Origin: an uncultured Planctomycetaceae bacterium
GTDB taxonomy: Bacteria > Planctomycetota > Phycisphaerae > SM23-33
Assembly (NCBI GenBank): GCA_964557575.1
Contig: CAZLBC010000001.1
Span: 2,296-66,295, forward strand
Reading direction: 5' to 3'
DNA length: 64,000 nucleotides
A program made the translations under genes and the position numbers. Numbering within the stretch: position 1 is the first letter of the stretch; every line of letters begins with the position of its first letter. Under the pieces are notes generated by a model. The model made no database searches. It had not been told where the DNA came from and worked only from the letters and a program-made list of their open reading frames with translations. Of the stretch, positions 1 through 64,000 are shown in pieces.

Positions 1-82
1 GCGGCCATGGTCGGTTTCCTCCAGTTAGTTGTTTCGTTCCCGGTCCGGCAATAAAAATATCACGGAGGATTACGATTTACAA

Positions 83-128
83 GAGTTTTCTCGGGAAGTT
101 TACAAGGTTTTTCTCGGGAAGTTTACCT
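83..128. promoter_or_regulatory. promoter-like direct repeat, two units of UUUUCUCGGGAAGUUUAC
   Basis: Same about 22-bp unit as at 1713, 6363, 16549, 21539, 52766 and, inverted, 55247. Confidence 0.4.
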
Positions 129-656
129 GCCGGAGATTTCCTCGCGACGCCACTGGAAACGGCGGCCAAGCTCAACGAACATCTGGCTGACGCGGGACTC
201 GGTGAGTCCGATTTCGTGTCCGATTTCCTTCATCGTCGCGCCGCTCATCCGCATCTTGACCATGCCGTTCTCGACTCCGGGCAAAACGGTGTCCACCCAG
301 TCCTCGACCGCGACCCGGGAATAGCCGTCGTAGGGGGCCGGGCTGCAAACGCAATCGCGCGACCCGGACGGATTCAGGTCTTCGAGATAGACGTCGTTAT
401 CCTTTTTCCGGCGCGCCGAATCCTCTCGGCCGTGTTCCTTTCGCATATAATCGATCGCGCGCTGTTTGACGCGAACGTTGATGAACGTGTCGATGCTCAA
501 CCCGTCGTCCCTGTAATCTTTAAGTTCCCGCCATACGGACAACAGGACCTCGTTGATCAGGTCGTCCCACTCGTGTCGGGGGAGCTTGTTGGCGCAGAAC
601 ATCCGCGCGCATTTCTCGATGTAAGCGATGTTGGCGTTGAAGAGTTCGTCTTGCAT
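123..656 (-). CDS. RNA polymerase sigma factor (sigma-70/ECF-like)
   Basis: ORF 123..959 trimmed to ATG at residue 102 (GAGGACGAGGAC upstream). Has a C-terminal HTH resembling sigma region 4 (TMKEIGHEIGLTESRVSQM) and a region-2-like helix (LINEVLLSVWREL). Confidence 0.55.
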   Translation of the reverse strand: MQDELFNANIAYIEKCARMFCANKLPRHEWDDLINEVLLSVWRELKDYRDDGLSIDTFINVRVKQRAIDYMRKEHGREDSARRKKDNDVYLEDLNPSGSRDCVCSPAPYDGYSRVAVEDWVDTVLPGVENGMVKMRMSGATMKEIGHEIGLTESRVSQMFVELGRRFQWRREEISGR

Positions 657-862
657 GGGTTTGTCCTCGTCCTCGAATGTTCGCTCGGAGGGCGACGCGT
701 CCAAACGCCGCCCTTGGTTGGTTTTTCGGTCCGACTGAAATAGTATGCGCGGTCCTCGCGGGTTCAAGGAAAAAACTCCAGAGTTCTTTCCTTGTCGGTA
801 AAACCCCCGGGCACCGTGCCCGGGGGCTGTTGCGGGCGGGGACCAGCCGCCCTGCTGGAGGA

Positions 863-1657
863 TCACAGCTTCTCGGCCGTGGCCGCTTCGCGGTTCCAGA
901 TCACGGTATCCCACTCCGATACCCACGGTTCGTGAAGCGAATTGTAGATGTCGATGCAATCGTGCGCGTCGAATCCGCCCGCGACGGCGATCTCACCGAT
1001 CCGGTCGTACTCCATGGCGTCGCGGATCATGCGCCGAAGTTCTTTCTTCGTCCCGTTCCACAGGCCGCAGTCGTCGCCGCAGTGAAAACCGGGGATGACT
1101 TCGCCGTTGATGTTGTAGATCACGACGTTGCGGCCGCGACTGCGAAGAATCGGGAACTCCCGGGAAACGCAGCGTTGCGCGCGGATCGCTCCGTTGTTGT
1201 ACGCGGCGGAGACCTTCTCCTTGATCTCCCGCAGGGTCGGCAGGGAATCGTAAATCTCTCCGCTCGACCACTGGTGACCGTGGCGCAGCACGTTGCGCCC
1301 GAAGTACCGCGAGATCACTTCGCGGGGGCCGTCCTTGCCGGGCACCTTGGTGACCCGGTTGACAACGCCGGAGCGTTCCCGCGCCTTGTGGTCGGACACG
1401 CTGCGGCGGCCGTGCAGGAACGTGTACAGCGCGTCCTCAAACTGGTTGACGTCGCTGAAGTAATGATCCGTGATCCGGTCGCCGGAGTCGGACGCGCTGA
1501 ACGCGTACCGGGTGTCCCGGCCGAAACTCCAAATCTTAGCAACGCGCTGGAACGCGTCGGCTTCCTCGTTCGTCAGGTGAACGGGAACGGTCATCCGACC
1601 GCTCTTGAGTCCCTCGATCACCGCTCGGATTCCTTCGTAGGTTTTTGTCTCGATCAT
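863..1657 (-). CDS. hypothetical protein
   Basis: ORF 863..1822 trimmed to Met56, which is preceded by GGAGGAGACA. The 5' leader is conserved with genes at 16477 and 21463. Confidence 0.5.
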   Translation of the reverse strand: MIETKTYEGIRAVIEGLKSGRMTVPVHLTNEEADAFQRVAKIWSFGRDTRYAFSASDSGDRITDHYFSDVNQFEDALYTFLHGRRSVSDHKARERSGVVNRVTKVPGKDGPREVISRYFGRNVLRHGHQWSSGEIYDSLPTLREIKEKVSAAYNNGAIRAQRCVSREFPILRSRGRNVVIYNINGEVIPGFHCGDDCGLWNGTKKELRRMIRDAMEYDRIGEIAVAGGFDAHDCIDIYNSLHEPWVSEWDTVIWNREAATAEKL

Positions 1658-1712
1658 GGTTGTCTCCTCCAGTGTTGTGGTCTTCGATCCTGTCGTCCGG
1701 AAGTAAATGTAA

Positions 1713-1760
1713 AAGATTTGTCGGGGAGTTTCAAGAAAAATATCGGGGAGTTTTGAAAAT
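1713..1760. promoter_or_regulatory. promoter-like direct repeat (two units) upstream of gene 863..1657
   Basis: GATTTGTCGGGGAGTTTCAAG and AAAAATATCGGGGAGTTTTGAAAA, 60-100 nt upstream of the minus-strand start. Confidence 0.45.
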
Positions 1761-1923
1761 AAATGCTTGGCGGCCCCCGTGAAAACCCTTGTAACGAGAA
1801 GCGGGAGCATGGTAAAGTTCACATGTGACCACCCGCGTACTTGGCATCGAAGGTGAAAGCGCGGGGACCGGATTTGCGCCGTACCGGGGAATCATCTAAA
1901 CTGCGCCAAGGAGGTCAAGAGCG

Positions 1924-2430
1924 ATGCAACGCTACCCGGTCCCGACTGAAGACGACTTCGTCGTCGAACTGAACGCGGACAGAAAGCTTTTATGCGACGC
2001 GGACGTTCACCCCGTGCGCGATCAGGTGCAGTCCGTCATCGACGGCCGCCAGCCTCCGCTCGAATGGCTTACCCTGTACAACAGCGCGGACATCGTCGCG
2101 GCGTACCGACGGCTTCGCGACGCCGTGACGGTCTACCGTGAAACCAAGCGGAAGCTGGCGGGTTCCGGCTGTTGGGTCAGCGTGTCCAACGCGGCGACGG
2201 TGCGCACCACGCCGGTCGAAATCGCGCAACGCGTAACCGAATGCCGGTGGAACCTCGTCGCCGCCGTCGTCGAAGGGTTGTACGGCGACGCGAAGTACCG
2301 CGCCGCGTCGCTTTGGAACCTGCGGAAGACATTGCTGGTTCGCATGGCGCGCCGTCGGAAGATCAAACGGTACTCCCGCATGCGCAAGCACGAACTGGTG
2401 TACGCGCTGGTCGCCGACGGCTTCGGCTAG
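1924..2430 (+). CDS. hypothetical protein (Rho_N-like C-terminal segment)
   Basis: AAGGAGG lies 9 nt upstream of ATG. One of only three plus-strand genes; TAG stop, followed by a hairpin terminator. Confidence 0.6.
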   Translation: MQRYPVPTEDDFVVELNADRKLLCDADVHPVRDQVQSVIDGRQPPLEWLTLYNSADIVAAYRRLRDAVTVYRETKRKLAGSGCWVSVSNAATVRTTPVEIAQRVTECRWNLVAAVVEGLYGDAKYRAASLWNLRKTLLVRMARRRKIKRYSRMRKHELVYALVADGFG

Positions 2431-2460
2431 AAGGCGGACATCGAACGGTTCGAATAAGCG

Positions 2461-2493
2461 AAACCCCCGGTATTACCCGGGGGTTTCTTTTTT
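2461..2493. terminator. bidirectional rho-independent terminator
   Basis: AAACCCCCGG-TATTAC-CCGGGGGTTT followed by TCTTTTTT. Lies between convergent genes. Confidence 0.6.
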
Positions 2494-2526
2494 CCGCGCG
2501 TCACATGTGTCGGGGGGACTGAACGG

Positions 2527-5500
2527 TTAGTTCGCGCGGAGTTCCTGTTCCTCTTGGCAGTTCGGACCGGAGCAGAACAGCGGGTCTTCGCCGTCCGAAC
2601 CAACGTATTCGGACCAGTCAAGCGGACGGATCGCGGCGCGCCGACGGTTGTACTCCTCTTCCGTGATCCCTTCCTGCGGCGACTGCGCGTACACGCCCGC
2701 CGCCGTGTGCGGAAGAAGCGAAACCGATTTCGTAACGGGAGCCAGCGTGGACAACACGTCTTCGATCTGGTCCTCCTCGTGCATCGGGTTGAACCGGTAC
2801 AGTTTCATGCCGGTTGAGTCGCTTGTTATCCGTATGGCGGAATCCGCGTACTCCTCGCTTTCGGACAGCGTCCGCAGGATTCGCGGCGCGTCGTGCGGGT
2901 CGATGATCGGGTCGTGCAACCCGAACAAAAAGCCTTGGAGTTCATCAGAGTTCGGCAACGCTTCCGGCTTCCACGCCTTTGTCAGGACCCACTTCGGTTT
3001 GAAGAAGAGAGTATTTGACACCGCATTATCAGACCACTCCCTTTGCACGAACATGAGGTTCGCGGCCTGCTCCCACAGACTCGCCTCCGTCGCGGGCTTC
3101 GCCGGTCCTTGAAGAACCGGGAACTCGAAGACGAGCGTTTTCGGGTTGACCTTGTCCGGTTCGCAGGGAACCCCGGCGTCCTGCAAGACAGACACGACAG
3201 GGGCCGTCTCGGAGACGCGCACGCGCATCAGCGTGTGGCGGAACGTCGGGTACCCGATCCCGCTGGTCCGGCCAGCCAACTTGGGCGTGGTTCCTCCCGG
3301 TTTCACGGTCGTGACGCGGATGCTTTCCGGGATACCGGCTTCGGCCGCGAGATCGCGGTTGACTTCACGAATCAAGTTGTAACCGTCTCGGAGCCACCGG
3401 GTGACCTTGTTGATCGGATGCGCCGCCTTCCAACCGGTCAGGTCGACGAGACCGACCCCGATGCGCCGGTTCCGCGCGACGACGCGGTTCGTTTCAGGAG
3501 AGTGCGTCGGAAGCAGGTTGACGCTGCTGCAGTAGATCGCGGCGTACCGGCACGCGTTGAGCCAGTCTTCGACGGTATTGCACCGCGTCGGGAGCGTCTC
3601 GGCGATGTTGCACGTTTCGAACGATTCCAAGGGGACCTCGCCGCACTGTTTGGACGAAACCCACACTTCCTTGTCTCGGCCCCCGTCGGTCGTACCCGCG
3701 AAACCTCCGATGAAGAAGCGGTGTGTTTCGTCCACGGTTCCGTTGTACACGTCTTCGTACCCGTCGAACTCCACAGATATAACTTTGTGGTTATACCCGT
3801 CGGCGCGTTTCTCCAAGTCCTTCCACGACTGGAACGGCGAGGACTTCCGGCAGATTTCAGAGGATACCCCGGACGCCCTGCACGCTTCCACCCATTCCAT
3901 CTTCTTCGGTGTCCGCCCCAGTTCAAACGACAAGTCCAAGAAGACTGCGATCTGTTGTTCCCGGACGTTCTCCCGGCGCGCGTCAAACGTCTTCTTCCTC
4001 CCCTCACGGCGTTTCGCGATCAATCCCGGGTCGGAGTTCATCGCGGCCAGCGAGACTTCGTGAGAGGCGTACGCTTGCTCTCTTCGGTTGGACGGTACGA
4101 TAAACGTTTCTCCTGTCGCTTCACAGACCTTCGTGACCATGACGCGCCCGTCAACAATACCCGCTTCCAGCCCGGATTCCAACAGTTCGTGCAACAGCCG
4201 CACGGTACGGGGGTCGCAATCGGAGAAGTCTTCGACTCCCGCCTTCGCGGCGCACCGCTTGGCGAACGCCGTAATCGTTCCAAGTTCAGCCTTCCGGAAT
4301 TTCGAGAACGACGTCGGAAGATCGCGAGTGACGGCGTACTCCTGCCATTCTTGCTTCGAAAACCTGCGACCGAGATGCCCGGCGAGGTTCACCCCGTGTT
4401 CTAAGAGCGCATCGTTAGTCACGCCGCAGTATCGGGAATTGCTCTCTCCGTCCGAGTGCTCAGACAGATGCGGGAACTCCGATCGGATTTCGAGGTTTTC
4501 AGTCCGGTTATCCGTTTTGCGGCCGTTTATGTGATGAACATGAAGTCCCTGCCGGGGTTCGATCCCGAAGTGCGCCTGCGCGATCAGCCTGTGTTCAGCG
4601 CGCGTTTCGCCGCCAATTGAGAACGTATTGTACTGATCGGCTCTCGATTCACTGCGTCCGTCCGGGAAGTACCGGCTCAAAATACGGAGGGAGTCCCCGC
4701 ACGAGAGTTCTTCGACGGCCTTGGTTTCCTGTCCGCCGCGCAGGTACAACTTGTGGTTCCCCGTCAAGCGCAGGATGTCGCCGCTGTCCAGCACGACCTT
4801 GTACACCGCGACTTTCTTGCCCGTCGCCCGGGGACGGCGCATCCAGTGGATGCCCAACGATCCGTCCAACAACTCGGTGAAGACCCGGACGTCCTGTCCG
4901 GATTCCGCGAGTTCCCGTATCGGGACGGCTCCCCGTCCGTCCGCCGTCAAAACCAGCGTATCTCCAGTCATACACGGGTTCAACCCGGTCGCCTTGTCTT
5001 CCCGCACGTTCGACGCTTTTCCGACGCGCAGGCGGCCGCGCTTCACGTTGACCATGTTCAGGTACCCCGGCTCGCCGTTCTTGATCACGCGTTCGGCGAT
5101 CTCTCCGAGCTTGGCGAAGTCCTCGGGGGTTTCGAGAATCACGCTGTTGTTCGACATCCATCCGATTTCGGCGCGATCCGGATGCTTTTCGTAGTCCTTC
5201 AAATCGGCGAACGTCGGATCGCTGACCGGGGCCAACGAAATTTCTGCGCTACGCCGGACATTTCCGGCGACAACGCAGCATCCGATCGCGTTGAAGATGT
5301 CGACCTTCAACCGCATGGAATCGTATTCGTGTTCGGGGTCGAGAATTTCCGATCCGGGGTTGATGTTGTTGCGCCATTCGCGGTATTTGCGGAAGTACGT
5401 TCGGATTCTCTCGTGCAGTTCCTTGAGCGGGCCGGGACCGGAAGCGCGTCCGCCGAATCCCCGGATCGGCGATCCCTCCGGACGGATTTCAGAGTAGTCG

Positions 5501-6159
5501 AACGTCCACTTCGGCTGGTCCGGGCGAAGATACGAGTCAATCAACCGTTGAACGGATTCGCACCAGCCTTCCCGGCTGTCCGGGATCACGTAGGTTTCTT
5601 CGTTTTCCTCGGGAGGTTCGACGACCTCCGTCAAGTCGTTGCGGTACGGGCGGAATCCGACGCCCACGCCGTTCATCAGGGCGTCCATCGTCCAGTACGC
5701 GGCTTTTCCGATGTTTTCCCTCACCTCGACGAAGGCGCAGTTGAACAGGGCCATTCCGCCGCGTTCGTAGATGTAATCGGTGCCCATCGCCCACAAGCCC
5801 CGGCCCGGCGGCATCCATTCCATCTTGAACGCGGAGACCGCCATTTTGTACGCGGTCTCCTGCCATTTGTCTTCGTCCCATCGGATGCGGTTCCGAATGT
5901 AATGGTTCTTCCGGATGGACAGAACGCCTTCGATCACGCGCTTGATCACTTGCCACCAGCGTTCCTGCCCGATCTGGACAGGATCGCCGTTTTCATCGCG
6001 GACCAGCTCTCCGGTATCCCGGTCGCGGTCCCAAACAGCGCGTGAATACGTGCGGTAAAAGACGAACTCGCCGATTTCCCCGAAGTCCGGTTCCATCGTA
6101 CGGAGATTGTAAACGGTCGATTCGGCGAGGGTGAAGCGGTTTTCTTTGGGTACGAACAC
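2527..6159 (-). CDS. nrdJ: class II (adenosylcobalamin-dependent, NrdJ-like) ribonucleotide reductase, intein-containing
   Basis: Has the FVFYRTYSR N-terminal motif. The catalytic-site motif NP-CGEVPLESFETCN is split by a 443-aa insert. GTG start with GGAGG 6 nt upstream (alternative ATG at 6096, or the ORF start at 6231). Confidence 0.8.
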   Translation of the reverse strand: MFVPKENRFTLAESTVYNLRTMEPDFGEIGEFVFYRTYSRAVWDRDRDTGELVRDENGDPVQIGQERWWQVIKRVIEGVLSIRKNHYIRNRIRWDEDKWQETAYKMAVSAFKMEWMPPGRGLWAMGTDYIYERGGMALFNCAFVEVRENIGKAAYWTMDALMNGVGVGFRPYRNDLTEVVEPPEENEETYVIPDSREGWCESVQRLIDSYLRPDQPKWTFDYSEIRPEGSPIRGFGGRASGPGPLKELHERIRTYFRKYREWRNNINPGSEILDPEHEYDSMRLKVDIFNAIGCCVVAGNVRRSAEISLAPVSDPTFADLKDYEKHPDRAEIGWMSNNSVILETPEDFAKLGEIAERVIKNGEPGYLNMVNVKRGRLRVGKASNVREDKATGLNPCMTGDTLVLTADGRGAVPIRELAESGQDVRVFTELLDGSLGIHWMRRPRATGKKVAVYKVVLDSGDILRLTGNHKLYLRGGQETKAVEELSCGDSLRILSRYFPDGRSESRADQYNTFSIGGETRAEHRLIAQAHFGIEPRQGLHVHHINGRKTDNRTENLEIRSEFPHLSEHSDGESNSRYCGVTNDALLEHGVNLAGHLGRRFSKQEWQEYAVTRDLPTSFSKFRKAELGTITAFAKRCAAKAGVEDFSDCDPRTVRLLHELLESGLEAGIVDGRVMVTKVCEATGETFIVPSNRREQAYASHEVSLAAMNSDPGLIAKRREGRKKTFDARRENVREQQIAVFLDLSFELGRTPKKMEWVEACRASGVSSEICRKSSPFQSWKDLEKRADGYNHKVISVEFDGYEDVYNGTVDETHRFFIGGFAGTTDGGRDKEVWVSSKQCGEVPLESFETCNIAETLPTRCNTVEDWLNACRYAAIYCSSVNLLPTHSPETNRVVARNRRIGVGLVDLTGWKAAHPINKVTRWLRDGYNLIREVNRDLAAEAGIPESIRVTTVKPGGTTPKLAGRTSGIGYPTFRHTLMRVRVSETAPVVSVLQDAGVPCEPDKVNPKTLVFEFPVLQGPAKPATEASLWEQAANLMFVQREWSDNAVSNTLFFKPKWVLTKAWKPEALPNSDELQGFLFGLHDPIIDPHDAPRILRTLSESEEYADSAIRITSDSTGMKLYRFNPMHEEDQIEDVLSTLAPVTKSVSLLPHTAAGVYAQSPQEGITEEEYNRRRAAIRPLDWSEYVGSDGEDPLFCSGPNCQEEQELRAN
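3646..4974 (-). mobile_element. intein with HNH homing-endonuclease domain inside nrdJ
   Basis: Begins CMTGDTLVLTADG (block A) with block B RLTGNHKLYL. Has an internal HHINGRKTDNRTENL HNH motif. Block F/G-like EDVYNGTVDETHRFFIGG ends ...SSKQ followed by extein Cys (CGEV), so it appears to end in Gln rather than Asn. Confidence 0.7.
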
Positions 6160-6362
6160 GGGCGGGCCTCCAAACGGTTGATGTTGCGCACAATCCTGTT
6201 TTATACATCGCCCGGATTGCGGTGTCCACACTCAATACATCGGGCAGGGAGGGCTAATCCGAACATAAACTTTTCGGGATTTTACAAAAAACATCACAAG
6301 TCGCTGGTTCCGTCCGGATTTTCAAACGAACTTGGAAACCCGGACGGACCCTGAAAAAATTT

Positions 6363-6414
6363 CAAGTTTTTTCGAGCCGGGACCGACACAAATTTTTCTT
6401 CGGGGAATTACAAA
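6363..6414. promoter_or_regulatory. promoter-like repeat units in nrdJ / peptidase divergent region
   Basis: TTTTTCGAGCCGGGACCGACAC and AATTTTTCTTCGGGGAATTACAAA. Confidence 0.4.
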
Positions 6415-6486
6415 TTTTTTCTTTGATAGTTTAACGAACCGGGGGTAAACTTGGCAAATGGAAGATTTCCAACTGGAGGAACGACC

Positions 6487-7347
6487 ATGGAAGACATCCG
6501 AAATACGCTGCGAAACCTAGCCGAGGCCGCTGATCGCGGGGATTTCATCCGATCCCTTCTGACGGAACGCGGCGTGCCTTTCCGCGACCAGCGGTTCCCC
6601 TGTCACGGGAAAACGAACATCCTCGTCGACTTCGGCCATCCCCCCGAATCGTGGCGGCACGTGTACGGCGCGCACTACGACGCGGTGTCCGGCTCTCCGG
6701 GAGCCAACGACAACGGCGCGGCGTGCTTGTCCTTGGTGCATCTCGCGGCGCGCGTTCACTCAGCGGGAGAAACGCCGCCCCTGTGCATCGTGTTCTTCGA
6801 CGGCGAAGAGCCGGAGAACCGGTACGACGACACCGGCGCGTACTGTCCCGGGTCGTACTTGTTCGCCGACGAGCTGATGATTTGCGCCGGGCAGCCGGAA
6901 CTCGCCGTCGTACTGGACGTGACCGGCTTCGGCGACACGCTGCTCTGGGACGGCGCGGGCGGCGAAGAAACGCCGATGACCGAGGCGGTGCGCCGCGTGG
7001 TCCCGGACGTCATCGGCGAATGGACTCCAACGTCGGACGAGCGGTTGATGGCGAACGCCGGAATGTACGCGATCCTGTTGACGGTGATCCCGTCCGAGGA
7101 AATCGCCGGAACCCGGACGACGTGGGAAACGCTGCACTCCATGGAAGACAACGCGGACACCGTGGACCCGGATAACATCCCGTGGGTATCGGAAATCCTG
7201 TGGTGCCTTTCCCGTCCGCTGTCAGGGCTTCCCGCTCCGCTGGCGGAGTCCAAGGCCCCTTCCAACGTAAACGCGCGTGAGAACGCGCTGGACGCGCTCT
7301 ACGCCGGTGCCCCTGACTTTGACGACGTTGAATCCTCCGAGGACTGA
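6487..7347 (+). CDS. M28-family zinc peptidase-like protein
   Basis: GGAGGA lies 6 nt upstream of ATG. HYDAV and GANDNGAA motifs are typical of M28 metallopeptidases. Confidence 0.45.
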   Translation: MEDIRNTLRNLAEAADRGDFIRSLLTERGVPFRDQRFPCHGKTNILVDFGHPPESWRHVYGAHYDAVSGSPGANDNGAACLSLVHLAARVHSAGETPPLCIVFFDGEEPENRYDDTGAYCPGSYLFADELMICAGQPELAVVLDVTGFGDTLLWDGAGGEETPMTEAVRRVVPDVIGEWTPTSDERLMANAGMYAILLTVIPSEEIAGTRTTWETLHSMEDNADTVDPDNIPWVSEILWCLSRPLSGLPAPLAESKAPSNVNARENALDALYAGAPDFDDVESSED

Positions 7348-7836
7348 TCAGTCCTCGGTTTTTCGATATACCTTTTCCTCGTGGACGTGACCGCCGCTGA
7401 ACGGTTCGGCGGACGGGTCATCCACGGGAAGCGGCGGAAGCATCGACCACCCGTTCGCTTCGTCCATCAGCCACTGGATGTCCCGGGAACACGCGTCACA
7501 CGCGCTGTCGGGGCATATCTTGTACAGGGTGTGAACGACAAACACGTTCGTGTCCGGCTCCCACTGGATGAAGCTCGGCTTCATGACGTAACTGTCGAGG
7601 GGAACCGCGATGTCCATGCGCGGGATGAACGGCATCTGAATCGTTTTTGAAAATCGGAATTGTTCTTCGATCGGGCGCGACGCGCCCTTCAAAATCTCCA
7701 TGTTCTCCCGGTACGTATCCTCGTCGAGATCGCCTGTTTCCCGGAGCTGTTCGAGTTGCGCCTTGTTCGACGCTTGCAACACCGGGTGCATTCCCCCGGT
7801 GTTGATAACGTGAAGCATGATTTGAACCGTGTGCAT
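7348..7836 (-). CDS. hypothetical Cys-rich protein
   Basis: ORF 7348..8208 trimmed to Met125 behind TAGGAGG. The conserved CCGATAAC..GGGTAGGAGG motif lies upstream. Its stop and the stop of the plus gene form the palindrome GAGGACTGATCAGTCCTC. Confidence 0.5.
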   Translation of the reverse strand: MHTVQIMLHVINTGGMHPVLQASNKAQLEQLRETGDLDEDTYRENMEILKGASRPIEEQFRFSKTIQMPFIPRMDIAVPLDSYVMKPSFIQWEPDTNVFVVHTLYKICPDSACDACSRDIQWLMDEANGWSMLPPLPVDDPSAEPFSGGHVHEEKVYRKTED

Positions 7837-7842
7837 GTCGTT

Positions 7843-7863
7843 ACCTCCTACCCGGTTATCGGC
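7843..7863 (-). promoter_or_regulatory. conserved motif CCGATAA(C/T)..CGGGT(A/G)GGAGG fused to RBS
   Basis: Five occurrences (7843, 16864, 18699, 22995, 47350), each ending in the SD 6-9 nt before a minus-strand start. Confidence 0.4.
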
Positions 7864-7892
7864 TAGCGAGGAAATTATCAGAAGTGATTTTG

Positions 7893-8348
7893 TCAAGAAT
7901 CTTCGAAATCGTCGTCGTGTCGTCCTTCGTGACGCGGTGATTCCGCGCCGAACCACCGGGGGGTCCCGTCGCGCGTCTTGGTGTGCATGAACCCCCATCC
8001 GCCGTCGTTCACGGCGTCGACGATCTGACGAAACGAAACCCACCCGTTTCCGTTCAGCGGCGGAACTTCGCCGTTCAGGATCATGTTCCGGATTTCCGGA
8101 TCGTCCGCGTGGTACGACGCCTCGGGCGTCAAAAGAAACAGGCTTTTCCCGATGTTGGACAAGGTGGGGCGTCCCTGCGCCTTGCGCTGGCGACGGACCT
8201 TGTGCCATATCCCGTTCACTAGAACAGCTTTACCAATATTGTACAGCTTCAAGTGGTGGACCGTAAGCATGTCGTCCGGGTCCCGGTCGTACGGTGTGCC
8301 AGACATTAATTCCAGAATTAAATTTCGTTTAGGTTCCCGTGTTGTCAT
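7893..8348 (-). CDS. hypothetical protein
   Basis: Long ORF, but no clear RBS at any of three candidate ATGs. Confidence 0.35.
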   Translation of the reverse strand: MTTREPKRNLILELMSGTPYDRDPDDMLTVHHLKLYNIGKAVLVNGIWHKVRRQRKAQGRPTLSNIGKSLFLLTPEASYHADDPEIRNMILNGEVPPLNGNGWVSFRQIVDAVNDGGWGFMHTKTRDGTPRWFGAESPRHEGRHDDDFEDS

Positions 8349-8418
8349 TGGAATTGAGCACCGATCCTCGTAAACTGTGAGCAGGGGAATTGATTATTCT
8401 AACTCAAAGGAGCGTGCG

Positions 8419-8559
8419 ATGCGCAGCGAAACCGCCAACCACGACAACATCAATTTTCTGAAATCCGCCCGAGCATTCACAATCACGATGTGGACGATAT
8501 CCATCGCGTCCGTCGTTTTGGGGATCGCCGCGCTCGTTCTCCGGGCGTTCGTCGACTAG
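8419..8559 (+). CDS. small membrane protein (46 aa)
   Basis: AAGGAG lies 6 nt upstream of ATG. Hydrophobic segment WTISIASVVLGIAALVL. Confidence 0.4.
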   Translation: MRSETANHDNINFLKSARAFTITMWTISIASVVLGIAALVLRAFVD

Positions 8560-9929
8560 CTGAAGAACATCCGGCGTATCTGCGTCCGGCGCGATTCCGT
8601 CAACGTCTCTTCGATTTCTTCGTCGTCTTCGTCTTCGTCTTCGTCTTCGTCTTCCGCGTCCACGTCGTCCGGCGGAACGTAGGCGTACGCCCGCTCCGCC
8701 TTCGCCCCGAACTGCGCCAAGAAATCCTCGAAGTCCTTCGAGAATTGTTCCCAGTCGACTTTCGGCTCCATGACGGCCGCCGTCTCGGGTTCCTCGAAAA
8801 GAATCGACTCTGAAACATTCGCGTATTCGCACTCGTCGGAATGCGCTTTGTCGTAGACTTCCCAATCAGCATCCTTGTCTAACCAGTCGTCATCATCGTG
8901 TTCCGTTTCTTTTTCTTCGAAGTCCAAAATCATACTGTCGTTCGAAATGCTTTGAATACCGAACTCAGCCGCGAGTTTGTCTGCCCACCCTTTATAAATC
9001 CTGCTCTTCCGGGGATTGTCGCCAATTCCAAACAGTTTCCATTTAAAACCATCCTCAAGAAGTGCTGGGATAATTTCGTCGTGAACGATCCTGTACACAG
9101 TGTGGAATATCCGGAGTGTTGCGAGTCCAGAGGCTTCTTCATCTGCGTCCCCGAACACGAAATCTTCGGGACCAAAATGAATTTCGTAGTCAAGTGGGCT
9201 TGTTGCGTACCAGCCGTCTCGCTTAACAATAAGTTTGAACTCGCCAACCGGGGTTGAAAACAGGTAATCTGGAAAAACTAATAGACCGTATTGGTTCTTT
9301 GTAACCTCACCCGTTGGTTTCCATGGATAAGGTTTGTCCCCGATCCGTTCAGCAATGCTGTAGTCTTCAAACAACGCGCGAAGAACGAGTTTCCGAGACT
9401 CCTCGACCTTGCCGGGTTTCGGCCGCCCCGCCACGGTGATATGAAATTCAAGCTCCATCCCGTTGTCGGCCGTCGGAAGCGGAGTCAGCCCCAACGACAT
9501 GCGCCTGCGTTGCAATTCCGGGGATTCGATACGGATGAACCAGACGCGGTCCATGGCGTCCCATCCGATCGGGTCGACATCGACCATGTCTTTCAGCCAA
9601 AATTCAAACTGGTCGCCGCCGGTGAGGATCGCGTCTTTCCACCCGTCCCTCCCGTAAACCTTCTGAAGCTCTTCAACCTCGGAAGCGCGGACGACGGTAA
9701 CATGCGGGTTGTCGTAGCGGGGTTCGCACGGAACGCCGTTATACTGCAGAGCTTGAAAAGCGGACGACGGGATTCCCTTGTCGACCTGCAGGAAAGCCCA
9801 TGGTCCGTTGTCGCCTTCCTCGGCCTTCAACGTTCCCGTGAATGTCACGGTTTGCGCCCGGAGTTCCGGCTCCCCGACGTAGGCTTCAACCAGCGAACGG
9901 ACATGCGCGCTCTGGTTTATTCGCATCAT
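8556..9929 (-). CDS. 2H phosphoesterase (LigT/CPDase-like) fused to a C-terminal domain with poly-acidic tail
   Basis: Two H-x-T/S-x motifs (PHVTVV and FHITVAG) about 80 aa apart in the N-terminal 180 aa. The C-terminal DEDEDEDEDEDDEE tail is encoded by a (GTCTTC)n repeat. Confidence 0.6.
   Translation of the reverse strand: MMRINQSAHVRSLVEAYVGEPELRAQTVTFTGTLKAEEGDNGPWAFLQVDKGIPSSAFQALQYNGVPCEPRYDNPHVTVVRASEVEELQKVYGRDGWKDAILTGGDQFEFWLKDMVDVDPIGWDAMDRVWFIRIESPELQRRRMSLGLTPLPTADNGMELEFHITVAGRPKPGKVEESRKLVLRALFEDYSIAERIGDKPYPWKPTGEVTKNQYGLLVFPDYLFSTPVGEFKLIVKRDGWYATSPLDYEIHFGPEDFVFGDADEEASGLATLRIFHTVYRIVHDEIIPALLEDGFKWKLFGIGDNPRKSRIYKGWADKLAAEFGIQSISNDSMILDFEEKETEHDDDDWLDKDADWEVYDKAHSDECEYANVSESILFEEPETAAVMEPKVDWEQFSKDFEDFLAQFGAKAERAYAYVPPDDVDAEDEDEDEDEDDEEIEETLTESRRTQIRRMFFS
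8621..8657. repeat. (GTCTTC)n hexanucleotide repeat
   Basis: Encodes the DE-repeat tail of the 2H phosphoesterase protein. Confidence 0.7.
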
Positions 9930-9939
9930 CGGCCCCCTG

Positions 9940-12282
9940 TTACCTGATCGTTGTGACGTCGTCCCCGTAATTCTCGACCTTCGGTTCGATCAGCGGCATG
10001 CCCGATTCGATCGCGGCTTCGATCCGAGTAAGTTCGTTCATGAACCGGTCCCTGCGCCAGCCCTGCACGTTGTAGACGTTGGTGTCGGGGCGCGTGGAAT
10101 AATACCGGGGTTCGTCTTCGTCGACGAAAACCAGTCGCTTGACGTCGTTCGGTTGTCCCGGGAGACGCGATGCGTAGTCGTCGATATTCCACACCGCATC
10201 GGCCGCGCCGTGCGTAATGAACTCAAGGAACCGCGTCCAGTCCGTTTCCCACCATGTTTTCTTTTGTGTCAGGACGACGCGCGCCGGAGGCTTCGTATCG
10301 TCACGTGTTTGCTGCTGTTGCTCGGCTTCCGGCTCCGGAAGTTGTTCGCCTTCCGGCTCCGTCGCGGCCTGCGGCATTCCAGCAGTCGGAGGCCCGTAGT
10401 CGAACGCGACTTCCGGGGCTTCCCGGCGCGGATCGTCCATGACTGACTGCTCAACGAGCGCGCGGAGCGACGGGTCCATACAAAGCGACGCGCCGAGTTG
10501 AGACGCGGAACGCTTGGTGTAAAAGTACACCGCGCGGCCGTTGAATGGTTTGACCCGGTACACCGCGTATTTTCCTTCGTCCGGCATCTTGTCGACGGAC
10601 TGCACGCCGCTTTGCCGCATCTTGTCGATCAGTTTCTCTTTCCCGACCGACCACGCCATTCCCTTGCCGCCAGCGTATCCGGCCATCTTGTAGAACGGGG
10701 AGTGCGCGTACATCTGCTGAAGGAAGTTCTCCGGGTTGTTCATCTGACTGTCAAGCCAGTTCGGCGGCGATCCGGTTGCCCGGTATCCCTGTCCCGGAGC
10801 CTGTTGCTGCCCTCGCGCTTGCGGTTGTCCCGGAACTTGCTGCTGTCCCGGGGCCGGGACGAATACGTTTCGCGAACCCGGAGCGGCTTGCTGTTGCGCT
10901 CCCCTCGCGGCTGGTGCGGCCTGTTGTTGCCGGGGAGCTGCCTGTTGTTGCCGGGGAGCTGCCTGTTGTTGCCGGGGAGCTGCCTGTTGTTGCTGCGCGG
11001 CGGCCGTTTGCTCACCGCGTTGCTGCTGTCGAAGCATTCGGAGTTCGTGCTTTTGCTGGTCTCGCGCGGCGACGCGTTGCTGCCGTTCCGGACTGGTGTA
11101 ATGCTGCCACCCGGCTTTTCCGACGGCTCCCGCCGCCCGGCCCAAAGCTCCCAGCGTTTTCCCGGCGACTCCGGCTGCGCCGCGCACGGCTTGTCCCGCA
11201 ACCTGCGCACCCTTTTGAAGAACCTGACCGGATACACGGGGGTCGCCGCTTTTGGAAACGGTTCCCGTTCCGGACCACCCGCCTTCGTAATTTGTATGAA
11301 GCTCGTATCTTTCCCCGTCCGGCATCATGACACGAAGCCACGAATTGTCGCCGGACAACGCGGTCTGCAAGCTCGGCCCGGTCGCGCGGACTTCGAACAA
11401 AAGACGTTCGCACTCCGAGAAAAGAGTTTCAATGACAAGCGGAACGCGTCCGCCCAACGCTTCCGCGAGCGATTCCTTCCACTCCCCGGCCTTCTTCAGA
11501 AATGCTTTGTAACTCCGATCGATTTCCTGCATGTTCTGCTGTTGCATCTCCGGAGTCATATTTCGGGATTGCAGCAACTTGTTGAGCATATCGACAAGTT
11601 TCTGTCCGTATTGCTTCGCTTCGGGACTCGCTTGCTGCAGCAACTGCTGCACGTGGTCCCGCGCCTGCGTGGCGTTCTGAACCAAGTCGGGGCGAAGCTG
11701 TTGGCCGCTTTGTTCCTGCCCGGCCGATTGCGCTCCTGAACCTTCCGGCGCGCCTTGCGCCCAATTTCGAGCCGCTTGTCCGGCGGATTTAACTCCCTGA
11801 TCAATTCGCTGCTGACCGCGCCCGACGGCTTGGTCCGCTCGCTGAAGCATCTCGCCGCCTTTCTCGACGGCTTGCCTTCCTTTCGCGGCGACCTGTTTCC
11901 CCTTTTCCACGGCTCCCTTGGCTGCGCGCGTGACGTCTCCCTGCTCCGGGTACAGAGCGGCGACTTCCGCCGCGAACGTCTTCGGGTCGACCGGCTGGCC
12001 GTTCTTCAGAACTTGGTCCGAGAACTTCAACGTGTCGGCCGCGAACTTCTCGGCGTGTCCGAGGTAGGTTCGGGCCATCGGCACGTTTCGCCACGCCGCT
12101 CCCTGTTCAGCTCCCGGCGTCGTTGGCAACGCCGCGCCCGCTCCGCCTTCCGGCTGCCCGGGCTGCGGTTGAACAGCTTGCGGATCACCTTGAACCGCTT
12201 GCGCCTGCGCCGCTGCGGCTTCTTCCTGCTCACGCAGGATTCGACGAACTTCCGGCGGGATACTCAGTTCTTCGTTTTTCAT
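9940..12282 (-). CDS. large Gln/Ala-rich repeat protein (possible virion-internal/ejected protein)
   Basis: 780-aa ORF. ATG overlaps the end of the downstream gene. Contains QQQAAPR x4 from a 21-bp tandem DNA repeat. The C-terminal 200 aa are non-repetitive. Confidence 0.55.
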   Translation of the reverse strand: MKNEELSIPPEVRRILREQEEAAAAQAQAVQGDPQAVQPQPGQPEGGAGAALPTTPGAEQGAAWRNVPMARTYLGHAEKFAADTLKFSDQVLKNGQPVDPKTFAAEVAALYPEQGDVTRAAKGAVEKGKQVAAKGRQAVEKGGEMLQRADQAVGRGQQRIDQGVKSAGQAARNWAQGAPEGSGAQSAGQEQSGQQLRPDLVQNATQARDHVQQLLQQASPEAKQYGQKLVDMLNKLLQSRNMTPEMQQQNMQEIDRSYKAFLKKAGEWKESLAEALGGRVPLVIETLFSECERLLFEVRATGPSLQTALSGDNSWLRVMMPDGERYELHTNYEGGWSGTGTVSKSGDPRVSGQVLQKGAQVAGQAVRGAAGVAGKTLGALGRAAGAVGKAGWQHYTSPERQQRVAARDQQKHELRMLRQQQRGEQTAAAQQQQAAPRQQQAAPRQQQAAPRQQQAAPAARGAQQQAAPGSRNVFVPAPGQQQVPGQPQARGQQQAPGQGYRATGSPPNWLDSQMNNPENFLQQMYAHSPFYKMAGYAGGKGMAWSVGKEKLIDKMRQSGVQSVDKMPDEGKYAVYRVKPFNGRAVYFYTKRSASQLGASLCMDPSLRALVEQSVMDDPRREAPEVAFDYGPPTAGMPQAATEPEGEQLPEPEAEQQQQTRDDTKPPARVVLTQKKTWWETDWTRFLEFITHGAADAVWNIDDYASRLPGQPNDVKRLVFVDEDEPRYYSTRPDTNVYNVQGWRRDRFMNELTRIEAAIESGMPLIEPKVENYGDDVTTIR
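10917..10998. repeat. 21-bp tandem repeat x4 (CTGCCTGTTGTTGCCGGGGAG)
   Basis: Read directly. Encodes QQQAAPR repeats. Confidence 0.7.
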
Positions 12283-12288
12283 GTCGAA

Positions 12289-13287
12289 TCAGCCCTTGCG
12301 GTTGCGGTTCTTTCGCGGACCTCTGCGTCCGATCGGTCCGCGCGGTTGACGCTTGCGACGTTTCTTCGCCTTTTCGTCGTCGAAATCGGGACCGTCGTCG
12401 ACCGGCATCGGGCAGCGGCCCGCGCCGCGACCGGTCCGAGGGCCTTCGCCTTCCGGTCCGGTGCCGTCGAGATTCCGTTCGCACAGCATGCGCCCGATGA
12501 CGCCGCGCATCGAATCGTGAACCGACCCGACTTTCGACCCGGTGTACTCGTCGCCGGTTTCGCTGTCCTTGTCGGACCTCTGGTACATGGAATTTCCGAC
12601 CGTCATGCCGGAAGTTCGCGGCAAGTCGGCGGTCTGAACGCCGGGTTTCTGGTTCCCGGCGGCGGGCGGAATGTCCGCCGGGTCGTCGCCTGATCCGCCT
12701 TCGCTGGCGGGGAAATCCTTGTGGCCGATGGAAGTGATCGCGCTTCCCGACGTAGGGATGGTCGTCGTGGCATGCGCTTTTTGACTGGCGAGGTTGTCCG
12801 GGTCGATGTCGCGGCGGTTGTCCGCGCGGTCGCGTTTCTTGGCCGGACCGTGCCCTTTGACGCCGAAATCTCCGGGAAGCGTGTGCGCCGGGTTCATCTC
12901 CGCTTCGGTCACCCGGTTGGTCAAATCGAGGTCGTCGAGCATGCCGAGTTGAATAACGATGTCTTGAACCGCCTCGTTCATGTAATCGATCAGACCCGTG
13001 TCCACAACACGCTGTAGGAAGTCGAGCATCTCGGAGTCGGAACCGTTGCCCCGTTGTCCGGACGTCAGCCTGTCCAGCGACTCGGCGACATACTCGACCG
13101 GGTCGATGTCCGGCGCGTCCATCGGAACGCCCATCCCGCCGCCGGGCGACGGCATCGGACCCCAGTCGGCCGACGCTTTCGGCCCCTCGATCGAAATGTC
13201 TTCCACGATTTCCCGCGCGCCCTCGCAGCCGATCTGCGTGTGGGACGGCATCAGGTTCTCTCGAATGATCCGGCGAATGTCGCTCAT
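12289..13287 (-). CDS. hypothetical protein with polybasic C-terminus
   Basis: Trimmed to Met19 behind TGGAGGA. The out-of-frame 414-aa Arg-rich ORF covering this region was rejected. Confidence 0.5.
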   Translation of the reverse strand: MSDIRRIIRENLMPSHTQIGCEGAREIVEDISIEGPKASADWGPMPSPGGGMGVPMDAPDIDPVEYVAESLDRLTSGQRGNGSDSEMLDFLQRVVDTGLIDYMNEAVQDIVIQLGMLDDLDLTNRVTEAEMNPAHTLPGDFGVKGHGPAKKRDRADNRRDIDPDNLASQKAHATTTIPTSGSAITSIGHKDFPASEGGSGDDPADIPPAAGNQKPGVQTADLPRTSGMTVGNSMYQRSDKDSETGDEYTGSKVGSVHDSMRGVIGRMLCERNLDGTGPEGEGPRTGRGAGRCPMPVDDGPDFDDEKAKKRRKRQPRGPIGRRGPRKNRNRKG

Positions 13288-13337
13288 GGGATAATCCTCC
13301 ATTCCGCAGGACATCATACGCCGGGGCGCGAAATAGA

Positions 13338-13526
13338 TCAAACGTCGTCTTCGACGGTTTCACATCCTCGGGGACATGTCCGGGTTCCCGATCCGCCGGT
13401 CCCCTCGCACAGCGGACACTCGACGGGACCGACTCCGGGTTCGTCCCATCCGCCCCTGCCAGCGCAGCCGTCACATGGAATCTCGACCATCTTCTCGCCG
13501 CACACAGGGCATTTAACGAGCTTCTC
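13338..13526 (-). CDS. zinc-ribbon protein (four CxxC, DnaJ-type CxxCxGxG)
   Basis: TTG start 7 nt after AAGGAG. Contains CPVC, CDGCAGRG, CPLCEGTG and CPRGC. Confidence 0.4.
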   Translation of the reverse strand, partial: EKLVKCPVCGEKMVEIPCDGCAGRGGWDEPGVGPVECPLCEGTGGSGTRTCPRGCETVEDDV

Positions 13527-13560
13527 CAAGGCTTTTCTCCTTATCCGGGTGCTGAAGCAC

Positions 13561-13590
13561 AAACGCAAAAAGGGCGTCCGTGGACGCCCT
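13561..13590 (-). terminator. rho-independent terminator after SNF2 gene
   Basis: AGGGCGTCC-ACG-GACGCCCT followed by TTTTGCGTTT on the minus strand. Confidence 0.55.
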
Positions 13591-13615
13591 GTATTCTATC
13601 CTGAAGGCCGTACCC

Positions 13616-16477
13616 CTAAAATGGGGCGACCGCAAGTTCCGATTCCGGCAGACGGGACAGGTCGTAAATGTTTGCCTTTTCCGCTTTCTTCGGCTTCGCG
13701 TCGGCGTGATCGCCGAGGTCGACCGGAGCTTCCGCCTTCCGGGAGTTCAACGCGGCGTCGATGTTGCGCGCCTTCTTCGCGATCGTCTCGGCGATGTACG
13801 CGTCCAGCGATTCGTCGACAACGATGTAGTAGCTGTTGACGCATTGCGTTTGCCCGATCCGATTGGCGCGGTCCTCGGCCTGATCGACATCGCCCGGCCG
13901 CCACGGCAGTTCGGCGAAAACGACCGACGTCGCTTCGGTCAGCGTGATTCCTTCCCGGCAGGCTTGGATCGATCCGACGAAGACGCGGATGCCGTCGTCG
14001 TTCTGGAAGCGGTCGATCGACTCCTGCTTGGCCGCGTCGTCCATGCCGCCCTGCACCTGCACGACGCCGTATTCGGAAAGCGCGGCGGCGACTTGGTCCT
14101 GCACGTCGCGGTGATGCGCGAAAACGATTACTTTCTTGTTGCCGGACAGGACCTGATCGGCGAACTCGGCCGCGTGCTTGATCTTCAGCGATCCGATTTC
14201 CGCGCGAAGTTTGCTCATTTCTTCGAACAGGGCCGGGCTTCCCCGCAATTCGGAGATCGCTTCTTCGGCGTTGCCTTCGTTGATGTCTTCGAGCGAAATC
14301 CCGGCGTCCGACAACAGCTTGCGCTGCCGGGCTAGAATCCGCGACGCGCCCTTGACGTCCGACGGGTCCAACCGGACGACAGTGCGAATCTTGCCGGGGA
14401 GTTCCGTCAGGACTTCGGACTTCATCCGGCGCAGCATGAACTTCGAACGCATGATGCGCTGCAATTCATCGAGATTCGTCGCGCCGTCGTCCACCCAGCC
14501 CCAGCGGCCTTGATGCGCGCCGCAGTAACGGCGGGTGTACTTCTTGTAACCGCGACCAAGGCCCTTGGGATCGAGGTGGCGCAGCATCGCGTACAATTCC
14601 TTCGGACGGTTCGGGCAGGGGGTTCCGGTCAGGAAGTAGTTGCGGTTCGCCCGGTGCGCGACGCCTTCGACCTCGCGCCTCTTGCCGGAATCCCAGTAGC
14701 CGAACGCGATTTTCGCGCGGGTGGCCGTCCGGGTGTTCTTTCCGTAGTGGGCTTCGTCCCACACGGCGACGTCCCACGAGTAGTTCATCAGCCCGGGGCG
14801 GACGTTCTTCTGCGACAGGTTCGACCATCCGCAGATAACGAAATTCGCACGGGGGTCAATCGTCTTGTTGCCGTTGACGACTTGGATGGTCCAATCGCCG
14901 ACGAGCCACTTCTCGGCTTCCCGCTTCCAGTTCAGCCGCACGCTGGGCGGACAAACGACCAGCACTTTGCGGACGGACTTGTCGGCGTTGACCGCGCCGA
15001 GGACCTGAATGGTGTTGTGTGTCAGGATCGCGTGTTCCGTAACGTACAATCGGTCGGCGGCGTCAACGGAAATACAAACGCTTTCCACGTCGCGGACGTA
15101 CTCGACAGACTTAACCGTGCGGACGGGGTGCGCGTGTTTTCCGGGGTTGTACTTAGAAACCTTGCGACGGATAGTAAAGGGAGCTATCGTTTTTGGCAGG
15201 CGAATACGCACGGGGTACTCCGTGGGTTTCCCCTCGGAAGATCGATCGTATTCGTGTACAGACGCGATGCCGCCCAAACACTCCACCAGTTCTTGAACAT
15301 CGCAGGCGAGCGACCGGCTCGTCGTGTGATACGTCAGCCGGTTCCGTTCGGCACTGCAGCCGCCATCGCAGTCCATGAGTCCCTGCAACAGAGCGATACG
15401 CTGCGCCGGGGAGGATTCAAGGTACTGACGTGGTATGCGTTTGTCCTTGCTTCCGACGTCCAACCCGAGTTCCCTGATGCTTCTGATCGTTTCAAGAATA
15501 ACCGTGCGCGACGCGTTATCATACGTTTGGATCGCCCCGATTTCCGCCCCTGCCTTGACGATGTTTTCAACTATCTCGTCCAAGTCGGCGGCGTTCACCG
15601 TCGCCACTGCGCTGCTGCCCCTGAGACCCCCGTTCGCTATCAGTACGCCGAGCACGTACGCGGGCACGGGCAGTTCGGCGGCAGCACCAAACCGGGCAGG
15701 TCCAGATAGCATAGGCAACTGCAGCTTCACACCTTCCAAGTTCAGCTTCGTCGCTCTACCCTTCTCGTGCGATAACTCGATAGTCGGCCGATCCAGAAGC
15801 TGCTGGGTAGTTAGCGTCAGGTCGCTCAAGGTTCGCCCCCCGCGCCAGTATTTGACAGTCCACAGGTGCTCTGGACCGGACTCTACGCGGGACTCGTCAC
15901 TGAAGGTAACACGGTAACTTGGCTTCACACCCTGCGGGAACACGCCGACGACGTTCACGGGATGTCCGTCGCTGCCAATGACACGATCGCCCACACGCAG
16001 TGAGCCTATCGTCGTCCACCCGGTCGGTGTCAGCACGTGTGTGTCCACAGGTTGCTGCTTTCCGAGGCCCATGTCGTCGGCCAACAGGACGTCGCTGCTG
16101 TTGACGAGGTACTCAATGCCCGCCTTCTGAAACGGCATGTAAGCGAGTCCCTCGGGGGCCGGGGCGTCGAAGTCGCCGGTCGTGGCGCGGGAGCCGTTGA
16201 TGCGGTCGAGGATCGGCTGCACGAGAGCTTTGACGGCGTCGTCGCAGTAGTCGATCAGCGGCACGCACTTGTCCGCTTGTTTCGCCCGGCAGAACCACGT
16301 GCAAGGGGTGCCGGTTTCAGAGCCGGACTTGTCGAACGCGAACCCGACGCCGCCGCGCTTCCTTGAAAGGGCCGAGACGTCGTTCCAGTACGCGTCGCGT
16401 TCGGCCGGGCTTCCCCGGAAGGCTCCGGACAGTTCCGCGACGATCAGGTTCTTGTCTTTGCTCAGGGTCAGTTTCAT
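13616..16477 (-). CDS. SNF2-family helicase, intein-containing
   Basis: GGAGGACACC RBS. The P-loop LLADDMGLGK-[349 aa]-TIQVLGAV reconstitutes DEMGLGKT. C-terminal helicase motifs are present (DEAHYGKN, LTGTPCPN). Confidence 0.8.
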   Translation of the reverse strand: MKLTLSKDKNLIVAELSGAFRGSPAERDAYWNDVSALSRKRGGVGFAFDKSGSETGTPCTWFCRAKQADKCVPLIDYCDDAVKALVQPILDRINGSRATTGDFDAPAPEGLAYMPFQKAGIEYLVNSSDVLLADDMGLGKQQPVDTHVLTPTGWTTIGSLRVGDRVIGSDGHPVNVVGVFPQGVKPSYRVTFSDESRVESGPEHLWTVKYWRGGRTLSDLTLTTQQLLDRPTIELSHEKGRATKLNLEGVKLQLPMLSGPARFGAAAELPVPAYVLGVLIANGGLRGSSAVATVNAADLDEIVENIVKAGAEIGAIQTYDNASRTVILETIRSIRELGLDVGSKDKRIPRQYLESSPAQRIALLQGLMDCDGGCSAERNRLTYHTTSRSLACDVQELVECLGGIASVHEYDRSSEGKPTEYPVRIRLPKTIAPFTIRRKVSKYNPGKHAHPVRTVKSVEYVRDVESVCISVDAADRLYVTEHAILTHNTIQVLGAVNADKSVRKVLVVCPPSVRLNWKREAEKWLVGDWTIQVVNGNKTIDPRANFVICGWSNLSQKNVRPGLMNYSWDVAVWDEAHYGKNTRTATRAKIAFGYWDSGKRREVEGVAHRANRNYFLTGTPCPNRPKELYAMLRHLDPKGLGRGYKKYTRRYCGAHQGRWGWVDDGATNLDELQRIMRSKFMLRRMKSEVLTELPGKIRTVVRLDPSDVKGASRILARQRKLLSDAGISLEDINEGNAEEAISELRGSPALFEEMSKLRAEIGSLKIKHAAEFADQVLSGNKKVIVFAHHRDVQDQVAAALSEYGVVQVQGGMDDAAKQESIDRFQNDDGIRVFVGSIQACREGITLTEATSVVFAELPWRPGDVDQAEDRANRIGQTQCVNSYYIVVDESLDAYIAETIAKKARNIDAALNSRKAEAPVDLGDHADAKPKKAEKANIYDLSRLPESELAVAPF
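15011..16057 (-). mobile_element. class-3-type intein with LAGLIDADG homing endonuclease in SNF2 P-loop
   Basis: Starts QQPVDTHVLTPTG (Gln at position 1, block A DT). Trp in block B (EHLW), Cys in block F (ESVCISVD) and Thr in block G (ILTHN|T) give the WCT signature. LAGLIDADG motifs YVLGVLIANGG and LLQGLMDCDGG. Confidence 0.7.
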
Positions 16478-16548
16478 GGTGTCCTCCAGTGTTGTGGTCT
16501 TCGGTCCTCGACTCCACCGGAAATCTTATCGTGACCCGGGTTCATGTT

Positions 16549-16596
16549 CAAGAAAAATATCGGGGAGTTTACAAATTTTTTCTCGGAGAAATACAA
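16549..16596. promoter_or_regulatory. promoter-like direct repeat (two units) upstream of SNF2 gene
   Basis: GAAAAATATCGGGGAGTTTACAAA and TTTTTTCTCGGAGAAATACAAA. Confidence 0.45.
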
Positions 16597-16619
16597 ACCC
16601 CGGGGATTCACGCCCCGGG
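16597..16619 (-). terminator. hairpin CCCCGGGG-ATTCACG-CCCCGGGG
   Basis: Followed by only UUUGUAUUU on the minus strand, so it is a weak terminator candidate. Confidence 0.3.
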
Positions 16620-16710
16620 GTCCACTCCTGCCCCGTATACAGTTTTGCTTCTCGGAAGGAAAGCGGACGTTAAGTAGGCGCGTGTGGTCTCCCGAACCGG
16701 GGCGTTATAT

Positions 16711-16848
16711 TTCTTATGTTGAAAGAAAAGGAGTGCTTTCGAAGCGTCCGGGGGCGCGCGGTTTCGGGTCTCCTCGGAAACGCGCGCGCGCCGACAGCGT
16801 CAACGCCATCGCCGCGATCGTCAGTATCGTGAGGAAACCAAGAAACAT
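16711..16848 (-). CDS. small hydrophobic protein (45 aa, MFLGFLTILTIAAMALTL...)
   Basis: Below the ORF-track threshold. GGGAGA lies 6 nt upstream. The conserved CCGATAATACGGGTGG motif lies immediately upstream. Confidence 0.3.
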
Positions 16849-16863
16849 CCATGTTCTCCCGTC

Positions 16864-16882
16864 TGCGTGTCCACCCGTATTA
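16864..16882 (-). promoter_or_regulatory. conserved motif CCGATAATACGGGTGG upstream of small ORF 16711..16848
   Basis: See 7843. Confidence 0.4.
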
Positions 16883-16904
16883 TCGGATGAATCGCCGGGC
16901 GACT

Positions 16905-17414
16905 TTAGAATAAATCAGGGTTTTCGTTCAATACGTCCTTGTCGAGGTAATCGTCGCCGCGCCAGATTATTTTCTCCGCGTCGTAACTCTCCGGAGAAAG
17001 ATTCGGGTAACCGACGACCTTGTCGGCGCGGGGGTCGAACACGACGCCGGAAACAGCCAGCCAGTAATGTCCGCCGTTTCCGCGATACATCTCAACGGGA
17101 AGCCCGGCACCCTGAAAAACGGGCATCCACTGCGCGCAGGAATCGTACGCGTTGCACCAGTCGCACCGCTGCGACATCTCCGGGTACGCCTGCACGATGA
17201 CCTGTCTCGTGTTCTGGTCGGCGCGGGGATCGATCCAGATTCCGTCCAGCTTTTCCGCCGGATCGAGGTCGATGATTTCCATGGCCGCCGGGTCGACGTC
17301 GAACGCTTCCTCGTCCTCGTCCTCGTCCTCGTCCTTGGTTTCTTCCTCGACGAGGTTCTGTATTTTCTCGGCTTCCAGCAAGAGACGGGCGAGCGCGCTT
17401 TCAGGAATCTTCAT
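16905..17414 (-). CDS. hypothetical acidic protein
   Basis: ORF 16905..17549 trimmed to Met46. Contains a DEDEDEDEE run. Confidence 0.45.
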   Translation of the reverse strand: MKIPESALARLLLEAEKIQNLVEEETKDEDEDEDEEAFDVDPAAMEIIDLDPAEKLDGIWIDPRADQNTRQVIVQAYPEMSQRCDWCNAYDSCAQWMPVFQGAGLPVEMYRGNGGHYWLAVSGVVFDPRADKVVGYPNLSPESYDAEKIIWRGDDYLDKDVLNENPDLF

Positions 17415-17590
17415 TGGTGTGCCTCGCGGATTTTCTGCATGCTCGCCTCCGATTTCCAGTATAGGCAGGGAACCGGACTCCGACAACTGTTTGTCGCCGG
17501 AGTCCGATCCTGCGGGGGCGGGATCAGGGGGAGGGCTGCGGGCGGGCACCCGTAGTATCGGCGCGTCGCCCCCCGGCCCTTTAACCCGAT

Positions 17591-18187
17591 TTACGAATTT
17601 TCCTCCGAAAACGTCGTGCCGTACAAAAGCCGGTACATGTTGTCCGCGTTCGCCTTCGCGCGAGACGGCGTCGCGGCGGCGACGGCCTCGTCCACGGTAT
17701 CGGAAAGCGTCTGCAAACGTTCCATCACTTCCCGGTGATGCAGTGCATTGCCCATGATGTTCGGGTACAAGCGCAAACTGTCGACTGCCACGGCGGACAG
17801 GGCCTCCACGAGGCTCAACGCCGCGACGCGGACAGAATCCGATTCACGGAGTCTCCGCTTGGCCGCCATCTGTCCGGCCGTCGAGGCGGCGCGGACGACG
17901 GCGTCGCGCTCACCCAAGCCCACGCCGTCGTGAAGCCATTCCTGCAAAACGCGCGGGTCCCCGTACCGGGCGCAGGTGTTAAACAACTCCGAAACCCCGC
18001 GTTGAGGTTCCATAACCCCGTCGACGATCATCAACGCCGTGTCAAAAAACCGTCGAAGCCCCTCGGTATACGTTGATTTTCCGATAAACATTTTTGTTGT
18101 TTTCGTTTCGTTTATTCGCCCGGAGGCGCGGCTTTCCCACCGGCGCATCAGCGTCTCCCACATGGGCGTGTGTTCGGTATCGTTCAC
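17591..18187 (-). CDS. hypothetical protein
   Basis: GTG start with AGGAG 9 nt upstream. Confidence 0.45.
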   Translation of the reverse strand: MNDTEHTPMWETLMRRWESRASGRINETKTTKMFIGKSTYTEGLRRFFDTALMIVDGVMEPQRGVSELFNTCARYGDPRVLQEWLHDGVGLGERDAVVRAASTAGQMAAKRRLRESDSVRVAALSLVEALSAVAVDSLRLYPNIMGNALHHREVMERLQTLSDTVDEAVAAATPSRAKANADNMYRLLYGTTFSEENS

Positions 18188-18212
18188 GAATACTCACTCC
18201 TGACCGCGATGG

Positions 18213-18695
18213 TCATTTCGTAGCGGGCTGAAGCGTGTTCGCTTTCACCCATTCGATCCAGATTTCCAGCGTATCCGGATTCGACAGGTCGTATACGGGG
18301 ACTTCGACGGCGTGCGCCGCGCGAATCGCCCAGTATTGCGGCCCGGACCGATACGGGTCCAGCCAAACGACCAGTTCCTCCACGGGATCGTCGCCCTCGA
18401 TGCCGAGCACGGCGGACACGCAGGCTGCGGCGCGCCGCTTGAACCGTTTGGGCATCGCGTCAATCGACGCGTCAAGCTGCAACATCCGCTCGTCCGCCCA
18501 CTTCTTGGCGTACTTGCCCTTGTAGATTTCGAACGTTCCGCCGACACGTCGCGCTCCGTCCTCGAACGGACCGTCTCCGACGCCGTCGCTGATTCGCAGC
18601 TTCTTGGCGACTCCGAAAACGCGCCCGATCCCGCGCATTACGTTCTGAACAACGACAGGGGCCATCGGCCCCGACAATCCGGCGTAGCTTTTCAT
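18213..18695 (-). CDS. hypothetical protein
   Basis: TAGGAGG RBS preceded by the conserved CCGATAATACGGGTAGGAGG motif. Confidence 0.6.
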   Translation of the reverse strand: MKSYAGLSGPMAPVVVQNVMRGIGRVFGVAKKLRISDGVGDGPFEDGARRVGGTFEIYKGKYAKKWADERMLQLDASIDAMPKRFKRRAAACVSAVLGIEGDDPVEELVVWLDPYRSGPQYWAIRAAHAVEVPVYDLSNPDTLEIWIEWVKANTLQPATK

Positions 18696-18698
18696 GCT

Positions 18699-18718
18699 CG
18701 TCCTCCTACCCGTATTAT
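18699..18718 (-). promoter_or_regulatory. conserved motif CCGATAATACGGGTAGGAGG
   Basis: See 7843. Confidence 0.45.
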
Positions 18719-18925
18719 CGGCACGAGGACTGAAATTTGATAAGGCTTTCCGTTATTTTCCACCAAGAAACATTCCGAGAACCTGCCGAATTATCGGTCC
18801 GGTGATCATCCCGCCGTGTTTTTTGATCATGTCCATGGCGTGTTTTCGCTTCTCGGGGGCGGCGTTGCGCAGTTTTCCCCACAACCACCGAGACCATGCG
18901 CGCTGCCGGTTTTGGCCGTCTTCGT

Positions 18926-19323
18926 TTATTTCGACGGCTGCCTGCGCCGCCCTCCCCGAAAAGGGCGCGGCGTCGACTCCAGAACGGATTTGACGATATC
19001 TTCCGAAACGCGCACCGTTTCGAACCGGGTGGCGTTTCGCGGATCGACGTCTTCCCAGTCGTCGGGATCGTGACTCGGTTCGTCGCGTTGGACCATGACG
19101 GTCGGCTTGTCGCGCTTGCGTCTCCGCTTTTTGCGTCGCATGTCGCGAACCCGGTCTCCGACGTCGGACGAACGTTTCGTTCCGGGAACGATGGTCGCGT
19201 CGATGTCGTCGTACTCTTCGGTCATGGTCTTGTGGACGCCGCGACCGCCTCCGGCGTATTCGGCCGCGCGCGCCGCTTCGGTCAACTGCATCGCCACCTT
19301 GTAGCGGGGATCGACGTTTCGCA
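18926..19323 (-). CDS. hypothetical protein with polybasic segment
   Basis: ORF 18926..19942 trimmed to internal Met (AGGAG 8 nt upstream). The Arg-rich N-terminal extension was rejected. ATGATCATG overlaps the upstream stop. Confidence 0.4.
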
Positions 19324-19326
19324 TGA

Positions 19327-19875
19327 TCATGGCTCCTGTTCGTTCACTTTCCTCACATTGTAAATCGAGTGCACCTCGGCGTTGTTTCCGGGCAAGTCCG
19401 CACGCCATATTACATTCGTCGCGGGGAGGGTCAACACGGTTCCGTTCGCGACGTCGCGAACCGTGAACTCCGTCGTGTGTTCCGAGTCCGGACCGGTGAA
19501 ACCCGTCAGTATTCCGCGCCGCTTCGACCGGCCGTCCGGGTGAACGTTGTACCAGACCTCGTCTCCGACGGAATACACGCGCTGCCCGCTTTGCAACTTC
19601 CAGTCGGTGCGCATCCAAATCTTCGCGGAGCCGTCCTGCCACAGGGCTTTCACGGCGTTGTTCCAAACGTTCAGAATGATCGCGTACGAATCTTTCCTCG
19701 GATACCCGAGACCCTGCAAAATATATTTGACGTGCTGTCCGATCTGAACGGGAAGGCCGACAAGCGAGGAGGACTGGTAGTCCTCGGACCGGTACACGAT
19801 TCCGTCGTTGAACCGCTCTCCGAGGTTCAATATGTTTTCGCTGCTTTCGTTTATCGGCCAACCGCTTTTTCGCAT
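19327..19875 (-). CDS. hypothetical protein
   Basis: GGAGGAC RBS. Confidence 0.6.
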   Translation of the reverse strand: MRKSGWPINESSENILNLGERFNDGIVYRSEDYQSSSLVGLPVQIGQHVKYILQGLGYPRKDSYAIILNVWNNAVKALWQDGSAKIWMRTDWKLQSGQRVYSVGDEVWYNVHPDGRSKRRGILTGFTGPDSEHTTEFTVRDVANGTVLTLPATNVIWRADLPGNNAEVHSIYNVRKVNEQEP

Positions 19876-19926
19876 TTGAAAGTCCTCCGCGCATAATCAT
19901 ACACGCACGGAGAGCTTCGACGCAAG

Positions 19927-20451
19927 TCAACGCATCCGGCATTCGCGCCAGATGTTGAACGCCTGTCGCGCCGCTTCAACGGTTTTGTTGATTGTGGACT
20001 GCGGATCGGTCGTCGCGACCAGCTCCTCGTCGCCGAGGATCACGTCGGCCGCGTACGTTCCGTCCGAGTTCGCGCGGAACACGAACTTCCCGACGACGAC
20101 AGCCGGTTCCGGGTTCACGTTCCGGTTGGCCTCCGCCGCGACGGCGGTTTCCCGCCGGTACCGCCAATGCCGCTTCGCCTCGACGGCGTCCGAATCTTTC
20201 AACTCCCCGGCGTCGCCGACGATCGCCCAACGTCGCACGGTGTGTTTCGGATTTCGGTTGTCCTTCTGTCCGTACCGGACGACGTCCCCGGGCTGCGCGT
20301 CGATCTCGACAACGCCGCCGTCGTCGTTCCCGAGGTACGACCCCCATTCAACCTCGGGCTGTTCGCCCGTCTTCCAGTCGATCACTTTGAAAACCCACGG
20401 CTTGCTGCAGCGGCGCGGATTGTAGGAGCCGAACTCGACGCTCACGTACAT
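19927..20451 (-). CDS. hypothetical protein
   Basis: AAGGAGG RBS. Start abuts the upstream stop. Confidence 0.6.
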   Translation of the reverse strand: MYVSVEFGSYNPRRCSKPWVFKVIDWKTGEQPEVEWGSYLGNDDGGVVEIDAQPGDVVRYGQKDNRNPKHTVRRWAIVGDAGELKDSDAVEAKRHWRYRRETAVAAEANRNVNPEPAVVVGKFVFRANSDGTYAADVILGDEELVATTDPQSTINKTVEAARQAFNIWRECRMR

Positions 20452-20452
20452 G

Positions 20453-20743
20453 TCATCCTCCTTGGTCGGCGCGTCGCGCCTTGTCCCGCGCGTCCTCTAT
20501 CAGGTCGTCGTATAACTCCTGCCCGCGATCCGCGTCGATCAGACGGCGTTCAAAGCTGTCCGGGTCCTCGAACCCCGCGTCGCCTTCGACGCTTGTGACG
20601 CGCTCCACGCGCCACTCCGGGTATTCCGCAGGAGCCGTCCTCGAAGCAGGAGCGTACCGACCGCTCACCGTGACAACGGCGCGAACTTCGTATTCCGCGC
20701 CGTCGTCTTCGATCACCGTCACCGCTTGAAAACTCCCGCCCAT
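20453..20743 (-). CDS. hypothetical protein
   Basis: AAGGGAGA RBS. Confidence 0.55.
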   Translation of the reverse strand: MGGSFQAVTVIEDDGAEYEVRAVVTVSGRYAPASRTAPAEYPEWRVERVTSVEGDAGFEDPDSFERRLIDADRGQELYDDLIEDARDKARRADQGG

Positions 20744-20758
20744 CGGTTTCTCCCTTTG

Positions 20759-21463
20759 TCATACCCGTCGAGCACACTCCGGGCCGATTCCCCGCTGCAC
20801 GCTTTCGGGATCGGTCAAGTCCCGGCCGCACCGCAGGCAACGCCCGAGGTGGAACACCCTGTAGCCGTCCGGCAGTTCGCCGTCATGCGCCTGCATGCGG
20901 TCGATCGCCCACAACAGAACCTGAATGCTCTTCGGAACGTCCGGGGCGTCCGCGTCTTTTTTCATGTGGCAGACCGTGTTCCAGTCCAGCCAATTAACCC
21001 ACTGTCCGTGCCACTTGCCCTTGACACGGATTGACTTTCGGGTGCTGCGGAGACCGTTGTTCTCCCACAGGCCGAGACTGGCGTAGGCGTACCGGTTGTC
21101 CGCGTTGCCGCCATGCCCTTCCTTCAACACGCCGACGAATACCGGCAGGTCGACTTCGTCCGGAGAGGTGAGGTCGGCGGTGTCTTCGTGCGAACGCAAA
21201 CCGACTTCGATACCGTACGCGCACGCGTCGGACCACAGTTCCCGCGCGTCCAGCGTTCGAGGGGCCGTCTTGGTTTTCTCGCGAATTATTTCGAGGTCCG
21301 CGTCCCGCTTCGCTTCGTCCTTGTACAGGATTTTAACGAATCGCGGCGACGCAATACGGTAGGTGAAATGCTCGCCCGTCTTGCTCTGAACGGTGAAGAT
21401 CGCCTGTCCGGCGAAAAGCAAACGGGGGTCGGTGATGGTTCCGGTTTGTTCGGTCATGGTCAT
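20759..21463 (-). CDS. hypothetical protein (C-terminal CxxC cluster)
   Basis: Trimmed to Met25 behind GGAGGA. Conserved leader and promoter-like repeats lie upstream. Confidence 0.5.
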   Translation of the reverse strand: MTMTEQTGTITDPRLLFAGQAIFTVQSKTGEHFTYRIASPRFVKILYKDEAKRDADLEIIREKTKTAPRTLDARELWSDACAYGIEVGLRSHEDTADLTSPDEVDLPVFVGVLKEGHGGNADNRYAYASLGLWENNGLRSTRKSIRVKGKWHGQWVNWLDWNTVCHMKKDADAPDVPKSIQVLLWAIDRMQAHDGELPDGYRVFHLGRCLRCGRDLTDPESVQRGIGPECARRV

Positions 21464-21538
21464 TGCTTGTCCTCCAGTTCCGGTTTGTTCGGTCCTCGAC
21501 TCCACCGGACAGTCTACAGGAGAGGCAAACGGCATGCA

Positions 21539-21585
21539 AGAAAAACATCGGGAAGTTTACAAATTTTTTATCGGGGAGTTACCCG
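21539..21585. promoter_or_regulatory. promoter-like direct repeat (two units) upstream of gene 20759..21463
   Basis: AAAAACATCGGGAAGTTTACAAA and TTTTTTATCGGGGAGTTACCC. Confidence 0.45.
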
Positions 21586-21971
21586 CGCCACGGACGGGCT
21601 TCCAAGGGCGGCTTGTCGTCGGCCTTCCCGCGCTCCGAGTGCCACTGCTCGCGTTCCCGGGCCTCGGACTGTTCGTCTTCCGACGGGGATTCGAGTTCCG
21701 TCACCGGGGAGTTCTGAATCGCGGGAACCGTCACGTTCATGATTCGCGCCTTGTCCTCCGCCACGGCAAACGCGACAAACGCCAGTTCAATGCACCGCTG
21801 CCGAAGGTCTCCCTCGCCGGTCGTCAGCGTTTTGATAACCGCCTCGGACTTGGAAACGAGGTGATCCCCCTTTTGAAGCGGCGGGATTTGCTTCCAATAA
21901 TTCCACGCGTGCGCCGCGCTGGCGTCGCACTGTTCGAAAAAACGCCGGAGCTTTTCGTGCATTTCGTTCAT
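21579..21971 (-). CDS. hypothetical protein
   Basis: ATGA overlap with the upstream gene. Confidence 0.5.
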   Translation of the reverse strand: MNEMHEKLRRFFEQCDASAAHAWNYWKQIPPLQKGDHLVSKSEAVIKTLTTGEGDLRQRCIELAFVAFAVAEDKARIMNVTVPAIQNSPVTELESPSEDEQSEAREREQWHSERGKADDKPPLEARPWRG

Positions 21972-22387
21972 TCAGGAGGGTCTCCAGACAACGGGATGTC
22001 GCGATCGAGGTACGCCGTAGCGGTTTGCCAGTATTTCCAGAACCGCTTTCGCCCGGCCGTGTCGGTCACGTGGTCCCCCGTCGAGAACTTCGCGTAGTAC
22101 ACTCCGCCGAGCGTCTCTTGGAAAACCGTCAGGTTGTCGTCGCGCACGTACGGCTTACTCGCGTACCCGAGAGTATGGTGCCACTGAACCCAGTGGTCCG
22201 GAAGCACTAAACCCATCGTTCGCATGTATGTTTTCGGTTTGTTTTCAACGTCCGCGATCGCGGCGTCCAACGCTTCAAGCTGGTTAAGAACGGCCGCGTC
22301 GGCCGTATCGCGCAAGAGGCGTACGAGCGAATCGTACGCCTCTCGAACACGCGGAAGTCTTGTCTTGAAATCAGTCATCGCTTTCAT
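21968..22387 (-). CDS. hypothetical protein
   Basis: Start ambiguous (Met58, Met62 or Met65). All lie inside the 3' end of the upstream gene. Confidence 0.4.
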   Translation of the reverse strand: MKAMTDFKTRLPRVREAYDSLVRLLRDTADAAVLNQLEALDAAIADVENKPKTYMRTMGLVLPDHWVQWHHTLGYASKPYVRDDNLTVFQETLGGVYYAKFSTGDHVTDTAGRKRFWKYWQTATAYLDRDIPLSGDPPE

Positions 22388-22964
22388 CCGGTTCGGCATC
22401 CGGTTCGCACACGTAGTCTTCCTCGTAATACTCCGCGTCATCGTACGTTTCGGTTTCGGCGCAGTGACGGAAAAGTGCGATCGCTTCCCGGATGTGTTCA
22501 ACGTGCTCTTCGAGCGTGGCGTGCGGTTCGACCGGCTTGCCGAAGATGAACTCCGACTGGCGAACGACATCGAACCGACGCGCGTAATCGGGATCGCAGC
22601 CGACCACGACCGCCGCGAACGGGGGCGTCAGACCGTTGTCGATGGACGATTTGAGCATTCCCATGGCGAAGCCCAACTCGTAGAGGCAGATCGGCCCGAC
22701 GGTGTCGTCGGTCATCCACATCGTGAACATGTCCGCCGTGTTCCAGAGGTTTTCGGCTTCCCACCGGATTTGCTCGACGCCCGCGTTCTTGTCGCCGACA
22801 TCGAACTCGGCGCGGCGCGGGTTCACCAGCGTGCATTCCTCGTTTTCCAAGGATTCACGGACTTTCGACTGCCAGTCCTCGCTGCCGGTGATCGTTCCGG
22901 CCATGAAAATGATCGGTCGCGGCGCGTCGGCGGGAACGGTGTTCGGGGATTCGACGTACAGCAT
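22371..22964 (-). CDS. nucleoside 2-deoxyribosyltransferase-like (DNPH1/Rcl-like) protein
   Basis: AGGAGG RBS. N-terminal PIIFMAGTITGSEDW is typical of the deoxyribosyltransferase-like fold. Confidence 0.5.
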   Translation of the reverse strand: MLYVESPNTVPADAPRPIIFMAGTITGSEDWQSKVRESLENEECTLVNPRRAEFDVGDKNAGVEQIRWEAENLWNTADMFTMWMTDDTVGPICLYELGFAMGMLKSSIDNGLTPPFAAVVVGCDPDYARRFDVVRQSEFIFGKPVEPHATLEEHVEHIREAIALFRHCAETETYDDAEYYEEDYVCEPDAEPDESDD

Positions 22965-22994
22965 GATTTCGGTCCTCCTGTTCGAGTGTAAAAT

Positions 22995-23015
22995 CCAAGT
23001 CCACCCCCTTTTTAT
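22995..23015 (-). promoter_or_regulatory. variant motif CCGATAAAAAGGGGGTGG
   Basis: See 7843. Confidence 0.3.
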
Positions 23016-23053
23016 CGGATACAAACCGGAACAACATGAGGAAAAATCCGAAA

Positions 23054-23557
23054 TTATCTCGGTTTTCGAAGCTGCGCGAAGGCGTCTTGCGCCCCGGGCG
23101 CAGCCGGAGCCTGACCCGGGCGGATGATCCGACCCTGTCTTTCCGGCGTGACGATTTGGTCGCTTTCCGGCGTGTACTGCTTTTTGATCACGTCCTTGAG
23201 TTGCTGCTCTCCGGGGGACGTGATGTCCAACCAGACGAACGGTCCGCCCATCAGGGCGCGGCAGAAGAACTTGACCGGCCGCCGGTTCTCGGGCTTGTTC
23301 AAGTCCTCGCTCCCGAGGAAAATCCCCATCTGCATGCGCGCTTCGCTGAACGTGCACATGACCTGCCCGTTCGGACTCGGCGATATCTGCATGTACACCG
23401 CGCGGTCGACGGTCAACACGCTGTCCGGGCCGACGGTCGGCTCCTCGTCGCCGTTCTCCACAGGTTCCCCGTCGATGTGCGTGACTTCCAAAAGGGTCGG
23501 ACGGCCCATGTTCATGGCGTGCAGCCACCAGCGGATTTCTTTTGTTTCTTCAGACAT
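23054..23557 (-). CDS. hypothetical protein
   Basis: GGGAG RBS. Trimmed to Met6. Confidence 0.5.
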   Translation of the reverse strand: MSEETKEIRWWLHAMNMGRPTLLEVTHIDGEPVENGDEEPTVGPDSVLTVDRAVYMQISPSPNGQVMCTFSEARMQMGIFLGSEDLNKPENRRPVKFFCRALMGGPFVWLDITSPGEQQLKDVIKKQYTPESDQIVTPERQGRIIRPGQAPAAPGAQDAFAQLRKPR

Positions 23558-23629
23558 CTTCGCTCCCTTCAAAAGAGGGTTGGGCCGGTTCGCTCTTGCG
23601 GCGACAATGGCCTGTTGATCGTATGCGGC

Positions 23630-24238
23630 TTATTCCGTTTCGCCGCCTGTTTTGGTCCAGTATTCCCGCACCCACGCAGTTCCGCGTTTCAGCAGCTTGT
23701 CCGCGCCGCCGGTAAGCATCGATTCCACGGTGGGCTTCCCCGGGAACGGCGACACCTGATTGGCCGCCCATTCGATGATCTGCGTGATTTTGGTCTCGCC
23801 GAGTTCTTCGACAATGTCGATGTCTTCGCGACCGAAGTGCGCCTGCGCGTCGGCCTTGATGCGGTCGGCCAGACCAGTCAGTTTGTCTTTGACCGCCACG
23901 CCGACCTGTGTAGCGTCGTCGCCCTTTTCCAGCCGGTCCACCGTGTACTCGGCGATCTCGAAGAAGTCGCGCTCGACGAAGCCGGACGCGCGCATCAGCG
24001 CGAACCGTTTGAAACGTTCCTCCAATCGTTCGGCGCGCGTCAGGTTTTCGTTTTCAAGCCTGACTTCCGAATTTTTGATCTGCGCCTTCAGCATTTTCTG
24101 GAGGTACCATCCGACGACCGGGATCACGAACACCATGACCAGCGTCAACAGCATGTTCGCCCACCACGGCGCGCCGGGGATTTCAATCGGTTGGACTTGA
24201 TCGACGGATTGCGCCAACGGAAGAAGGATCGGAAGCAT
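23630..24238 (-). CDS. membrane-anchored protein
   Basis: AGGAGGG RBS. N-terminal TM segment MLLTLVMVFVIPVVGWYL. Confidence 0.55.
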   Translation of the reverse strand: MLPILLPLAQSVDQVQPIEIPGAPWWANMLLTLVMVFVIPVVGWYLQKMLKAQIKNSEVRLENENLTRAERLEERFKRFALMRASGFVERDFFEIAEYTVDRLEKGDDATQVGVAVKDKLTGLADRIKADAQAHFGREDIDIVEELGETKITQIIEWAANQVSPFPGKPTVESMLTGGADKLLKRGTAWVREYWTKTGGETE

Positions 24239-24249
24239 GGAACGCCCTC

Positions 24250-24594
24250 CTACTGCAGCAGGACGCGCTTGACGACGTCCCGGCTTTCATGAATGGACTC
24301 CTTGATCGAAATCGTCCACGGCGACACGACGCGGTCGTCCTTGCGCGCCTTGTCGTTCGGTTTCAAACAGAACCCGGGGTGGCCCGACAAGATTTCGGCG
24401 ATCTGTCGGATGGCCCACTCCGACCCGTCGGCGAGCAGCACGATGTTTTTCCCGTCTTTCTCGAACTCCACTTCCGCTCCGTTGCCCGCGCGGAACACGG
24501 CGTTGCCGTCCTTCTCGGAGAGCAACACGTAGCCGTACGCCATCAGCGCGGCGTGGAGCTTGCGGACCCAATCGATCTTCGGCGTTGTGATCAT
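24250..24594 (-). CDS. hypothetical protein
   Basis: Sits in the coupled operon. Confidence 0.5.
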   Translation of the reverse strand: MITTPKIDWVRKLHAALMAYGYVLLSEKDGNAVFRAGNGAEVEFEKDGKNIVLLADGSEWAIRQIAEILSGHPGFCLKPNDKARKDDRVVSPWTISIKESIHESRDVVKRVLLQ

Positions 24595-25232
24595 GGTTCG
24601 AATCCTTCGTCACGGGCGAAATCGAATCCCTGCGCCCTGATGTCCCTTGTGAAATCGCTTCGGTAAAACGGCATCACCTTGAGAATGATGTCAAGGTGCT
24701 TGCAGATCACGCCCTTCATCTGCGGATTTCGCACGTCCGGGCGTATGTTTTGCGCGTAGACGGCGGCGTCCAACCCGTTCATGATATACCAGTATCCCCA
24801 ATATTTGAACGACGGGCACGTGCAATGCAACGCGATGTCGCCGGACATCATCATGAGATACACGCGATCGGCCATCGTCTCGCCGGGGCTGTTCATCGCG
24901 TCTTTGAAGTCGAGAAACGAGACCGTCTGGTACCACGCGTCGGTCCCGAACCGTTGCGGGTATCCGCGCTCGATCGATCGGGGCGACATCGGCGTCTTGT
25001 ACAACGCGAAAAACACCGGGTCGTTGTCCGGGATCGGGACTTCCGTGGCGGCGGTCATGTACCCGACGTGCGACGAGTTCTGCGGGCTGGAAGGGTTGTA
25101 CGGGACGTAGCGGACTCCACGTCGTTCGGTCTCCCGCCGGTACTCGCCGTGGTGAATGAAGTTCGGGTCGACGGCCTGCCGGATGTCCTGATACGTGAAC
25201 TCGTGGAGGAAACGGGTTCGAGGCGTTATCAT
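24591..25232 (-). CDS. SWIM-type zinc-finger protein
   Basis: GGAGA RBS. CTCPSF...CKH matches the CxCxnCxH SWIM pattern. Confidence 0.45.
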   Translation of the reverse strand: MITPRTRFLHEFTYQDIRQAVDPNFIHHGEYRRETERRGVRYVPYNPSSPQNSSHVGYMTAATEVPIPDNDPVFFALYKTPMSPRSIERGYPQRFGTDAWYQTVSFLDFKDAMNSPGETMADRVYLMMMSGDIALHCTCPSFKYWGYWYIMNGLDAAVYAQNIRPDVRNPQMKGVICKHLDIILKVMPFYRSDFTRDIRAQGFDFARDEGFEP

Positions 25233-25849
25233 TTCTTTCTCCGCTTCGCTCGCCTGCGACGGCGTTGCGCGCGCCGCTTGTTGGTCCGGTATTCCGGATT
25301 CGGTTTTCCGCTGGCGTACTTCGGAAACGCCCGACGACGGTACTGAACGGTCGTCTCGCCGCTCTTGTTCCGGAACTTCTGGAGGTAGCCTTTGCGAAAC
25401 AACGTCCACGTCAGGTAGTTGTACATGAACGGCGCGACCGGCTTCAGGCTTTTGATGTACCCCTTTGGAAGGCCGGACTTGCCCGGCTGCCCGTCTTCGG
25501 TCAGCCAACCCGCGAGATACGCTTCAAGCTCTTCCTGCAGGATCACGTCCCCGCTGGCGAGGACCGGTTCCATATCCAACTCGCGAATCGCGTATTCCTT
25601 GCCGCCGGTCGAGTTGGCTTCGGGAGAATGCCATACAACATGAATCAGTCCGTCGCCGGGAACGTCGGTCACCTTGTAAAACCCGGGTTCCACGTCGACC
25701 CCGATGTCGGCATCGGTCAGCGCGCCGTCGGAGACCACCTCGAAAGCATCCCCCGGCTCCAAGCCTTCGACGACGGGTATTCCCATGGATATGGCAAGCC
25801 GCTCTTCGTCGGTCAACGTCGGATGATACAGTATGTCTCTGTCAAGCAT
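25229..25849 (-). CDS. hypothetical protein with polybasic C-terminus
   Basis: GGAGGT RBS. C-terminal RRAQRRRRRAKRRKK. Confidence 0.55.
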   Translation of the reverse strand: MLDRDILYHPTLTDEERLAISMGIPVVEGLEPGDAFEVVSDGALTDADIGVDVEPGFYKVTDVPGDGLIHVVWHSPEANSTGGKEYAIRELDMEPVLASGDVILQEELEAYLAGWLTEDGQPGKSGLPKGYIKSLKPVAPFMYNYLTWTLFRKGYLQKFRNKSGETTVQYRRRAFPKYASGKPNPEYRTNKRRAQRRRRRAKRRKK

Positions 25850-25960
25850 CGCAACCTCCGCCGATTATTATGCGGCTTTCACACGTCCAACGCAAACCAT
25901 GGAGTTGATCGTCGAATATTCGTATTCGACCGTAAAGGATACTTAGGGGCGACCTGATCG

Positions 25961-26563
25961 TCAACCTGCATCCTCGACCAGCTCGATGGTCACCCGGGTT
26001 CCGCGCTCTTTTCCCGCGTCGAGGTCCTTCTTCAAGACTTGCTCCTGTCCCATGTAAAGATCGCACCACTCCGGCGTGTCGTCGCGGACCCACCCGAGTC
26101 GAACAAGCACGTCAAGAAGCCCCTTCGCGGAACCGCCGAACAGGCTTTGCCTGTCGATCTTGCGCTGCCGCAGGGAAAATATGGTAACGCGCACCTTCTT
26201 TTCCGCGCGCCGGACCTTGCCGATCCCGGCGGCTTCCAGCGCACGGTACGCCGCGCCCTTGTCTCGCACGCGCAGGTGCGGCGACATGTGGTATTCATTG
26301 ATGCTTCGACAGTGGAAATCAAGCGTCCACTCCTGCGGGAACTTCGGCTTCGGACAGTCGTCATTCGCCGGGTACCGCTCCTCGGCGGTCAGCATGCGCT
26401 TTCGTTTTTTCTTTTTCTTCTTTTTGGCCTTCGGCAAAATCCGCTTGTCCGAGTCCGGGGAACAGTACGGACACGGGGCCTTGTGCGGCGGACAAGTATC
26501 CAAGTCGTGCATAAACGACTGGCCGCAGGAAGTGCAAACGAGCTTTACCGTTCTGACCAGCAT
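25961..26563 (-). CDS. zinc-ribbon / RusA-like Holliday-junction resolvase fusion
   Basis: N-terminal CTSCGQ...CPYCSP, a poly-Lys linker and a C-terminal DRQSLFGGSAKGLLDVLVRLGWVRDD matching the RusA family core. Confidence 0.5.
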   Translation of the reverse strand: MLVRTVKLVCTSCGQSFMHDLDTCPPHKAPCPYCSPDSDKRILPKAKKKKKKKRKRMLTAEERYPANDDCPKPKFPQEWTLDFHCRSINEYHMSPHLRVRDKGAAYRALEAAGIGKVRRAEKKVRVTIFSLRQRKIDRQSLFGGSAKGLLDVLVRLGWVRDDTPEWCDLYMGQEQVLKKDLDAGKERGTRVTIELVEDAG

Positions 26564-26567
26564 GCGC

Positions 26568-27293
26568 TCACGCTCCGTATCCGAGCTTATTGTTAACACC
26601 GTCGAATCCGTGCGCGCGGTACGCGGCTTCGACAGAGTCGCTCCAGTAGTCTTGGAACCTTGAAGGCGAACCTCCGGAGTATGTAAGCGTTTCAGCCCCG
26701 ATCGCGTCCCGGAGGCTTTCCAGCGAAACGCCGTCCGCGCCCACCGCCTCCACAATCGAAACTAATGCCGTGCGCTGCGCGTCCTCGCCGTTCAACCCGG
26801 ACACGTCGGCGAACGCGACTTCGCGCGCGTCCGACCGACCGACCCAGTCAAGCAGCGGACGGATTCCGTCGTGAAGGTTTCCGTGAAACCGATCAATGAA
26901 AACCCGAAGGTTCTCACTCGGCGTTTTTCCCGGGGAACGCCACCCCCACCGACCGCTCCGTTCACACCACCGCATGAACGACACAAGCGTATCTCGAATG
27001 TCCCGGTGAACGAACAGAACAACACCGTCGAAATCTCCGACGGTTTCCGGACCAATGTGACCCACGACGAACTCGCCGGGATTCAGAGAAGCGCACACTT
27101 CGGGCGCGCGGATTCCACAAGCGTATTTTTCTGGATTCTCTCGCGCGTTGCGGATGTCCGGGTTCGCCCCGTAATTGCTGACGAACCCCGTGGACAGGTG
27201 AAGTCCGCGATTGGCAAGTCCGATACGCTTCAAGACTTCGGCAACAAGATACGTTCCGGACTTCGGTATGCTGCAGACGACTGTTTGTTTCAT
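26568..27293 (-). CDS. sulfotransferase
   Basis: 5'-PSB motif CSIPKSGTY and 3'-PB motif RDIRDTLVS of PAPS-dependent sulfotransferases. Confidence 0.65.
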   Translation of the reverse strand: MKQTVVCSIPKSGTYLVAEVLKRIGLANRGLHLSTGFVSNYGANPDIRNARENPEKYACGIRAPEVCASLNPGEFVVGHIGPETVGDFDGVVLFVHRDIRDTLVSFMRWCERSGRWGWRSPGKTPSENLRVFIDRFHGNLHDGIRPLLDWVGRSDAREVAFADVSGLNGEDAQRTALVSIVEAVGADGVSLESLRDAIGAETLTYSGGSPSRFQDYWSDSVEAAYRAHGFDGVNNKLGYGA

Positions 27294-27946
27294 TCCTTGG
27301 CGTTTCCGTCCTCGATCTTCGGCAACCAATGCTTGCGACAACTCTCGTAAAAGTCCAGAAACTCTCCATGTTTTTCTTTGACGACTTCCAAAACAGCGTT
27401 CCGGTCGAACTCCTCGTTCCACGTTGTGAAGTTGTGCAAGGGGGAAGCGTCCACTTTCTCAAAGCCCGTGATCGCGGACAATTTGTCGAAGCTCGCCTGC
27501 ATGTGTTCCGCGAATCCGCAGAACAGGAACATTTCCGGACAAGGGTTCTTCGGAAGGTACTCCATAAGCCGTACCGGAAACCGTTCTGCGAAGTCCAGAA
27601 CGCCTTTGGGTTCCCCTTCGAAGTATTTCCCGTGTATCAGCATAGTGTCGCCTTTGACCAGCCAATTCTTTATCCAGTAAAAATAGAACGACGCCATGAT
27701 GGACACCGGGTCTCGAAGCCACGTGATCATTTGCCCCGGTTCAAACGTTTCGATCGCGCGCCCCTGCAACCGGTCGAAGTGCGTAAACACGAGCCGGTGT
27801 TTTTCACGATCGAACGCTTCTTCCTTCGAACACCACCAACTCTGGTCCTGCGTGAACCACTTCTTCCGAAGAAATATTCTGACGGCCGTCCCGGCGGTCT
27901 TCGGAACGTGCACAAAATAAAGTATTTTTTCCGGGGCGTACCGCAT
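27290..27946 (-). CDS. sulfotransferase-like protein (second paralog)
   Basis: HVPKTAGT PAPS-loop-like motif. ATGA-coupled to neighbours. Confidence 0.5.
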   Translation of the reverse strand: MRYAPEKILYFVHVPKTAGTAVRIFLRKKWFTQDQSWWCSKEEAFDREKHRLVFTHFDRLQGRAIETFEPGQMITWLRDPVSIMASFYFYWIKNWLVKGDTMLIHGKYFEGEPKGVLDFAERFPVRLMEYLPKNPCPEMFLFCGFAEHMQASFDKLSAITGFEKVDASPLHNFTTWNEEFDRNAVLEVVKEKHGEFLDFYESCRKHWLPKIEDGNAKE

Positions 27947-27971
27947 GTTCGCGCCTCGCTGCAAGCCCGCG

Positions 27972-28625
27972 TCACTTCTTCTCGAACCAAACCGCTCCGT
28001 TGCCCCCGTCGACGGTGTTCAGCAAAACCTCGCCGAAATACTCGGCGACCGCCTTGCGACAACCCGCGAGGTTGTAATCGTCTATGATCACTATACCTCC
28101 CGAACTGACAAACGGGTACAGGTGTTCGAGGCAGACAAGCGTCGAAGAGTACAAATCGCCGTCCAGCCGCAGCAACGCAATCGGATCGCCGTCCCACAAC
28201 GGAACGGTGTGCTGAAACCATCCCTTGTGATACTGAAGAATTTCCTCCGGCACGCCCCACCGATCCATGAGGCGTTGAACGCCTTCCAACGAACAAACGG
28301 AGTGCCCCGAGGACACGAGTCTTCCGGCCGCGTCGGGAGCCTTCGGTCCGATTCCCGGCTGCTGGTCGTCTTCGGGACCGGCTTCGGGGATTCCCTCGAA
28401 CGAGTCGAACAGGTGAAACTTTCGCGGAGGACCGTCAGGGTCCAGTCCCATCTTCGCCAACGCCATGATCGCAACCTGCGCGCCGCGATAAACCCCGCAC
28501 TCCACAAAGTCTCCCGGAACGCCGTTCTTCAGAACACGCTCGGTCATTTCATGCGTGTGGCGGTACACCGGAGGAGGCGTCAACGCGTTGTTCATGACCA
28601 AGTCTACGATATCTTGCTTCTTCAT
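27972..28625 (-). CDS. TylF/MycF-family SAM-dependent O-methyltransferase
   Basis: GDFVECGVYRG, LFDSFEG, LRLDGDLY and GGIVIIDDY motifs. AAGGAAG RBS. Confidence 0.7.
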   Translation of the reverse strand: MKKQDIVDLVMNNALTPPPVYRHTHEMTERVLKNGVPGDFVECGVYRGAQVAIMALAKMGLDPDGPPRKFHLFDSFEGIPEAGPEDDQQPGIGPKAPDAAGRLVSSGHSVCSLEGVQRLMDRWGVPEEILQYHKGWFQHTVPLWDGDPIALLRLDGDLYSSTLVCLEHLYPFVSSGGIVIIDDYNLAGCRKAVAEYFGEVLLNTVDGGNGAVWFEKK

Positions 28626-29200
28626 TCTGCGGTCTTCCTTGCTATCAAAACCGGAGGATTCTGATGTTCGTGTTCCGGAAATTCAAACCACCGGGAAAGT
28701 TTATCCCGCCACCACGCCATGGGGTGAACGGTCAAATGCAGGTTCTCCACGCCTTCCGGCGCGGGCGTCGAAGCGTAATGGGTCGCGATCGTCATGAACA
28801 GCATGCCGCCCGGTTTCAACTTGTCGCTCCACGTTTCGAACGTCGGTTCGACGTCGAACTCCCGAAGATGCTCCAGCATGTCGAACGATGTGATGGCGTC
28901 AACGCGCCCGGGTACCGCGTCCAGATTCCACGCGCCTCCGTGCAAAAACGTTATTCCCGCAGGAACCGGATCGTGCCGATGTACGTCGACTCCGTACAAC
29001 CGAACAACATTCGCGTCGAACATCTTGAGAAAGTTGAACCGTCCGCAACCGCAGTCGATCATCGAAGGATTGTCGCGGTCCGACAGAAACCGGGATACGG
29101 ACGGCTGCAGTTCGCCGCCGTGATTCGTCGTTCCGTACTGTGGGTTTTCAGCATACACCTCGTCATACACGCGCCGGTAAAACGCTTCGTTCGCGCTCAC
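28622..29200 (-). CDS. class I SAM-dependent methyltransferase
   Basis: GTG start after GGAGGA. Motif I IDCGCGRFNFL; also DAITSFDMLEHL and LKPGGMLFM. Confidence 0.6.
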   Translation of the reverse strand: MSANEAFYRRVYDEVYAENPQYGTTNHGGELQPSVSRFLSDRDNPSMIDCGCGRFNFLKMFDANVVRLYGVDVHRHDPVPAGITFLHGGAWNLDAVPGRVDAITSFDMLEHLREFDVEPTFETWSDKLKPGGMLFMTIATHYASTPAPEGVENLHLTVHPMAWWRDKLSRWFEFPEHEHQNPPVLIARKTAE

Positions 29201-29946
29201 AAGTATTTCCTCCAGTCAACGGAAGGAAATACCTTCAGTCGCCCTCCCGTGCCGTTAAGTATCGTCATTTGAGGATTGGCGTCAGCCAACTTGGCCCAGT
29301 GTTTTAATGAAACTTCCAACGCGAGGTCGGTTGTCAATTTCTCGCCGTTCTCCTCTTTCTCGTACTGACGCGCCCGCGCTTCCATCCAAGGAAGAAGCCA
29401 CGCGTCTTCAGGCTGTCCGGGAAATTCGTAGAAGTATTTCTTTCCGTCCTCTACTTGACAGTCGTTTCCAAGAAGGATTATCGGACTGCACCCGAGAATG
29501 GCGGCGAAATGAACCGCGCACTGAATGGAAGAGTGCCCGTATATGAGATTCTTCGCGGAGGGGTCCATCAGCAGGGTTTCGTGAGTGCTGTCCGCGAACG
29601 CGTACAGCAAGTACCTGTACTGTGGTCGGTAAACTCCTCCCCACCAGTCAACGCACTGAATGTTTTGCGTCGCCATGACAATATCACAGTTCGCCCACCG
29701 AACCGTTTGCCAATGCTTTCGCCAGATTACCCGCCAGTCGCTTGAAAAGAAAAAAGGCGCGCTCGGAAACTTTACGATCGCGCTGTTCACGGCGATGACC
29801 GGTTTTCCCTTAAACGCATCTTGCGGAATGCTTCGAAGGCTCGGACCCGACGCCGCGACAAAACCGGGTTGGCCCTTGTACTGTCCGCGCACCGCGTGGA
29901 ACGGGTCGTTTTTATTATAAAAATCCGCTATCGAAAAAGGTTTCAT
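29197..29946 (-). CDS. DUF115/MptE-like (Maf-type) glycan-modification protein
   Basis: PVIAVNSAI...GHSSIQCAVHFAAILGCSPIILLGNDCQ resembles the 6-hydroxymethylpterin-diphosphokinase-like fold found in motility-accessory-factor glycosylation proteins. Confidence 0.45.
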   Translation of the reverse strand: MKPFSIADFYNKNDPFHAVRGQYKGQPGFVAASGPSLRSIPQDAFKGKPVIAVNSAIVKFPSAPFFFSSDWRVIWRKHWQTVRWANCDIVMATQNIQCVDWWGGVYRPQYRYLLYAFADSTHETLLMDPSAKNLIYGHSSIQCAVHFAAILGCSPIILLGNDCQVEDGKKYFYEFPGQPEDAWLLPWMEARARQYEKEENGEKLTTDLALEVSLKHWAKLADANPQMTILNGTGGRLKVFPSVDWRKYL

Positions 29947-30641
29947 TCCGGAACTTGCCCCATCCCTTGGTTTACGAAAAGAACGTGATCGGCGACTTCG
30001 GAATCCGGCGACGCGTAGACCATTTTAGACTTGTCGCTGTCTATCCAGTGCACGCCCATTCGCGCAGTTACAACGCTCATCGCGGTCTGATCATGCCGAT
30101 GGCCAAGCACGCGCGGATCGCTCGAACAAGAACCGTCGTTGTTGTTCCACGGACCCGGGAAGATGTTGCCATCATTCCCCATCTCGATCATCGTGTCAAG
30201 AAACGCGTTCGCCTTGTCGTTTCGAAAGTCAAGACCGACGATGCACCCCATCAAGTCCGTCATTTCCATGGCTTCGTCCCGGGTCAAACCAAGACGCTCC
30301 AACGCGGCGTCGTGGCACCACTGGCCGACTTTCCACCCGTTGTACTGAAAATACCATCCGGTCTTATCGATGTATTCCAGTATCGGGTCGATCGGCTTCA
30401 TGACGGCGATCGCCGAGTCGAGCCAAAGCACGACGTCGTGCCCGTTCTCCTTTGCAATGCGGATTGCGTGGAACTTGAACGCGTACGGCGACGCTTCATG
30501 CGTCGGACTCCCCGGAGGAAACTCGTTGGTCCATTTAAGGAGCGGAACTTCGGGAGAGTGACGATTGAGCGTTCGTTCGAGTCTTCGCTGCCCTCTCGGG
30601 TACCAGCCCCCGACCGCGACGTTGACAACAACGGGATTCAC
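29943..30641 (-). CDS. putative glycosyltransferase
   Basis: GTG start after AGGAGA. Only weak similarity to nucleotide-sugar transferases. Confidence 0.4.
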   Translation of the reverse strand: MNPVVVNVAVGGWYPRGQRRLERTLNRHSPEVPLLKWTNEFPPGSPTHEASPYAFKFHAIRIAKENGHDVVLWLDSAIAVMKPIDPILEYIDKTGWYFQYNGWKVGQWCHDAALERLGLTRDEAMEMTDLMGCIVGLDFRNDKANAFLDTMIEMGNDGNIFPGPWNNNDGSCSSDPRVLGHRHDQTAMSVVTARMGVHWIDSDKSKMVYASPDSEVADHVLFVNQGMGQVPE

Positions 30642-30651
30642 GCTTGTTCTC

Positions 30652-32910
30652 CTATTCGTGTCTGCGCGTCCGTCTGGACGACTTGCGATCGTGCGGGTCC
30701 TCCCGTTCGGCCTTCACGCCTTCCGTGCGAAAAGACGACCGATGGTGCGACGGCGGACCGTCCTCGTTTTTCTCGGCGGTTTCCCGCGCCTGCTGTTCCC
30801 GGATTTGCTGGCCGAAGACGGACGCCGCTCCTTCCGGCGTCGGCCGGTAAACGTACAACGGAACGGGGATGAACCGTTCGGTCTTGATCATTCCCGATTT
30901 CGCCATGCGCTCCGAATAATCGGCGTCCTCGCCGAAACTGGCGTTAATGAAGGGGAACTTGATCGCGATCGACCGGCGAACGGCGTTCCAGTGGTTCGGC
31001 GGCCGGAAGTACATGTGATCGTTCTCGAAATAATGGTCGTACATCAGGCTGTGAATGAACGGCTTGGGCGGGTCGGACATCATCATTCCGCCGAACGTGA
31101 CCGCGTCCACGTCTCCGGCGGCCAACGCGCCGAGGATCGTCTCCATGTACTTGTCAGAGACGTCGTCGTCATCGTCGAGGAACATGATGTATTCCCCGCG
31201 AGCGCGTTGAATCAAATTCGTTCGCTTCTCGCCGATCGTCCGCTGTCCGGAGTCCTCGTCGATCAGAATTTCAACGCTCCGTTCCATCCGGATCGCGCGA
31301 ATCTGGTCCGCGATCTTCCCGCACAACGCCGTGCGCATGTCGCGCCGCTTTACCATCGTCGGCATCAGGATCGATAAGAGCATGCGCGGCTGTACGCCGC
31401 CGAAATCCTCGGATTTTCGCCGAAGGTAGACCGGTTGGTCGATGTGGTAAAACTTGGAATCCCGGGAGTACAACTCGTCGGTAATCTCCGCGCCGTGCGT
31501 GGACGGGTGGACGTGGTGAACAACCGACCAGTCAATGTACGCCTGCCGGGCGAGGAGACCGCCGACGTCCGTGAACTCGTTGTCGCACCACATCCCCTGA
31601 TACGCGGGATTGTACGCGTACCCGAAGCGGTCGTAATACTTCTTTCCGACGATGACCTGCGTGTTCAACCGCTTGCCGACGCCGCCGTCGTGAAACCAAA
31701 GGCTCCCGTCGGTATCCGGGAAATACTTCTCCATGGCCATGAGGATCGCGTCGTCCCACCCGGCGAACTGGGGAATGACGTCGTCTTGCGCGAGCATCAT
31801 GACGTCCCACGGTTCCGTAACGTCGTTGATCCCCCGATTGAACGCGTCGATCTTGTTCCTCGACGAACCGCCGACGATCGTGATCTCGCATCCGTACGCT
31901 TCACACGCGGCGACGCGCTGCAGGATTTCCTCGGTCATGGTTTCATCGTCATCGTCGTACACGACGAGAAAGTGAACCTCGTTGCGCCGCGAAAGCTGCC
32001 TGCAGTATTTTTTCTCGAACACGTCGAGGAACTTCTCCGGACGTGAACGCGTCGGAAACTTGACCAAGAGCCGGTGCATCCGGCGAACGCCGCCGCCGAG
32101 TTGCAAGAAGTTGGACGCCGGACGTTCCGGCGCGTTGCCTCGTCCGACCATGTTCTCGATGTTGTGGCGCGCGAAATCGTTCCGGTTCGGTTCGTGCGCT
32201 TTGTCGTACAAGAGACTGTCGAGGTAATCCGCCGGGTTTTCCTCGGACTTCAGTTTCGATATCGGCACGACCGTCTTTCCGAACGACACGGCCTTGGACA
32301 CGGGACGTTCCGTTTCCCGCGCCGGATCGTAGAACACGACACGGGAACACATGATTGCCTTGTCAATGTCGTCCGGCATGCAGACCGAATAGTTCACCGG
32401 GAACTGCGACAGCGTGTCCACGACATCCTTGGTCACCGGGGGGAGGATCGTGAACTGCTGCCGGTTCTTCAAAAAAGCCTGAATCAACTTCAGCCATCCG
32501 GGGTCGTCCACCGGAAGGCCGTACACGCACACTTCGGATGACGGAACATTGAAAGACACCGGTGCCCACGCGCTGTTTCCGACCACGCTGCGAAGCGTGT
32601 CGACGTCGCTTTTCACGGCCGTGATGATCCCGGCGAACCGGCCTTCCTTGGCAGCCGTCATGGAACGGATCAGGAGTTTCCGATCGACGGACGCGACCAG
32701 TCCGAACACGCGCCCCGGAAACTGTTTGCACAAGTACCGGGTGCCAAACGCGTCCGGGTCGTCGGCGACGAAAAACCAGTCGTACCGGGACAGGCTGAGG
32801 TGCATCGCCCGGTCGATCGGGTAGAAATCGAACCCCTGCGCGACGGCGAGGGCCTCGGCATACGCGTAAGCGGCTTTCGTCTTTGTCGACGCGATTACAC
32901 AGGCTTTCAT
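30652..32910 (-). CDS. multidomain glycosyltransferase (two GT-A/GT2-like DxD domains)
   Basis: LSILMPTMVKRRD...IMFLDDDDDVSDKY and VHFLVVYDDDDETMTEEIL show GT2 DxD signatures. 752 aa. Confidence 0.7.
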   Translation of the reverse strand: MKACVIASTKTKAAYAYAEALAVAQGFDFYPIDRAMHLSLSRYDWFFVADDPDAFGTRYLCKQFPGRVFGLVASVDRKLLIRSMTAAKEGRFAGIITAVKSDVDTLRSVVGNSAWAPVSFNVPSSEVCVYGLPVDDPGWLKLIQAFLKNRQQFTILPPVTKDVVDTLSQFPVNYSVCMPDDIDKAIMCSRVVFYDPARETERPVSKAVSFGKTVVPISKLKSEENPADYLDSLLYDKAHEPNRNDFARHNIENMVGRGNAPERPASNFLQLGGGVRRMHRLLVKFPTRSRPEKFLDVFEKKYCRQLSRRNEVHFLVVYDDDDETMTEEILQRVAACEAYGCEITIVGGSSRNKIDAFNRGINDVTEPWDVMMLAQDDVIPQFAGWDDAILMAMEKYFPDTDGSLWFHDGGVGKRLNTQVIVGKKYYDRFGYAYNPAYQGMWCDNEFTDVGGLLARQAYIDWSVVHHVHPSTHGAEITDELYSRDSKFYHIDQPVYLRRKSEDFGGVQPRMLLSILMPTMVKRRDMRTALCGKIADQIRAIRMERSVEILIDEDSGQRTIGEKRTNLIQRARGEYIMFLDDDDDVSDKYMETILGALAAGDVDAVTFGGMMMSDPPKPFIHSLMYDHYFENDHMYFRPPNHWNAVRRSIAIKFPFINASFGEDADYSERMAKSGMIKTERFIPVPLYVYRPTPEGAASVFGQQIREQQARETAEKNEDGPPSHHRSSFRTEGVKAEREDPHDRKSSRRTRRHE

Positions 32911-33668
32911 CAGAAGAACCCTTTCAGCTTCTCGGGAATTTCCCCGTTTCGCAATTGTTCCATAGCTTCATCGGGGTTCACCCCGAGGTTGCGTATAAGA
33001 AACTCCAATGATTTTTCATCGTTTGGATTGATTCCGATCGCGTACAAACGCTGTCGAATCTTTTCGGCCATCTCCGGCGGAAGCTGCGCGAGCAGACCGG
33101 ACAACGTACGCTGCGCCGGGGTCTTGATCGGGTTGGCCCCTTCCTGTCCGCGCGCTTCGGCGATCCGCTGTTCTTCCGTCATGGCGATTCGCGCCGAGAA
33201 CGCTTCTCCGAGGCCGCTCATCACAACGCCCATCAACGGTTCGATGTATTCAATGCCGACCTGTCGGTCGGATACGTCCTCCAGCACGCCTTCCATGTTA
33301 AGTACGACCCGATCGACGATTTCGTGTATTTTGCGGCGCGTAAGCGCGACCTTGCTCATGTTGCGCGCGTCGTTCAACAGCTTGGAACTGGAAGTGCGGA
33401 CGGCGGCGAACAAGTCTTGGCGGGGGATCAACCGCATGCAGTAGTTGCTGCAATAGACTTTTATCATCGGTTTGAATCGCCGAAGACGCGCGGCGACAAG
33501 CGCGGTTTGCGGGCTTTCCGTGAACACCGACTTGGGGGCTTCCGGTTCGGTTTCCCGCTTCGGCTTGGCCTTGTCGGCGGCGTCGAACGCGGTAATGAAA
33601 TCACGCGCCTTGGACGCGCGTCCGCCCCACAGCTTTTTCTTTCTCGGTCTCGACGTGTCGTCGGTCAT
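32910..33668 (-). CDS. hypothetical protein
   Basis: Lies between the portal gene and the glycosyltransferase. ATGA overlap. Confidence 0.5.
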   Translation of the reverse strand: MTDDTSRPRKKKLWGGRASKARDFITAFDAADKAKPKRETEPEAPKSVFTESPQTALVAARLRRFKPMIKVYCSNYCMRLIPRQDLFAAVRTSSSKLLNDARNMSKVALTRRKIHEIVDRVVLNMEGVLEDVSDRQVGIEYIEPLMGVVMSGLGEAFSARIAMTEEQRIAEARGQEGANPIKTPAQRTLSGLLAQLPPEMAEKIRQRLYAIGINPNDEKSLEFLIRNLGVNPDEAMEQLRNGEIPEKLKGFF

Positions 33669-33712
33669 GGCCGCGCTCCACTCCGTAGGTGGTCAGGCCG
33701 CGCATCAAACGT

Positions 33713-35455
33713 TTATTCGGCGGTCTGCTCCGAGGTCTTGTCGGTCTTGTCGGACTTCTCTTTCTCTTTCTCCGCACGTTTGCGCTCTTCTTCGAGGGCG
33801 TCAAGCCGTTCGGCGAACTCCGCGCGGAACTTCACGCGTTCGTCGCCCTGCCGCAGGTCCGATTCAACCATTTTCATCAGGTCTCGCGGGAGCTGCAGTC
33901 CGACATTCCGAGACTCGACGCGCCATTCGACATTCCGTTGCTGACCCTCTTGGATCGCCTGCGCGACTTTCGGGTGCGTCATCACGTTTTCGGTCGCTTC
34001 CTCGGGAGACGCCCCGGTATTCCGAAGGTCGTGTAGCGCGTCGATGACGGTCTCGGTAAACGACTTCGTGAATATCGGAAACTCCGTAAGAACGACTTCC
34101 AACCACGCGGATTCATCGACCCCGAGCGTCGAACCGATCCGCGCGAGCGTCTCCATGGACCGCAGCCGCGCCTCGAACGTTTCCAGCCGGTATAGCTCTT
34201 CCAACGCGCTGGGCGGAACCATGCACAGGGTAAACGAATTTTCCTCGATGAGCGGATCGACGCCTCTGTACTTCAAATCCATCATCGCCAAACGGGCGAC
34301 CTCTGCAAGAAAAATCCTCTGGAGATTCGCGGCTTGCCGCGCGAACCTCGAATCCTGCTGAGACGGGCTTCGTTCGAAATTCGCTTGCCCCTCGTACCCG
34401 AAGTACCCCTTCGGCGCGCGCAACGCGCCGAACATGCGGTCGAGGAACATTTCGAGGTCCCGCATGTCGTCGACGCCCTTGGTTCCGGGAAGCACTTCAA
34501 CGTCCGTTTGATCCGCTTCGCGGAACCAGATGAAGAAATCCTCGTTTTCAGCCAGCAACGTGTACACGCTGGCGAAGTCGACGTTCGTCGGGTCGAAGTT
34601 ATAATCGCGCTTGACGTTCCGACGGTACTTCTCGATTTTCATTTCGGCGTCCACCGCGCCGAGACCGGTCACATCGATCTTGTGCTTGTAACGGTCGGGG
34701 TTTCGAAGCAACCGCATCAACGCGACCTTGTCCTCCATCATCTGAACCTGACGCCAGATGCGGCGGGCACCGAACAGCGTGGACGTTCCGTAAATTCGCC
34801 GCACGCTTCGCCCCAGTTTCCGGAAATGCAGGAAATCCCACGGCTTGGACAGAAGCTGAATGTTCTTCTGCTTGCTGACTTGCATGCCGTAGTTGTAGGT
34901 TTCCTCCGACTGGTACGGCGTGAAACCGCGAAGACGTCCGTACTCGTCGTGTACGCGGGAAATCGTCGCCGGGTGGTAGTTTATCAGCCGCTGAACGCCT
35001 GACTTCGGCTCCGCCAGAATGAACTCGAACTCGTCGCCGTACTTGGCCAACTGCCGCATGATCGGCTGCGCCAATTCGTCGGAAAGTCCGGTTTCGGCCA
35101 ACATGCTGTTGACCATGGACTCGACGTCCTTGTTGTGGCTCTCGCACCATACGATGACTCCGCGCCGGGCGTCGCGCTGCGTGGCGTCTTCGGTCAATTG
35201 TTCGAGGAACGCGAAGATCGTCGGGTCCAATTCCATCTCATCGTACAGGGCGTAGAGCAACGCCCGCTCCTCCTCGAACTGGAGGAGTTGGTTGTACATC
35301 ATCGACATCGGGTTCGGCACGACTCCGGTCGGCGTCTCGACGCCCATCGCGCCGGGGAACGGGAGCCGAACCGGTTGACGCGAAAGCGGCTTGTCGTAGC
35401 CGTAAAGCTGCAGAAGCGACGGTTCCGGAGAAAGAGAATATCTTTTGACAACCAC
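33713..35455 (-). CDS. portal protein (putative)
   Basis: 580-aa gene starting 3 nt after the terminase stop. GTG start after AGGGAGG. Call rests on size and position. Confidence 0.5.
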   Translation of the reverse strand: MVVKRYSLSPEPSLLQLYGYDKPLSRQPVRLPFPGAMGVETPTGVVPNPMSMMYNQLLQFEEERALLYALYDEMELDPTIFAFLEQLTEDATQRDARRGVIVWCESHNKDVESMVNSMLAETGLSDELAQPIMRQLAKYGDEFEFILAEPKSGVQRLINYHPATISRVHDEYGRLRGFTPYQSEETYNYGMQVSKQKNIQLLSKPWDFLHFRKLGRSVRRIYGTSTLFGARRIWRQVQMMEDKVALMRLLRNPDRYKHKIDVTGLGAVDAEMKIEKYRRNVKRDYNFDPTNVDFASVYTLLAENEDFFIWFREADQTDVEVLPGTKGVDDMRDLEMFLDRMFGALRAPKGYFGYEGQANFERSPSQQDSRFARQAANLQRIFLAEVARLAMMDLKYRGVDPLIEENSFTLCMVPPSALEELYRLETFEARLRSMETLARIGSTLGVDESAWLEVVLTEFPIFTKSFTETVIDALHDLRNTGASPEEATENVMTHPKVAQAIQEGQQRNVEWRVESRNVGLQLPRDLMKMVESDLRQGDERVKFRAEFAERLDALEEERKRAEKEKEKSDKTDKTSEQTAE

Positions 35456-35458
35456 GGC

Positions 35459-38400
35459 TTACGCCTCCCTGTTCTGAATCATTTCCCGGACCTTTTTAAG
35501 CGTCGACTCCTGATAGGTCATCGCGCCGTCGACGGTCGGAGTCAACAGTGTACCGACCTGCTCGTCCTGCATGCAATTCCAAACCGCGCCGCACACGGAG
35601 TCTGAAACATCCTTGCTGTTGTGCACAAAAACCCCGACCGAAAGAGCGAAATTATTCCACTCGTCGACTTCAAGGTCGTAGACGGGAACCGGCTCGTCCA
35701 GAGTAACCGGAATAACGTACCGGACTCGATGGTTGTCGCCGGTTTCATCAGCCAAGTACCGGTCCCGGCTTTCGTACCCGCCATTACGTGGAAACTGACG
35801 AGTTATCGGCATCAACCGGTCCCGCACGGGTACGAGGTCTTTGGCGCGCTTATACGAACCGTCTCGGAGCATCCATAGGTGTTCCGGAGTGCACCGAGCA
35901 ACCGCGCCGTTGTCGAGTATCACGTCAATCAGGTTCTTCGTGGTCTTCGTTTTACGCCCGCGCGCCCAACCGGCGACGATACTCCCGTCAGGCCGTGCGG
36001 AATAGACCCATCCTTCCCAACCGTCCAATTCCGAAATCCGGCGACACGTCCCGTCAAGCAGCGGGATTCGGGTGTCACCCGTAAAACAACCGCCCGGAGG
36101 GTGATCAATCTTGTCTTCGTCAGTCAACTCCAACGCGAGCAACTCGTCCTCAAGAACCTCGTGTTTCGGCCATGTAATCCGGTTCTCGTTCAGGATTGTT
36201 TTGAAAACATAATACTGTTCCGGACGCCTGTCGAGCGTCAGATACCCGGCTTCGATCCGGGACTTCTTCAGGTATTGAATTTCCCCCTGACCGGCCGGAG
36301 AGTCGTACGTTACTTTTCGGAGGACGAAGTTTTTCTCTTTCAGCCACAGGATGAAATCGCGGATTTTCTCCCAGTCCACTTCGTCCGTGTCAGGCGTGAT
36401 CTGAAGCGCGAAGTCGACCTCTATCGTCAACTCCGTACGCCGGTCGTAGTGTCCGGTGTCGGTACGGACCTGCCGCGAAACGGCTTTCGTCGGGTGGACC
36501 ATCGCGACGCCGACGGCGTCGCCGTTTCGCGAAATGTCAACATGGATGTACCGGGGGGAGTGCGGCATGCGTTTCGGGACGTCGCGGGAAGATCGAACCG
36601 TAAGGAACTCTTCGCGGAGAACGTAGTCCTGAATGCGGTCCGGGCGTTGAAGGTCGATCTTCATCGGACAGTCCCAGCGCGCTCCCATCCCGGCAACGAA
36701 CGGGTGCGGAAGAACGGCCTCCCCGTCGTTCTCCCACTCGACGGAAGCCTCTATAATCGGCTGGCCGCGAGGGAAGAACGGATTGATCGCTTCCGACGGT
36801 ATCCCGGCGATGTCGCGCAGGGAACCGATCGGGTCTTCGTTGAACGCGCGGAAATCCTCCACCGGGACGTCAATAGTGCGAACGCCGCGCGGAGGATTTC
36901 CTCCCTTCTTGATGCGAAACTGTCCGAATCCAAGGTTTTCCACGCCGTCGAGACAATGCGGCTTCACGAATTTGTTGCCGACAACAAATCGAAACGTCAA
37001 CCCCGATTCCCGCCGTCCGGATTTCGGCTGAAATTCCCACTGCGGGCCGCCGACGACGTGCACGTTCCGGTTGTTGGCAACCTCGCGCTTCCGAATTTCC
37101 AAGTACGAGTTTGACGCCTTCGTGGACGAAATGTGAATGATCATGCCGGACGTCGCGAACCGCGATTCCATGCGCCGGGAAGTTTGCTGGACGAGGCTGT
37201 GGACCTTCCCCTTCTCTTCCAACGTCTTGGCCTTCTTCTGCTTCTTCGTCTGCATGTGGAAGTTCATTTCGTCGATGGCCAGACAAAACAGGTTGTGTCC
37301 AAGAACGTGAAAAGCAGCGGAACCGATCATAAACTTAATATTCTTGGGGAAATGCAGTTCGCTGTACTGCTCCTTGTACCAGAACTTCTCCTTGAAATAC
37401 GGCGACTGGTCCAGAAGACCGAGAAGCGTCGACATTCCGACATCCGTCAATCTCAACGTCGCGTTGTAAATACCGAAGACGATCGGAGACCCCTTGGACA
37501 ACCCGTGGTATCCGGCGGGATCGCGCAGGCAGGACAACTGATAAAGTTTGAAGATCATCATGACCATGGAATTGAACGTGTTGTGACTCATGAATCCGTC
37601 GGAAACGTAACTCGGGTCGTCCTCCACCGACAAGTCGTAGCAGTGCGCGTGATCGTCGTCCACGGTTTCGACCGTATCAAATAGCAGGTGTCCTCTGGCG
37701 ATAGCGCACAGAACGTCAGGAAGCGTTCCCGCCGCATCCAAGACCTCGTTCAAGAGCCGTCTGGTTGCACGTTGTTTAACGAGGCGTCTCAGGAGCCGGG
37801 ACGGTCCCTTGCGCTTTTCGTACCCGTCTGGAGCCTCTCCGCGTTTGTGCCGGGGCTGCATCTTTCGAAGTTCAGCGACGCATGTCTCAGGAATCCTGAA
37901 CGAAAACGAGTGATCACAGTTTCGGTTCCACCGGGAAGCCCGTTCGATCAAAGCCGCTTGTTTCCGGTCGTGGTAGTGACCAATCTGCGCGGCGAACTTT
38001 GCTTGAGAGTCCGTACCGACAACCCGAACGGTATACGCCCGCCCTGTAACGTAACGAGTGCCTGCGTCAGTATACGCGGCTTCCTTTGACGTAACCGAAC
38101 AGTACATTCCGAGCGACGTCAAAAGAACCCGAACCTGACGCGCTAATTGCTCAGACGTTGTCGTGAGGGAACAGTCCGAATCGCCGCTGTACCCGTCGCC
38201 CGAGAACAAACCCCTGAGATACGCGCAAACTCCCGCTCGGCTGCTTCTGAAAACAACTGGAGGAATCGTGCGGGTCCCGCTTTTTTGACCTTCGCCTTCT
38301 CGAAGAACCGAATCCGGTCTTGGTTTAATCGTGAACTCTTTTGAAAACTCAGACCGTGCATCTCGGCTTCGTTCGTGAACCCACTCGATTCCAAGTTCTT

Positions 38401-39172
38401 CCCGAACGAAATCAAAAAGGTTCAAAACATAATCGTATTCCTCTTCGTGTACGCTTACTCGTGCATACCTGACGTCTGGTGTCCAACAACCTTCAGCCGT
38501 TTCCCAACCGAGGGCTTCCATCGCTCCTTCCGAAAAACCTGAATTTGTCGGGAAAGCGTACGGGTATTCCAGAACACAATCGCCTTCGACCAAGTCTTCC
38601 AACGCCACCCATTCGACGTCAAGCCCTCGAAGAACACGAATACGGTGGTTCGGTCGGCCTTCAAATACGTGTCCGTGTTTTGTAGTCACTTTCTTAGTTG
38701 AAGTCAGTCCTTCGTTGTGATACTCGGAAATCGGACAGTACCCTGACTCAGTCAGAACCTCGACGTTCATCCTGTTATCGACAATATCTTCGATTGGAAT
38801 CATCCCGCGAGACGTCGAGATCAGCGTACCTCTTCGGCTACACTTCCCGATTCCAATTCCGCCATCGATGATCACTTCGTTGATCTGATTCCTCGGGTCG
38901 AACGTCGTCAACAATTCCTTTTGCCATCGCGGCCAGATGTCCACGCCGCCGAGGTAGTACGGATTCGTGATAAACTCGTCGATTCCGACCGGAGGCTCGT
39001 CGTAGTCCATCTGCGTAATAAAATCCCGGGACAGCGACTTGCCGCTGTTCCGCAGCGATTCTTCAATTCCGCGAATCGCCCACGTCTTTTCACTGTCCGA
39101 CAACGAATCGAAAAACCGAAGGACTTCCGAGTCGAGCTTCGCCAGCGCAGCGCGAATTTGGTCGACGTTCAT
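35459..39172 (-). CDS. terL: terminase large subunit containing two inteins
   Basis: Walker A GGIGIGK-[intein]-TFNSM reconstitutes GIGKT. ATPase and nuclease regions are present. Position is upstream of the portal gene. Confidence 0.8.
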   Translation of the reverse strand: MNVDQIRAALAKLDSEVLRFFDSLSDSEKTWAIRGIEESLRNSGKSLSRDFITQMDYDEPPVGIDEFITNPYYLGGVDIWPRWQKELLTTFDPRNQINEVIIDGGIGIGKCSRRGTLISTSRGMIPIEDIVDNRMNVEVLTESGYCPISEYHNEGLTSTKKVTTKHGHVFEGRPNHRIRVLRGLDVEWVALEDLVEGDCVLEYPYAFPTNSGFSEGAMEALGWETAEGCWTPDVRYARVSVHEEEYDYVLNLFDFVREELGIEWVHERSRDARSEFSKEFTIKPRPDSVLREGEGQKSGTRTIPPVVFRSSRAGVCAYLRGLFSGDGYSGDSDCSLTTTSEQLARQVRVLLTSLGMYCSVTSKEAAYTDAGTRYVTGRAYTVRVVGTDSQAKFAAQIGHYHDRKQAALIERASRWNRNCDHSFSFRIPETCVAELRKMQPRHKRGEAPDGYEKRKGPSRLLRRLVKQRATRRLLNEVLDAAGTLPDVLCAIARGHLLFDTVETVDDDHAHCYDLSVEDDPSYVSDGFMSHNTFNSMVMMIFKLYQLSCLRDPAGYHGLSKGSPIVFGIYNATLRLTDVGMSTLLGLLDQSPYFKEKFWYKEQYSELHFPKNIKFMIGSAAFHVLGHNLFCLAIDEMNFHMQTKKQKKAKTLEEKGKVHSLVQQTSRRMESRFATSGMIIHISSTKASNSYLEIRKREVANNRNVHVVGGPQWEFQPKSGRRESGLTFRFVVGNKFVKPHCLDGVENLGFGQFRIKKGGNPPRGVRTIDVPVEDFRAFNEDPIGSLRDIAGIPSEAINPFFPRGQPIIEASVEWENDGEAVLPHPFVAGMGARWDCPMKIDLQRPDRIQDYVLREEFLTVRSSRDVPKRMPHSPRYIHVDISRNGDAVGVAMVHPTKAVSRQVRTDTGHYDRRTELTIEVDFALQITPDTDEVDWEKIRDFILWLKEKNFVLRKVTYDSPAGQGEIQYLKKSRIEAGYLTLDRRPEQYYVFKTILNENRITWPKHEVLEDELLALELTDEDKIDHPPGGCFTGDTRIPLLDGTCRRISELDGWEGWVYSARPDGSIVAGWARGRKTKTTKNLIDVILDNGAVARCTPEHLWMLRDGSYKRAKDLVPVRDRLMPITRQFPRNGGYESRDRYLADETGDNHRVRYVIPVTLDEPVPVYDLEVDEWNNFALSVGVFVHNSKDVSDSVCGAVWNCMQDEQVGTLLTPTVDGAMTYQESTLKKVREMIQNREA
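35618..36088 (-). mobile_element. intein 2 (mini-intein) in terminase C-terminal domain
   Basis: CFTGDTRIPLLDG start, block B CTPEHLWM, ends VGVFVHN|S. 157 aa with no endonuclease domain. Confidence 0.7.
37580..38842 (-). mobile_element. intein 1 (LAGLIDADG-type) in terminase P-loop
   Basis: CSRRGTLIST start, block B TKHGHVF, LAGLIDADG-like AMEALGWETAEG and AYLRGLFSGDGY, ends SHN|T. Confidence 0.7.
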
Positions 39173-39173
39173 G

Positions 39174-40241
39174 TCACTCCCCCAGTTGCTTCCTGCGGAT
39201 AATCTTCTTGAGGTGGCGCGGAACCGGCCATTCGAGAAGCATCGAAACGACTTCGTTTATTTCTTGCCAAGTCGCGTCGGGGAACCGCCGCTTCAACCAC
39301 TTCGTATCCGCGCCCAGCGCAGCGAAAGCCCACACCTTGTCCAACCTCGGAACACCTGTCGGAGAACCGACGACGTCCAAAAGCGTGGCGGGGGTGTGCG
39401 ACCGGCAAACGGCGTTCATCCGAAGACTGTGGTGGATCACGTTCGACACCAAGTTGTTCCGTGTCCTCCATTTCTGGACGCGCTGACATCCGCAACCCAT
39501 GACTCGCGCGATTTCGCCGTCCGACCATCCGTCAGCCCACATCTTACGGAAAAACTTTTCGTCCATCCCGAATTTACGCTGCTTCCCGGTCGGAACGCCT
39601 AATTTTCGAAGCCACCGCTTCAACGTGGACTTCGCGACTCCGACGCGTTCCGCGAGTTCCGCGTCGGACATCATCATTCCGCGATCCAAAACCAGTTTCC
39701 TTACCTGCTGCCCCACGGAAACGAACAAAAAGTCCCGGGCCTGCTGCGGGTCGCGGTTCATCCCGAGTTCGGACCGGAGTTTGACAACCGTCGTCTTGGC
39801 GCGTCCCACGGCTTCCGCCAGTTCCCTGTTGCTCAAATGCGGGTTTTCCGTCAGCACCCGTTGTATCTTGTTCCGCAGACGGGTTCGTGCGGCTTTCGAC
39901 CGTTTCGTCGCGACGCCGAGCTTGCGCCGTATGTACGACATCATATCACGCGACACGCCGAGAACCTCGGCTGCTGTTTTACATTTTGCTTTCGGGTTGT
40001 CCGCCATAAACCGCTTGTACCGCTCGCACAATTCGTCCATCTGCGCCGCCGTTCGTTTCGCCGGGCGTCCGACGCGAATGCGAATGACGGATACGTCGGA
40101 CTGGCTGATCATCAAGGCTTCGGCTATTTCAGGGTTCGGGGCGTCCGGGTGTTCATCCAAATAGTCAACCACCGCCTGCCGAAGTCGTTTCGTTTCCGCT
40201 TTCGTGCGACGTTTCTTCTTCTTCTTCTTCTTGCGCGCCAT
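39174..40241 (-). CDS. DNA-binding protein with five tandem HTH repeats (putative terminase small subunit)
   Basis: AGGAGG RBS. N-terminal poly-Lys from a (AAG)n run. Repeated HTH-like units ending ...RKLG or ...ELG. Located directly upstream of terL. Confidence 0.45.
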   Translation of the reverse strand: MARKKKKKKKRRTKAETKRLRQAVVDYLDEHPDAPNPEIAEALMISQSDVSVIRIRVGRPAKRTAAQMDELCERYKRFMADNPKAKCKTAAEVLGVSRDMMSYIRRKLGVATKRSKAARTRLRNKIQRVLTENPHLSNRELAEAVGRAKTTVVKLRSELGMNRDPQQARDFLFVSVGQQVRKLVLDRGMMMSDAELAERVGVAKSTLKRWLRKLGVPTGKQRKFGMDEKFFRKMWADGWSDGEIARVMGCGCQRVQKWRTRNNLVSNVIHHSLRMNAVCRSHTPATLLDVVGSPTGVPRLDKVWAFAALGADTKWLKRRFPDATWQEINEVVSMLLEWPVPRHLKKIIRRKQLGE

Positions 40242-40959
40242 CTTCCGGGGCCTCCTGCACTGGAACGTCAATGACGGGTCCGTCCGGCCCGGCGGAAACC
40301 AAATCGGACCTACCGGCTCCTTCCAAAGCCTTCCAGAACTCGCGCAACCGGTCCCGGGATCGCGGGGATTCCGGAGGTTCGGGCGCGTCGGGATCGTGTT
40401 CGAATATGTTGATAACCGTGTTTGTCTGGTTGAAAAGCTCGTCGACTCCCTTGTTCCGGTCGACGGACATTTTCTTGACGTAGTCCAACGCTTCGCTCAT
40501 CGACTTTTCCATGATCTGGTAGACCTTGGCGAGATTACTGTCGGACATGTCGGCCAAGCGTGCGGGGTCGAGGAGGAGTTCGCGGATGTCTTCCAGTTGT
40601 TCGTACAGCGTGCCGACGGTTTGGATGCGTCGAACGGCAAACAGGTTCAGCGCGACCCGAAATCGCGCGTCGTGGTCCTTCAACAGGTTGTGAATGACCT
40701 GCTGCGCGATGTTGTCGATCTGGTCGTCGGACAGAATATTGCGAACGACGGTGTCCGTAATGGCGGGCATCGAGTCAGGATCGGACAAGTCAAGGAGATT
40801 CAGGTCTTCGCTCGGCGACACCGCACCGTACTTTTCCTGAAACTCCTCCATCGACATCCCGTGCTTCTGCCGGAGATGCGTGTTCGTGATCCGCTTCATC
40901 GACTGCCCGCATATCGGACACTCAATCAGCCTTCGCGCTTTCTTCTTCTTCTTTGCCAT
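40165..40959 (-). CDS. zinc-finger protein (CPICGQ...HLRQKH)
   Basis: Overlaps both neighbours. Both the 3' end and the start are uncertain. Confidence 0.35.
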   Translation of the reverse strand: MAKKKKKARRLIECPICGQSMKRITNTHLRQKHGMSMEEFQEKYGAVSPSEDLNLLDLSDPDSMPAITDTVVRNILSDDQIDNIAQQVIHNLLKDHDARFRVALNLFAVRRIQTVGTLYEQLEDIRELLLDPARLADMSDSNLAKVYQIMEKSMSEALDYVKKMSVDRNKGVDELFNQTNTVINIFEHDPDAPEPPESPRSRDRLREFWKALEGAGRSDLVSAGPDGPVIDVPVQEAPEDGAQEEEEEETSHESGNETTSAGGG

Positions 40960-41476
40960 GTTTCCAACCGAAATTCATCGACTTTTCAAGGTGCGCCACC
41001 CGCCGCCGGATTTCCCGGTCGTCGACTCCGCTCCGCTCGGCGAGAACGCCGACGGGAACTCCCCTATGGTATTCCTTCAGAATGTCGACATTCCGGATCG
41101 CGGCTTTCACCGCACCGATAGTCGGAAACTTGACGGAAAGTCCGCCGAAAATTTCAATGATCCGAAGGAATTTCTCAGGGCCGATGATTTGGAGGATTTC
41201 CGGACAAAGATCGAACGGATCAATTCCGACAAGGGCCAATGACAAAGACTCGCCGTCGATAGTCGGCGAGTCTTTGTCTTGGTTCCCGGAACGGAACACG
41301 GCTTCCGCGACTTGTGTCAGCTTCACCGCTCGCGATCCGTCGATTTCATGTACGTGCGCCATGTTCGCGGAATCCGGCTTCGACCCGGATTCCAAGTGCG
41401 CCATCGCTTCGTTCAATGCTTCACGAAACTGGCCGCCATGGCGTATTTCGAGGGTTTCACGCGATTTTTCCACCAT
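40922..41476 (-). CDS. Mor-like transcriptional activator
   Basis: ILQIIGPEKFLRIIEIFGGLSVKFP matches the Mor-family core; a C-terminal HTH follows. Start uncertain. Confidence 0.45.
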   Translation of the reverse strand: MVEKSRETLEIRHGGQFREALNEAMAHLESGSKPDSANMAHVHEIDGSRAVKLTQVAEAVFRSGNQDKDSPTIDGESLSLALVGIDPFDLCPEILQIIGPEKFLRIIEIFGGLSVKFPTIGAVKAAIRNVDILKEYHRGVPVGVLAERSGVDDREIRRRVAHLEKSMNFGWKHGKEEEESAKAD

Positions 41477-41564
41477 ATCGTACGCCCGCCCACAAGGGAA
41501 ACAACGGGTCGATGATACAGGCGCAGGGTGGTCCTATGCAAGTAAATTTCAGAACCGCGCGGCA

Positions 41565-44033
41565 TCAGACCGTTTCGTACGAAGTGATCCCGTCTTCCTT
41601 CACGGCTTTTAGGACGGTGTGAGGGCCGATGATCGCCACGTCTCCCCGGTGCGTGATCAAGATTTTCGTACTGACCGACACATCGCGCAGGAGAAGCTGC
41701 ACAACGCGACTCGCAGCCTCTCCGTCGAGGTTTGACAGGATTTCATCGTAGGCTTCCACGTTGGGCTGCACCGTGCTGGCAGACCGGTTGAGGTCCCGGA
41801 AGGCCAAAAACAGCGCGACGTCGACTTTTCTCCGCTCTCCGCCGCTGGACGCGTCGTAGGAGCCTCCGGCCGTTGAAACGTACAGCGTGATCTTGTCGAT
41901 CAGGTTCTTGTCCTTTTTCTGCCGCACCGGGGACAGCGAAATCTGCGTATGCACGTCGAAAAGGTACGCACAGTGAGCTTTCAACCGCTCGTTCAGGTAT
42001 TGCAACACCGAATCCATCATGAACGACCGGATTCCGGCCAATCCGAAGGACTTCACCACGTATTCGAGGACGTACGCTCGGTCCGTGGCCTCTTTCACCT
42101 TCTCACGGCGGACCGCCACCAGCGAATCGATCTGCTTTATCTGGTTTTCGATCGATTTCACCGTCACGTACGGGTCGGACTCCCGGAGCGTCTTCAACGC
42201 ACCCTCCGTGCGAACGATTTCCGTCGCCAAGTCGCCGGAAACCCGGCGTTTATCCGCCAAAACGGCATCGATGTCGTTCCGATACTTGTCCCGGATTTTG
42301 TACACCTCGCGCAACGACGTTTCAGCGGCGTCCACCTGCGCCTTCGCTTCGGAAACGCTCGTCGCCGACCGGGATTCGAACTCCTCGACCTCCTGATCAT
42401 GGACCGCTTGGACGCGCGCCCGTTCCGCGTCCGCCGCGCCTTGCTCATACGACCGCTTCTGCTGCAAATGGCCTATGCGCCGGTCGATCTCGTCAAGTCC
42501 TTCCGGCTGGCTGTCGGACAAGCGCGCGAGTTCTTCGTTGGCGGCCGCCGTTTCCTGGTCGCGCGCCGCTGTCAACGCGTTGATCGCGTCCACGACGGAA
42601 TTGCGCTCTTCGTGCAGCTTCGCTCGCTCGTCGTTGTGCGCCGCGACGAGCTTTTCGTCTTCGGCGATGGCGGTCTTCGCGGCCTCGATCCTGTTCACGA
42701 TCTCGCAACGCGCCTCGTCCGGGTTCAGCATCTCCGAAATATGCTGACGCATGGACTGAGCCGAAACGACGCCGCCGCACGTCGGACACTTGGAACCCGG
42801 TTCCAGCGTCATCTCCTCGATACGACGATCAAGCGTCGCCAGATCGCTTTCAGCGGCTTGTAAACGGCCTCTGACGGTCATATCGGGTTGGCGCGGGGTC
42901 CAAGCCCGGAGTTGAGCGTCCAACGCGCTGATCCGTTCGTTGTGCGGAGCGACGGATTCGGTTAAATCCGTGTTCGCCTTCGCTATCCGCGCCCGGATTT
43001 CCTCCGCCTTTTGATTGTGCGCCGAGATCGCGGCGTTCCGCATTGCGTTGTCGTTCGCGATCTCGGCGTCAATCGCGGAAACCTTCGACTGAAGCGTGGA
43101 AACGGCCTCGGTCATGTGTCGCCGCTGGTTTTCCATGAGCGCGTTTCGTTGCGCGTTCACCTGATCCTCGACCGTTTGCAAATTTTGCTTCAAGCCTTGG
43201 ATATGCGTGTTCCACCCGTCGATCTGACTATCGTACTGACCGATGTTCGCCGCCTTCTGCTTCTCGGTTTCGGCGATTTCCCTCGACAAGGCGTCGAAGC
43301 CGGTCTGGCGCGTTTGCAGCAACTCGGAAAGACGCGCGATTTCCGTGTCGATCGACGTTTTCTTGAAGTCCGCGTCGACATTTTCCGCTGAAAGCGTGAT
43401 GTTCAACTCCGCCTTCTGATCCTCCAAAGCGACAATGGCGGATTCTTCCTGCGCTACAGCGGCTTTTACGGCGTTCAACCGGTGCTTGGCCTCGTCGTGA
43501 GCTTCCGCGAAGACGTTCGCTCCGATAAGCCCCTCGATGAACTCCTTCAGTTCCCGATCCGACATGTCCGTGTACCGGAATTGGAATCCCTGCCCGATCA
43601 AAACGAGCCGGGCGAACGCGTCGGCGTCCATTCCGAGTTCCCGCGTCACGACGTTCTGCGTAACGCGCGGGTCGGTTCCGGAAATGTCGGTCCCGTCCAG
43701 CACGGCGATGAACGCATGCTTGTGCTCCTTGTGCTTGCGATACCGGTCCACGACGAGTTCGCCGTTGGCGACCTGCACGACAACGCGGACGTGGCAGTTC
43801 TTCTTGGTCTTCTTGTTGACGACGTTGTCGACGTACCGAACTCCGCGCAGCGTCTTTCCGTAAAGACACCAATACAACGCCTCAATCATGGCGGACTTGC
43901 CGGAACCGTTGGACTCCGCGCTCGGATCGTCCCGATTCTCGCCGGTCACGACAAGCAGTCCCCGGTTTTCGACGTCGAGGTCCATCGACCCGATGGACAT
44001 GAAATTTTCAGCTTGGATTCTTTTGAATTTCAT
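41565..44033 (-). CDS. sbcC: SbcC/Rad50-like recombination ATPase
   Basis: N-terminal Walker A NGSGKSAMIEAL, a long coiled coil, zinc hook CPTCGG, and C-terminal SGGERRKV with Walker B ILITH. Confidence 0.75.
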   Translation of the reverse strand: MKFKRIQAENFMSIGSMDLDVENRGLLVVTGENRDDPSAESNGSGKSAMIEALYWCLYGKTLRGVRYVDNVVNKKTKKNCHVRVVVQVANGELVVDRYRKHKEHKHAFIAVLDGTDISGTDPRVTQNVVTRELGMDADAFARLVLIGQGFQFRYTDMSDRELKEFIEGLIGANVFAEAHDEAKHRLNAVKAAVAQEESAIVALEDQKAELNITLSAENVDADFKKTSIDTEIARLSELLQTRQTGFDALSREIAETEKQKAANIGQYDSQIDGWNTHIQGLKQNLQTVEDQVNAQRNALMENQRRHMTEAVSTLQSKVSAIDAEIANDNAMRNAAISAHNQKAEEIRARIAKANTDLTESVAPHNERISALDAQLRAWTPRQPDMTVRGRLQAAESDLATLDRRIEEMTLEPGSKCPTCGGVVSAQSMRQHISEMLNPDEARCEIVNRIEAAKTAIAEDEKLVAAHNDERAKLHEERNSVVDAINALTAARDQETAAANEELARLSDSQPEGLDEIDRRIGHLQQKRSYEQGAADAERARVQAVHDQEVEEFESRSATSVSEAKAQVDAAETSLREVYKIRDKYRNDIDAVLADKRRVSGDLATEIVRTEGALKTLRESDPYVTVKSIENQIKQIDSLVAVRREKVKEATDRAYVLEYVVKSFGLAGIRSFMMDSVLQYLNERLKAHCAYLFDVHTQISLSPVRQKKDKNLIDKITLYVSTAGGSYDASSGGERRKVDVALFLAFRDLNRSASTVQPNVEAYDEILSNLDGEAASRVVQLLLRDVSVSTKILITHRGDVAIIGPHTVLKAVKEDGITSYETV

Positions 44034-44410
44034 TCGGTATCGTCTTCCGTGTAATCGAAAACAACGCTTTTGTGTTCAAACCACCGCTTCACGAAATCGC
44101 GGATCGCCGCGTCTCTGTCGGGGTCCCTGAAACAGTCCAAAATCCCCTCGCGGAACCGCTGGTTCGGAAGCTCGGCCAAGAACATGTGAAACAGCGGAAG
44201 CGCGATCCGACCGTGCATCGCCTCGGCCATGGCGCGCTCGACCTTTACTTGTTCCTGTATCCCGGAAACGATCGATCGCGCCTGCGGACTTTCCGGGTCG
44301 CCGACGGCCTTGCGAAGAAACCGAACGATGTTCGGACACTTCGCTTCGACGTCGCGGACCTGCTCCGGCGTGATCGGATCGGGTACATCGGGATGCTTCT
44401 CATTCACCAT
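44030..44410 (-). CDS. hypothetical protein
   Basis: GAGGAAGG RBS. ATGA coupled. Confidence 0.5.
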   Translation of the reverse strand: MVNEKHPDVPDPITPEQVRDVEAKCPNIVRFLRKAVGDPESPQARSIVSGIQEQVKVERAMAEAMHGRIALPLFHMFLAELPNQRFREGILDCFRDPDRDAAIRDFVKRWFEHKSVVFDYTEDDTE

Positions 44411-45482
44411 GCGGACGCACCTTCCTCAAAATGTCCAACCCTTCCGCCTCGACGGCTTTCGCCAGCCGGACCGGAGGGACCTGCCGCGTGTACTCCCGGA
44501 ACGCGTCCTCGGGAGACGTGTGCGCGTTGATGTCGCTCCGGTTGACGACGTCGGGCGGATCGTCCGGAACCACGGTGACCTTCATGCCCTTCGGAACGCG
44601 ACGTCCGTCCAGCTTGTCGCCTTCCGCCGACGGAAGATACGTCCGCACGTTCCACCGGTCGACCGGGATGTCGCAAACGTCCCGGAGCCGCTTCATTTCG
44701 TCCTCGGCTTGCACGTGCGTGTCAGCCTGTATGGTGTGGACCGGGCGCGCCGCCGGGTTGGAAATCCATTTGAAATCCTGCAGGACGGGCAGCCGGGGTT
44801 CGGGCAGGTCGAGGAGCACCGCTCCGCGCGGGCAATCGACGATGTGGTCCTTGTACGTGTGGTACAAGCACGAACCGACGACCAAGCTGTGCCCGACGAC
44901 CTGCGGATGATGGTAGTGACCGCCGACGTAATAGATCGCGTCCTCGTTCCCGATTCCGGGGCCGAACGTGTTGTCGACGCCGCGCTCCTCGATCAGACCG
45001 CCGGGTTCATACATCGCTCCGGAGACCTCAAGGTGTCCCACCATGAAGCTCGCGTCCGGGTCGGAAGTGTACCCGACTTCGTTGAACGGGATCACGCGAA
45101 TCTTCACGCCGCCGATTTCCACCGTCGTTTCCTTGTTGATGACGCGCATCTTGTCGTTGGGAAACACGTCGGAAATCACTTCGACGGAAGTCCACAGACC
45201 GCCCTTCTTGAACATGTCGTGGTTTCCGGGGATGGCGTACACCGGAGCGTCGGACGTCGTGACCAAATGCCGGAATCCGGACTTGACCGCGTGAATGCTC
45301 GGCGTGTCGACCGACTTCTGGAAGTGGAACACGTCGCCGAGAAAGAACACGGCGTCAACGTTTTCGGCATTCGCGCGATCCGCGACAAACTCGAACGTTC
45401 CCTTGATCTGATCCAGAAAGCTCATGCCGAAAAGGCCGTGCTTGATGGTCGCGTGCAAGTCGGTGAAGAACAGTATTTTCAT
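44400..45482 (-). CDS. sbcD: SbcD/Mre11-like nuclease
   Basis: Calcineurin-like phosphoesterase motifs: ILFFTDLH, FLGDVFH, GNHD, GHYHH. Confidence 0.75.
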   Translation of the reverse strand: MKILFFTDLHATIKHGLFGMSFLDQIKGTFEFVADRANAENVDAVFFLGDVFHFQKSVDTPSIHAVKSGFRHLVTTSDAPVYAIPGNHDMFKKGGLWTSVEVISDVFPNDKMRVINKETTVEIGGVKIRVIPFNEVGYTSDPDASFMVGHLEVSGAMYEPGGLIEERGVDNTFGPGIGNEDAIYYVGGHYHHPQVVGHSLVVGSCLYHTYKDHIVDCPRGAVLLDLPEPRLPVLQDFKWISNPAARPVHTIQADTHVQAEDEMKRLRDVCDIPVDRWNVRTYLPSAEGDKLDGRRVPKGMKVTVVPDDPPDVVNRSDINAHTSPEDAFREYTRQVPPVRLAKAVEAEGLDILRKVRPHGE

Positions 45483-45703
45483 TCGGAGTCTTCCTTTTCA
45501 GTTTCATTCCGCAGTTCGGCGCAGCGTGAACACACAAGGTTTCCGTTCGCGTCTTCCTCGGCGCACGCGTCGCAAATCGTCGCGCCGCATTCGCACTCCG
45601 TGATGTCGCCTTTGTACACGACTGCGCCGCAACCGACACACTCGGCGTCATCCGGCCCGATGTCATGCGGGTTCGGTTCGATGTAATCATCAGGATACGT
45701 CAT
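45479..45703 (-). CDS. Cys-rich small protein
   Basis: Trimmed to ATG 7 nt after GGAGG. Eight Cys in 74 aa. Confidence 0.5.
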   Translation of the reverse strand: MTYPDDYIEPNPHDIGPDDAECVGCGAVVYKGDITECECGATICDACAEEDANGNLVCSRCAELRNETEKEDSE

Positions 45704-46424
45704 CTTCACGCCTCCACTCAAAATGATGAAACATTCCGCCGTCCTGCTTGTGCTGGCGGAGCTTCGCCGCGACTTGCCTGCCCAAACCCGTCAGCTTGAA
45801 CACCGGGTTGACCCCGGTTCCATCCCATATCAAGAGACCTTCGGCCTCGGCGTCCTTGCAACAGGACCAGTCGTCGTGACCGTACAAATCGATCGACGAC
45901 GCGCCGCCTTGTCCCTCGAGACGCGTCGGATGCTCTTTGTCCCCGCAACGCGCCGTCGGGATTCCGGCCCCGTGGCAGGTGTTCCGCATGTGCTGCGGAT
46001 TGGCGACGCCCCCGTAATCGACGACCCGGGTCTCGATGTACGCGAATGTCGACCAGTGGTCTTTTCCCCACATCTCGACCGGAATCTGCGTGAATCCGCT
46101 GGCGAGGCGTCGAAAGCGGCCGTCGACACCGTACCCGTAACCGACGGGAACCTTGATGTAATCCCGGTGGTCCACGCGGTCGACAAAAACAACCGGCGCG
46201 CCACAGGACGGACACGGCTTCCCGCTCGCGAAACGCGAATACGCTCCGCGCGTCGGCGCGTCGGCGGACCGAGTGAGCTTCCGGCCGCAAAGCGTGCATT
46301 TATAGTGCGCCATCTCCGCGCGGCCGTAAAGCCGGATGCGCTTCATCTTCGGCTTGGGAAGCCGCCAGTTGGCCGGTTCCGCCGTTTTCAACTGAAACGT
46401 CCCGGTTTCGCTCTTGTCGCGCAT
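45690..46424 (-). CDS. hypothetical protein with zinc-ribbon motifs
   Basis: GGAGGA RBS; ATG one codon after GTG. Contains CTLCGRK...CPSCG. Confidence 0.5.
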   Translation of the reverse strand: MRDKSETGTFQLKTAEPANWRLPKPKMKRIRLYGRAEMAHYKCTLCGRKLTRSADAPTRGAYSRFASGKPCPSCGAPVVFVDRVDHRDYIKVPVGYGYGVDGRFRRLASGFTQIPVEMWGKDHWSTFAYIETRVVDYGGVANPQHMRNTCHGAGIPTARCGDKEHPTRLEGQGGASSIDLYGHDDWSCCKDAEAEGLLIWDGTGVNPVFKLTGLGRQVAAKLRQHKQDGGMFHHFEWRREDDVS

Positions 46425-46702
46425 CACGTGTCCTCCGGTCCCATCGGGGTTCCAACGGGAGGGAACCCCAATTCCTCTTGTACGTCAACGACATTCTTCG
46501 CAATCCGCTGAAGAAGGGTTTGCCCGCACGCCGAACAGTACACTTCATACTGTTCAACATCTTTTCCCTTGATCCGCCCCACGCTCTTGACCTTGAGCCG
46601 GTGTTCCCGGATCGCGCAACCGCACACGCCGCAGGCTTTTCGCATCTGCGCGGTTACCGGCTCGACGCTGGCCAAAAATCCTTTCGGGAACTCAAGCGAC
46701 AT
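46424..46702 (-). CDS. zinc-ribbon protein
   Basis: CGVCGC...CSACG. GGAG RBS. Confidence 0.5.
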   Translation of the reverse strand: MSLEFPKGFLASVEPVTAQMRKACGVCGCAIREHRLKVKSVGRIKGKDVEQYEVYCSACGQTLLQRIAKNVVDVQEELGFPPVGTPMGPEDT

Positions 46703-46703
46703 G

Positions 46704-47336
46704 TCAACTCCACAAAAGCTCTTTCATCGTGTGCCACTTCTTCTCGATCGCTTCCAATTCTTCGACGCGCGCCTTCAACTGATCGGCTTCCGCGAGTTTC
46801 CGCTGTTGGGCCGCCGTTGCGCCCTTGACGAACTCCTGCGCCTCGGCGAGCGCGGCCTTCGACTGGTCCAACTCTTCCCGCAACTCAGCGTTTTCCGCGT
46901 AAAGCGTGTTCAAAGACGACATCAAGTGGTCGATCACGGAAAGTTCCGCCGCGTTGTCGACGCCCTTATCGGATTCCGCGCTTTCAAGGAACCGGTTCGC
47001 CTTGTTCATCGCCCTGTTCATCGCGCGGTACTGGCGAAGGTCCCGCGTGTCCCGGAGATTGAATTTACGTGCGACGTAATTCAACGTCCCGAGCGTGTCC
47101 ATGCGCGGATCGCACACGATGGAATCGTCGCCGTTGTCTTTGGCCCCGGGGCCATGGTCGCTCACGCGGATCGAAAACAACAGGGTTCCGTTGTCCGTGT
47201 ACGCATGAAGATATATCGATCCGCGTTCGGAACGATGCTCCGTGCATTCCATCTTCCACACGTACTTAATGTACTCGCGGCACTTGTCCGCCGCTGCTTC
47301 AACTTGCTCTTGGGTCGGCTTGTCGTGTACGCTCAT
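46704..47336 (-). CDS. hypothetical coiled-coil protein
   Basis: Trimmed to Met6 behind GGAGGAC. Motif 2 lies upstream. Confidence 0.55.
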   Translation of the reverse strand: MSVHDKPTQEQVEAAADKCREYIKYVWKMECTEHRSERGSIYLHAYTDNGTLLFSIRVSDHGPGAKDNGDDSIVCDPRMDTLGTLNYVARKFNLRDTRDLRQYRAMNRAMNKANRFLESAESDKGVDNAAELSVIDHLMSSLNTLYAENAELREELDQSKAALAEAQEFVKGATAAQQRKLAEADQLKARVEELEAIEKKWHTMKELLWS

Positions 47337-47349
47337 AAAAATGTCCTCC

Positions 47350-47372
47350 ACCCGGTATATCGGGTAGAGGAC
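47350..47372 (-). promoter_or_regulatory. variant motif CCGATATACCGGGTGGAGGAC
   Basis: See 7843. Confidence 0.35.
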
Positions 47373-47403
47373 GGCGATTCATGAGGATAATTTTGAATTT
47401 TAT

Positions 47404-47491
47404 GGCGGAATGCGGAGGACACGATCCTCAGTCGCCCTGCGACCCAACGGGTTAGCAACCCGCGCCAGCACGCCTGTCTGATTCGCATTCC
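47404..47491 (-). tRNA. tRNA-Ser (anticodon GCU), class II
   Basis: Acceptor GGAATGC/GCATTCC, G73 and encoded CCA. Anticodon loop UUGCUAA, long variable arm GTCGC-AGG-GCGAC. T-loop is unusual (AUCGUGU). Confidence 0.6.
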
Positions 47492-47493
47492 GA

Positions 47494-47582
47494 TGGCGGA
47501 GAGCGGAGGACACGATCCTCACACCGTATCGGTGCAAACGACTTTCGAGGCCGCTCCGGCGCGCCTGTCCGGTTCACTCTCC
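47494..47582 (-). tRNA. tRNA-Ser (anticodon CGA), class II
   Basis: Acceptor GGAGAGU/GCUCUCC. Loop CUCGAAA; long variable arm CACCG-AUA-CGGUG. Same unusual T-arm. Confidence 0.6.
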
Positions 47583-47729
47583 GCTGTTTCGCCGATCGAT
47601 CTCTTCGTTTACAACCCGCAAACGTTCCGCGTACTTCGGCCCCCACTGCTCGTACATCTTGCGATGAATCTTCAGCTTCGTCACGCAGAAGCTCTTGATC
47701 CTGCGCGCGTAATGTTCCAAGTCTTCCAT
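47574..47729 (-). CDS. small hypothetical protein
   Basis: GAGGA RBS; coupled to the upstream gene. The last codons and TGA lie within the 5' end of tRNA-Ser(CGA). Confidence 0.35.
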   Translation of the reverse strand: MEDLEHYARRIKSFCVTKLKIHRKMYEQWGPKYAERLRVVNEEIDRRNSGE

Positions 47730-47730
47730 G

Positions 47731-47985
47731 TCAATCCTCGACGACGTACTTGTCCGACGCGACCGTGACATAGTCGTAGTTCGTCGACAAATCCGATCCG
47801 AAATGAAGCTCGTCCATGGTGAACGGGCCGCCTTCCGCGTGCCTGCGCTTCACGCGCTTGACTCTTTCAACGTGGTCGACTTCCACGACGGAATCCTTGG
47901 CGAACTTCTCGTCGGTTGCCGTGTGCATAAAACACCCGCCAAAGCGTCTTTCGAGTTGCAAGTCTTCGACGAATCTAACCAGCAT
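47731..47985 (-). CDS. hypothetical protein
   Basis: Trimmed to the Met just downstream of tRNA-Ser(GGA). AGGGGAATAGGA upstream. Confidence 0.45.
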   Translation of the reverse strand: MLVRFVEDLQLERRFGGCFMHTATDEKFAKDSVVEVDHVERVKRVKRRHAEGGPFTMDELHFGSDLSTNYDYVTVASDKYVVED

Positions 47986-48003
47986 TCCTATTCCCCTGTA
48001 AAA

Positions 48004-48095
48004 TGGCGGAGAGCGGAGGACACGATCCTCAGGCGGTTTCTTCCGACCCGTCCGGATTCCAACCGGAGCCAGCGCGCCTGTCTGGTTCACTCCCC
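48004..48095 (-). tRNA. tRNA-Ser (anticodon GGA), class II
   Basis: Stem UCCGG/CCGGA with loop UUGGAAU. Shares its T-arm and acceptor 3' end with the other two Ser genes. Confidence 0.55.
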
Positions 48096-48226
48096 GGGAG
48101 TGCGAAATCGAGTTTGATCTTTTCAATCGGTCGCGCCGGAACGACGGTGACCTTGGTCACCTCGGTGATGTTCCCGAATCGGTCTCCGTAGAGAACAACA
48201 TCGGTTGCCACACTGTGAATGTTCAT
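48029..48226 (-). CDS. small hypothetical protein
   Basis: ATGA coupled to the upstream gene. The ORF runs 22 codons into tRNA-Ser(GGA); its true end is uncertain. Confidence 0.3.
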   Translation of the reverse strand: MNIHSVATDVVLYGDRFGNITEVTKVTVVPARPIEKIKLDFALPGSEPDRRAGSGWNPDGSEETA

Positions 48227-48504
48227 GTCGCGTCCGCCGCCTTCCCGTCCTCGACGTTCTGAAGAACATGCAACGCCGCGTCTTCCCAGTATGAGTCCCA
48301 AAACGGACAATGACTGTCGATGTCGGTTCGAACGCGGTGCAACGACGATTCCGGGTTCTTGCAGAAAAACTCGGCGGTCGCCGGAAGGTTTTCACGACCT
48401 TCGCTTCCGCGATACCAATGCCTGCACGTCCGGCATTTTTCCATCCAATCGGCGTGGACGCGGACCGCGAAACCCCACGGGTCTTCCTTCACGTGATACG
48501 CCAT
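48223..48504 (-). CDS. Cys/His-rich protein
   Basis: CRTCRH...HCPFW. Confidence 0.5.
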   Translation of the reverse strand: MAYHVKEDPWGFAVRVHADWMEKCRTCRHWYRGSEGRENLPATAEFFCKNPESSLHRVRTDIDSHCPFWDSYWEDAALHVLQNVEDGKAADAT

Positions 48505-48543
48505 TTCGCCCGACCTTTCATTTCAACCTGCTCCCGTAAAATG

Positions 48544-48633
48544 GCGGAAGGAGGGGGAGTCGAACCCCCAAGGCTTTTACGCTCGACCGGGTTCAGGCCG
48601 GTTGCCGTCTCCTGTTTCGGATTGCCCTTCCGC
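48544..48633 (-). tRNA. tRNA-Ser (anticodon UGA), class II
   Basis: T-arm GGGGGUUCGACUCCCCC. Acceptor GGAAGGG/UCCUUCC-G-CCA. Loop CCUGAAC (C33 is unusual). Confidence 0.5.
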
Positions 48634-48915
48634 GTCCCACGATATTCTACTTTTGAAAATTTCTGAAAGAGCCGGGTCAACACCCTTGAACTTTTCGTAC
48701 AGTTCTCGGTACGTCATCGAATACGCGCCTTCCGGGACTTCCTCCACCCATATAGGCGTGAACGGCGGTTCGAACGTTTTGCCAAAATGTTCTATCGTTA
48801 CCGGACCTTTTTCCCGGAGTACCCCGGTTACAGGTTCCAGCGCAGCGCGCGGTCCCAAGTATTTACGAAAAACCGGTTGAAGCGCGCCAAACGATTCCCT
48901 GTTACCGCCGCTCAT
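48577..48915 (-). CDS. hypothetical protein
   Basis: GGAAGGA RBS at Met29. The 3' end overlaps tRNA-Ser(UGA). Confidence 0.4.
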   Translation of the reverse strand: MSGGNRESFGALQPVFRKYLGPRAALEPVTGVLREKGPVTIEHFGKTFEPPFTPIWVEEVPEGAYSMTYRELYEKFKGVDPALSEIFKSRISWDAEGQSETGDGNRPEPGRA

Positions 48916-49058
48916 CGGCTTGTCCTTCCGCGACACGATCGGGCTTTCGACCCTTCGTTGCTTCAACGATCCGGTTGCTCGCGTCAATGATCGCGGCAAC
49001 CAGATCGTCCTTTTCCTTTTGCGTAGAACGCTTTTCTTGCTCGTTCATACCGATCCAC

Positions 49059-49634
49059 CTATGTCTTGACGAACGGCTGCCACGCGGGACGGGTCGCCGC
49101 CAGTTCAGCCAGTCGACGGTACGCCATCCACGAAGGCTTCTTCGGATCGACCCGAAGCCGCATTCCGGCTTGCTTCGGAGTCCGGTCAGCCTTGGTTTCG
49201 TTGCACTTCCGGCAGGACGCCACGCAGTTTTCCCACGTGGTCCTGCCTCGCTGGGACCGGGGAACGACGTGATCGATCGTCAACTCCTTCTTTTCGAACT
49301 GCTCGCCGCAGTAGGCGCAGCAGTTGTGCTCCCGCTTGAAGACCGCCGACTTGGAGTAGTTCACGGTGCGCTGCGGAACCTTGTCGTACTCCGCGAGAAC
49401 GATCACTTCCGGACATTCGAACTTGAAATCGCGCGCGCCGGGAACAAACGGCCGATCGGGCCGCACGCCGCGCTCGGCCCAGTCGTCCCACGTGTACGTT
49501 ATGAACGTCTCGTGGTCGACGACCGTCGCGCCGCCGGTGTATAGGTGGCCGATCGCGTCAGCGACCGTCGACACCGCGATCGGCATCCAGTTCCGGTTCA
49601 GAACCAGAACCGACATCTGAAGCACGTCCTGCAT
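49059..49634 (-). CDS. HNH homing endonuclease (free-standing)
   Basis: AAGGAGGG RBS. CAYCGEQF...LTIDHVVPRSQRG...WENCVASCRKCNETK HNH core. Confidence 0.7.
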   Translation of the reverse strand: MQDVLQMSVLVLNRNWMPIAVSTVADAIGHLYTGGATVVDHETFITYTWDDWAERGVRPDRPFVPGARDFKFECPEVIVLAEYDKVPQRTVNYSKSAVFKREHNCCAYCGEQFEKKELTIDHVVPRSQRGRTTWENCVASCRKCNETKADRTPKQAGMRLRVDPKKPSWMAYRRLAELAATRPAWQPFVKT

Positions 49635-49935
49635 CGCTGACGCCCTCCTTTGAAACAGGGACCCTTGAAAATTTTTCCCGAAGGAAATCGATATCACACC
49701 AGATGATTTTCCCTTCGAGCGTCAACAGGACGCCCGGATGATTCGGCGTTCGAACTGGGAGTCGAATGTGAACGGGGAAATCGCCGCCGGGCGGGACAGC
49801 CCGGACCTTGGCTTTCTTTCCATCCGCTCGATTGTACCAGACCCCCTCCCATTCGCTTCGGTGGTCCCGGGACGCCTTCTTTGGATTTCGCCGCTTCTGC
49901 GGACGCTTCTTGCGATTCTTTTTTTGTTTCGGCAT
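49558..49935 (-). CDS. hypothetical protein with polybasic N-terminus
   Basis: GAGGG RBS. The 3' end overlaps the HNH gene by about 77 nt. Confidence 0.4.
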   Translation of the reverse strand: MPKQKKNRKKRPQKRRNPKKASRDHRSEWEGVWYNRADGKKAKVRAVPPGGDFPVHIRLPVRTPNHPGVLLTLEGKIIWCDIDFLREKFSRVPVSKEGVSDAGRASDVGSGSEPELDADRGVDGR

Positions 49936-49956
49936 TCCGCCCTCGATCGTTAAAAA

Positions 49957-50030
49957 TGCCCCCGGTGAGGGTCGAACTCACACTGCCCGAGGCTTAAACT
50001 CGGTCCCTCTGCCAATTGGGGTACGGGGGC
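49957..50030 (-). tRNA. tRNA with Leu anticodon UAA, class I architecture
   Basis: Acceptor GCCCCCG/CGGGGGC, A73. D-arm CCCC-AAUUGGCAGA-GGGA. Anticodon stem CCGAG/CUCGG with loop UUUAAGC. 5-nt variable loop. Confidence 0.5.
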
Positions 50031-50036
50031 GTCGGT

Positions 50037-50324
50037 TTAGTCGTTGAAATCGAACCGCTCCCGGCGTTCCTCGTCTTCAATCCGCACCGACTCGGCTTCC
50101 GCCTGAACCGCCGGGTTTTCCATGTATGTCCGAAGCGCGCGGTAAACCGGAAAACGCTGCCCGTCGTACACCGACGGCGGATCATCTTCCATTTCGCCGA
50201 CGAGCCAGTCCAGATATAAAATGTCTTCGTCGGCGATGTCGCCGATCGTGGAACCCTTGTACTTGCCGAACGGAACGACGGTGTCTTCGGCTTGGCTGAA
50301 CGGCATTTCGTTTTGATCGGTCAT
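50037..50324 (-). CDS. DUF3820-like protein (PFGKYKG motif)
   Basis: GGGAGG RBS. VPFGKYKGSTIGDI...LDWL. Confidence 0.5.
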   Translation of the reverse strand: MTDQNEMPFSQAEDTVVPFGKYKGSTIGDIADEDILYLDWLVGEMEDDPPSVYDGQRFPVYRALRTYMENPAVQAEAESVRIEDEERRERFDFND

Positions 50325-50407
50325 CTAAAGCACCTCCCTCAACCGTAATATCGGATCAAAGGCGCGAAACGTTAAGTGCTTTTTCAAATTACAGGGGAAA
50401 TTTATAG

Positions 50408-50481
50408 TCCTCCGGGCGGGATTCGAACCTGCAACCGTCCCGTTATGAGCGGGGAACTCTAACCGTTGAGTTTACCGGAGG
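50408..50481 (-). tRNA. tRNA-Met (anticodon CAU; elongator or Ile-lysidine type)
   Basis: Acceptor CCUCCGG/CCGGAGG, A73. Loop CUCAUAA. Confidence 0.6.
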
Positions 50482-50484
50482 AGA

Positions 50485-50520
50485 TGGCGCGCCCGCGAGG
50501 ACTCGAACCCCGAATCTTCC
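50485..50520 (-). other. tRNA 3'-half-like fragment (T-arm + acceptor 3' strand + CCA)
   Basis: CGGGG-UUCGAGU-CCUCG-CGGGCGC-G-CCA with no 5' acceptor partner. Followed upstream by a 16-bp hairpin. Confidence 0.4.
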
Positions 50521-50554
50521 TGCGCCTTTCGTCTTTTCGACCAGTACCTCCTGC

Positions 50555-50591
50555 TTCTAAACAGTAGAAGCAGAGGGTACGAATGCCAAGA
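50555..50591. repeat. 16-bp near-perfect hairpin
   Basis: GTACCTCCTGCTTCTA-AACAG-TAGAAGCAGAGGGTAC between tRNA-like elements. Confidence 0.5.
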
Positions 50592-50597
50592 TAAAAG

Positions 50598-50678
50598 CAG
50601 CGGCGACGGGAGTCGAACCCGCATGTGTCCAGTTACCCTTTCTCCAGTTTAGAAGACTGAGGGGATACACCGCTGATC
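50598..50678 (-). tRNA. tRNA-like gene, anticodon undetermined
   Basis: Good acceptor (AGCGGUG/CGCCGCU) and T-arm (GCGGG-UUCGACU-CCCGU), but the central cloverleaf could not be resolved by eye. Confidence 0.35.
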
Positions 50679-50865
50679 CGTTGTGCTATGAGCGCGTTTA
50701 GTTTTGGCCTGCCGTCGGGTTACGATCCCGACTCCCCAGTCTCGCCTCCAGCTTCAGGATGGCCATCCGTCTGCTATCGGCCCACGTGGAAGGGGCGCGG
50801 TCCAACGATCATCGACAGGTTTTGAAAAACGCGAGTTTTCCGTGCCCGGAAAACGGGAAATTCAA

Positions 50866-50943
50866 TGGTGCCCCCGGTCGGATTCGAACCGACACCTTGA
50901 CCGCTTTTGAAGCGGCTCCCTCTGCCAATTGGGGTACGGGGGC
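50866..50943 (-). tRNA. tRNA with Leu anticodon CAA, class I architecture
   Basis: Same 5' half as 49957..50030. Loop UUCAAAA. A73 and CCA encoded. Confidence 0.5.
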
Positions 50944-51101
50944 GACCTCGGACGCCTTGCGCTCCCTCTTCGACGAAGGACACCTTGGCAGGTCTGCGCC
51001 TTGCCGGTGCCGGGATCGCCGGGGTATTTAGGCCACCGGCCCGTCAGAGTCCCCGACGCAACCCGCGTCGCGAAGTACGAGCCTGTCGTACAGGACCCTG
51101 A

Positions 51102-51126
51102 CGGGCCGAACGGGATTCGAACCCGC
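51102..51126 (-). other. tRNA 3'-half-like fragment
   Basis: GCGGG-UUCGAAU-CCCGU-UCGGCCC-G with no 5' partner. The next tRNA starts 27 nt away. Confidence 0.35.
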
Positions 51127-51152
51127 ATCTTCCGAGCTTCTCTAAAATCAAA

Positions 51153-51227
51153 TGGGACGGGTGGGATTCGAACCCACGGTTTCCTGATTAAAAGTCAGGT
51201 GCATTAGGCCAACTATGCTACCGACCC
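51153..51227 (-). tRNA. tRNA-Lys (anticodon UUU)
   Basis: Stem CCUGA/UCAGG with loop CUUUUAA. D-stem GCAU/AUGC. Confidence 0.6.
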
Positions 51228-51426
51228 GTGTACTTTTTCCACCGAACAACCTCCGTCCACTTGTTTTTCGCCGATGGAGGCTCGACTTCCATAATCTGTT
51301 TCGCACTGCATTCCACACAGTATCGAAATTCAGCCCATCGCTGCCATTTATGAAATCCAATCGAGCAACGAAGAGGACGTTTCAAAAATCCCAGCATCGC
51401 CAAACGCCTCGAAAAAACAGTAAGAG

Positions 51427-51499
51427 CTGCTCCGGCAGGGTTCGAACCTGCAATCTTCTGATTCAGAGTCAGACGCGTTTCCATTTACGCCACGGAGCA
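51427..51499 (-). tRNA. tRNA-Gln (anticodon CUG)
   Basis: U1:A72 as in tRNA-Gln. Stem UCUGA/UCAGA with loop CUCUGAA. Confidence 0.65.
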
Positions 51500-51501
51500 G
51501 A

Positions 51502-51577
51502 TGGTCCTGCCGGAAGGAATCGAACCTTCTAATACCACCTTATCAGAGTGGCCTCTGTACCATTCGAGTTCGACAGG
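51502..51577 (-). tRNA. tRNA-Ile (anticodon GAU)
   Basis: Loop CUGAUAA. CCA encoded. Confidence 0.6.
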
Positions 51578-51582
51578 AAAAA

Positions 51583-51656
51583 TACGTCCGGCGGGATTCG
51601 AACCCGCGACCTTCGGTTTAGGAAACCGATGCTCTATCCGATTGAGCCACGGACGC
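51583..51656 (-). tRNA. tRNA-Arg (anticodon CCU)
   Basis: D-arm GCUC-AAUCGGAUA-GAGC. Loop UUCCUAA. Confidence 0.65.
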
Positions 51657-51657
51657 G

Positions 51658-51891
51658 TCACGATCCGCCGTAGACGGGATTGTACGGCGACGTCGCAGAA
51701 GCATTCATTTCATACACGCTCACGCCGGTCGCGTCCGTCACGACGGTCTCTTCGGTGACGATGGACACGTCGGCGTAATACTGCGAAAGCAGAGAAGTCA
51801 TCTCGGCGGCGACGCCGGTCAAGACGACTTTCTTCTCGGCTCCGGGAAGCGTTGAATCCGGGATGGTAACGACGATTTTGAATCCGGCCAT
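51658..51891 (-). CDS. hypothetical protein
   Basis: GGAGGAG RBS. Abuts tRNA-Arg(CCU). Confidence 0.5.
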   Translation of the reverse strand: MAGFKIVVTIPDSTLPGAEKKVVLTGVAAEMTSLLSQYYADVSIVTEETVVTDATGVSVYEMNASATSPYNPVYGGS

Positions 51892-51924
51892 GACGGTCTC
51901 CTCCGTTGTTTCAACCGAGGCGGA

Positions 51925-52749
51925 TTATAACACGAGCCGGAAACCGTCGCCAACAGACAGGGTGGACACGTACGACATGGCCTTCTCGCGCGCTTCCAAC
52001 AGGCGGACGAACTCTTTTTGAGAGCCGCCCTTGTCGGGGTGCGCGACCTTGGCTTTCTCGCGGAAGTTGCGCATGACGACGCGCTTCGCCGCTTCCATGT
52101 CGTCCGGGAGTTCCACGCGGCTGACGTCGAGGACGTCCCACCACCATTCCGACGGAGGCTTGACAGGTTCCGGTTCCCTCGCGGGATCAGGTTCCGACCG
52201 AGCCGATCCGAGTTTCGGAATGAAGTGGATTACGCTCAACGACTTGTCGGAGTCCGGGTAGCCGAACATGGTCAACGTCGTCTTGAACGTCAACCCGTGG
52301 TGCGCCGCGACGACAAGCGGTTCAATCGCCTGTTCGCGGACTCCGGGATTCGTCCGAAGCTGGACGTACTCCCTGACCTCGGCGAGCGTCGGCTTGTCCG
52401 CCTTCGACTTCAAAAAGACGTCCGCCGCGTGGTAAATCTCCCACGGGGTGGACAGCCAGCTTCCGACTGTTTCCTCCCCGTCACCATCCGGTCTTTGCGG
52501 GAACTCGCCCTGCGGAAAATGCACGTACTCGGCGGTGTACCAAGGTTCGCGTTCGTACACGCCCATTCGGCTCAATTTCATCTCCGGCTTCACGTTATAC
52601 GCGACGACGGGCATCCCCGTGGCGGTGCGTCCCTTAAACACGGTTCGAGTTCCCATGAAGTCCGTCTTCTCGTACGTGTAAACGTAGACGGGGCGCGGTC
52701 TAGGCGGTTCTCGCGTGTAGTCGGTGAACAGGATAAGAAGCTCGTTCAT
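51925..52749 (-). CDS. J-domain (DnaJ-like) protein
   Basis: C-terminal ...KVAHPDKGGSQKEFVRLLEAREKA with an HPD motif. A promoter-like motif lies upstream. Confidence 0.55.
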   Translation of the reverse strand: MNELLILFTDYTREPPRPRPVYVYTYEKTDFMGTRTVFKGRTATGMPVVAYNVKPEMKLSRMGVYEREPWYTAEYVHFPQGEFPQRPDGDGEETVGSWLSTPWEIYHAADVFLKSKADKPTLAEVREYVQLRTNPGVREQAIEPLVVAAHHGLTFKTTLTMFGYPDSDKSLSVIHFIPKLGSARSEPDPAREPEPVKPPSEWWWDVLDVSRVELPDDMEAAKRVVMRNFREKAKVAHPDKGGSQKEFVRLLEAREKAMSYVSTLSVGDGFRLVL

Positions 52750-52765
52750 GGATCAAGAAATAACT

Positions 52766-52785
52766 CGGGAAGTTTCGTGCGTCAA
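52766..52785. promoter_or_regulatory. single promoter-like unit upstream of J-domain gene
   Basis: AACTCGGGAAGTTTCGTGC. Confidence 0.3.
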
Positions 52786-52797
52786 ATGAAAAATAGA

Positions 52798-52872
52798 TGG
52801 TACTCCCGGCAGGAGTCGAACCTGCATCTCGACATTCGGAGTGTCGCGCCTTGTCCGTTGGGCCACGGGAGT
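52798..52872 (-). tRNA. tRNA-Arg (anticodon CCG)
   Basis: Stem CGACA/UGUCG with loop CUCCGAA. CCA encoded. Confidence 0.6.
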
Positions 52873-52877
52873 AAAAA

Positions 52878-52954
52878 TGGCATCCGGCGAGGGACTCGAA
52901 CCCCCAATCGCGACATTCGTAGTGTCGTGCCTTATCCAGTTAGGCCAGCCGGAT
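52878..52954 (-). tRNA. tRNA-Arg (anticodon ACG)
   Basis: D-arm GCCU-AACUGGAUA-AGGC. Loop CUACGAA. Confidence 0.6.
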
Positions 52955-52995
52955 GCATTCGCGGAACGTTATCGGTTGTCAAAGAGCATTCAAAA

Positions 52996-53068
52996 TTACC
53001 CCGGCAGGGTTCGAACCTGCAACCTTCTGATTCAAAGTCAGAAACGCTTCCAGTTGCGCCACGGGGTA
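52996..53068 (-). tRNA. tRNA-Gln (anticodon UUG)
   Basis: U1:A72. Stem UCUGA/UCAGA with loop CUUUGAA. Confidence 0.65.
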
Positions 53069-53076
53069 CCGAATAT

Positions 53077-53152
53077 TGGAGGCCCCAGCCGGAGTCGAAC
53101 CGAGCGATAAACGATTTTGCAAACCGTCCCCTTGCCGCTTGGGTATGGAGCC
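53077..53152 (-). tRNA. tRNA-Cys (anticodon GCA)
   Basis: Loop UUGCAAA. U73 discriminator and CCA. Confidence 0.6.
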
Positions 53153-53158
53153 ATGGAG

Positions 53159-53232
53159 GGTGACCGACGAGGTTCGAACTCGTACTCTTCTGACTCACAA
53201 TCAGGTATGTTGCCAATTACACTACGGTCACC
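53159..53232 (-). tRNA. tRNA-His (anticodon GUG)
   Basis: Extra G-1 pairing with C73. Loop UUGUGAG. Confidence 0.65.
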
Positions 53233-53243
53233 GTCGAATGCTA

Positions 53244-53333
53244 TGGTGCGGGATGAAGGAATTGAACCTTGTCGGCAGCCACCACGATGTTTTGCGCCAG
53301 AGACTTTACAGGCCCCCTCGTGGAACATCCCGC
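53244..53333 (-). tRNA. tRNA-Tyr-like (anticodon GUA), atypical 90-nt structure
   Basis: Perfect acceptor GCGGGAU/AUCCCGC-A-CCA and a T-loop UUCAAUU. Loop CUGUAAA in a GGGGC/GUCUC stem, but no room for a normal D-arm. CCACGA/UCGUGG pairing encloses the anticodon arm. Confidence 0.35.
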
Positions 53334-53349
53334 ACTTGGTTTTCAAAGA

Positions 53350-54291
53350 TCAAGCCTGCGACAGTTTCAGCCAGATCGCGACCATGATTTCGTCGACGAC
53401 TTCGTCAACGGTGCGATCCTTGGTTTCAACAACGCAGTCGGCTTCCGCCGGTTCTTCGTACGGATCGTCGATCCCGGTGAATCCCTTGATCTCACCGGCG
53501 CGGGCTTTCGCGTACAAGCCCTTGACGTCCCGCGCTTCGCACTCTTCGAGACTGGTGGCGACGTGGACCATGAAGAACCGCTTGTCGCCGATCAGGTCTC
53601 TCGCGGACTGCCGGGCTTCCGCATACGGCGAGATCGCCGCCGTGATCGCGATTCCTCCGACGTCGGCGACCGACTTCGCCACGAAGGAAAGCCTTCGAAT
53701 GTTTTCGTCCCGGTCCTCTTTCGAGAATCCGAGTCCCCGGTTCAAGTTCGTCCGGACCTCGTCGCCGTCCAGAACCTTCACCCGGTGTCCGAGTTCGTTC
53801 AACCGGCTTTCAAGAGCCACAGCGATAGTGCTCTTGCCAGAACCTGACAGCCCGGTAAACCAGATGACAAGGCCATTGCCTGCGTCACCACCGGTTGCGA
53901 GGACTTCCGCCGTCGCCATTGGAACCTTTTCCCGCCACGACTCGTCGCCTTCCGCCATGAGCGTTCGGACTTGGGTCGCCGAGATTCCGCCGATCTCCGG
54001 CGGCACGACGTCCTGTAAGTCACGAACTTCATAGCCGACCTTTCGTCCGACGACCACCGCCGCGATGTCCGGGATGGCCATGACGCGAACACAACCGGTT
54101 TTGATTTCGTCGGAGTACACGGCGCGGATCATCGCGATCCGCTCTCCCAGCGTGTACGGGTCTCCGTCGTTGACCGGCGTGTCCCGCACGGCGATCAAGA
54201 CGTTCTCGTCGCGATCCAGAGCTTGCTGGATCAGCCATTTGTGGCCATTGTGGAACGGCTGCCACCGGCCGATGTAAAGCGCGTACTTCAT
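53350..54291 (-). CDS. cysC: bifunctional HxGH-nucleotidyltransferase-like / adenylylsulfate (APS) kinase
   Basis: N-terminal [12 protein letters not shown] ((H/T)xGH nucleotidyltransferase). C-terminal [13 protein letters not shown]...LDGDEVR...AISPY matches the APS kinase core. GAAGGGAG RBS. Confidence 0.75.
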
Positions 54292-54356
54292 TCGTAAACT
54301 CCCTTCAAAAAAATTTGCGCTGAAGAGAGGATAGCAACGCCGCGCTTTTCATTCAA

Positions 54357-54433
54357 TGGTGCTCCGGGTGAGAGTCGAACTCACACTGTACAGTGTCTGA
54401 AACTGCTCCCTCTGCCAATTGGGGTACCGGAGC
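54357..54433 (-). tRNA. tRNA with Leu anticodon CAG, class I architecture
   Basis: Same D-arm and T-arm family as 49957..50030. Stem GCAGU/ACUGU with loop UUCAGAC. A73 and CCA. Confidence 0.5.
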
Positions 54434-54438
54434 GTAGA

Positions 54439-54512
54439 TGTCCACGGTGAGAGTCGAACTCACACTTTCATGATCCTTAGTCATGTCCCTCTGCCAATTG
54501 GGGTACGTGGAC
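54439..54512 (-). tRNA. tRNA with Leu anticodon AAG, class I architecture
   Basis: Stem CAUGA/UCAUG with loop CUAAGGA. A73. Confidence 0.5.
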
Positions 54513-54518
54513 GAATTT

Positions 54519-54594
54519 TGGCTCTCCGGGGTGGACTCGAACCACCAACCTACTGCTTAACAGGCAGTCGCTGCTACCATTGAGCTACCGGAGA
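54519..54594 (-). tRNA. tRNA-Asn (anticodon GUU)
   Basis: Stem ACUGC/GCAGU with loop CUGUUAA. CCA encoded. Confidence 0.6.
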
Positions 54595-54601
54595 ACGTAA
54601 A

Positions 54602-54674
54602 TGGACCGGAGGGGAATCGAACCCCTGACCTTCTACTTGCAAAACAGATGCTCTACCGATTGAGCTACCAGCCC
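54602..54674 (-). tRNA. tRNA-Ala (anticodon UGC)
   Basis: G3:U70 wobble pair. Loop UUUGCAA. Confidence 0.65.
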
Positions 54675-54766
54675 GTGAACGCCGTCGGAAAAGGTTGCCG
54701 GGCGTTATTTGATTGTGCATCATTCACATTGATGTGCGTTTACCAGTTACGCCAACCCGCCGTCAA

Positions 54767-54793
54767 GGTGGCGGGTGAAGGATTCGAACCTCC
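54767..54793 (-). other. tRNA 3'-half-like element in a hairpin
   Basis: GGAGG-UUCGAAU-CCUUC-ACCCGCC-A-CC. The acceptor-like strand pairs with a downstream GGCGGGU instead of a 5' tRNA half. Confidence 0.3.
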
Positions 54794-54838
54794 ATTACTG
54801 AAACGTCTGGACAGGTTCCGACGGCGAATATTGCGTCA

Positions 54839-54910
54839 ACGAGTGCCGGATTCGAACCCAAAACCAACCACCCTCGTACACGCGGGTTCGTCGCGCTAGG
54901 ACTCGTTGAC
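54839..54910 (-). pseudogene. degenerate tRNA-like sequence
   Basis: Perfect 7-bp acceptor AACGAGU/ACUCGUU and UUCGAAU loop, but a poor T-stem and no D-arm. Confidence 0.3.
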
Positions 54911-54936
54911 TTGATTTTCAAAGATCGAAAAATTTA

Positions 54937-55011
54937 TGGTGGCTCCCCGCCGAGTCGAACGGCGACTTCCGCGTTTTCAGCGCGGCGTACACTCCAGTAT
55001 ACGAGAGAGCC
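54937..55011 (-). tRNA. tRNA-Phe (anticodon GAA)
   Basis: Stem CCGCG/CGCGG with loop CUGAAAA. CCA encoded. Confidence 0.6.
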
Positions 55012-55013
55012 AA

Positions 55014-55050
55014 TTAAAAAACCCCTGTCCGGAGGGCCGAACAGGGGTTT
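55014..55050. terminator. rho-independent terminator (strong on minus strand)
   Basis: CCCCTGT-CCGGAGGGCCGA-ACAGGGG flanked by an A-run and a T-run. Precedes tRNA-Phe on the minus strand. Confidence 0.55.
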
Positions 55051-55246
55051 CGTGTGTGCAACCGGTGTTCAGCCCTACGTGGTGCCCTCCAAATTGAAGG
55101 CATAAATCGCCGCGCACGACAGGAGGTTTCTGTCGTTGTGGCGATGTATCTGTTGGCTGAATCGTTTGGTGAACATCATCATGTTTCCGTTCGCGCCTTT
55201 CGGCGTTCCGTTCGTATCACGATGGAAATGTACAAGGGTCGACGCG

Positions 55247-55272
55247 CGGCGTCAAGAAACTTCCCAATATTT
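55247..55272. promoter_or_regulatory. same unit in inverted orientation within palindrome CAAGAAA...TTTCTTG
   Basis: CAAGAAACTTCCCAATATTTTTCTTG. Confidence 0.3.
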
Positions 55273-55281
55273 TTCTTGTTT

Positions 55282-55527
55282 TTATTCCGACGTCTTCCAC
55301 GTCCACGTTACCGCTTCCTCCGGCTCTTCCGGACCGCGATCCGGAATAATCACGATCCGGCTCGTCAACGAAACATCGCAAACCGCGTCGGATTCCGCGA
55401 TTTCCCGGATCAACTCCCGAATCGCGGTCATGTGCTTCGTGATCTTCGATCGGTACTCCGCGAGTTCCGGACGGATGTCGTTCACGAGTTCTTCCTTCGG
55501 AACAAGCACGTTTTTAACGGTTTTCAT
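55282..55527 (-). CDS. hypothetical protein
   Basis: GAGGTGA RBS. Confidence 0.5.
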   Translation of the reverse strand: MKTVKNVLVPKEELVNDIRPELAEYRSKITKHMTAIRELIREIAESDAVCDVSLTSRIVIIPDRGPEEPEEAVTWTWKTSE

Positions 55528-55530
55528 GCG

Positions 55531-56136
55531 TCACCTCGCGTTATGGTTCGATTGCACCTGCCGGATTCCAAACCCGTCGCTGTGCATAACGATTTGCGAT
55601 GCGGGATTGTTCGTCTCGGAACCTGCGTCAAGCCGAACGCGGTACGCTTCGCCGAAAGACTCGTCCAGCCGTTCGACGATAACGCCCGGCGTGCGCGCGC
55701 TGAAAACATCGGTGATCACCCCGTCGCCGACCCGGTAGTCCACGCCAATGTCTCGCAAGTTGAAAACGGCCTGCAAACCGCCGAGCGAAGACATGCTGTC
55801 CAGTACGCGCGGGTCGTCCGGGTTCCTGTCCACATCGAACGACCGCTCTTCGCCGTCGCCGTAAAACGCGGACACCTTGCGGCCGACGACGTCAACCACC
55901 GCGCCGAACAGCGCGCCGATAACGTGATCGCTGGCGATCCACAACACGGGGTCGCCTACGCGGAAATCCTTCGTGAGAAGCGTTGGGGGCGCGACAGGAC
56001 GTCGAACGCGCTGCAGTACGGCATCTGCGGACGGGGGAAGGTTAAACGCCGCCAGAGAAGCGTACAAACGGCTTCCGCGCGGAACGCCGTTGTCCACGAC
56101 CTTCCCGCGAACGTGAAACTTCATGTTGGATTCCAC
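55531..56136 (-). CDS. hypothetical protein
   Basis: GTG start after GAGGAG. Confidence 0.5.
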   Translation of the reverse strand: MESNMKFHVRGKVVDNGVPRGSRLYASLAAFNLPPSADAVLQRVRRPVAPPTLLTKDFRVGDPVLWIASDHVIGALFGAVVDVVGRKVSAFYGDGEERSFDVDRNPDDPRVLDSMSSLGGLQAVFNLRDIGVDYRVGDGVITDVFSARTPGVIVERLDESFGEAYRVRLDAGSETNNPASQIVMHSDGFGIRQVQSNHNAR

Positions 56137-56600
56137 TGCACGATCTCCTCGACGTCAACATCCTCGAAATCCGTCAAGGGGATCGCGCGGCCCTCCTTGC
56201 GAAGTCCGAGTACCGTCTGGTCTAACAACTGAAGTATCGGCGGACTGACAAACACGAGGCACTTCCGGAACTCGTCTTCCGCGACGTCGGCGATCTTCCT
56301 AAGCGGGGTTAAACGGATCGCCTGCCGGAACATGTGAAGGGAGGCGCGCATGTAGACTTCCGTGTCGAGGCTGTCGCCCAACCGGTAACCTTCAACGCGG
56401 CGATGCGGCGCGCCGCGCTCCACGGGACCCGCGTTCTTGGCTAAGTCGCGCTCAACCCGCAAGCGGCGCGACACGAACTCCAGCGAATCATAGACAACGA
56501 TCCCGATCGGAAACGCGTCGGGGTTGATGACAACCGGGGCGATCACCGTGTTTCCCTCGGCGACGTACGCGTAAACCCATTTTCCCTCAAATCGGGGCGT
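56121..56600 (-). CDS. C-terminal portion of a protein that may be joined to the upstream ORF by a +1 frameshift
   Basis: The protein-like frame begins with no start codon at ...FEGKWVYAYVAEG. It is reached from ORF 56587..56901 by a +1 shift at AUU UGA G. Confidence 0.3.
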   Translation of the reverse strand, partial: TPRFEGKWVYAYVAEGNTVIAPVVINPDAFPIGIVVYDSLEFVSRRLRVERDLAKNAGPVERGAPHRRVEGYRLGDSLDTEVYMRASLHMFRQAIRLTPLRKIADVAEDEFRKCLVFVSPPILQLLDQTVLGLRKEGRAIPLTDFEDVDVEEIVQWNPT

Positions 56601-56901
56601 CAGCACAACTGGATTCCTCTCCGAACCGTCCCTTGCGAAGCACGCGAAGAAGCGGGTACACTTTCGGGTTCTCTTCCGCAAGCGCGGCGAAGAAACGACA
56701 CCGCTTGACAATGAAGTCGGTGCGCCCCACACCGCCGACCACGCAAGCGACACGCGGCGACGGTTCGTCTTCCATGTAAACGCGCGCGACCTCGGCTTCC
56801 GGGATGATCTTCGAAAGCATCACGAAGGCTTCGTTGAACTCCCGGCGGAGGCCGTTCTCGTTAACCCAGTTCAGGACTTCCGGTTCCACGTTCTTTTTCA
56901 T
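56587..56901 (-). CDS. hypothetical protein (N-terminal part of possible frameshifted gene)
   Basis: GGAGAG RBS. Ends at a TGA that overlaps the continuing frame. Confidence 0.45.
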   Translation of the reverse strand: MKKNVEPEVLNWVNENGLRREFNEAFVMLSKIIPEAEVARVYMEDEPSPRVACVVGGVGRTDFIVKRCRFFAALAEENPKVYPLLRVLRKGRFGEESSCADAPI

Positions 56902-57094
56902 TATCGCTCTCCGTGCCGCGTTCCGCGTCGAGAGCAGTATCCGAGATCAGTTTCGAATAGTCAAATTCGTCCCCGGTCGGGCTTTCAACCGTTGAAAGCA
57001 TGACCGACGCAAGCTGATGTCCGATGCTCGATCTCCAAAGCCATGTGGACCTTTTCCGGGGAAAACCCCCGAATTTCATTGAACGAAATCATCC
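56861..57094 (-). CDS. small protein whose two halves lie in different frames (possible +1 frameshift)
   Basis: ATG at 57094 sits 7 nt after AAGGAG and gives MISFNEIRGFSPEKVHMALEIEHRTSACVGHAFNG, then TGA. The +1 frame continues ESPTGDEFDYSKLISD... to 56861. Confidence 0.3.
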
Positions 57095-57171
57095 GGTTTC
57101 TCCTTGTAAAAGAAGCCCGCGAGGGGAACGCGGGCTGCTGACGGGGTGATCGACGGATTTTGGGGATACCG

Positions 57172-57486
57172 TCAATCGTTGGGTTTCGGGTGGATTCGGG
57201 CCAGAATGTCGACTTGAGAAATCAGCATGTAATCCTCGTCGTCGACTTTGATTTCGGTTCCCCCGTACATCGCGATGATGACGCGGTCTCCGCTTTTGAG
57301 GGGGCACTCCCCGTCCCCGTCCTCGACGGGAACATTGATCACGGTCGCCTTGTTCGTGGCCTGCTGCGCCGTGTGCGGCAGTATAATGCCGCCTTTCGAG
57401 ACGTCTTCCGGCTTGTCTTTTTGAACGAGAATACGATCGTTCAACGGTTCAAGTCGGCACGTCTTCTTTTTCGCTTCGGACGTCAT
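57172..57486 (-). CDS. groES: co-chaperonin GroES
   Basis: GGAAGGAG RBS. LEPLNDRILVQK...GGIILPHTAQ...GDRVIIAMYGGTEIKVDDEDYMLISQVDILA matches the Cpn10 family. Confidence 0.8.
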   Translation of the reverse strand: MTSEAKKKTCRLEPLNDRILVQKDKPEDVSKGGIILPHTAQQATNKATVINVPVEDGDGECPLKSGDRVIIAMYGGTEIKVDDEDYMLISQVDILARIHPKPND

Positions 57487-57533
57487 TCCGGACTCCTTCC
57501 TGAAAAAATGGTGGATCGTGCTAAAAAATTTTT

Positions 57534-57640
57534 GACCCTGACAGGATTCGAACCTGCACTGCATTAGTTTCTTGCACCACTTCACAGCCCGGCTCTTGGT
57601 GCAACACACCGGGGCGTCTGCCATTTCCGCCACAGGATCA
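57534..57640 (-). other. tRNA-like element (about 107 nt) with unresolved fold
   Basis: 3' end GCAGG-UUCGAAU-CCUGU-CAGGGUC-A pairs with GAUCCUG 107 nt upstream. D-loop AAAUGGCAGA resembles the Leu-type family. Confidence 0.25.
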
Positions 57641-57648
57641 AATTCTAA

Positions 57649-57670
57649 ACACACACACACACACACACAC
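57649..57670. repeat. (AC)11 dinucleotide microsatellite
   Basis: ACACACACACACACACACACAC in the non-coding region between the tRNA-like element and the tmRNA. Confidence 0.8.
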
Positions 57671-57852
57671 GACTTTGGCGAACCGCAGCGTAACGCATCC
57701 GCACCGACCGCCATTGACCCTACTCCGGTAACGCGGCTCAGTCCTGACCAAGCCCCTTCGGGTCCGCGCCGACCTGATGGATGCCGAACTATAGCGTCAC
57801 GTGCCGGACTTACAACATCACGTACTCGACGATCTCAAAGCCGTGAATATTT

Positions 57853-58315
57853 TGGTGGAGGCGAGGGGAATCGAACCCCTGTGCTGAATCTCTTCCGTAT
57901 CAGCGTCCCCATGTTCACCCTAGTCCTGCCTCACTCCAAGGGTACGGTGAGGGGCTTGTTGTGACACGTTTCCAGTGCCGCACACGGGTCGTGCGCAAAT
58001 GAGGAGTGCGTCTTTCCGCGTCGTCCCTCGTATGTACCTCGAACGCCGGGACTTACTTGTCAGCCGTCTCTCCGCACAGGGTTGTCCCCGTGGCCCCCAT
58101 GTTTCGCTCGCCGCTACTTAGGGTGCGCTGTCCGTTCTTGTAGGTGTCCCCATGACGTTACCAGAACAATCTCACGTCATGGAGTGCGGCTAGGCCGCGT
58201 TTGCTAAAGCAGGTTCAGCAATTAGTTGTTGAGCGCAGTTTTTAACGTGGACTGACGTTCATACCACGACATGCAGCCGATACTTCCAACGACCAGTCGA
58301 AACCAAGTCGCCCCC
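57853..58315 (-). ncRNA. ssrA: tmRNA (SsrA-like)
   Basis: 5' end GGGGGCGACUUGGUUUCGACUGG pairs with 3' end AGGGG-UUCGAUU-CCCCU-CGCCUCC-A-CCA. The UUCGAC 5' motif matches bacterial tmRNAs. Internal candidate tag reading frame ...AEPALANAA-UAG. No protein-coding ORF over 800 nt. Confidence 0.55.
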
Positions 58316-58352
58316 GATTTTCAAAGATCACGCTGAAACGGGTAATTCCGTT

Positions 58353-58850
58353 TCAGCGGCGCAAAATACTGTCGAAAATCCCGGAGAATCCGCTGACGAA
58401 AACCGGGCAATTACAAAATTCGATCCCGGCGGCTTCGATCCGCTGCTCGATCTCAGCCTGCAACACGAGCCAAGCGATCGTCCCGATCTTGTCCGCCGTA
58501 GAACGCCCGACGGGCTTCTCCGAAAATGTTCCGTCATCGTCGGGAACCATCACCGAGACGCGGAATCCGGACGGTTTGACTGGTACCGTGACCGCGTCTT
58601 CGGAATACTTGGCCGCGCTTTCGTCAGCCGAGTAGGTCTCCGTGACGTAGATTTCGCGTACTCCCTTGAATTTGACCTTGATCAGTTCGTCCCCCGCGTC
58701 CTCGTGCGAGACGGCCTCTTGATCCGGCATGTCGACCTCTGCGGCCGTAAACATGTCGGAAACCAAATCGACGAGTTCAAACAAACGCTTGACGCGCTCT
58801 TCCTCGGTCCGCTCGACACGGAGCTTCGCTTCAACCTGAATCTTCGGCAT
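58353..58850 (-). CDS. hypothetical protein
   Basis: GAGGAGG RBS. Lies downstream of the tmRNA. Confidence 0.55.
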   Translation of the reverse strand: MPKIQVEAKLRVERTEEERVKRLFELVDLVSDMFTAAEVDMPDQEAVSHEDAGDELIKVKFKGVREIYVTETYSADESAAKYSEDAVTVPVKPSGFRVSVMVPDDDGTFSEKPVGRSTADKIGTIAWLVLQAEIEQRIEAAGIEFCNCPVFVSGFSGIFDSILRR

Positions 58851-58918
58851 CTTTTTTTTCCTCCTCGATTACCGATTCCTCTACACCCGTATATATCGGC
58901 AAACGAGGGCAAAAAACA

Positions 58919-59386
58919 TTAGTCTTTCTTCGACTTTTTCTTCTTTTTTCGTTTCTTGCGGTTCAGCGGCGACGGCTCGTCCTGCGGAAGGTACCCGCTT
59001 CCGGGTTGTCCCATCGCAGCGGAGGTCTGCGAGAATCCGCCGACATTCCCCGACGTCATCGCTTCGCCGACGGTGCCCTTGTCGGCATTGTCCCGGACTG
59101 TCCGCGCGGCTTTCAGCAGTCCGGCCTTGACCTCGTCGAACGGGATCACCGTGGAGTAGTAATACGGGTCCTCCGTCAGGTGATCCAGCGTGATTTCCAA
59201 CGCCTCTCCGGCGTCGTCGGTGTGTTCCATTTCAACAGCAATGCCCGCGACAATCTGGCAGTAGCAAAAATCTCTGACACGTGCGTCGTCCCCGACGCCG
59301 CCTTCGACCTCATTACCCGCCATGCTCGGGTCGTCATCGGATTCCCGGAGCATCCGGTGCATCACGTCTCGACTTGTACGCTTCAT
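58919..59386 (-). CDS. hypothetical protein with poly-Lys C-terminus
   Basis: ACGGAGGG RBS at Met19. Confidence 0.5.
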   Translation of the reverse strand: MKRTSRDVMHRMLRESDDDPSMAGNEVEGGVGDDARVRDFCYCQIVAGIAVEMEHTDDAGEALEITLDHLTEDPYYYSTVIPFDEVKAGLLKAARTVRDNADKGTVGEAMTSGNVGGFSQTSAAMGQPGSGYLPQDEPSPLNRKKRKKKKKSKKD

Positions 59387-59444
59387 AAAAAAGCCCTCCG
59401 TTTCGCAACCAAGTATGCGACGGAGGGCCTCACGTGTCAAATAA

Positions 59445-59515
59445 TGCGTCGGACGGGGATCGAACCCGTTACCACGTTTTTAGAGAACGCCGCCTATCCA
59501 TTCGGCTTCCGACGC
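59445..59515 (-). tRNA. tRNA with anticodon CUA (amber-suppressor-like)
   Basis: Acceptor GCGUCGG/CCGACGC, A73. Anticodon stem GCGUU/AACGU with loop CUCUAAA (U33, anticodon CUA, purine 37). T-arm ACGGG-UUCGAUC-CCCGU. Confidence 0.5.
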
Positions 59516-59523
59516 AATTCGAC

Positions 59524-60216
59524 TTAAACGTCCGAGATGCGGCCGGTCTTGGGATCGACGTCGACGACAAACGGGGAAACGGAAGGTCCGTACCGGTTCA
59601 CCGGGACCGACACCTCGGCTCGATTGTGCATCCGAAGGTCTTCCGGACGGTGAATCTCGATCACCGCTGTCGCCATCGCCGCCGTCGCCCACGGGGCTTC
59701 CCCGGGACCTTCCCTCGAAGACTCCTTTGACGATCCGCTGTCGAAATCCCCGTTGCGTCGCAACTGGGTACTGGTGAACACCGGACACCCCAGCGCGGCC
59801 CCGACGCGCTGCAGCGCGCAAAAAGCCAAAGACGTGCTGATACGCGGAATCGGGTCCACGATCAGCATGTCGGTCTGGAAAGCCGCACGCGAGACCACGC
59901 CCAACACGTCGAAGAAAACCAAATCGGGCGACAACGTCCGGTACGTGTCGGAAAACAACGATCCGTCAACCTCGTTCGGGAGAAAGTCGCTGTACTTGAG
60001 CATGACCTCGCTCGGCGACAATTCGAAGTCGGAGGTCATGTGGATCACGTTGAACCCGTTCAACGCGGCGTGCGCTCCGATGGAGCAAAGCATCGAAGTC
60101 TTCCCGTCCTTCGGGCGCGCCGCGACCACGACCACGTCACCCGCGTGAAACCCTTTGTCCGGGTGACTCGCGCGAACGGCGTTGTTGATTTTTGAAAAGG
60201 GAGTTTCAATCGACAT
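59524..60216 (-). CDS. DnaB-like / RecA-fold ATPase domain protein
   Basis: VVVAARPKDGKTS Walker A and LIVDPIP Walker B-like. Only the C-terminal helicase domain is present. Confidence 0.5.
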   Translation of the reverse strand: MSIETPFSKINNAVRASHPDKGFHAGDVVVVAARPKDGKTSMLCSIGAHAALNGFNVIHMTSDFELSPSEVMLKYSDFLPNEVDGSLFSDTYRTLSPDLVFFDVLGVVSRAAFQTDMLIVDPIPRISTSLAFCALQRVGAALGCPVFTSTQLRRNGDFDSGSSKESSREGPGEAPWATAAMATAVIEIHRPEDLRMHNRAEVSVPVNRYGPSVSPFVVDVDPKTGRISDV

Positions 60217-60286
60217 GATTCGGTCCTCGATTAGAAAAAGGTGAAAAGAAAAGCCGAACCCTGTCCAAAGGTTCGGCCGGTTTCAG

Positions 60287-60652
60287 TCATTCGCGTTCGG
60301 AGCAATACTGCATGGTCGTCATCGCGAACTGCTGCGACCAACCCCATTCGTCCATGACGAACTGGTTGAACTCCTCGGTCGTCAGTTCGACTTCGTCGCC
60401 GACTTGAAGCTCGAACATCCGAATGAACTTGTTGTACTCCTTCTCGAACGTCCGTGGTGCCTGTTTGGCGAACGGGACGAGAGGGTCTCCGTTGCTGACG
60501 CGTTCGATCTGCTCCTGCAGGTGCTTGACGACCTGCTTCTGGTAGATTTCCTGCGCCTCTTCGGCGTTCTTGATGTGCGTCTCCCGATTCTTCCGGAGAA
60601 TCTCCAGAATCTCGGCCTTGGGAAAACGACGTACCGTCGCGTTGCGGTTCAT
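60287..60652 (-). CDS. hypothetical protein
   Basis: ORF 60287..61042 trimmed to Met131 behind GAGGAGG. Confidence 0.5.
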   Translation of the reverse strand: MNRNATVRRFPKAEILEILRKNRETHIKNAEEAQEIYQKQVVKHLQEQIERVSNGDPLVPFAKQAPRTFEKEYNKFIRMFELQVGDEVELTTEEFNQFVMDEWGWSQQFAMTTMQYCSERE

Positions 60653-60675
60653 GTCGTGTACCTCCTCAAAGTGGT

Positions 60676-60713
60676 AAAAAAAAAACGAACCGGTCAGACG
60701 TTCTGACCGGTTT
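60676..60713 (-). terminator. rho-independent terminator
   Basis: 11-bp stem AACCGGTCAGA/TCTGACCGGTT followed by U10 on the minus strand. Confidence 0.6.
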
Positions 60714-60879
60714 CCTGTTCCTGTTGTACCGCCCGGATCACCGCGATGTGCTGGATAAACGCTTCTTTCGCGAATTTCTCGACTTCGTGTTTTTGCGCGA
60801 CCGCGTCTTTCGAACCGTAGTGTTTCGCGATTGACTCGCGAACGGCGCGTTCGACATCGATTGTGACCTTGACCTTCAT
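60694..60879 (-). CDS. small hypothetical protein
   Basis: CGGAGGA RBS at Met22. The stop lies inside the terminator stem. Confidence 0.45.
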   Translation of the reverse strand: MKVKVTIDVERAVRESIAKHYGSKDAVAQKHEVEKFAKEAFIQHIAVIRAVQQEQETGQNV

Positions 60880-61011
60880 CGGTTCCTCCGAGAATAAAAC
60901 CGCGCCGGTCGCCTCCCCCGGTGTCAGATACCGCAGTGCCAAAGAACCGGGTTATCGTCCTGCGGTCTGTGAGGCGGCAATCGCTCCACCATGACCGGCG
61001 CGGAATTTTAA

Positions 61012-61084
61012 TCGTCGCGGAGGGATTCGAACCCCCAACCAACTGGGTGTAAACCAGTCACTCTAACCGTTGAGTTACGCGACG
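61012..61084 (-). tRNA. tRNA-Val (anticodon UAC)
   Basis: D-arm ACUC-AACGGUUA-GAGU. Stem ACUGG/CCAGU with loop UUUACAC. Confidence 0.6.
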
Positions 61085-61092
61085 GATGCCCG

Positions 61093-61410
61093 CTACATTT
61101 CCAACGTGATGGTTCCCTGTTTTCCTCCGGAACTTCCGACAATTTCGCCATGGAGGATGTAGCAGTTCTCCATGGAACGAACCGCGTCGCGCTTCAAAAT
61201 GAAATCGTCGGGGTCGCCGTCGGATTCCTTCACGACAACGAAAACATCCCGGGGCGTCATCGTCAGCTTTTTCGGGATGTCCGGGACATCGCCCGCTTGC
61301 GTTTCGAACACCTTGACGGCGCATCCCGCGTCCGCAAGAGAATGCCGAATTGCTTCGGCGACTGTCGTCTTTCCCGCGCCGACCGGGCCTTCAATCGTAA
61401 TCTTCAACAT
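61093..61410 (-). CDS. P-loop NTPase (small kinase-like)
   Basis: GAGGTGGA RBS at Met18. GPVGAGKTT Walker A. Confidence 0.5.
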   Translation of the reverse strand: MLKITIEGPVGAGKTTVAEAIRHSLADAGCAVKVFETQAGDVPDIPKKLTMTPRDVFVVVKESDGDPDDFILKRDAVRSMENCYILHGEIVGSSGGKQGTITLEM

Positions 61411-61463
61411 TAGTGTCCACCTCGTGTTCAAACTATAAAATGAACTGAGCTGCCGCACCAACT

Positions 61464-62564
61464 TTATTGCGCGCCTTTTCTACGATTACAATCCGCGCAA
61501 AGCATACGTCCATTATTCGTATCCGTCTTGCCGCCTTGAGACCATGGAGTAATATGGTCGGCGTGCATTTCCGCCAGATCGCATTCTTTATCACATTGCG
61601 CGCATTGGCCGCTTTGTTTCTCATACATCGTGCGTCGTTGCTTCTTATCGAAAGCTCGAATGTTGAGATGTTTTACTTCTCCCGTGAGAACATACGCATA
61701 AATCCCGCGTTTATTCGTCACGTCTTCATCAGCCATCAACACGGAAATCCGATCTTCCAACTCTTCAGCATCAAGCGTGTCATTTTTGTGAGCTTCGTAC
61801 ATTTCATTCCACGGCAAGCCCTTCATCTCTTTGCGGTATTCCGTAAATACCGTTTGGACCCAGCGTATCACTTTTTTGAAGTAGTTCCATAGAGAATTTG
61901 CATTTTGCCGGTGCTGATGGGTCGCCATGTAAGATCGAATGTGCATGTCGTTCGGCTGATTCTCTTTCGTCGCCCACTTGATGGCCAATTCAAGCAATTC
62001 TTGCCGAATCGGACTGCCTTTGACGTAGGCCCCTCCAAGTTGATAAGCCGCACAGCTTCTCCGAGAAAACCGTCTCTTCGCGTCGGACAACCATGGACCA
62101 GTATATACAGCGTTGCGTAGTTCTTGTTCAGTTAATGGTTCTCCGGCAATGTTAACGGTCTTGAACCATTCCAATAACTCGGTATGACTTCCCGAGCACT
62201 GATAAATCATGAGTTCGTAGTCAAGAATGCGGGACTGGGTCTCTTCACCCAAGTTGGCAAAGTTCATTGCATTGACTTGGAACATGCCGGAAACGTATTG
62301 GCAGATTGAAATAGTGCGTTGCTGTCCGTCGAGGATTTCGAAAGTGTCATCATCATGTTTGGCCCAGTACATGATATTAAGGGGCAAGCCTTTGAGCACG
62401 GAGTCAATAACCGCATTACGTTGGGCGGCGTCATAAACGAACTCTCGTTGATATGGCGGTCGGATGTCTAACAGGCCGTTGTAGCCTTTGACTCCTTCTT
62501 CCGCGTTATCTTCGTACCCGGCCACAACTTCGCGAATCGGGATATTGTGCAGTTCAACTCTCAT
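61464..62564 (-). CDS. DUF262 + HNH (GmrSD-like type IV restriction endonuclease-like)
   Basis: N-terminal ILDGQQRT (DGQQR, DUF262/ParB-like NTPase). C-terminal HADHITPWSQGG...N...CADCNRRKG (HNH/DUF1524). Low GC compared with its surroundings. Confidence 0.7.
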   Translation of the reverse strand: MRVELHNIPIREVVAGYEDNAEEGVKGYNGLLDIRPPYQREFVYDAAQRNAVIDSVLKGLPLNIMYWAKHDDDTFEILDGQQRTISICQYVSGMFQVNAMNFANLGEETQSRILDYELMIYQCSGSHTELLEWFKTVNIAGEPLTEQELRNAVYTGPWLSDAKRRFSRRSCAAYQLGGAYVKGSPIRQELLELAIKWATKENQPNDMHIRSYMATHQHRQNANSLWNYFKKVIRWVQTVFTEYRKEMKGLPWNEMYEAHKNDTLDAEELEDRISVLMADEDVTNKRGIYAYVLTGEVKHLNIRAFDKKQRRTMYEKQSGQCAQCDKECDLAEMHADHITPWSQGGKTDTNNGRMLCADCNRRKGAQ

Positions 62565-62628
62565 GAGGTTATTCCTTTGTTGTCATTTGTTTCTGTACAG
62601 TTCTGTCATGTATGCGTAGGAATAATGA

Positions 62629-62826
62629 TTATACATCTTCCTCTGTAATATCGCCTATCTTGATTAAGACGTATTGGTAAAACCTACTGTCATTACTAGG
62701 ACTTAAAGAAATACGTCCTATTGGCACCTTAAAACAGGGGTCATTTTCTGTGGTTTTGATCTCTATCGTATTACCTGTTTGCCTACAAAAGTAAGTATTA
62801 ATACGGGTTCTTTTCTTGTCTTTCAT
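62629..62826 (-). CDS. small hypothetical protein (island)
   Basis: AT-rich 65-aa ORF between the MTase and the GmrSD-like gene. Confidence 0.4.
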   Translation of the reverse strand: MKDKKRTRINTYFCRQTGNTIEIKTTENDPCFKVPIGRISLSPSNDSRFYQYVLIKIGDITEEDV

Positions 62827-62836
62827 GTCTTGTTTC

Positions 62837-63820
62837 CTATTCCTCTGTTGTTATTGGATGAAGGTTGCGAATGAGTACCCTGACATACTTAGTCTTCCCA
62901 TTAACTGATCCTTCTTTATCTTTGATTAGTCCATGAGGTTTGCTCGGTATTGCTCGTGACTTTTTGAGGTCATTGCAATTTAGTATCTCAAATTGTCTTG
63001 GGCAATATTTATCAAGGAACGTAATTGGCACGCCCATCACTCCGGGATAGTCCTCGGGAATATCTTTTACGCTATCGACGTTAATGGCGTCGTAGTTATC
63101 ATAGGCGAGATGTTTGTCGGGGTCGTAAAGCGCGATCAGGTCAATTGGTTGGTTGCGTTTCTTGTGGTTCATGTTGGTAAACCAACATGTATTGCCTAAT
63201 TTGACAAACTTCTGTCCCCCATCCTCATAACATCCACGTTTTCCTATTGGAGTATTATCGGGTACTCGATAAGAGCGACTTCCGCCTACTACCCCCATCC
63301 ATACCTTGTTCTCCCTGATAAGCGGAAACATCTCCTTATATGTAAGCGCATTCATATTGCCGATGATCAAGAACTTCTTTTTATACTGGACAAGTTGTGC
63401 GACGTATTCACGAAACAGGGAGAATGGCGGGTTGGTACAAACTATGTCGGCTTCCTTTAGCAACTCCACGCACTCCGGGCTGCGAAAATCCCCGTCACCC
63501 GCCAAAGGGGTAATCTCGATTTCATCTATATCAGGAACGCCGTTGCCGTTTTGGTCGCCTTCATATACGAACTTCATGGCGCGACCTGTTAGTCCGCCGA
63601 TGTATGAAGTCGCGATAAGCTTCTTTAGCTTCAGATGCTCGAACTGCTTGGCGAAGTAATCCCAGAACTTTGATTCCAACGGGTCGTCGCAATTCAGGTA
63701 GACGACTTTGTTCTTGAAATGTCGCCAGTAATGGTATGCCTCGGCTTCGATATCCTCAAGGCGGGTATAGAACTCGTCGTTCTTCGTCGTCTTCGCTTTA
63801 TGCAGATTGCGATTTGCCAT
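62837..63820 (-). CDS. DNA methyltransferase (N6-adenine/N4-cytosine, NPPF motif)
   Basis: AAGGAG RBS. CTNPPFS motif IV and an FxGxG-like IATSYIGG. AT-rich relative to the rest of the window. Confidence 0.7.
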   Translation of the reverse strand: MANRNLHKAKTTKNDEFYTRLEDIEAEAYHYWRHFKNKVVYLNCDDPLESKFWDYFAKQFEHLKLKKLIATSYIGGLTGRAMKFVYEGDQNGNGVPDIDEIEITPLAGDGDFRSPECVELLKEADIVCTNPPFSLFREYVAQLVQYKKKFLIIGNMNALTYKEMFPLIRENKVWMGVVGGSRSYRVPDNTPIGKRGCYEDGGQKFVKLGNTCWFTNMNHKKRNQPIDLIALYDPDKHLAYDNYDAINVDSVKDIPEDYPGVMGVPITFLDKYCPRQFEILNCNDLKKSRAIPSKPHGLIKDKEGSVNGKTKYVRVLIRNLHPITTEE

Positions 63821-63841
63821 TCATCTTCTCCTTCCGGCTAT

Positions 63842-63905
63842 CAAATAAAGACCGCCGACCTGATGGTTATGAGCCACCCGAGCTACCTGACTGCTCCATC
63901 CCGCG
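63842..63905 (-). pseudogene. 3'-truncated initiator tRNA-fMet-like gene
   Basis: CGCGGGAUGGAGCAGUCAGGUAGCUCGGGUGGCUCAUAACCAUCAGGUCGGCGGU closely matches the bacterial initiator tRNA 5' two-thirds (anticodon CAU). It breaks after the 5' T-stem, where the RBS of the AT-rich MTase gene begins. Confidence 0.5.
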
Positions 63906-63919
63906 ATCGATTTTCAAAA

Positions 63920-63991
63920 AGCCGAGAGCCGGATTCGAACCGGCGACCTGCGGTTTACAAAACCGCTGCACTGCCTCTGTGCTATCCCGGC
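63920..63991 (-). tRNA. tRNA-Thr (anticodon UGU)
   Basis: Stem GCGGU/ACCGC with loop UUUGUAA. T-arm GCCGG-UUCGAAU-CCGGC. Confidence 0.6.
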
Positions 63992-64000
63992 GTAGTGTCG

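Follow-up and report, generated by a model that had tools for sequence, protein, structure and literature searches.

Inteins of class 3, defined in 2009–2011 from helicase P-loops that included those of SNF2 proteins, occur in the P-loops of DnaB, RecG, SNF2 and terminase (PMC2807308). The junction between the Lys and the Thr of the motif (K/T) is the 'classic' P-loop insertion site of inteins. The class is defined by a non-nucleophilic residue 1, which is usual but not absolute, together with Trp B12, Cys F4 and Thr G5 (the WCT triplet), a Thr or Ser as +1 residue, and insertion in a helicase P-loop (PMC2807308; PMC3196547). Residue roles and numbering are available for the solved class 3 DnaB inteins (PMC7664689; PMC6195587). 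When WCT alone was grafted onto a class 1 intein, no splicing resulted (PMC7664689), indicating that the triplet is necessary but not sufficient.

Three described systems are among those closest to the intein reported here. The Dra Snf2 intein of Deinococcus radiodurans also belongs to class 3 and sits in an SNF2/Rad54-type helicase, and it splices efficiently (PMC3196547). Its splicing and its block F branched intermediate were reportedly shown by experiment; ours are predicted. The Dra Snf2 host is a bacterium and ours is a phage. Brace et al. 2010 and Southworth & Perler 2002 are reportedly the sources for this intein. The class 3 prototype, the DnaB intein of mycobacteriophage Bethlehem, is also phage-encoded, is about 341 aa long and contains a homing endonuclease; its Pro1 (non-nucleophilic), WCT, Thr+1 and aromatic residue 10 positions after Cys F4 match the type described here (PMC2807308). 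It differs from our intein in host gene, flanks (Gln-1) and first residue. The closest solved sequence relatives are the DnaB-1 inteins of M. chimaera and M. smegmatis (6rix, 6riy, 6bs8), both inserted in the P-loop and followed by a hydroxyl residue at +1. Block A (DTPLPTPTGWTT versus DTHVLTPTGWTT), H-x-W, Cys F4 and T-H-N align between these proteins and our intein. In contrast to the latter, they are mini-inteins without an endonuclease, reside in DnaB, and have Ala1 and an Asp at B7, where Gly is found here. Cys48, the redox partner in Msm DnaBi1, has no demonstrated counterpart in our intein.

Sequence comparison and structural modelling lead us to conclude, with high confidence, that an SNF2-family helicase of a phage carries a full-length, probably active class 3 LAGLIDADG intein between the Lys and Thr of GLGK/T. 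The gene lies in a 64,000-nucleotide stretch of DNA (the window).

The insert and its boundaries

The helicase gene is encoded in one piece, without frameshift, and has a good ribosome-binding site, a GGAGG Shine-Dalgarno sequence 5 nt upstream of the ATG. The precursor comprises 953 aa (~105 kDa) and the predicted spliced product 605 aa (~67 kDa). Pfam identifies SNF2-rel_dom (E 1.3e-19) and Helicase_C (E 2.6e-13) in the precursor, and the conceptually spliced extein gives a single continuous match to phrog_62 DNA helicase (E 1e-101). The gene is organized as follows.

13616..16477, minus strand: precursor gene, SNF2-family helicase plus intein (ORF list, Pfam)
16058..16477, minus strand: N-extein, aa 1-140, ending in Walker A ...DDMGLGK (intein-less homologues read ADEMGLGK-TIQ)
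16060..16058, minus strand: codon of Lys-1 (Lys140)
15014..16057, minus strand: intein, 348 aa, ~38 kDa, Gln1 to Asn348 (AF2 model, Foldseek, intein-less homologues)
16057..16055, minus strand: codon of Gln1, CAG
15016..15014, minus strand: codon of Asn348, AAC
15013..15011, minus strand: codon of Thr+1, ACC (Thr489, the GK-T threonine of Walker A)
13616..15013, minus strand: C-extein, aa 489-953 plus stop codon, first residue Thr+1

The Walker A motif (P-loop) is split between Lys140 and Thr489, with 348 aa separating GLGK from TIQV. On the minus strand a single ORF reads ...LLADDMGLGK/QQPVDTHV...EHLW...ESVCISVD...ILTHN/TIQV. Every string quoted in the initial annotation is present there, within the intact 953-aa ORF; the strand itself had not been stated. 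That annotation placed a 349-aa insert at 15011-16057. The end at 16057 stands, and the start and length are revised to 15014 and 348 aa, as the codon of Thr+1 had been counted in. Across the junction, the intein-less homologues L007/L008, L026 and L012 read ADEMGLGKT(I/V)(Q/E)AL. The insert is absent from L007, L008 and L026 (GLGKTIQA), and its excision restores the host motif. Because these homologues are uninterrupted at GLGK-TIQ, they fix both boundaries exactly and make Gln residue 1. The predicted spliced junction reads ...DDMGLGK-TIQVLGAVNADK.

We considered whether a misplaced boundary could have concealed the Cys, Ser or Thr at position 1 of a class 1 intein. Ser or Cys does occupy this position in 9 of 214 related inteins (28–63% identical to ours), and class 1 inteins interrupt the terminase-like gene of this phage at a K/T P-loop site too, so that nature offers both mechanisms for comparison in one genome. 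However, the intein-less homologues set the junction at GLGK/TIQ and rule out a shift to any Cys or Ser. The first hydroxyl or thiol residue within the insert is Thr6, and an intein beginning there would put QQPVD into the Walker A motif. Furthermore, in the block A alignment Gln1 falls on the Ala1 of the solved class 3 inteins, and F4 is Cys rather than the Asp of class 1. We therefore give almost no credence to a class 1 assignment, and the proposal that the N-terminus (QQPVDTHV) lacks Cys and Ser holds.

The base composition of the insert also differs from that of its surroundings: GC3 is 0.68 in the intein versus 0.82–0.86 in the exteins. This lower value marks the intein as compositionally foreign, a signature of mobile elements.

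Class 3 residues and the predicted splicing route

All the sequence hallmarks by which the literature recognizes class 3 are found in the insert. An HMMER alignment pairs His64, Trp66, Cys328, Thr346, His347 and Asn348 with His65, Trp67, Cys124, Thr143, His144 and Asn145 of the crystallised MchDnaB1 intein, placing them on the WCT triplet of the solved inteins. The Trp after the block B His (EHLW), the block F Cys (ESVCISVD) and the Thr before the terminal His-Asn (ILTHN/T), from which class 3 was first proposed, are thereby confirmed.

15860..15868, minus strand: block B core His64-Leu65-Trp66 (His B10, Trp B12 of WCT), paired with His65/Trp67 of MchDnaB1
15074..15076, minus strand: Cys328 (TGT), block F position 4, expected to act as first nucleophile and as branch point, paired with Cys124 of MchDnaB1
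15014..15022, minus strand: block G end Thr346 (G5, WCT)-His347-Asn348, paired with Thr143-His144-Asn145 of MchDnaB1

Blocks A, B, F and G of an intein are present, with His B10 (His64), the penultimate His347, the C-terminal Asn348 and a Hint fold; the class 3 attributes are a non-nucleophilic residue 1, the WCT triplet, Thr+1 and the helicase P-loop site. Tyr338 lies 10 residues after Cys328, where the MP-Be DnaB intein has its essential Phe330 (PMC2807308). Block B7 is Gly here versus Asp in Msm DnaBi1, and this position is dispensable in the MP-Be DnaB intein (PMC2807308). A phmmer search of the PDB returns the class 3 DnaB inteins 6rix, 6riy and 6bs8 at the top (E 2e-10 to 4e-10), with the class 1 gp41-1 intein close behind (E 1e-8). 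The AlphaFold (AF2) model of the intein, with a pLDDT of 96.8, consists of a Hint splicing domain and a two-lobed LAGLIDADG domain. In Foldseek, the whole intein best matches PI-SceI and TliVMA, the endonuclease lobe matches I-DmoI, and the Hint lobe matches the class 3 inteins MchDnaB1 and Msm DnaBi1 with TMt of 0.81–0.83.

We propose the following route from what is known of the homologous MP-Be DnaB, Dra Snf2 and Msm/Mch DnaB-1 inteins. The precursor would be unable to bind ATP properly because its P-loop is split. Cys328 (F:4), aided by His64, Trp66 and Thr346, would attack the Lys140-Gln1 peptide bond and hold the N-extein in thioester linkage, giving the block F branched intermediate. 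Transfer of the N-extein to the side-chain oxygen of Thr+1 would give the standard block G branched intermediate. Cyclisation of Asn348 would then free the 38-kDa intein, and an O-to-N acyl shift would yield the 605-aa helicase with its GLGKTIQ motif intact. We also considered a shorter, class 2-like route, in which Thr+1 directly attacks the Lys140-Gln1 amide and no block F thioester is formed. This route would suit the non-nucleophilic residue 1, a feature shared with class 2. The known class 2 inteins, however, are all KlbA orthologues with Ala1, Cys+1, Asp F4 and Ser G6, whereas Thr+1, Cys F4 and His G6 are found here and the top PDB sequence matches are class 3 inteins. A class 2-like mechanism is very improbable.

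The LAGLIDADG domain

The endonuclease noted in the initial annotation is borne out by Pfam (LAGLIDADG_3, intein aa 219-281, E 1.7e-8; the Hint matches are weak) and by the fold shared with PI-SceI, TliVMA and I-DmoI, with one qualification: the Asp of motif 1 is replaced by Asn. The motifs, the Pfam match and the structural matches to I-DmoI and PI-SceI indicate two LAGLIDADG helices in a pseudo-dimeric alpha-beta fold.

15629..15658, minus strand: LAGLIDADG motif 1, YVLGVLIANG, aa 134-143, Asn142 at the catalytic acidic position
15362..15391, minus strand: LAGLIDADG motif 2, LLQGLMDCDG, aa 223-232, catalytic Asp231 present

An acidic catalytic residue is therefore found in one motif, not in both. 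Asp231 is kept in 202 of the 214 relatives. At the motif 1 position, Asn occurs in 126 and Asp in 80 of the same set; in a set of 120 relatives the counts are 88 and 25. The endonuclease domain would originally have spread the element into intein-less alleles (homing). With Asn142 in motif 1, double-strand cleavage is uncertain, and homing activity may be reduced, altered or lost.

The same substitution raises the question whether the whole element is a decayed, non-splicing pseudo-intein that inactivates the helicase gene, like Arth_1007 of Arthrobacter FB24; class 3-like inteins unable to splice do exist (PMC3196547). In Arth_1007, however, both His B10 and Cys F4 are missing and there is hardly any extein (PMC3196547), whereas every catalytic residue is present here and the ORF is intact. 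Both exteins are full length and give a continuous SNF2 helicase on conceptual splicing, and the AF2 model is extremely confident. The motif 1 Asn is common to most relatives and is no private lesion. We consider decay improbable and favour an intein that probably still splices.

In the SNF2 P-loop sub-family to which this intein belongs, B7 is Gly instead of Asp, Ser or Thr, and Gln1-Gln2-Pro3 is strongly conserved. There is a small chance that these clade-specific features, together with the Asn in place of the first LAGLIDADG Asp, do real work. Through its side-chain amide, Gln1 might contribute to polarising the scissile Lys-Gln bond for the attack by Cys F4, or it might form pyroglutamate once the intein is free. 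With Asn at one half-site, the endonuclease might act as a natural nickase or might only bind DNA.

Relatives and significance

The intein is real, but it is an ordinary case within a very large family that has already been described. At E<=1e-10 an exhaustive phmmer search retrieved 11,810 representative proteins, with some 3,300 protein clusters at E<=1e-30. Together with the Pfam and PDB matches, this places the finding well outside what chance would give. Among the 214 relatives, Cys F4, Thr G5, His B10 and Asn G7 never vary (214/214 each), nor does the presence of an aromatic residue at F4+10; Trp B12 and the penultimate His are each kept in 211. Residue 1 is non-nucleophilic in 205, most commonly Gln (88). 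GK directly precedes the intein in 180, and Thr or Ser follows at +1 in 212. This pattern reproduces the covariation that defines class 3 (PMC2807308). A literature search for Gln1 together with a class 3 intein gave no match.

The nearest relatives of the intein, at up to 63% identity, are metagenomic proteins, and a scan of genome contigs returned only 5 distant loci. Megablast of the helicase gene against 50,697 phage genomes gave no match, indicating that no phage sequenced so far is closely related; the best protein-level match of the helicase among phages is 33%, in Brevundimonas jumbo phages.

As class 3 inteins of SNF2 and other helicase P-loops have been published since 2010 and thousands of relatives are present in sequence databases, the locus has little discovery value. 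The annotation should read intein-containing SNF2 helicase with a 605-aa mature protein, not 953-aa helicase. As a full-length class 3 example with Gln1 that is predicted to be well folded, the intein could serve in studies of mechanism or in protein engineering.

None of the other inteins in the window is a paralogue of the SNF2 intein: the terminase intein alone resembles it, and only weakly, through LAGLIDADG (E 0.002). The same architecture is found in unannotated inteins of SNF2/HepA-type helicases from Brevundimonas phage Domovoi, PhiPA3 (gp233) and mycobacteriophage Alice (gp175). They share the G-x-G-K/ site, H-L-W, the Cys-I-x-V-(D/E) block F, the T-H-N/ end, Thr or Ser at +1 and a LAGLIDADG domain, are 32–38% identical to our intein, and begin with Met, Ala and Ala, respectively. 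Among near-identical C1 mycobacteriophage genomes, 11 carry a related helicase intein and about 195 lack it, a further sign of mobility. The Alice gp175 intein is not the characterised MP-Catera gp206 intein, as the Catera orthologue, gp183, is intein-less; the Alice intein is the 'HEL' intein of Kelley et al. 2016.

An intein in the Walker A motif of an SNF2 helicase

The insert lies in an uninterrupted gene with a GGAGG ribosome-binding site ahead of its ATG, and Pfam assigns the product to the SNF2 helicase family (SNF2-rel_dom, E 1.3e-19; Helicase_C, E 2.6e-13).

16477..13616, minus strand: SNF2 helicase precursor, 953 aa, uninterrupted (ORF list)
16057..15014, minus strand: intein, 348 aa (sequence reading)
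15013..15011, minus strand: ACC, codon of Thr+1, the first of the C-extein

The Walker A motif DDMGLGK is followed by the insert, QQPVDTHV...ILTHN (348 residues), and then by TIQVLGAV. The strings quoted in the initial annotation (EHLW, ESVCISVD and ILTHN/T) are all found in the sequence. Its length of 349 aa and its limit at 15011 include the Thr+1 codon; the real length is 348 aa. Save for this one-codon error, the observation is confirmed.

The splice junctions were located by comparison with intein-less helicases. At two loci on viral contigs, L007 and L008, approximately 40% identical to the exteins, the protein is uninterrupted across the site and reads LIADEMGLGKTIQALGVVNTD. Two further intein-less loci read ADEMGLGKTIQALA (L026) and DEMGLGKTVEALA (L012). 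Conceptual removal of residues 141–488 yields GLGKTIQVLGAVNAD, and the resulting 605-aa protein gives a single continuous match to the phage DNA-helicase family phrog_62 (E 1e-101). Because the intein-less relatives are uninterrupted and the spliced product is one continuous helicase, we place the junctions at Lys140/Gln1 and Asn348/Thr+1. We also checked whether a standard Cys1 or Ser1 had been missed through a wrong boundary, a concern raised in the initial annotation; the junction in the intein-less relatives rules this out. No Ser, Thr or Cys precedes Thr6 within the insert, and an intein starting at Thr6 would put QQPVD into the P-loop; that a class 1 nucleophile was overlooked is excluded.

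The class 3 signature and its conservation

Class 3 inteins are defined by a non-nucleophilic residue 1 that co-varies with the WCT triplet (Trp B:12, Cys F:4 and Thr G:5), together with Thr or Ser at +1, and are found mostly in the P-loops of helicase-type ATPases: DnaB, RecG, SNF2 and terminase (PMC2807308; PMC3196547; PMC4031507). Searching all PDB sequences with phmmer, we obtained the class 3 inteins MchDnaB-1 (6rix, 6riy) and Msm DnaBi1 (6bs8) as best matches (E ~2e-10 to 4e-10). In the phmmer alignment, His64, Trp66, Cys328, Thr346, His347 and Asn348 pair with MchDnaB1 His65, Trp67, Cys124, Thr143, His144 and Asn145, the residues that form the catalytic triad and WCT motif in the crystal-structure paper (PMC7664689). 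Tyr338, ten residues past Cys328, corresponds to Phe330, an aromatic residue essential in the MP-Be DnaB intein (PMC2807308). The alignment to class 3 DnaB inteins supports the signature proposed earlier, namely Gln1, a block B Trp, a block F Cys and a Thr before the terminal HN.

When the whole protein was used as query in a word-indexed search, over 100 metagenomic SNF2 helicases proved to have an insert in this position. Relatives of the intein itself number in the thousands: with only the intein as query, phmmer was run exhaustively against 1.84 billion representatives and gave 15,526 matches at E<=1e-3, of which 11,810 reached E<=1e-10 and 3,300 reached E<=1e-30. For comparison we used 214 full-length related inteins with 28–63% identity to the SNF2 intein. 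His B10, Cys F4, Thr G5, Asn G7 and an aromatic residue at F4+10 are present in all 214, Trp B12 and His G6 in 211 each, and Gly-Lys directly precedes the intein in 180. The +1 residue is Thr in 192, Ser in 20 and Cys in 2. Residue 1 is Gln in 88, Ala in 46, Glu in 27, Leu in 16, Pro in 11, Ser in 7, Phe in 6, Met in 5, Gly in 5, Cys in 2 and His in 1; Gln1 is thus the most frequent state and no oddity. Judged from these sequences, the constant WCT triplet combined with a free, mostly non-nucleophilic residue 1 amounts to the covariation by which class 3 is defined, and a class 3 reading of the SNF2 intein is supported. As class 3 inteins in the P-loops of SNF2 and other helicases are already established and the relatives run to thousands, the SNF2 intein is a further case of a known family.

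Fold, endonuclease domain and predicted splicing

The AlphaFold2 model of the intein, built from a 72-sequence alignment, has a mean pLDDT of 96.8 and a pTM of 0.93. Foldseek matched the whole intein to PI-SceI and the TliVMA/PhoVMA inteins in the PDB (query-normalised TM 0.6–0.7), its central lobe to I-DmoI, and its split lobe of the Hint splicing domain to class 3 MchDnaB1 and Msm DnaBi1 (target-normalised TM 0.81–0.83). Based on these matches, the modelled intein is bipartite, with a two-motif LAGLIDADG domain between the halves of the Hint domain (approximately aa 1–110 and 305–348). Both motifs and the fold bear out the LAGLIDADG domain of the initial annotation; as an enzyme, the domain is a putative endonuclease.

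aa 134–143: LAGLIDADG motif 1, YVLGVLIANG, with Asn142 (15632-15634, minus strand) at the expected catalytic Asp/Glu position
aa 223–232: LAGLIDADG motif 2, LLQGLMDCDG, with catalytic Asp231 retained

Of the 214 related inteins, 126 have Asn and 80 have Asp at the catalytic position of motif 1. Since Asn occurs in 126 relatives, Asn142 is conserved and is neither a private lesion nor a decay mutation. A LAGLIDADG domain with Asn142 may cut DNA, act as a nickase, only bind DNA, or use an alternative metal ligand.

By homology, the precursor would be ATPase-dead through its split P-loop. Cys328 would attack the Lys140-Gln1 amide to form a block F thioester branch, the N-extein would be transferred to Thr+1, cyclisation of Asn348 would free the intein, and an O-to-N shift would restore GLGKTIQ. 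Thr+1 doubles as the Walker A Thr; in Msm DnaBi1, likewise, the P-loop Ser supplies the +1 residue. The WCT triplet alone is no guarantee of activity, as a class 1 intein onto which only WCT was grafted did not splice (PMC7664689). That the SNF2 intein is active is nevertheless favoured by its intact ORF, its invariant set of catalytic residues, the confidently modelled fold and the essential location.

Phage relatives and other inteins in the window

The intein has a GC3 of 0.68, lower than that of its exteins (N-extein 0.86, C-extein 0.82), as would fit an insert acquired by horizontal transfer. Inteins of this type occur in 642 phage records, including:

Brevundimonas phage Domovoi, SNF2 helicase: GLGK/MASVNT...IVTHN/TIQA
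PhiPA3 gp233, SNF2 helicase: GTGK/AQPLTS...IVTHN/TYMT
Mycobacteriophage Alice gp175, HepA-like helicase: GSGK/AEPVSE...ALTHN/SFCA

The Alice-type ‘HEL’ intein is already in the list of Kelley et al. 2016 (PMC5050341), where Lys/Thr is the ‘classic’ P-loop insertion site. This related class-3-type intein (Alice locus L030, 97410-100349) is carried by 11 cluster C1 mycobacteriophage genomes, and the helicase allele is empty in approximately 195 near-identical C1 genomes, including Catera gp183, with 98.7–98.8% identity in the flanking DNA. Such a clean presence/absence polymorphism is the classic pattern of a homing element.

The window, with a GC content of 58%, is part of a large phage without a close sequenced relative; megablast against 50,697 phage genomes gave no match. 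An identical helicase is encoded on a 198,081-bp NCBI contig.

2527-6231, minus strand: class II ribonucleotide reductase, 1234 aa
~4974..3646, minus strand: reductase intein, 443 aa, with an HNH endonuclease (PF13392), within the NPCGE motif
30652-32910, minus strand: large glycosyltransferase
33713-35455, minus strand: T4-like portal gene
35459-39172, minus strand: terminase-like ATPase, 1237 aa, adjoining the portal gene, with two class 1 inteins
~38842..37580, minus strand: terminase intein A, 421 aa, class 1, with a LAGLIDADG domain
~36088..35618, minus strand: terminase intein B, 157-aa class 1 mini-intein, DHPPGG/CFTGDTRIP...GVFVHN/SKDV
39174-40271, minus strand: 365-aa protein of several helix-turn-helix repeats, directly upstream of the terminase-like gene
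41565-44033, minus strand: SbcC-like nuclease

Beside the SNF2 intein there are at least three further inteins, and thus at least four within 64 kb; no kinship to the SNF2 intein was found among them beyond a weak LAGLIDADG match. Terminase intein A occupies a P-loop K/T site like that of the SNF2 intein (GGIGIGK/CSRRGTLIS...DGFMSHN/TFNS), and starts with Cys1; its block F carries an Asp. In intein B, block B contains H-L-W, yet the F4 residue is Asp. After splicing, the terminase-like ATPase would have 659 aa. The reductase intein (GLNP/CMTGDTLV...EVWVSSKQ/CGEVPL) has an apparent terminal Gln in place of Asn and lacks the penultimate His. Matches of the 365-aa protein include many HTH families in Pfam and, in PHROG, DNA-binding proteins and one HNH-endonuclease family; its gene may be free-standing and homing-endonuclease-like, or regulatory.

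Follow-up and report, generated by a model that had tools for sequence, protein, structure and literature searches.

In phages Che8, Corndog and Myrna, capsid and tail-tube proteins are glycosylated by phage glycosyltransferases, and gp108 of mycobacteriophage Che8 belongs to a proven virion-glycosylation operon, according to the accounts of Freeman 2023 given in PMC12363180 and PMC11256854. Annotated proteins of the 'sulfotransferase family', without known function, occur in numerous phages and giant viruses (PMC10580990), and we found no description of sulfated glycans on phage particles in the searchable literature. The system at the locus analyzed here, proposed in the sequence-only reading to be undescribed, is not wholly so, since virion O-glycosylation and viral sulfotransferases as such were already on record. 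We searched the 64-kb window, that is, the whole stretch of DNA under analysis, which is part of a phage genome of at least 198 kb, using Pfam at default thresholds and further profiles from PHROGs and NCBIfam.

A compact gene block downstream of the portal gene

The block at positions 26568..33668 is real and comprises 8 ORFs, all on the minus strand, 6 of which have the same lengths as proteins called on a 198,081-bp NCBI contig. Ten coupled genes had been claimed, but a total of 10-11 tightly packed genes is reached only by adding the genes for terminase and portal and the RusA-like gene that follows the block. Coupling by overlap stood at five junctions, namely, g252/GT752 (TGATG), g232/DUF115 (ATGA), DUF115/MT192 (GTGA), MT192/TylF (ATGA) and ST2/ST1 (ATGA), but not between GT752 and g232 (10-nt gap with GGAG) or between TylF and ST2 (25-nt gap). 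Promoter- and terminator-like matches did not exceed the frequency seen in shuffled sequence, which, together with the five overlaps, argues for one tight unit. Furthermore, 7 of the 8 ORFs are linked to glycans by assignment or by context, which excludes a chance grouping of these genes.

Upstream, the island is anchored by a conserved T4-like portal gene (33713..35455, minus strand; PF07230, Portal_T4, 2e-39), which lies 44 nt from g252 and 3 nt from the gene for the 1237-aa large terminase subunit (35459..39172, minus strand). The terminase carries two intein-like insertions with the boundary motifs C...HN-T and C...HN-S and has homologues in the related loci L130 and L131, where the portal is 58-61% identical and the synteny is the same. 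The first island gene, g252 (32910..33668, minus strand), encodes a conserved 252-aa protein without a match in Pfam, PHROGs or NCBIfam; its homologues in L130 (6.8e-20) and L131 (3e-9) occupy the same position, always flanked by the portal gene on one side and the first glycosyltransferase gene on the other. The g252 protein may function in the virion or its assembly, or may itself be the acceptor. The conserved downstream boundary, 4 nt after ST1, is g200 (25961..26563, minus strand), a protein with a zinc ribbon and a RusA-like domain (phrog_34, 7.6e-4), which is 94% identical in the close relative L134 and directly follows the variable slot in L131. Accordingly, the proposed position beside structural genes is borne out on the terminase/portal side but not on the other, where RusA-like, helicase and RNR genes follow. 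These non-structural neighbors count against a virion function. No major capsid or tail-tube gene, and hence no candidate acceptor of that kind with a glycosylatable tail, was found in the window.

Since the slot following portal-g252 holds different sets of glycosyltransferases, methyltransferases and sulfotransferases in related phages, the island is hypervariable. In L130, the island likewise follows portal-g252 and retains a full-length GT752 homologue (3.5e-173), and the same slot of L131 contains a different double-glycosyltransferase protein and methyltransferases. L134 shares 94-99% identity with this phage in the flanking genes, compared with 86% in TylF and 57% in ST2; it lacks ST1 and has another gene upstream, and its TylF and ST2 genes remain together and overlap.

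Glycosyltransferase-type proteins and methyltransferases

The 752-aa protein GT752 (30652..32910, minus strand) consists of three parts: an N-terminal domain without family assignment (residues 1-275), a GT-A domain with a DDDD motif (residues ~280-482) and a GT2 domain with a DDDDD motif (residues ~511-711). Whereas Pfam recognized only the C-terminal domain (PF00535, Glycos_transf_2, 9e-10, residues 558-624), PHROGs profiles matched both (phrog_14945, 5.8e-17, on residues 280-482; phrog_8858, 1.7e-29, and phrog_14775, 2.9e-27, on residues 511-711), confirming the predicted double GT-A architecture. Profile matches also confirmed both methyltransferases named in the sequence-only reading. TylF (27972..28625, minus strand) is a TylF-family (macrocin-type, metal-dependent) sugar O-methyltransferase (PF05711, 1e-39; 136.8 bits, cut-off 23) with an LDGDLYSS motif, and MT192 (28622..29200, minus strand) is a class-I SAM-dependent methyltransferase (Methyltransf_23, 7.5e-12; Methyltransf_11, 7e-7; phrog_24759, 1.6e-12).

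The remaining two assignments are less secure, which counts against the virion reading. The 232-aa protein g232 (29943..30641, minus strand), previously called a putative glycosyltransferase, belongs to a large uncharacterized family with conserved WLDSA and GHRHDQ motifs; none of its 227 homologues (36-53% identity) has a Pfam domain, and the g232 profile matched nothing in Pfam or among PDB sequences. What supports the call is gene context: g232 homologues reside in glycosyltransferase/methyltransferase clusters of a phage, a bacterium and an NCLDV, adjoining the major capsid gene in the NCLDV, and GT61 and UDP-glucose dehydrogenase genes in the bacterial chromosome. A g232 relative is encoded in 217 IMG/VR loci, 80 of which were examined; across these and L001-L006 (86 scored loci), co-occurrence was observed with GT752_C in 29, GT752_M in 22, TylF in 18 and DUF115 in 7. 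We class g232 as a candidate for a new glycosyltransferase or for an enzyme that modifies glycans. The DUF115/MptE-like protein (29197..29946, minus strand) did match PF01973, as proposed (2e-7), but at 31.4 bits fell below the 34.6 cut-off. It also matched phrog_4603 'alpha-2,3-sialyltransferase' (7e-13), and the top 7 PDB matches of its 7-sequence profile, although weak (E~0.2), were all to the sialyltransferase Cst-II, with which it has in common an N-terminal GPSL motif and an LGC.PI.L.G.D motif. Hence this protein is probably, albeit on weak matches, a glycosyltransferase of the Maf/GT42 (nonulosonic-acid) type. The enzyme-level reading of the island stands, with the DUF115-like member weakly supported.

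The closest link to a characterized system is through Che8 gp108, the N-terminal glycosyltransferase of which is homologous to the C-terminal domain of GT752 (phmmer, 4.7e-31; tblastn of the same GT752 domain gave 33-37% identity to 89 actinophage records), and the C-terminal domain of which is homologous to TylF (1.7e-10). Within the Che8 operon, gp108 alone has homologues in this locus; gp109 and gp110, the latter reported to be essential, have no counterpart, which also counts against the virion reading. So does the wide range of acceptor types used by GT2 and TylF enzymes.

An alternative acceptor is DNA, if the glycosyltransferases decorated a hydroxymethylated base, as in T-even phages and other viruses with DNA glycans, and methyl and sulfate groups tailored the DNA-linked sugar against restriction. 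Diverse DNA glycans are attached by virus-encoded glycosyltransferases (Pyle 2024, as related in PMC12619734), the portal and the gene layout are T4-like, and the window encodes a nucleoside 2-deoxyribosyltransferase-like protein, a GmrSD_N+HNH nuclease and an EcoRI-type adenine methylase, so that DNA modification and restriction are in play. However, homologues of T4 dCMP hydroxymethylase, beta-glucosyltransferase and dCTPase are absent from the 64-kb window (tblastn, E<=1), there is no kinase or hydroxymethylase gene in or beside the island, and the closest characterized relative of the glycosyltransferase and methyltransferase sits in a protein-glycosylation operon. Moreover, GmrSD-type nucleases attack glucosylated hmC DNA in known cases, and carriage of such a nuclease by the phage fits poorly with self-glycosylated DNA. 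We consider DNA hypermodification very unlikely.

Two sulfotransferases and a remote APS kinase fusion

The last two island genes encode ST2 (27290..27946, minus strand; 218 aa from the ATG at 27946) and ST1 (26568..27293, minus strand; 241 aa from the ATG at 27293 rather than from the longest-ORF start at 27422). The motifs quoted in the sequence-only reading are present (IPKSGTY and HRDIRDTLVS in ST1, HVPKTAGT in ST2), but at default Pfam thresholds, which TylF, Methyltransf_23, Glycos_transf_2, APS_kinase and Portal_T4 passed and the DUF115-like protein missed, ST1 did not pass for Sulfotransfer_1 (E=0.054) and ST2 had no match, direct searches yielding only phrog_3347 (3e-4). Thus, the plain Pfam searches proposed as a check in the sequence-only reading would have wrongly dismissed both. 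Homologue profiles told otherwise. Among 16 ST1 homologues, 11 matched PF00685, with PKxGTY, H80 and R98...S106 invariant, and the profile matched cytosolic SULTs (2.7e-7). An exhaustive search retrieved 359 remote homologues of ST2; PF03567 was matched by 35 of the 50 aligned family members, and the profile identified heparan-sulfate sulfotransferases as the closest solved relatives (2-O-ST, 3.4e-7; 6-O-ST, 3.5e-7), with HxPKTGGT and RDPxxRxxS aligned. The AF2 models (pLDDT 91.8 for ST1 and 92 for ST2) led to sulfotransferases in Foldseek searches of the PDB, at all top matches for ST2 and at the best 42 for ST1, with SULT7A1 (2e-6) and Teg12 in the lead. Both proteins retain the 5'-PSB and 3'-PB motifs and the catalytic His. 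Homology, motifs and predicted fold therefore confirm ST1 and ST2 as PAPS-type sulfotransferases, Sulfotransfer_1-like and Sulfotransfer_2-like (carbohydrate-type), respectively. They are not the close paralogs they had been taken for, but members of different families, with 11% identity and an hhalign probability of 82%. The heparan-sulfate relatives of ST2 and the location of an ST1 homologue (P0006) in a cellular sugar-nucleotide/GT1 cluster speak for a carbohydrate context. In fold, ST1 comes closest to SULTs for small molecules and to the sulfotransferases Teg12 and StaL, which act on glycopeptides, and this counts against the virion reading.

The proposed PAPS-generating enzyme (53350..54291, minus strand) is a fusion of an NMNAT-like HIGH-motif nucleotidyltransferase (residues 1-~135; 1.4e-8 to archaeal NMNAT structures; motifs [10 protein letters not shown] and ISATQVR) with an APS kinase (residues ~139-305). 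The kinase is confirmed as bona fide by PF01583 (APS_kinase, 4.1e-65) and TIGR00455 (227.7 bits, curated equivalog cut-off 138.7), but still requires APS, so that the claim of PAPS generation holds for the final step only; the fusion may represent a PAPS synthase of minimal size. Of 33 IMG/VR loci, 31 have the two domains fused or next to each other. The pairing recurs beside sulfotransferases in viruses and cells: an ST2-family gene lies within the 10-kb flank in 9 of the 33 viral loci, mostly within ~3 kb, and on cellular contigs (Omnitrophota, Planctomycetota) the pair adjoins Sulfotransfer_3/_1 genes. This recurrent proximity argues that PAPS supply is tied to the sulfotransferases.

The link could instead be coincidental, with the kinase serving as a sulfur-assimilation auxiliary gene for host cysteine and the sulfotransferases acting on a small molecule or peptide. 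Genes of the cysC type figure in the literature on auxiliary metabolic genes of viruses, ~20 kb separate the island from the kinase gene, which is embedded in a tRNA array, and the fold of ST1 is compatible with such substrates. Against this stand the recurrent placement of the nucleotidyltransferase-kinase pair beside sulfotransferases, the lack of PAPS reductase or other assimilation genes in the window, the carbohydrate-type relatives of ST2, and its ATGA coupling to ST1 and placement 25 nt after TylF, with which it also stays together in L134. We regard unconnected parts as quite unlikely.

Still less credible, in our judgment highly improbable, is a donor other than PAPS, whereby the nucleotidyltransferase and kinase would make a 3'-phospho-nucleoside-5'-diphospho-X and the sulfotransferases and methyltransferases would install a methylated phosphoryl-type group. 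The analogy is with the O-methyl phosphoramidate of the Campylobacter capsule, the cytidine diphosphoramidate pathway of which employs a cytidylyltransferase, a CysC-like kinase and methyltransferases, and the window has a nucleotidyltransferase-kinase fusion and two methyltransferases. However, the kinase scores far above the APS-kinase equivalog cut-off, both sulfotransferases keep the canonical motifs, the scanned ORFs yielded neither a glutamine kinase nor an amidohydrolase, and the nucleotidyltransferase is NMNAT-like, unlike the Campylobacter enzyme with its MobA-like fold.

Acceptor of the predicted glycan

No convincing membrane segment was identified in the island enzymes by Kyte-Doolittle analysis (usual threshold ~1.6 over 19 residues); only the DUF115-like protein (1.96) and TylF (1.62) exceeded the threshold, and we read these stretches as buried core rather than membrane helices. 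Nor was a priming transferase, lipid-carrier, flippase, polymerase, ligase, transporter or exporter gene found in the 64-kb window, although export, lipid-carrier or DNA-modification genes may be present in the rest of the genome of at least 198 kb. Because all the enzymes look soluble and no such export functions were found in the window, the acceptor is probably a cytoplasmic macromolecule.

These observations also weigh against remodeling of the host envelope, in which sugars, methyl caps and sulfate would be added at the cytoplasmic face to a host surface glycan (LPS/O-antigen, capsule, S-layer glycan or EPS), on a lipid carrier or in an ABC-transporter pathway, and exported by host machinery, altering receptor availability (superinfection exclusion, less progeny lost to debris). 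Several contexts fit such a scheme: the cellular cluster with the ST1 homologue, the GT61 and UDP-glucose dehydrogenase neighbors of the bacterial g232 homologue, and the hypervariability of the island, which resembles that of O-antigen loci. Furthermore, marine viral loci with an ST2-family gene and the APS-kinase pair carry typical polysaccharide genes. Judging from the N-terminal sequences alone, these include ORFs resembling SDR epimerases and UDP-glucose dehydrogenase; a WavE-like match was weak and fell below threshold. Related PVC bacteria reportedly make sulfated exopolymers. Yet known seroconversion systems are mostly found on temperate phages, whereas this phage looks lytic and T4-like, with the island joined to the late structural operon, and the Che8 gp108 homology favors protein acceptors. 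We deem envelope remodeling possible but unlikely.

Partial homology to Che8 gp108, gene position and the lack of export genes in the window point instead to virion decoration. With about even confidence, we propose that the island is a late-operon cytoplasmic cassette for a glycan bearing O-methyl and O-sulfate groups, with virion proteins as the likeliest acceptor. A short glycan would be assembled from host nucleotide sugars in three or four glycosyl transfers by the two GT-A domains of GT752, the DUF115/GT42-like protein and probably g232. It would then be O-methylated by the TylF-type enzyme and the class-I methyltransferase and receive sulfate esters from PAPS through ST2 and ST1. The APS kinase of the phage would boost PAPS supply, and its fused NMNAT-like adenylyltransferase may convert ATP and sulfate to APS.

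If this is true, the phage would bear an anionic methylated glycan coat, the structure of which would differ between related phages. Such a coat of methylated and sulfated sugars on a phage or host surface, which the gene set probably produces, would be the first to be demonstrated for a phage.

Gene content and variability of the island

The minus strand carries all recognisable genes of the window, and 23 tRNA genes lie between 47.5 and 64 kb. The portal protein is T4-like (PF07230, 2e-39), with best matches that are only 22-28% identical, and other genes of the window encode a helicase, SbcCD and a ribonucleotide reductase. One 198,081-bp NCBI contig carries six of the proteins treated below as called genes, and comparison of the island DNA with 50,697 phage records revealed no similar cultured phage. 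The source is a large, uncultured, distant phage with a T4-like portal.

The island consists of eight minus-strand ORFs at 26568..33668, downstream of the terminase and portal genes. In transcription order, these are g252, named, like other proteins below, by its length (32910-33668), the 752-aa protein GT752 (30652-32910), g232 (29943-30641), DUF115 (29197-29946), the methyltransferase MT192 (28622-29200), TylF (27972-28625) and the predicted sulfotransferases ST2 (27290-27946) and ST1 (26568-27293). The sequence-only reading had described ten genes coupled by overlaps; the operon-like packing is borne out by five start/stop overlaps (TGATG, ATGA, GTGA, ATGA and ATGA), the two other junctions being gaps of 10 and 25 nt, whereas the count is reduced to eight. 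The terminase and portal genes and the gene downstream are packed as tightly as the island ORFs, and the GC content of the island does not differ from that of its surroundings. Scans of the 25-40.5 kb region for sigma-70 promoters and terminators gave no more matches than shuffled sequence, and the T4 late-promoter motif TATAAATA was absent.

Comparison with three related contigs showed that the contents of the island vary within a conserved setting. In L130, with a portal 61% identical to that of the window, the order SbcD...terminase-portal-g252-GT752 and the g252/GT752 overlap are kept. In L131 (portal 58% identical), the gene after portal and g252 encodes a different, 802-aa protein, which has two GT1/GT4 domains; next come the RusA-like g200 gene and an island made up of three genes for methyltransferases. 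The third contig, L134, is short and stems from a very close relative, with flanking genes 94-99% identical; its TylF is 86% and its ST2 only 57% identical, ST1 is absent and a different gene lies upstream of TylF (L134 1-3472 compared with window 25229-28625), and the junction into g200 is conserved (GGAGCGTGA-N-CGCATGCTGGTC), which implies that ST1 was cleanly gained or lost and that the ST2 allele was replaced. Taken together, these three contigs suggest that, within a conserved late gene block, g252 and g200 bracket a hypervariable island of glycan enzymes. Judging from these alignments, diversifying selection on a surface structure would be expected to produce such a pattern. Since enzyme content shifts fast between near-identical relatives, it is seemingly the glycan structure that is under such selection. 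Searches with g200 or g206 as the query recovered no further relatives.

Several other features of the window were recorded. The longest forms of the ORFs g305 and g206 (24591-25849, minus strand) overlap by ~280 nt. Because the homologue of g305 in L134 begins within an ATGA shared with the stop codon of g206, the true start of g305 in the window is probably near 25232 (~213 aa). The large terminase (35459-39172, minus strand), 1237 aa long with intein-like inserts, appears to hold two inteins, the first being a Cys-start block that extends from about residue 111 to a ...SHN/T end at ~residue 531, and the second ending ...VHN/S at ~residue 1185; the terminase ORF of L131 is much shorter. The ribonucleotide reductase ORF (1234 aa; 2527-6231, minus strand) contains an inserted HNH endonuclease segment at aa ~531-604, probably an intein or homing endonuclease. 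A tRNA with the anticodon CTA, labelled 'Pyl' by ARAGORN and of the amber-suppressor type, is located at 59444-59516 (minus strand); six of 46 genes inspected terminate in TAG, which suggests that this codon continues to signal termination. Two further minus-strand genes encode a GroES/Cpn10-domain protein (57172-57714; 2.5e-22) and, with a score below cut-off (4e-5), a 2H phosphoesterase 'Swiss Army Knife' domain (8556-9929). At the window end (61464-63820, minus strand), where GC is lower (0.46-0.53), a 366-aa GmrSD_N + HNH nuclease is encoded beside an EcoRI-type adenine methyltransferase (5.4e-125), and this segment may be a mobile restriction/anti-restriction island.

Glycosyltransferases, methyltransferases and the g232 family

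Both methyltransferase predictions of the sequence-only reading held. TylF matches PF05711 at profile positions 78-242 of 264 with 136.8 bits against a cut-off of 23 (E=1e-39), a sequence-based assignment to the sugar O-methyltransferase family that is secure, and MT192, predicted as a second SAM methyltransferase, belongs to class I of these enzymes according to Pfam. GT752 had been read as carrying two GT2 domains with DxD motifs. Acidic DxD runs are present in both domains, and the C-terminal one (GT752_C) scores above threshold as GT2 (PF00535, 39.2 bits against 23.3, with LDDDDD). The middle GT-A domain (GT752_M, with YDDDDE) is less firmly supported, because it is backed only by PHROG glycosyltransferase family 14945 (5.8e-17) and a very weak match to Glyco_tranf_2_4 (E=0.16). 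Residues 1-275 of GT752 had no match in the searches run, and GT752 as the query found no relatives in viral contigs. The DUF115/MptE-like label is borderline, with 31.4 bits against PF01973 (cut-off 34.6); the same protein matches phrog_4603, annotated as a sialyltransferase, at 7e-13, and with the profile of its small family the top 7 PDB matches are all to the sialyltransferase Cst-II, at a non-significant E~0.2.

Sequence searches did not back the label of putative glycosyltransferase given to g232: the protein has no match in Pfam, PHROG, NCBIfam or PDB sequences, including searches of its profile against PDB and Pfam. It belongs to a large, well-conserved family, with relatives encoded in 217 IMG/VR contigs and none found in cultured phages. 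The family has GT11, acetyltransferase, TylF and methyltransferase genes as neighbours in a phage-like contig, and GT61 and UDP-glucose dehydrogenase genes in a bacterial chromosome. Across 86 scored g232 loci (80 from IMG/VR plus L001-L006), the nearby genes included relatives of GT752_C in 29, GT752_M in 22, TylF in 18, DUF115 in 7 and MT192 in 2, and an ST1- or ST2-type gene in none. These counts suggest that the non-sulfation part of the island is a widespread viral module, to which sulfation was added in the phage. A 262-kb NCLDV contig (L005) also encodes a homologue of g232, together with a GT752_M/C-like protein of 422 aa, at 8059-17798, ~7 kb from the major capsid gene and in a cluster with four glycosyltransferase families (GT10, GT11, GT15 and GT92) and methyltransferases; eukaryotic giant viruses thus share the phage module.

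Sulfotransferases and the sulfate donor

Direct Pfam, NCBIfam and PDB sequence searches with ST1 and ST2 returned nothing usable, and a plain HMM search, which had been put forward as the check for both proteins, was of little help: ST1 reaches 13.3 bits (E=0.054) against Sulfotransfer_1 (PF00685), under the cut-off of 22, and ST2 has no Pfam match even at E<=10. A match of ST2 to L-glutamate oxidase was spurious and was discarded.

ST1 has 16 homologues at ~30% identity, 11 of which match PF00685 and some of which are named sulfotransferase in Planctomycetaceae MAGs. When these 16 are aligned, P11, K12, G14, T15 and Y16 of the 5'-PSB loop IPKSGTYL are invariant, as are H80, R98 and S106 (HRDIRDTLVS), corresponding to the catalytic His and the 3'-PB motif R-x(7)-S. 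The ST1 profile matches cytosolic sulfotransferase structures at 2.7e-7 and, against PDB sequences, aligns these motifs with PKSGT, H and RNPKDTAVS of SULT7A1. Furthermore, the best 42 Foldseek PDB matches of the AF2 model (pLDDT 91.8) are all sulfotransferases, with TM up to 0.64. By motifs, profile and fold, ST1 is a predicted Sulfotransfer_1-like PAPS-dependent sulfotransferase.

ST2 has a single close homologue (57% identity), and an exhaustive profile search added 359 remote ones; PF03567 (Sulfotransfer_2) is matched by 35 of the 50 that were aligned. Its motifs are HVPKTAGT (5'-PSB) and LRDPVSIMAS (3'-PB), and among the 50 sequences G19, R78, P80 and S86 are invariant, with H13, P15 and H56 conserved in at least 90%. 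The profile matches heparan-sulfate 2-O- and 6-O-sulfotransferases at ~3.4e-7, with HxPKTGGT and RDPxxRxxS aligned. The best PDB fold matches of the AF2 model (pLDDT 92) are all sulfotransferases, albeit at a TM of only 0.35-0.55, and the best BFVD matches are annotated viral sulfotransferases. ST2 is, according to profile and model, a predicted Sulfotransfer_2-like carbohydrate-type PAPS-dependent sulfotransferase; as the query, it found no relatives in viral contigs, cultured phages or metagenome contigs. The enzyme class proposed for both proteins thus stands, whereas recent paralogy does not: at a hhalign probability of 82% and 11% identity, the ST1 and ST2 families appear only distantly related. 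PAPS-binding motifs are recognisable in both, and the use of a donor other than PAPS is a minor alternative.

The protein encoded at 53350..54291 (minus strand) had been taken for the PAPS-generating enzyme. Its sequence includes an APS kinase domain that clears the curated equivalog cut-off by a wide margin (TIGR00455, 227.7 bits against 138.7; PF01583, 4.1e-65), with a visible RDVKGLY motif, but no recognisable ATP sulfurylase. Instead, the N-terminal ~135 residues form an NMNAT-like HIGH-motif nucleotidyltransferase (NTase), which matches archaeal NMNAT structures at 1.4e-8 and contains the motif ISATQVR; membership of Sat (PF01747) or CysDN was not supported, the one match to PF01747 spanning 26 residues at E=0.046.

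Relatives were found at 33 IMG/VR loci, with the two domains fused or adjacent, in both orders, in 31. An ST2-family gene lies within the 10-kb flank in 9 of the 33, mostly ~3 kb away, and in L096 sulfotransferase, kinase and NTase are encoded by consecutive genes. The marine loci also hold a Methyltransf_24-type methyltransferase and a DUF2061 gene, a weak, sub-threshold WavE-like match, and ORFs that resemble SDR epimerases and UDP-glucose dehydrogenase by their N-terminal sequences only. Moreover, cellular MAGs of Omnitrophota, Planctomycetota and Woesearchaeota encode the fusion in full length, at 39-46% identity; Sulfotransfer_3/_1 genes lie beside it in Omnitrophota and Planctomycetota contigs, and its neighbours also include a sulfatase, methyltransferases and a B12-radical-SAM gene. 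These neighbourhoods clearly link the NTase-APS kinase pair to sulfation; a lack of connection between the kinase and the sulfotransferases of the phage is a minor alternative. We infer that the small NMNAT-like nucleotidyltransferase may make APS, which would render the fusion a candidate minimal PAPS synthase and its NTase a candidate new kind of ATP sulfurylase.

Besides window 53350-54291, these observations on the NTase and APS kinase concern loci L096-L129 and L136-L151. In cultured siphophages, namely, Xylella phage Bacata (L007 3578-4318) and related Stenotrophomonas and Xanthomonas phages, a protein of ~246 aa is annotated as kinase or adenylylsulfate kinase and has a C-terminal part 35-39% identical to the NTase domain of the window, the domain order being reversed. 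No sulfotransferase is evident near the gene of Bacata, and hence not every kinase and NTase pair should be read as a PAPS synthase.

Putative acceptor and relation to known systems

We propose that a soluble, putatively late-expressed cassette would build a short glycan, which enzymes of the same cassette would then O-methylate and O-sulfate. Our confidence in this chemistry, that is, glycan building, O-methylation and O-sulfation, is much higher than in the acceptor, and we consider virion proteins in that role to be about an even call. The enzymes could alternatively modify a glycan of the host envelope at the cytoplasmic face, which polysaccharide-type contexts of homologues support; this is rather unlikely, however, with the island positioned in a late operon and no membrane or export component found: the ten proteins checked contain no membrane-grade hydrophobic segment, and neither the island genes nor the scanned window ORFs include a priming transferase, flippase, ABC transporter or polymerase. 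DNA glycosylation is possible but poorly supported. Nothing in the 64-kb window corresponds to the T4 dCMP hydroxymethylase, beta-glucosyltransferase or dCTPase, a negative result that is weak because the window covers only a third of the genome. Hints of nucleotide or DNA base modification come from deoxyribosyltransferase genes: a nucleoside 2-deoxyribosyltransferase-like protein of 385 aa is encoded at 22371-23528 (minus strand; PF15891, 5e-14), and in the g232-bearing phage contig L001, Nuc_deoxyrib_tr is found next to PTPS/QueD.

Virion proteins as the acceptor would parallel the mycobacteriophage virion O-glycosylation operon, described for Che8 genes 108-110 and also for Corndog and Myrna (Freeman 2023, as relayed in PMC12363180 and PMC11256854). 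The C-terminal domain of GT752 is 33-37% identical to glycosyltransferases of 89 Mycobacterium, Gordonia, Streptomyces and Actinoplanes phage records; the glycosyltransferase domain of Che8 gp108 matches it at 4.7e-31, and the C-terminal domain of gp108 matches the separate TylF at 1.7e-10. Counterparts were detected neither for gp109 (profile score 4.4 bits) nor for gp110. As candidate matches to these two, g232, GT752_M and DUF115 were all rejected, a single-sequence hit between GT752_M and gp109 (E=3e-4) having vanished with the profile. By sequence comparison, the island thus shows partial homology to the Che8 108-110 system, short of clear membership.

Both systems combine phage-encoded soluble glycosyltransferases with a sugar O-methyltransferase domain, lack export machinery and have virion proteins in the cytoplasm as proposed acceptors. 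The Che8-type O-glycans sit at the C-terminal ends of capsid and tail-tube proteins, the genes for which are absent from the window. In the island, however, the glycosyltransferase and the methyltransferase are separate genes, the former is joined to an unmatched N-terminal domain and to another GT-A domain, and g232, DUF115, two sulfotransferases and a phage APS kinase are additional. The island adjoins the portal gene, whereas the Che8 operon lies at the genome end, and the host is not an actinobacterium but, tentatively, probably PVC/Omnitrophota-like.

Capsid or fibril glycosylation of the giant-virus (chlorovirus and mimivirus) type, which involves methylated sugars, likewise relies on virus-encoded, host-independent cytoplasmic glycosyltransferases and methyltransferases, and the g232 family and the GT752_M/C-like protein are found within about 7 kb of the NCLDV major capsid gene. 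In contrast, the island belongs to a tailed phage with a T4-like portal and includes sulfotransferases within the cassette. The ST2-family profile links it to the heparan-sulfate enzymes HS2ST and HS6ST, with PSB and 3'-PB aligned, although ST2 is much smaller (218 aa) than such carbohydrate sulfotransferases, soluble and only remotely related. Rhizobial NodH/NodPQ-type systems pair sulfotransferases with a dedicated PAPS-making enzyme. The pairing of sulfotransferases and donor enzyme in the phage follows the same logic, with an NMNAT-like NTase-APS kinase fusion as donor enzyme rather than CysDN/NodPQ or Sat. Finally, BFVD matches show that annotated viral 'sulfotransferase family' proteins share the sulfotransferase fold; these are found in the cyanophages P-SSM7, S-SCSM1 and ACG-2014f, Ralstonia phage phiRSL1, Megaviridae and OM43 phages, and the role of the phage family has been described as unclear (PMC10580990; also PMC8290583). 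Unlike in those viruses, the sulfotransferases of the island are translationally coupled to glycosyltransferases and methyltransferases in a late structural operon and are accompanied by a phage PAPS-supply gene.

To our knowledge, phage virion glycosylation has been shown experimentally only in a few actinobacteriophages. A partly homologous enzyme set is found here in an unrelated, large phage with a T4-like portal, and its core module (g232, two GT-A enzymes, TylF and DUF115) recurs in one giant-virus contig and in uncultured viral contigs that number in the hundreds, so that glycan decoration by virus-encoded enzymes is perhaps much wider than thought. The enzyme types themselves were already known in viruses; new is the phage glycan cassette with added sulfation and its own donor supply, the product and acceptor of which we infer. 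Our literature searches returned nothing relevant on the NTase-APS kinase fusion and no description of a phage sulfation system. The fullest version of the proposal is a virion coat of O-methylated, O-sulfated glycan made wholly by phage enzymes, with PAPS from a minimal NTase-APS kinase PAPS synthase whose ~130-residue NTase is an unrecognised ATP sulfurylase, the same module also serving sulfotransferase clusters in many marine viruses, Omnitrophota, Planctomycetota and Woesearchaeota; as a whole, we regard it as quite improbable. The analysis nevertheless offers a proposed role for phage sulfotransferases, namely, the sulfation of a glycan that the phage itself builds, with a PAPS-supply gene of the phage providing the donor. 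If the NTase makes APS, it would represent a third kind of ATP sulfurylase and a new function for the NMNAT-like fold. A sulfated, methylated coat would change the charge of the particle and its adhesion to mucus or polysaccharide matrices, as well as its recognition by receptors, grazers and immune systems.

Follow-up and report, generated by a model that had tools for sequence, protein, structure and literature searches.

The question raised by this locus is whether a single long reading frame, lying in a 64-kb stretch of DNA (the window), encodes one large protein or a phage terminase large subunit (TerL) that is interrupted by two inteins. The original prediction had taken the latter view, describing a 421-residue LAGLIDADG intein that splits the GKT of the Walker A motif and a 157-residue mini-intein in the C-terminal nuclease region. 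The reading frame proves to be real and lies on the minus strand, which the prediction had left unstated, and all of the coordinates and lengths given at that time are confirmed, as are the TerL identity and the nature and placement of both inteins (Table 1). The gene very probably belongs to a tailed phage and encodes TerL as a 1237-aa precursor with two canonical class 1 inteins that would be spliced out. The gene is best annotated as encoding a TerL precursor that contains two inteins and matures to 659 aa, and not as a protein of unknown function that is 1237 aa long. A look-up of the exact precursor sequence in the public collection found no record, so that no second copy confirms the assembly of this two-intein allele.

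Table 1. Features of the interrupted terminase gene and its neighbours
Feature	Position (nt)	Strand	Description and evidence
Multi-HTH DNA-binding protein	39174..40271	minus	directly upstream of TerL; many HTH Pfam matches
TerL precursor gene	35459..39172	minus	1237 aa, ATG start, TAA stop; ORF list and translation
N-extein	38843..39172	minus	aa 1-110; ends in first half of Walker A
Walker A, first half	38843..38863		GGIGIGK
Intein 1	37580..38842	minus	class 1, 421 aa, aa 111-531; profiles, junctions, homologues at same site
LAGLIDADG homing-endonuclease core of intein 1	38186..38512	minus	Pfam LAGLIDADG_3, Hom_end, PI-PkoII
LAGLIDADG motif 1	38486..38512		LGWETAEGC
LAGLIDADG motif 2	38186..38218		LRGLFSGDGYS
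Middle extein	36089..37579	minus	aa 532-1028; from Walker A Thr to IDH603PPGG
Walker B	37268..37291		LFCLAIDE
First nuclease motif	36518..36550		YIHVD458ISRNGD
Second nuclease motif	36299..36316		KVTYD536S
Intein 2	35618..36088	minus	class 1 mini-intein, 157 aa, aa 1029-1185; full Pfam Intein_splicing profile
C-extein	35462..35617	minus	aa 1186-1237; begins SKD610VSD613SVCGA, a helix with the nuclease's probable third catalytic Asp
Portal protein gene, T4 gp20 type	33713..35455	minus	directly downstream of TerL; Pfam Portal_T4, PHROG portal

Identity of the predicted spliced protein

Removal of both inteins in silico leaves a 659-aa protein that aligns colinearly with intein-free relatives, which are 657-675 aa long. 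No family in the local Pfam copy matched this spliced extein up to an E value of 10, the full precursor matching intein domains only, and a search of the PDB with the extein as a single sequence returned no match; with a 41-sequence profile, the PDB yielded only noise (E values no better than 0.4), for the most part NLRP3 matched through its P-loop. Because these Pfam and PDB sequence searches were empty, the identification as TerL is drawn from tblastn, PHROGs, the predicted fold and gene order. Searching phage genomes by tblastn matched 361 phage records, the best with an E value of 4e-56 over 95% of the extein, and the matches listed include genes annotated as terminase large subunit. The extein also matches the TerL family phrog_2 (E 1.5e-9). 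In a Foldseek comparison of the AlphaFold model (pLDDT 85.8) with the PDB, every one of the top 21 matches is a full-length TerL (E 5e-13 to 1e-9), the best being the HK97, D6E, T4 gp17 and Sf6 gp2 terminases, and individual domains match the ATPase domains of T4 gp17 and P74-26 and the nuclease domain of G20c (TM 0.65).

The gene also lies where a TerL is expected in a packaging module, its stop codon being 4 bases from the start of a T4-type portal gene (Portal_T4, E 2e-39; PHROG portal, E 1.3e-33). The protein encoded on the other side, with its multiple HTH motifs, shows faint matches to small terminase subunit PHROGs (E 2e-4 to 8e-4), which hint that it might be a candidate for that subunit; a related contig, L002, shows this gene order as well.

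The motifs expected of the enzyme were assessed in an alignment of 41 family members, with D and H residues of the extein numbered as in the spliced protein. After splicing, the Walker A motif would read GGIGIGK-T. The ATPase residues G104, G109, K110 and E214 are invariant in the 41 sequences, as are H456, D458, D536, H603, D610 and D613, and the window extein retains every position that is invariant in its family. By motif, the protein combines an N-terminal ASCE ATPase with a C-terminal RNase H-like nuclease having three acidic residues, as is characteristic of TerL. Relative to T4, Walker A is GIGKT in place of QLGKT and Walker B LAIDE in place of IYIDE. Of the nuclease motifs, YIHVD458 compares with YIATLD401 in T4 and IGAD294 in P23-45, TYD536 with YIE458 and VVAD347, and H603..KD610VSDS with HDD542LVMS and HDD429IVMS. 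In the model, D458 ends the strand 453-458, D536 directly follows the strand 530-535, and D610 starts the C-terminal helix 610-624. Comparison of the family alignment with T4 gp17 pairs the Walker A and B columns correctly, and that with the P23-45 TerL pairs Walker A only; as neither comparison is significant (E 0.096 and 0.29, respectively), the equivalence of the nuclease residues rests on motif comparison. Together with its invariance, this makes D610 the probable counterpart of the T4/G20c catalytic Asp.

Two class 1 inteins in catalytic motifs

The intein profile matches are far stronger than chance would give. The precursor matches the Pfam Intein_splicing profile in two stretches (E 7.5e-16), the better of which spans profile positions 1-155 of 155 at aa 1036-1185, within intein 2. 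The NCBIfam models intein_Nterm (TIGR01445) and intein_Cterm (TIGR01443) likewise each match two stretches, and the models of intein-containing GyrA and RtcB also match. Each intein has the complete set of splicing residues: Cys1, the His of block B, a penultimate His, a terminal Asn and, at +1, Thr or Ser. The boundaries of both inserts fit the intein blocks, where a misfit had been named beforehand as the outcome that would count against the prediction. By their profiles, nucleophile, block B, His-Asn terminus with its +1 residue and absence in orthologues, both are class 1 inteins.

The junctions of intein 1 are GIGIGK/CSRRG...GFMSHN/TFNS (junctions marked by slashes), such that it is inserted between the Lys and Thr of Walker A, the 'classic' site of P-loop inteins (Kelley et al. 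2016, PMC5050341). Its nucleophile is Cys111, it ends in SHN followed by the +1 Thr, and its blocks F and G read HCYDLSVEDDPSYVSDGFMSHN. Block B, GRPNH, keeps the essential His while the usual Thr is replaced by Arg; as this Arg is also conserved in the related inteins of P0003, P0006 and P0155 (GREDH in the last), it appears to be a trait of the lineage rather than a sign of decay. These three proteins carry homologous inteins at the same site, which is also occupied in P0113 by an intein with merely 25% identity. The endonuclease of intein 1 is recognised by Pfam LAGLIDADG_3 at aa 316-398 of the precursor (E 5e-11) and by Hom_end (E 7e-4), and it matches the endonuclease PI-PkoII in the PDB (E 1.2e-5). 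Both LAGLIDADG motifs keep their acidic residue, and therefore invasion of intein-less alleles is still plausible; judging from these motifs, intein 1 probably retains this ability.

Intein 2 has the junctions DHPPGG/CFTGDTRIPLLDG...VFVHN/SKDVSD, and interrupts the motif holding the invariant residues H603, D610 and D613 two residues ahead of the probable third catalytic Asp. Cys1029 is its nucleophile, its C-terminus is VHN with a +1 Ser, block B is TPEH and blocks F and G are VYDLEVDEWNNFALSVGVFVHN; a sequence search of the PDB with this intein returned no match. It is without an endonuclease domain. By contrast, an intein in the same place in P0009 has an extra HNH_3 domain of approximately 160 aa, and the splicing domains of the two are 71% identical while the exteins share only 51%, a signal of mobility. 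Intein 2 is best read as the derivative of an HNH-bearing intein that would have lost its endonuclease.

In the proposed mechanism, each intein would fold after translation as a HINT domain and bring about its own excision, through an N-S acyl shift by Cys1, trans-esterification of the chain onto the +1 Thr of intein 1 or the +1 Ser of intein 2, cyclisation of the terminal Asn, and an O-N shift completing the new peptide bond. Splicing of intein 1 would rebuild the P-loop, and that of intein 2 the nuclease motif IDHPPGG-SKDVSD; the resulting 659-aa TerL would have its packaging ATPase at the N-terminus and its RNase H-like nuclease at the C-terminus. As the inserts would be incompatible with ATP binding and with metal-dependent cleavage, the positions of the inteins imply that both must splice for a fully active packaging motor. 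At the DNA level both would be selfish mobile elements, with the endonuclease-less intein 2 now presumably inherited passively.

It could instead be supposed that one intein, or both, can no longer splice and is a relic that disables the terminase of a decaying or defective phage, given the loss of the endonuclease from intein 2, the missing block B Thr of intein 1 and the lack of an identical protein on record elsewhere. This is very improbable, because the 3.7-kb frame is unbroken, neither intein lacks an essential splicing residue, the extein keeps all family-invariant positions and the neighbouring packaging genes are intact; furthermore, mini-inteins lacking an endonuclease are normally good splicers. 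On the same grounds, the reading of the gene as a pseudogene was rejected.

Intein-free alleles and distribution of inserts

Seven close relatives of 657-675 aa, with 48-65% identity, have an extein that is continuous across both junctions, and the N-extein can be aligned with intein-free relatives from its first Met onward. The segments are hence not native terminase sequence, the other outcome against which the prediction was to be judged. From the syntenic contig L002, which has 88-92% nucleotide identity over all three extein segments, both inteins are missing exactly: it reads GGGAAA/ACTTTC at the first site (site a) and GGCGGC/TCGAAG at the second (site c), the gene around the intein-less site a being ATTGGCATCGGGAAA/ACTTTCAATTCCATG. 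L002 has a different intein, of 440 aa, at a third site that is uninterrupted in the window TerL. There is next to no likelihood that the segments are lineage-specific insert domains of TerL, introns or a chance read-through of free-standing endonuclease genes, these options being refuted by full-length HINT profile matches, the exact in-frame boundaries of the form Cys...His-Asn/Ser or Thr, this clean absence at the DNA level in close relatives, and the same intein lineages at the same sites in distant members of the family.

The level of insertion across the family was gauged from the best 150 of 7747 family representatives, obtained by an exhaustive search of the representatives. Intein-sized inserts were found in 57 of the 150, with one in 48 and two in 9, while 93 had none; the inserts group near at least six positions of the profile. 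The impression that two-intein TerLs are rare in the family, which arose from there being none among the first 120 word-indexed homologues, is overturned by this census. One of the nine representatives with two inserts is P0155, an uncharacterised metagenomic TerL of 1115 aa carrying homologous inteins at both of the sites used in the window (junctions GK/C...SHN/T and G/CFSGD...VFVHN/SKD), although where the two proteins align it is only about 33% identical to that of the window. At 285 aa, the P0155 intein 1 is shorter, and unlike that of the window it has no acidic residue left in its second LAGLIDADG motif; the mini-intein of P0155 has 139 aa, as against 157 aa.

Comparison with known systems

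TerLs with two inteins are already known from other phages, and the arrangement is a common one in the enzyme family; the window TerL is a well-documented added case that leaves current understanding unchanged. The TerL of the Microcystis cyanophage Mic1 also carries two inteins (PMC7156551), and as in the window, the ATPase domain holds a large homing-endonuclease intein with a +1 Thr and the nuclease domain a mini-intein, the latter having a +1 Cys in Mic1 and a +1 Ser in the window. Any relationship to Mic1 is distant at best, because no phage record in the tblastn search of phage genomes reached 60% extein identity. A crAss-like genome of the Delta group, OBYQ01000140, similarly encodes a TerL with two inteins, which differ in being of the Hint-Hop type and in lying in a gene that uses TAG recoding, where the window gene has a LAGLIDADG intein and a mini-intein under the standard code (PMC7886860). 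In mycobacteriophages, inteins are hosted mainly by TerL (Kelley et al. 2016, PMC5050341), and splicing has been shown experimentally for the inteins at sites b, c, e, f and g, TerL1-a not having been assayed, and endonuclease activity for those at sites b and c (PMC5050341). The TerL1-a inteins occupy the P-loop, as does intein 1, but all seven of the mycobacteriophage sites are in the ATPase domain, whereas the second intein of the window lies in the nuclease active site (PMC5050341). The hosts differ too, mycobacteriophage TerLs belonging to Pfam terminase_1 and terminase_6, while the local Pfam copy has no TerL model that matches the window extein.

A further reading, which would add to that of selfish elements rather than replace it, is that the inteins are conditional switches, with splicing held until a signal such as redox state, temperature, DNA or a late-infection cue so as to schedule the ATPase and nuclease. 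Such a switch has been proposed for Mic1 (PMC7156551), and conditional splicing has been discussed for TerL inteins generally (PMC5050341); moreover, both inserts lie exactly within catalytic motifs, and the keeping of intein 2 without an endonuclease could mean that it is retained for some reason other than homing. It nevertheless seems unlikely, as the sequence contains no pointer to a sensor, the mycobacteriophage TerL inteins tested splice fast and constitutively (PMC5050341), and most of the best 150 family representatives are without an insert. A relative with 96% extein amino-acid identity has neither intein, which implies that neither is needed for the phage life cycle. Insertion into conserved catalytic motifs is also the pattern expected of selfish inteins, since such sites are conserved homing targets that resist imprecise deletion. 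In a more specific form, intein 1 would gate the ATPase and intein 2 the nuclease, each splicing under different conditions, with the mini-intein kept by selection and not just because it is unable to be lost by deletion; this would let the phage control the order of motor and nuclease activity, and is a shade more doubtful again.

Being rich in inteins, the TerL family offers useful natural material for intein biology. The window gene and its L002 counterpart are almost identical alleles that differ in the inteins they contain, and hence ready-made substrates for homing and splicing assays, and intein 2 forms with the P0009 intein a pair with and without the endonuclease. Base composition gives the window inteins no mark of recent arrival, the GC content of intein 1 (53.4%) and intein 2 (57.5%) being compared with that of the extein (55.5%) and of the window (57.9%). 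Elsewhere in the window, a ribonucleotide reductase and an SNF2 helicase also contain inteins.

Two inteins in a terminase large subunit gene

The longest ORF overlapping the feature, according to the ORF list and translation, encodes a precursor of 1237 aa on the minus strand, a strand that the original prediction left unnamed. The original prediction of a terminase large subunit (TerL) with two inteins proves correct both as an observation and as an interpretation, on the evidence of profiles, relatives, fold and synteny, and the strings it quoted, both lengths and both junctions are reproduced exactly in the translated ORF. Matches to Pfam and NCBIfam intein profiles are well past chance. 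Pfam Intein_splicing matches two stretches of the precursor (E = 7.5e-16), covering its full 155 positions in intein 2, and LAGLIDADG_3 matches precursor aa 316-398 (E = 5e-11); the NCBIfam models intein_Nterm and intein_Cterm each match two stretches, and that search also gave matches to several models of intein-containing proteins. A solved intein endonuclease, PI-PkoII, was a further match for the endonuclease part of intein 1 (E = 1.2e-5). In silico deletion of both segments leaves a 659-aa protein, the extein.

Coordinates of the features discussed, in the window unless another record is named
Feature	Record	Coordinates (nt)	Strand	Description
TerL precursor	window	35459..39172	-	1237 aa; ATG start, TAA stop
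Intein 1	window	37580..38842	-	GIGIGK / TFNS flanks; Cys111 to ...GFMSHN531, 421 aa
Intein 2	window	35618..36088	-	DHPPGG / SKDVSD flanks; Cys1029 to ...VFVHN1185, 157 aa
Class II (B12) ribonucleotide reductase	window	2527..6231; insert ~3646..4974	-	~443-aa intein with HNH_3
SNF2 helicase	window	13616..16477; insert ~15014..16057	-	348-aa intein with LAGLIDADG domain
Glycosyltransferase and methyltransferase gene block	window	28622..32910	-	directly downstream of portal region
SbcC/Rad50-like ATPase	window	41565..44033	-	PHROG E = 3.9e-83; near packaging module
GmrSD_N plus HNH endonuclease protein	window	61464..62564	-	
23 tRNA genes	window	47494..63991	-	all on this strand
tRNA with CUA anticodon	window	59444..59516	-	ARAGORN label tRNA-Pyl
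TerL P0001	L002 (Logan SRR10018917 contig)	4254..7553		440-aa insert at a third site
TerL of Bacillus phage vB_BceM-HSE3	L004 (MF418016.1)	1495..4457		annotated as two genes

Identity of the host protein

A search of a local Pfam copy with the extein gave no match, and PDB sequence searches, including one with a 41-sequence profile, found no TerL. Four further lines of evidence agree in identifying the host protein as TerL. The PHROG terminase large subunit family, phrog_2, matches the C-terminal half of the extein (E = 1.5e-9). With tblastn, the extein matched 361 phage records, 255 of them at a query coverage of at least 80%, and in most of the phage records among the matches listed the gene is annotated as a terminase large subunit; Maribacter phages Colly and Molly were matched with an E value of 4e-56 over 95% of the query. 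Full-length large terminases (HK97, D6E, T4 gp17 and Sf6 gp2; E = 5e-13 to 1e-9) make up all of the 21 best PDB fold matches of an AlphaFold model made from the family alignment (mean pLDDT 85.8); next in rank are TerL domains in isolation, of the nuclease (G20c, target TM-score 0.65) and of the ATPase (T4 and P74-26). Global TM-scores of the model are low (0.27-0.44), probably owing to a long N-terminal extension and a differing domain orientation. Finally, a T4 gp20-type portal gene (Pfam E = 2e-39) starts four bases past the TerL stop, and the upstream neighbour is a multi-HTH DNA-binding protein with faint TerS matches, which may be the small terminase subunit. Precomputed Pfam annotation of TerL-family relatives lists PF27249 (MJ0330_N), which gave no match in the local scan.

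Insertion into catalytic motifs

Intein 1 was said to split the Walker A GKT, and does so by parting Lys from Thr (GGIGIGK|T), the 'classic' P-loop intein insertion of Kelley et al. (PMC5050341). Intein 2, correctly assigned to the C-terminal nuclease region, lies inside the motif IDH603PPGG-SKD610VSDSV (numbered as in the spliced extein). This site was compared with the motifs of T4 gp17 and of the TerL of Thermus phage P23-45, which is closely related to the crystallised enzymes of P74-26 and G20c. The catalytic residues are D401, E458 and D542 in T4 gp17 and D294, D347 and D429 in P23-45, and these letters were confirmed in the sequences.

Nuclease motifs of the extein and two reference terminases
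Residue	Extein	T4 gp17	P23-45 TerL
First nuclease Asp	YIHVD458ISRNGD	YIATLD401CSEGRGQD	IGAD294FGKNQD
Second acidic residue	VTYD536S	VYIE458L	VVAD347T
Third nuclease Asp	IDH603PPGG-SKD610VSDSV	YHDD542LVMSL	GHDD429IVMSL

Profile alignments of the TerL family with T4 gp17 and with P23-45 TerL were not significant in either case. Each of 41 family members keeps H456, D458, D536, H603, D610 and D613, and in the extein model D458 closes one strand, D536 comes just after another and D610 opens the C-terminal helix, a predicted layout that is RNase H-like. Intein 2 lies two residues upstream of D610, which by motif match and invariance is probably the nuclease's third catalytic Asp.

Each intein has a complete class 1 catalytic set, with Cys1, a His both in block B and in the penultimate position, a terminal Asn and, as +1 nucleophile, Thr (intein 1) or Ser (intein 2). 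At block B, intein 2 has TPEH and intein 1 has RPNH. The relatives P0003 and P0006 share the replacement of Thr by Arg seen in intein 1, P0155 likewise has Arg there, and the change seems to be a trait of the lineage and not a sign of decay. Ordinary protein splicing that removes both inteins is the account with the most support; it would rebuild the P-loop along with the nuclease motif and yield the 659-aa TerL. That the inteins are splicing-dead relics is unlikely, given that the reading frame, all catalytic residues of both inteins and the packaging genes alongside are intact. Judging from the insert positions, an unspliced precursor would be expected neither to bind ATP properly nor to cut DNA, so the proposal that both inteins would have to splice for TerL to work is soundly drawn.

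Relatives with and without the inteins

Searching with the spliced protein identified 202 relatives, the closest intein-free ones being 657-675 aa long with 48-65% identity at 98-100% query coverage. When the precursor was aligned with ten relatives, seven were continuous across both junctions; a homologous LAGLIDADG intein occupies the identical Lys|Thr position in P0003 and P0006, and a homologous intein the identical Gly|Ser position in P0009. The strongest control for distinguishing insert from native sequence is contig L002, encoding relative P0001, which shares the window's gene order (SbcC-like gene, two small genes, multi-HTH gene, TerL, portal), 88-92% nucleotide identity in all three extein segments and 96% amino acid identity between exteins. 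The DNA comparison found no trace of intein 1 or intein 2 at either site in its TerL gene. Two findings named in advance as evidence against inteins, boundaries out of register with intein blocks and segments native to related terminases, were both looked for and neither was obtained: the boundaries fit the profiles, and related terminases, that of L002 among them, lack the segments. Inserts of a non-intein nature are ruled out by the profile matches and the clean presence/absence polymorphism. Conditional splicing as a regulatory switch is unlikely: nothing here supports it, so similar a relative as P0001 lacks both inteins, and most family members have none. In practice the locus is useful for getting the annotation right and as a source of matched alleles, with and without inteins, for experiments.

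The P0001 insert (FMIG|C...TSN|SAAFHVLG) has intein-type junctions (G|C...SN|S) upstream of Walker B, where the window is uninterrupted, and has no endonuclease or intein Pfam domain on record.

Intein mobility and distribution

Intein 1 retains the acidic residues of both its LAGLIDADG motifs (LGWETAEG and LFSGDG) and may thus remain active as a homing endonuclease. Its identity to the inteins sharing its site is 43-45%, against 60-64% among the exteins, which fits a longer residence or a faster drift. Intein 2 is, as proposed, a mini-intein; it has no endonuclease domain. All 157 of its residues align with the splicing domain of the P0009 intein at 71% identity, while the exteins share only 51%, and the P0009 intein has an additional ~160 aa with an HNH_3 domain where intein 2 shows a gap. 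These comparisons fit movement of intein 2 between TerL lineages after their divergence, followed by endonuclease loss in the window's lineage, a direction that we infer.

There is ample precedent for TerL inteins, and this gene adds another well-preserved case to a known arrangement. Among mycobacteriophage proteins TerL hosts inteins most often, and both splicing and endonuclease activity have been demonstrated there by experiment (PMC5050341); the seven sites in those phages are all in the ATPase domain, whereas the second intein here is in the nuclease motif. In cyanophage Mic1, TerL combines a large ATPase-domain intein that bears an endonuclease (+1 Thr) with a nuclease-domain mini-intein (PMC7156551), and two inteins part TerL into three fragments in a crAss-like Delta-group genome (PMC7886860). 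The distant relative P0155 (~33% identity) carries homologous inteins at exactly both of the window's sites.

The TerL family (relatives P0001-P0256) is rich in inteins. An exhaustive profile search recovered 7747 representatives at E ≤ 0.001, and inserts of at least 90 aa were mapped in the best 150 of these: 93 have none, 48 have one and nine have two (57 of 150 with intein-sized inserts). Within these 150, inserts cluster at the approximate profile positions 105, 110-120, 195-225, 355, 520 and 585-590, with most in the ATPase domain. Intein signatures were present at the junctions inspected, those of the nine two-insert proteins and of twelve long homologues from the family. P0149 and P0211 probably carry three intein-sized inserts, two flanking the Walker A loop. 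In the isolated phage vB_BceM-HSE3, gp054 comprises the N-terminal part of a same-family TerL and an N-intein starting DVF|CLTGSTKI, and gp056 begins with a C-intein ending VVVHN|CAMLDEIEF, with a 90-aa ORF between them; at this break before Walker B, either the intein is a split one or its endonuclease region has broken it up.

Other inteins and tRNA genes in the window

At least two further inteins are present in the 64-kb window. That of the ribonucleotide reductase separates Pro from the active-site Cys in NPCGE (GLNP|CMTGDT...); its C-terminal boundary is provisionally placed at ...VWVSSKQ|CGEV, giving an end in Gln, not His-Asn, and TerL intein 2 is a relative of its N-terminal half (E ~1e-9). 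The SNF2 helicase intein parts Lys from Thr in that protein's own P-loop (GLGK|QQPVDTHV...AILTHN|TIQ). Inspection of its sequence found no N-terminal Cys, Ser or Thr, and it has the class 3 Trp/Cys/Thr pattern: EHLW (Trp after the block B His), VCISV (block F Cys) and a THN end. Over its full length it is 35-37% identical to the Walker A-site TerL inteins of P0032, P0045, P0121 and P0137 (E = 1e-45 to 1e-49), implying that one intein lineage occupies the P-loops of two ATPases.

The tRNA with the CUA anticodon is a potential amber suppressor. Among 39 long minus-strand ORFs examined, only four have TAG as their stop codon, and TerL, ending in TAA, reads normally in the standard code.
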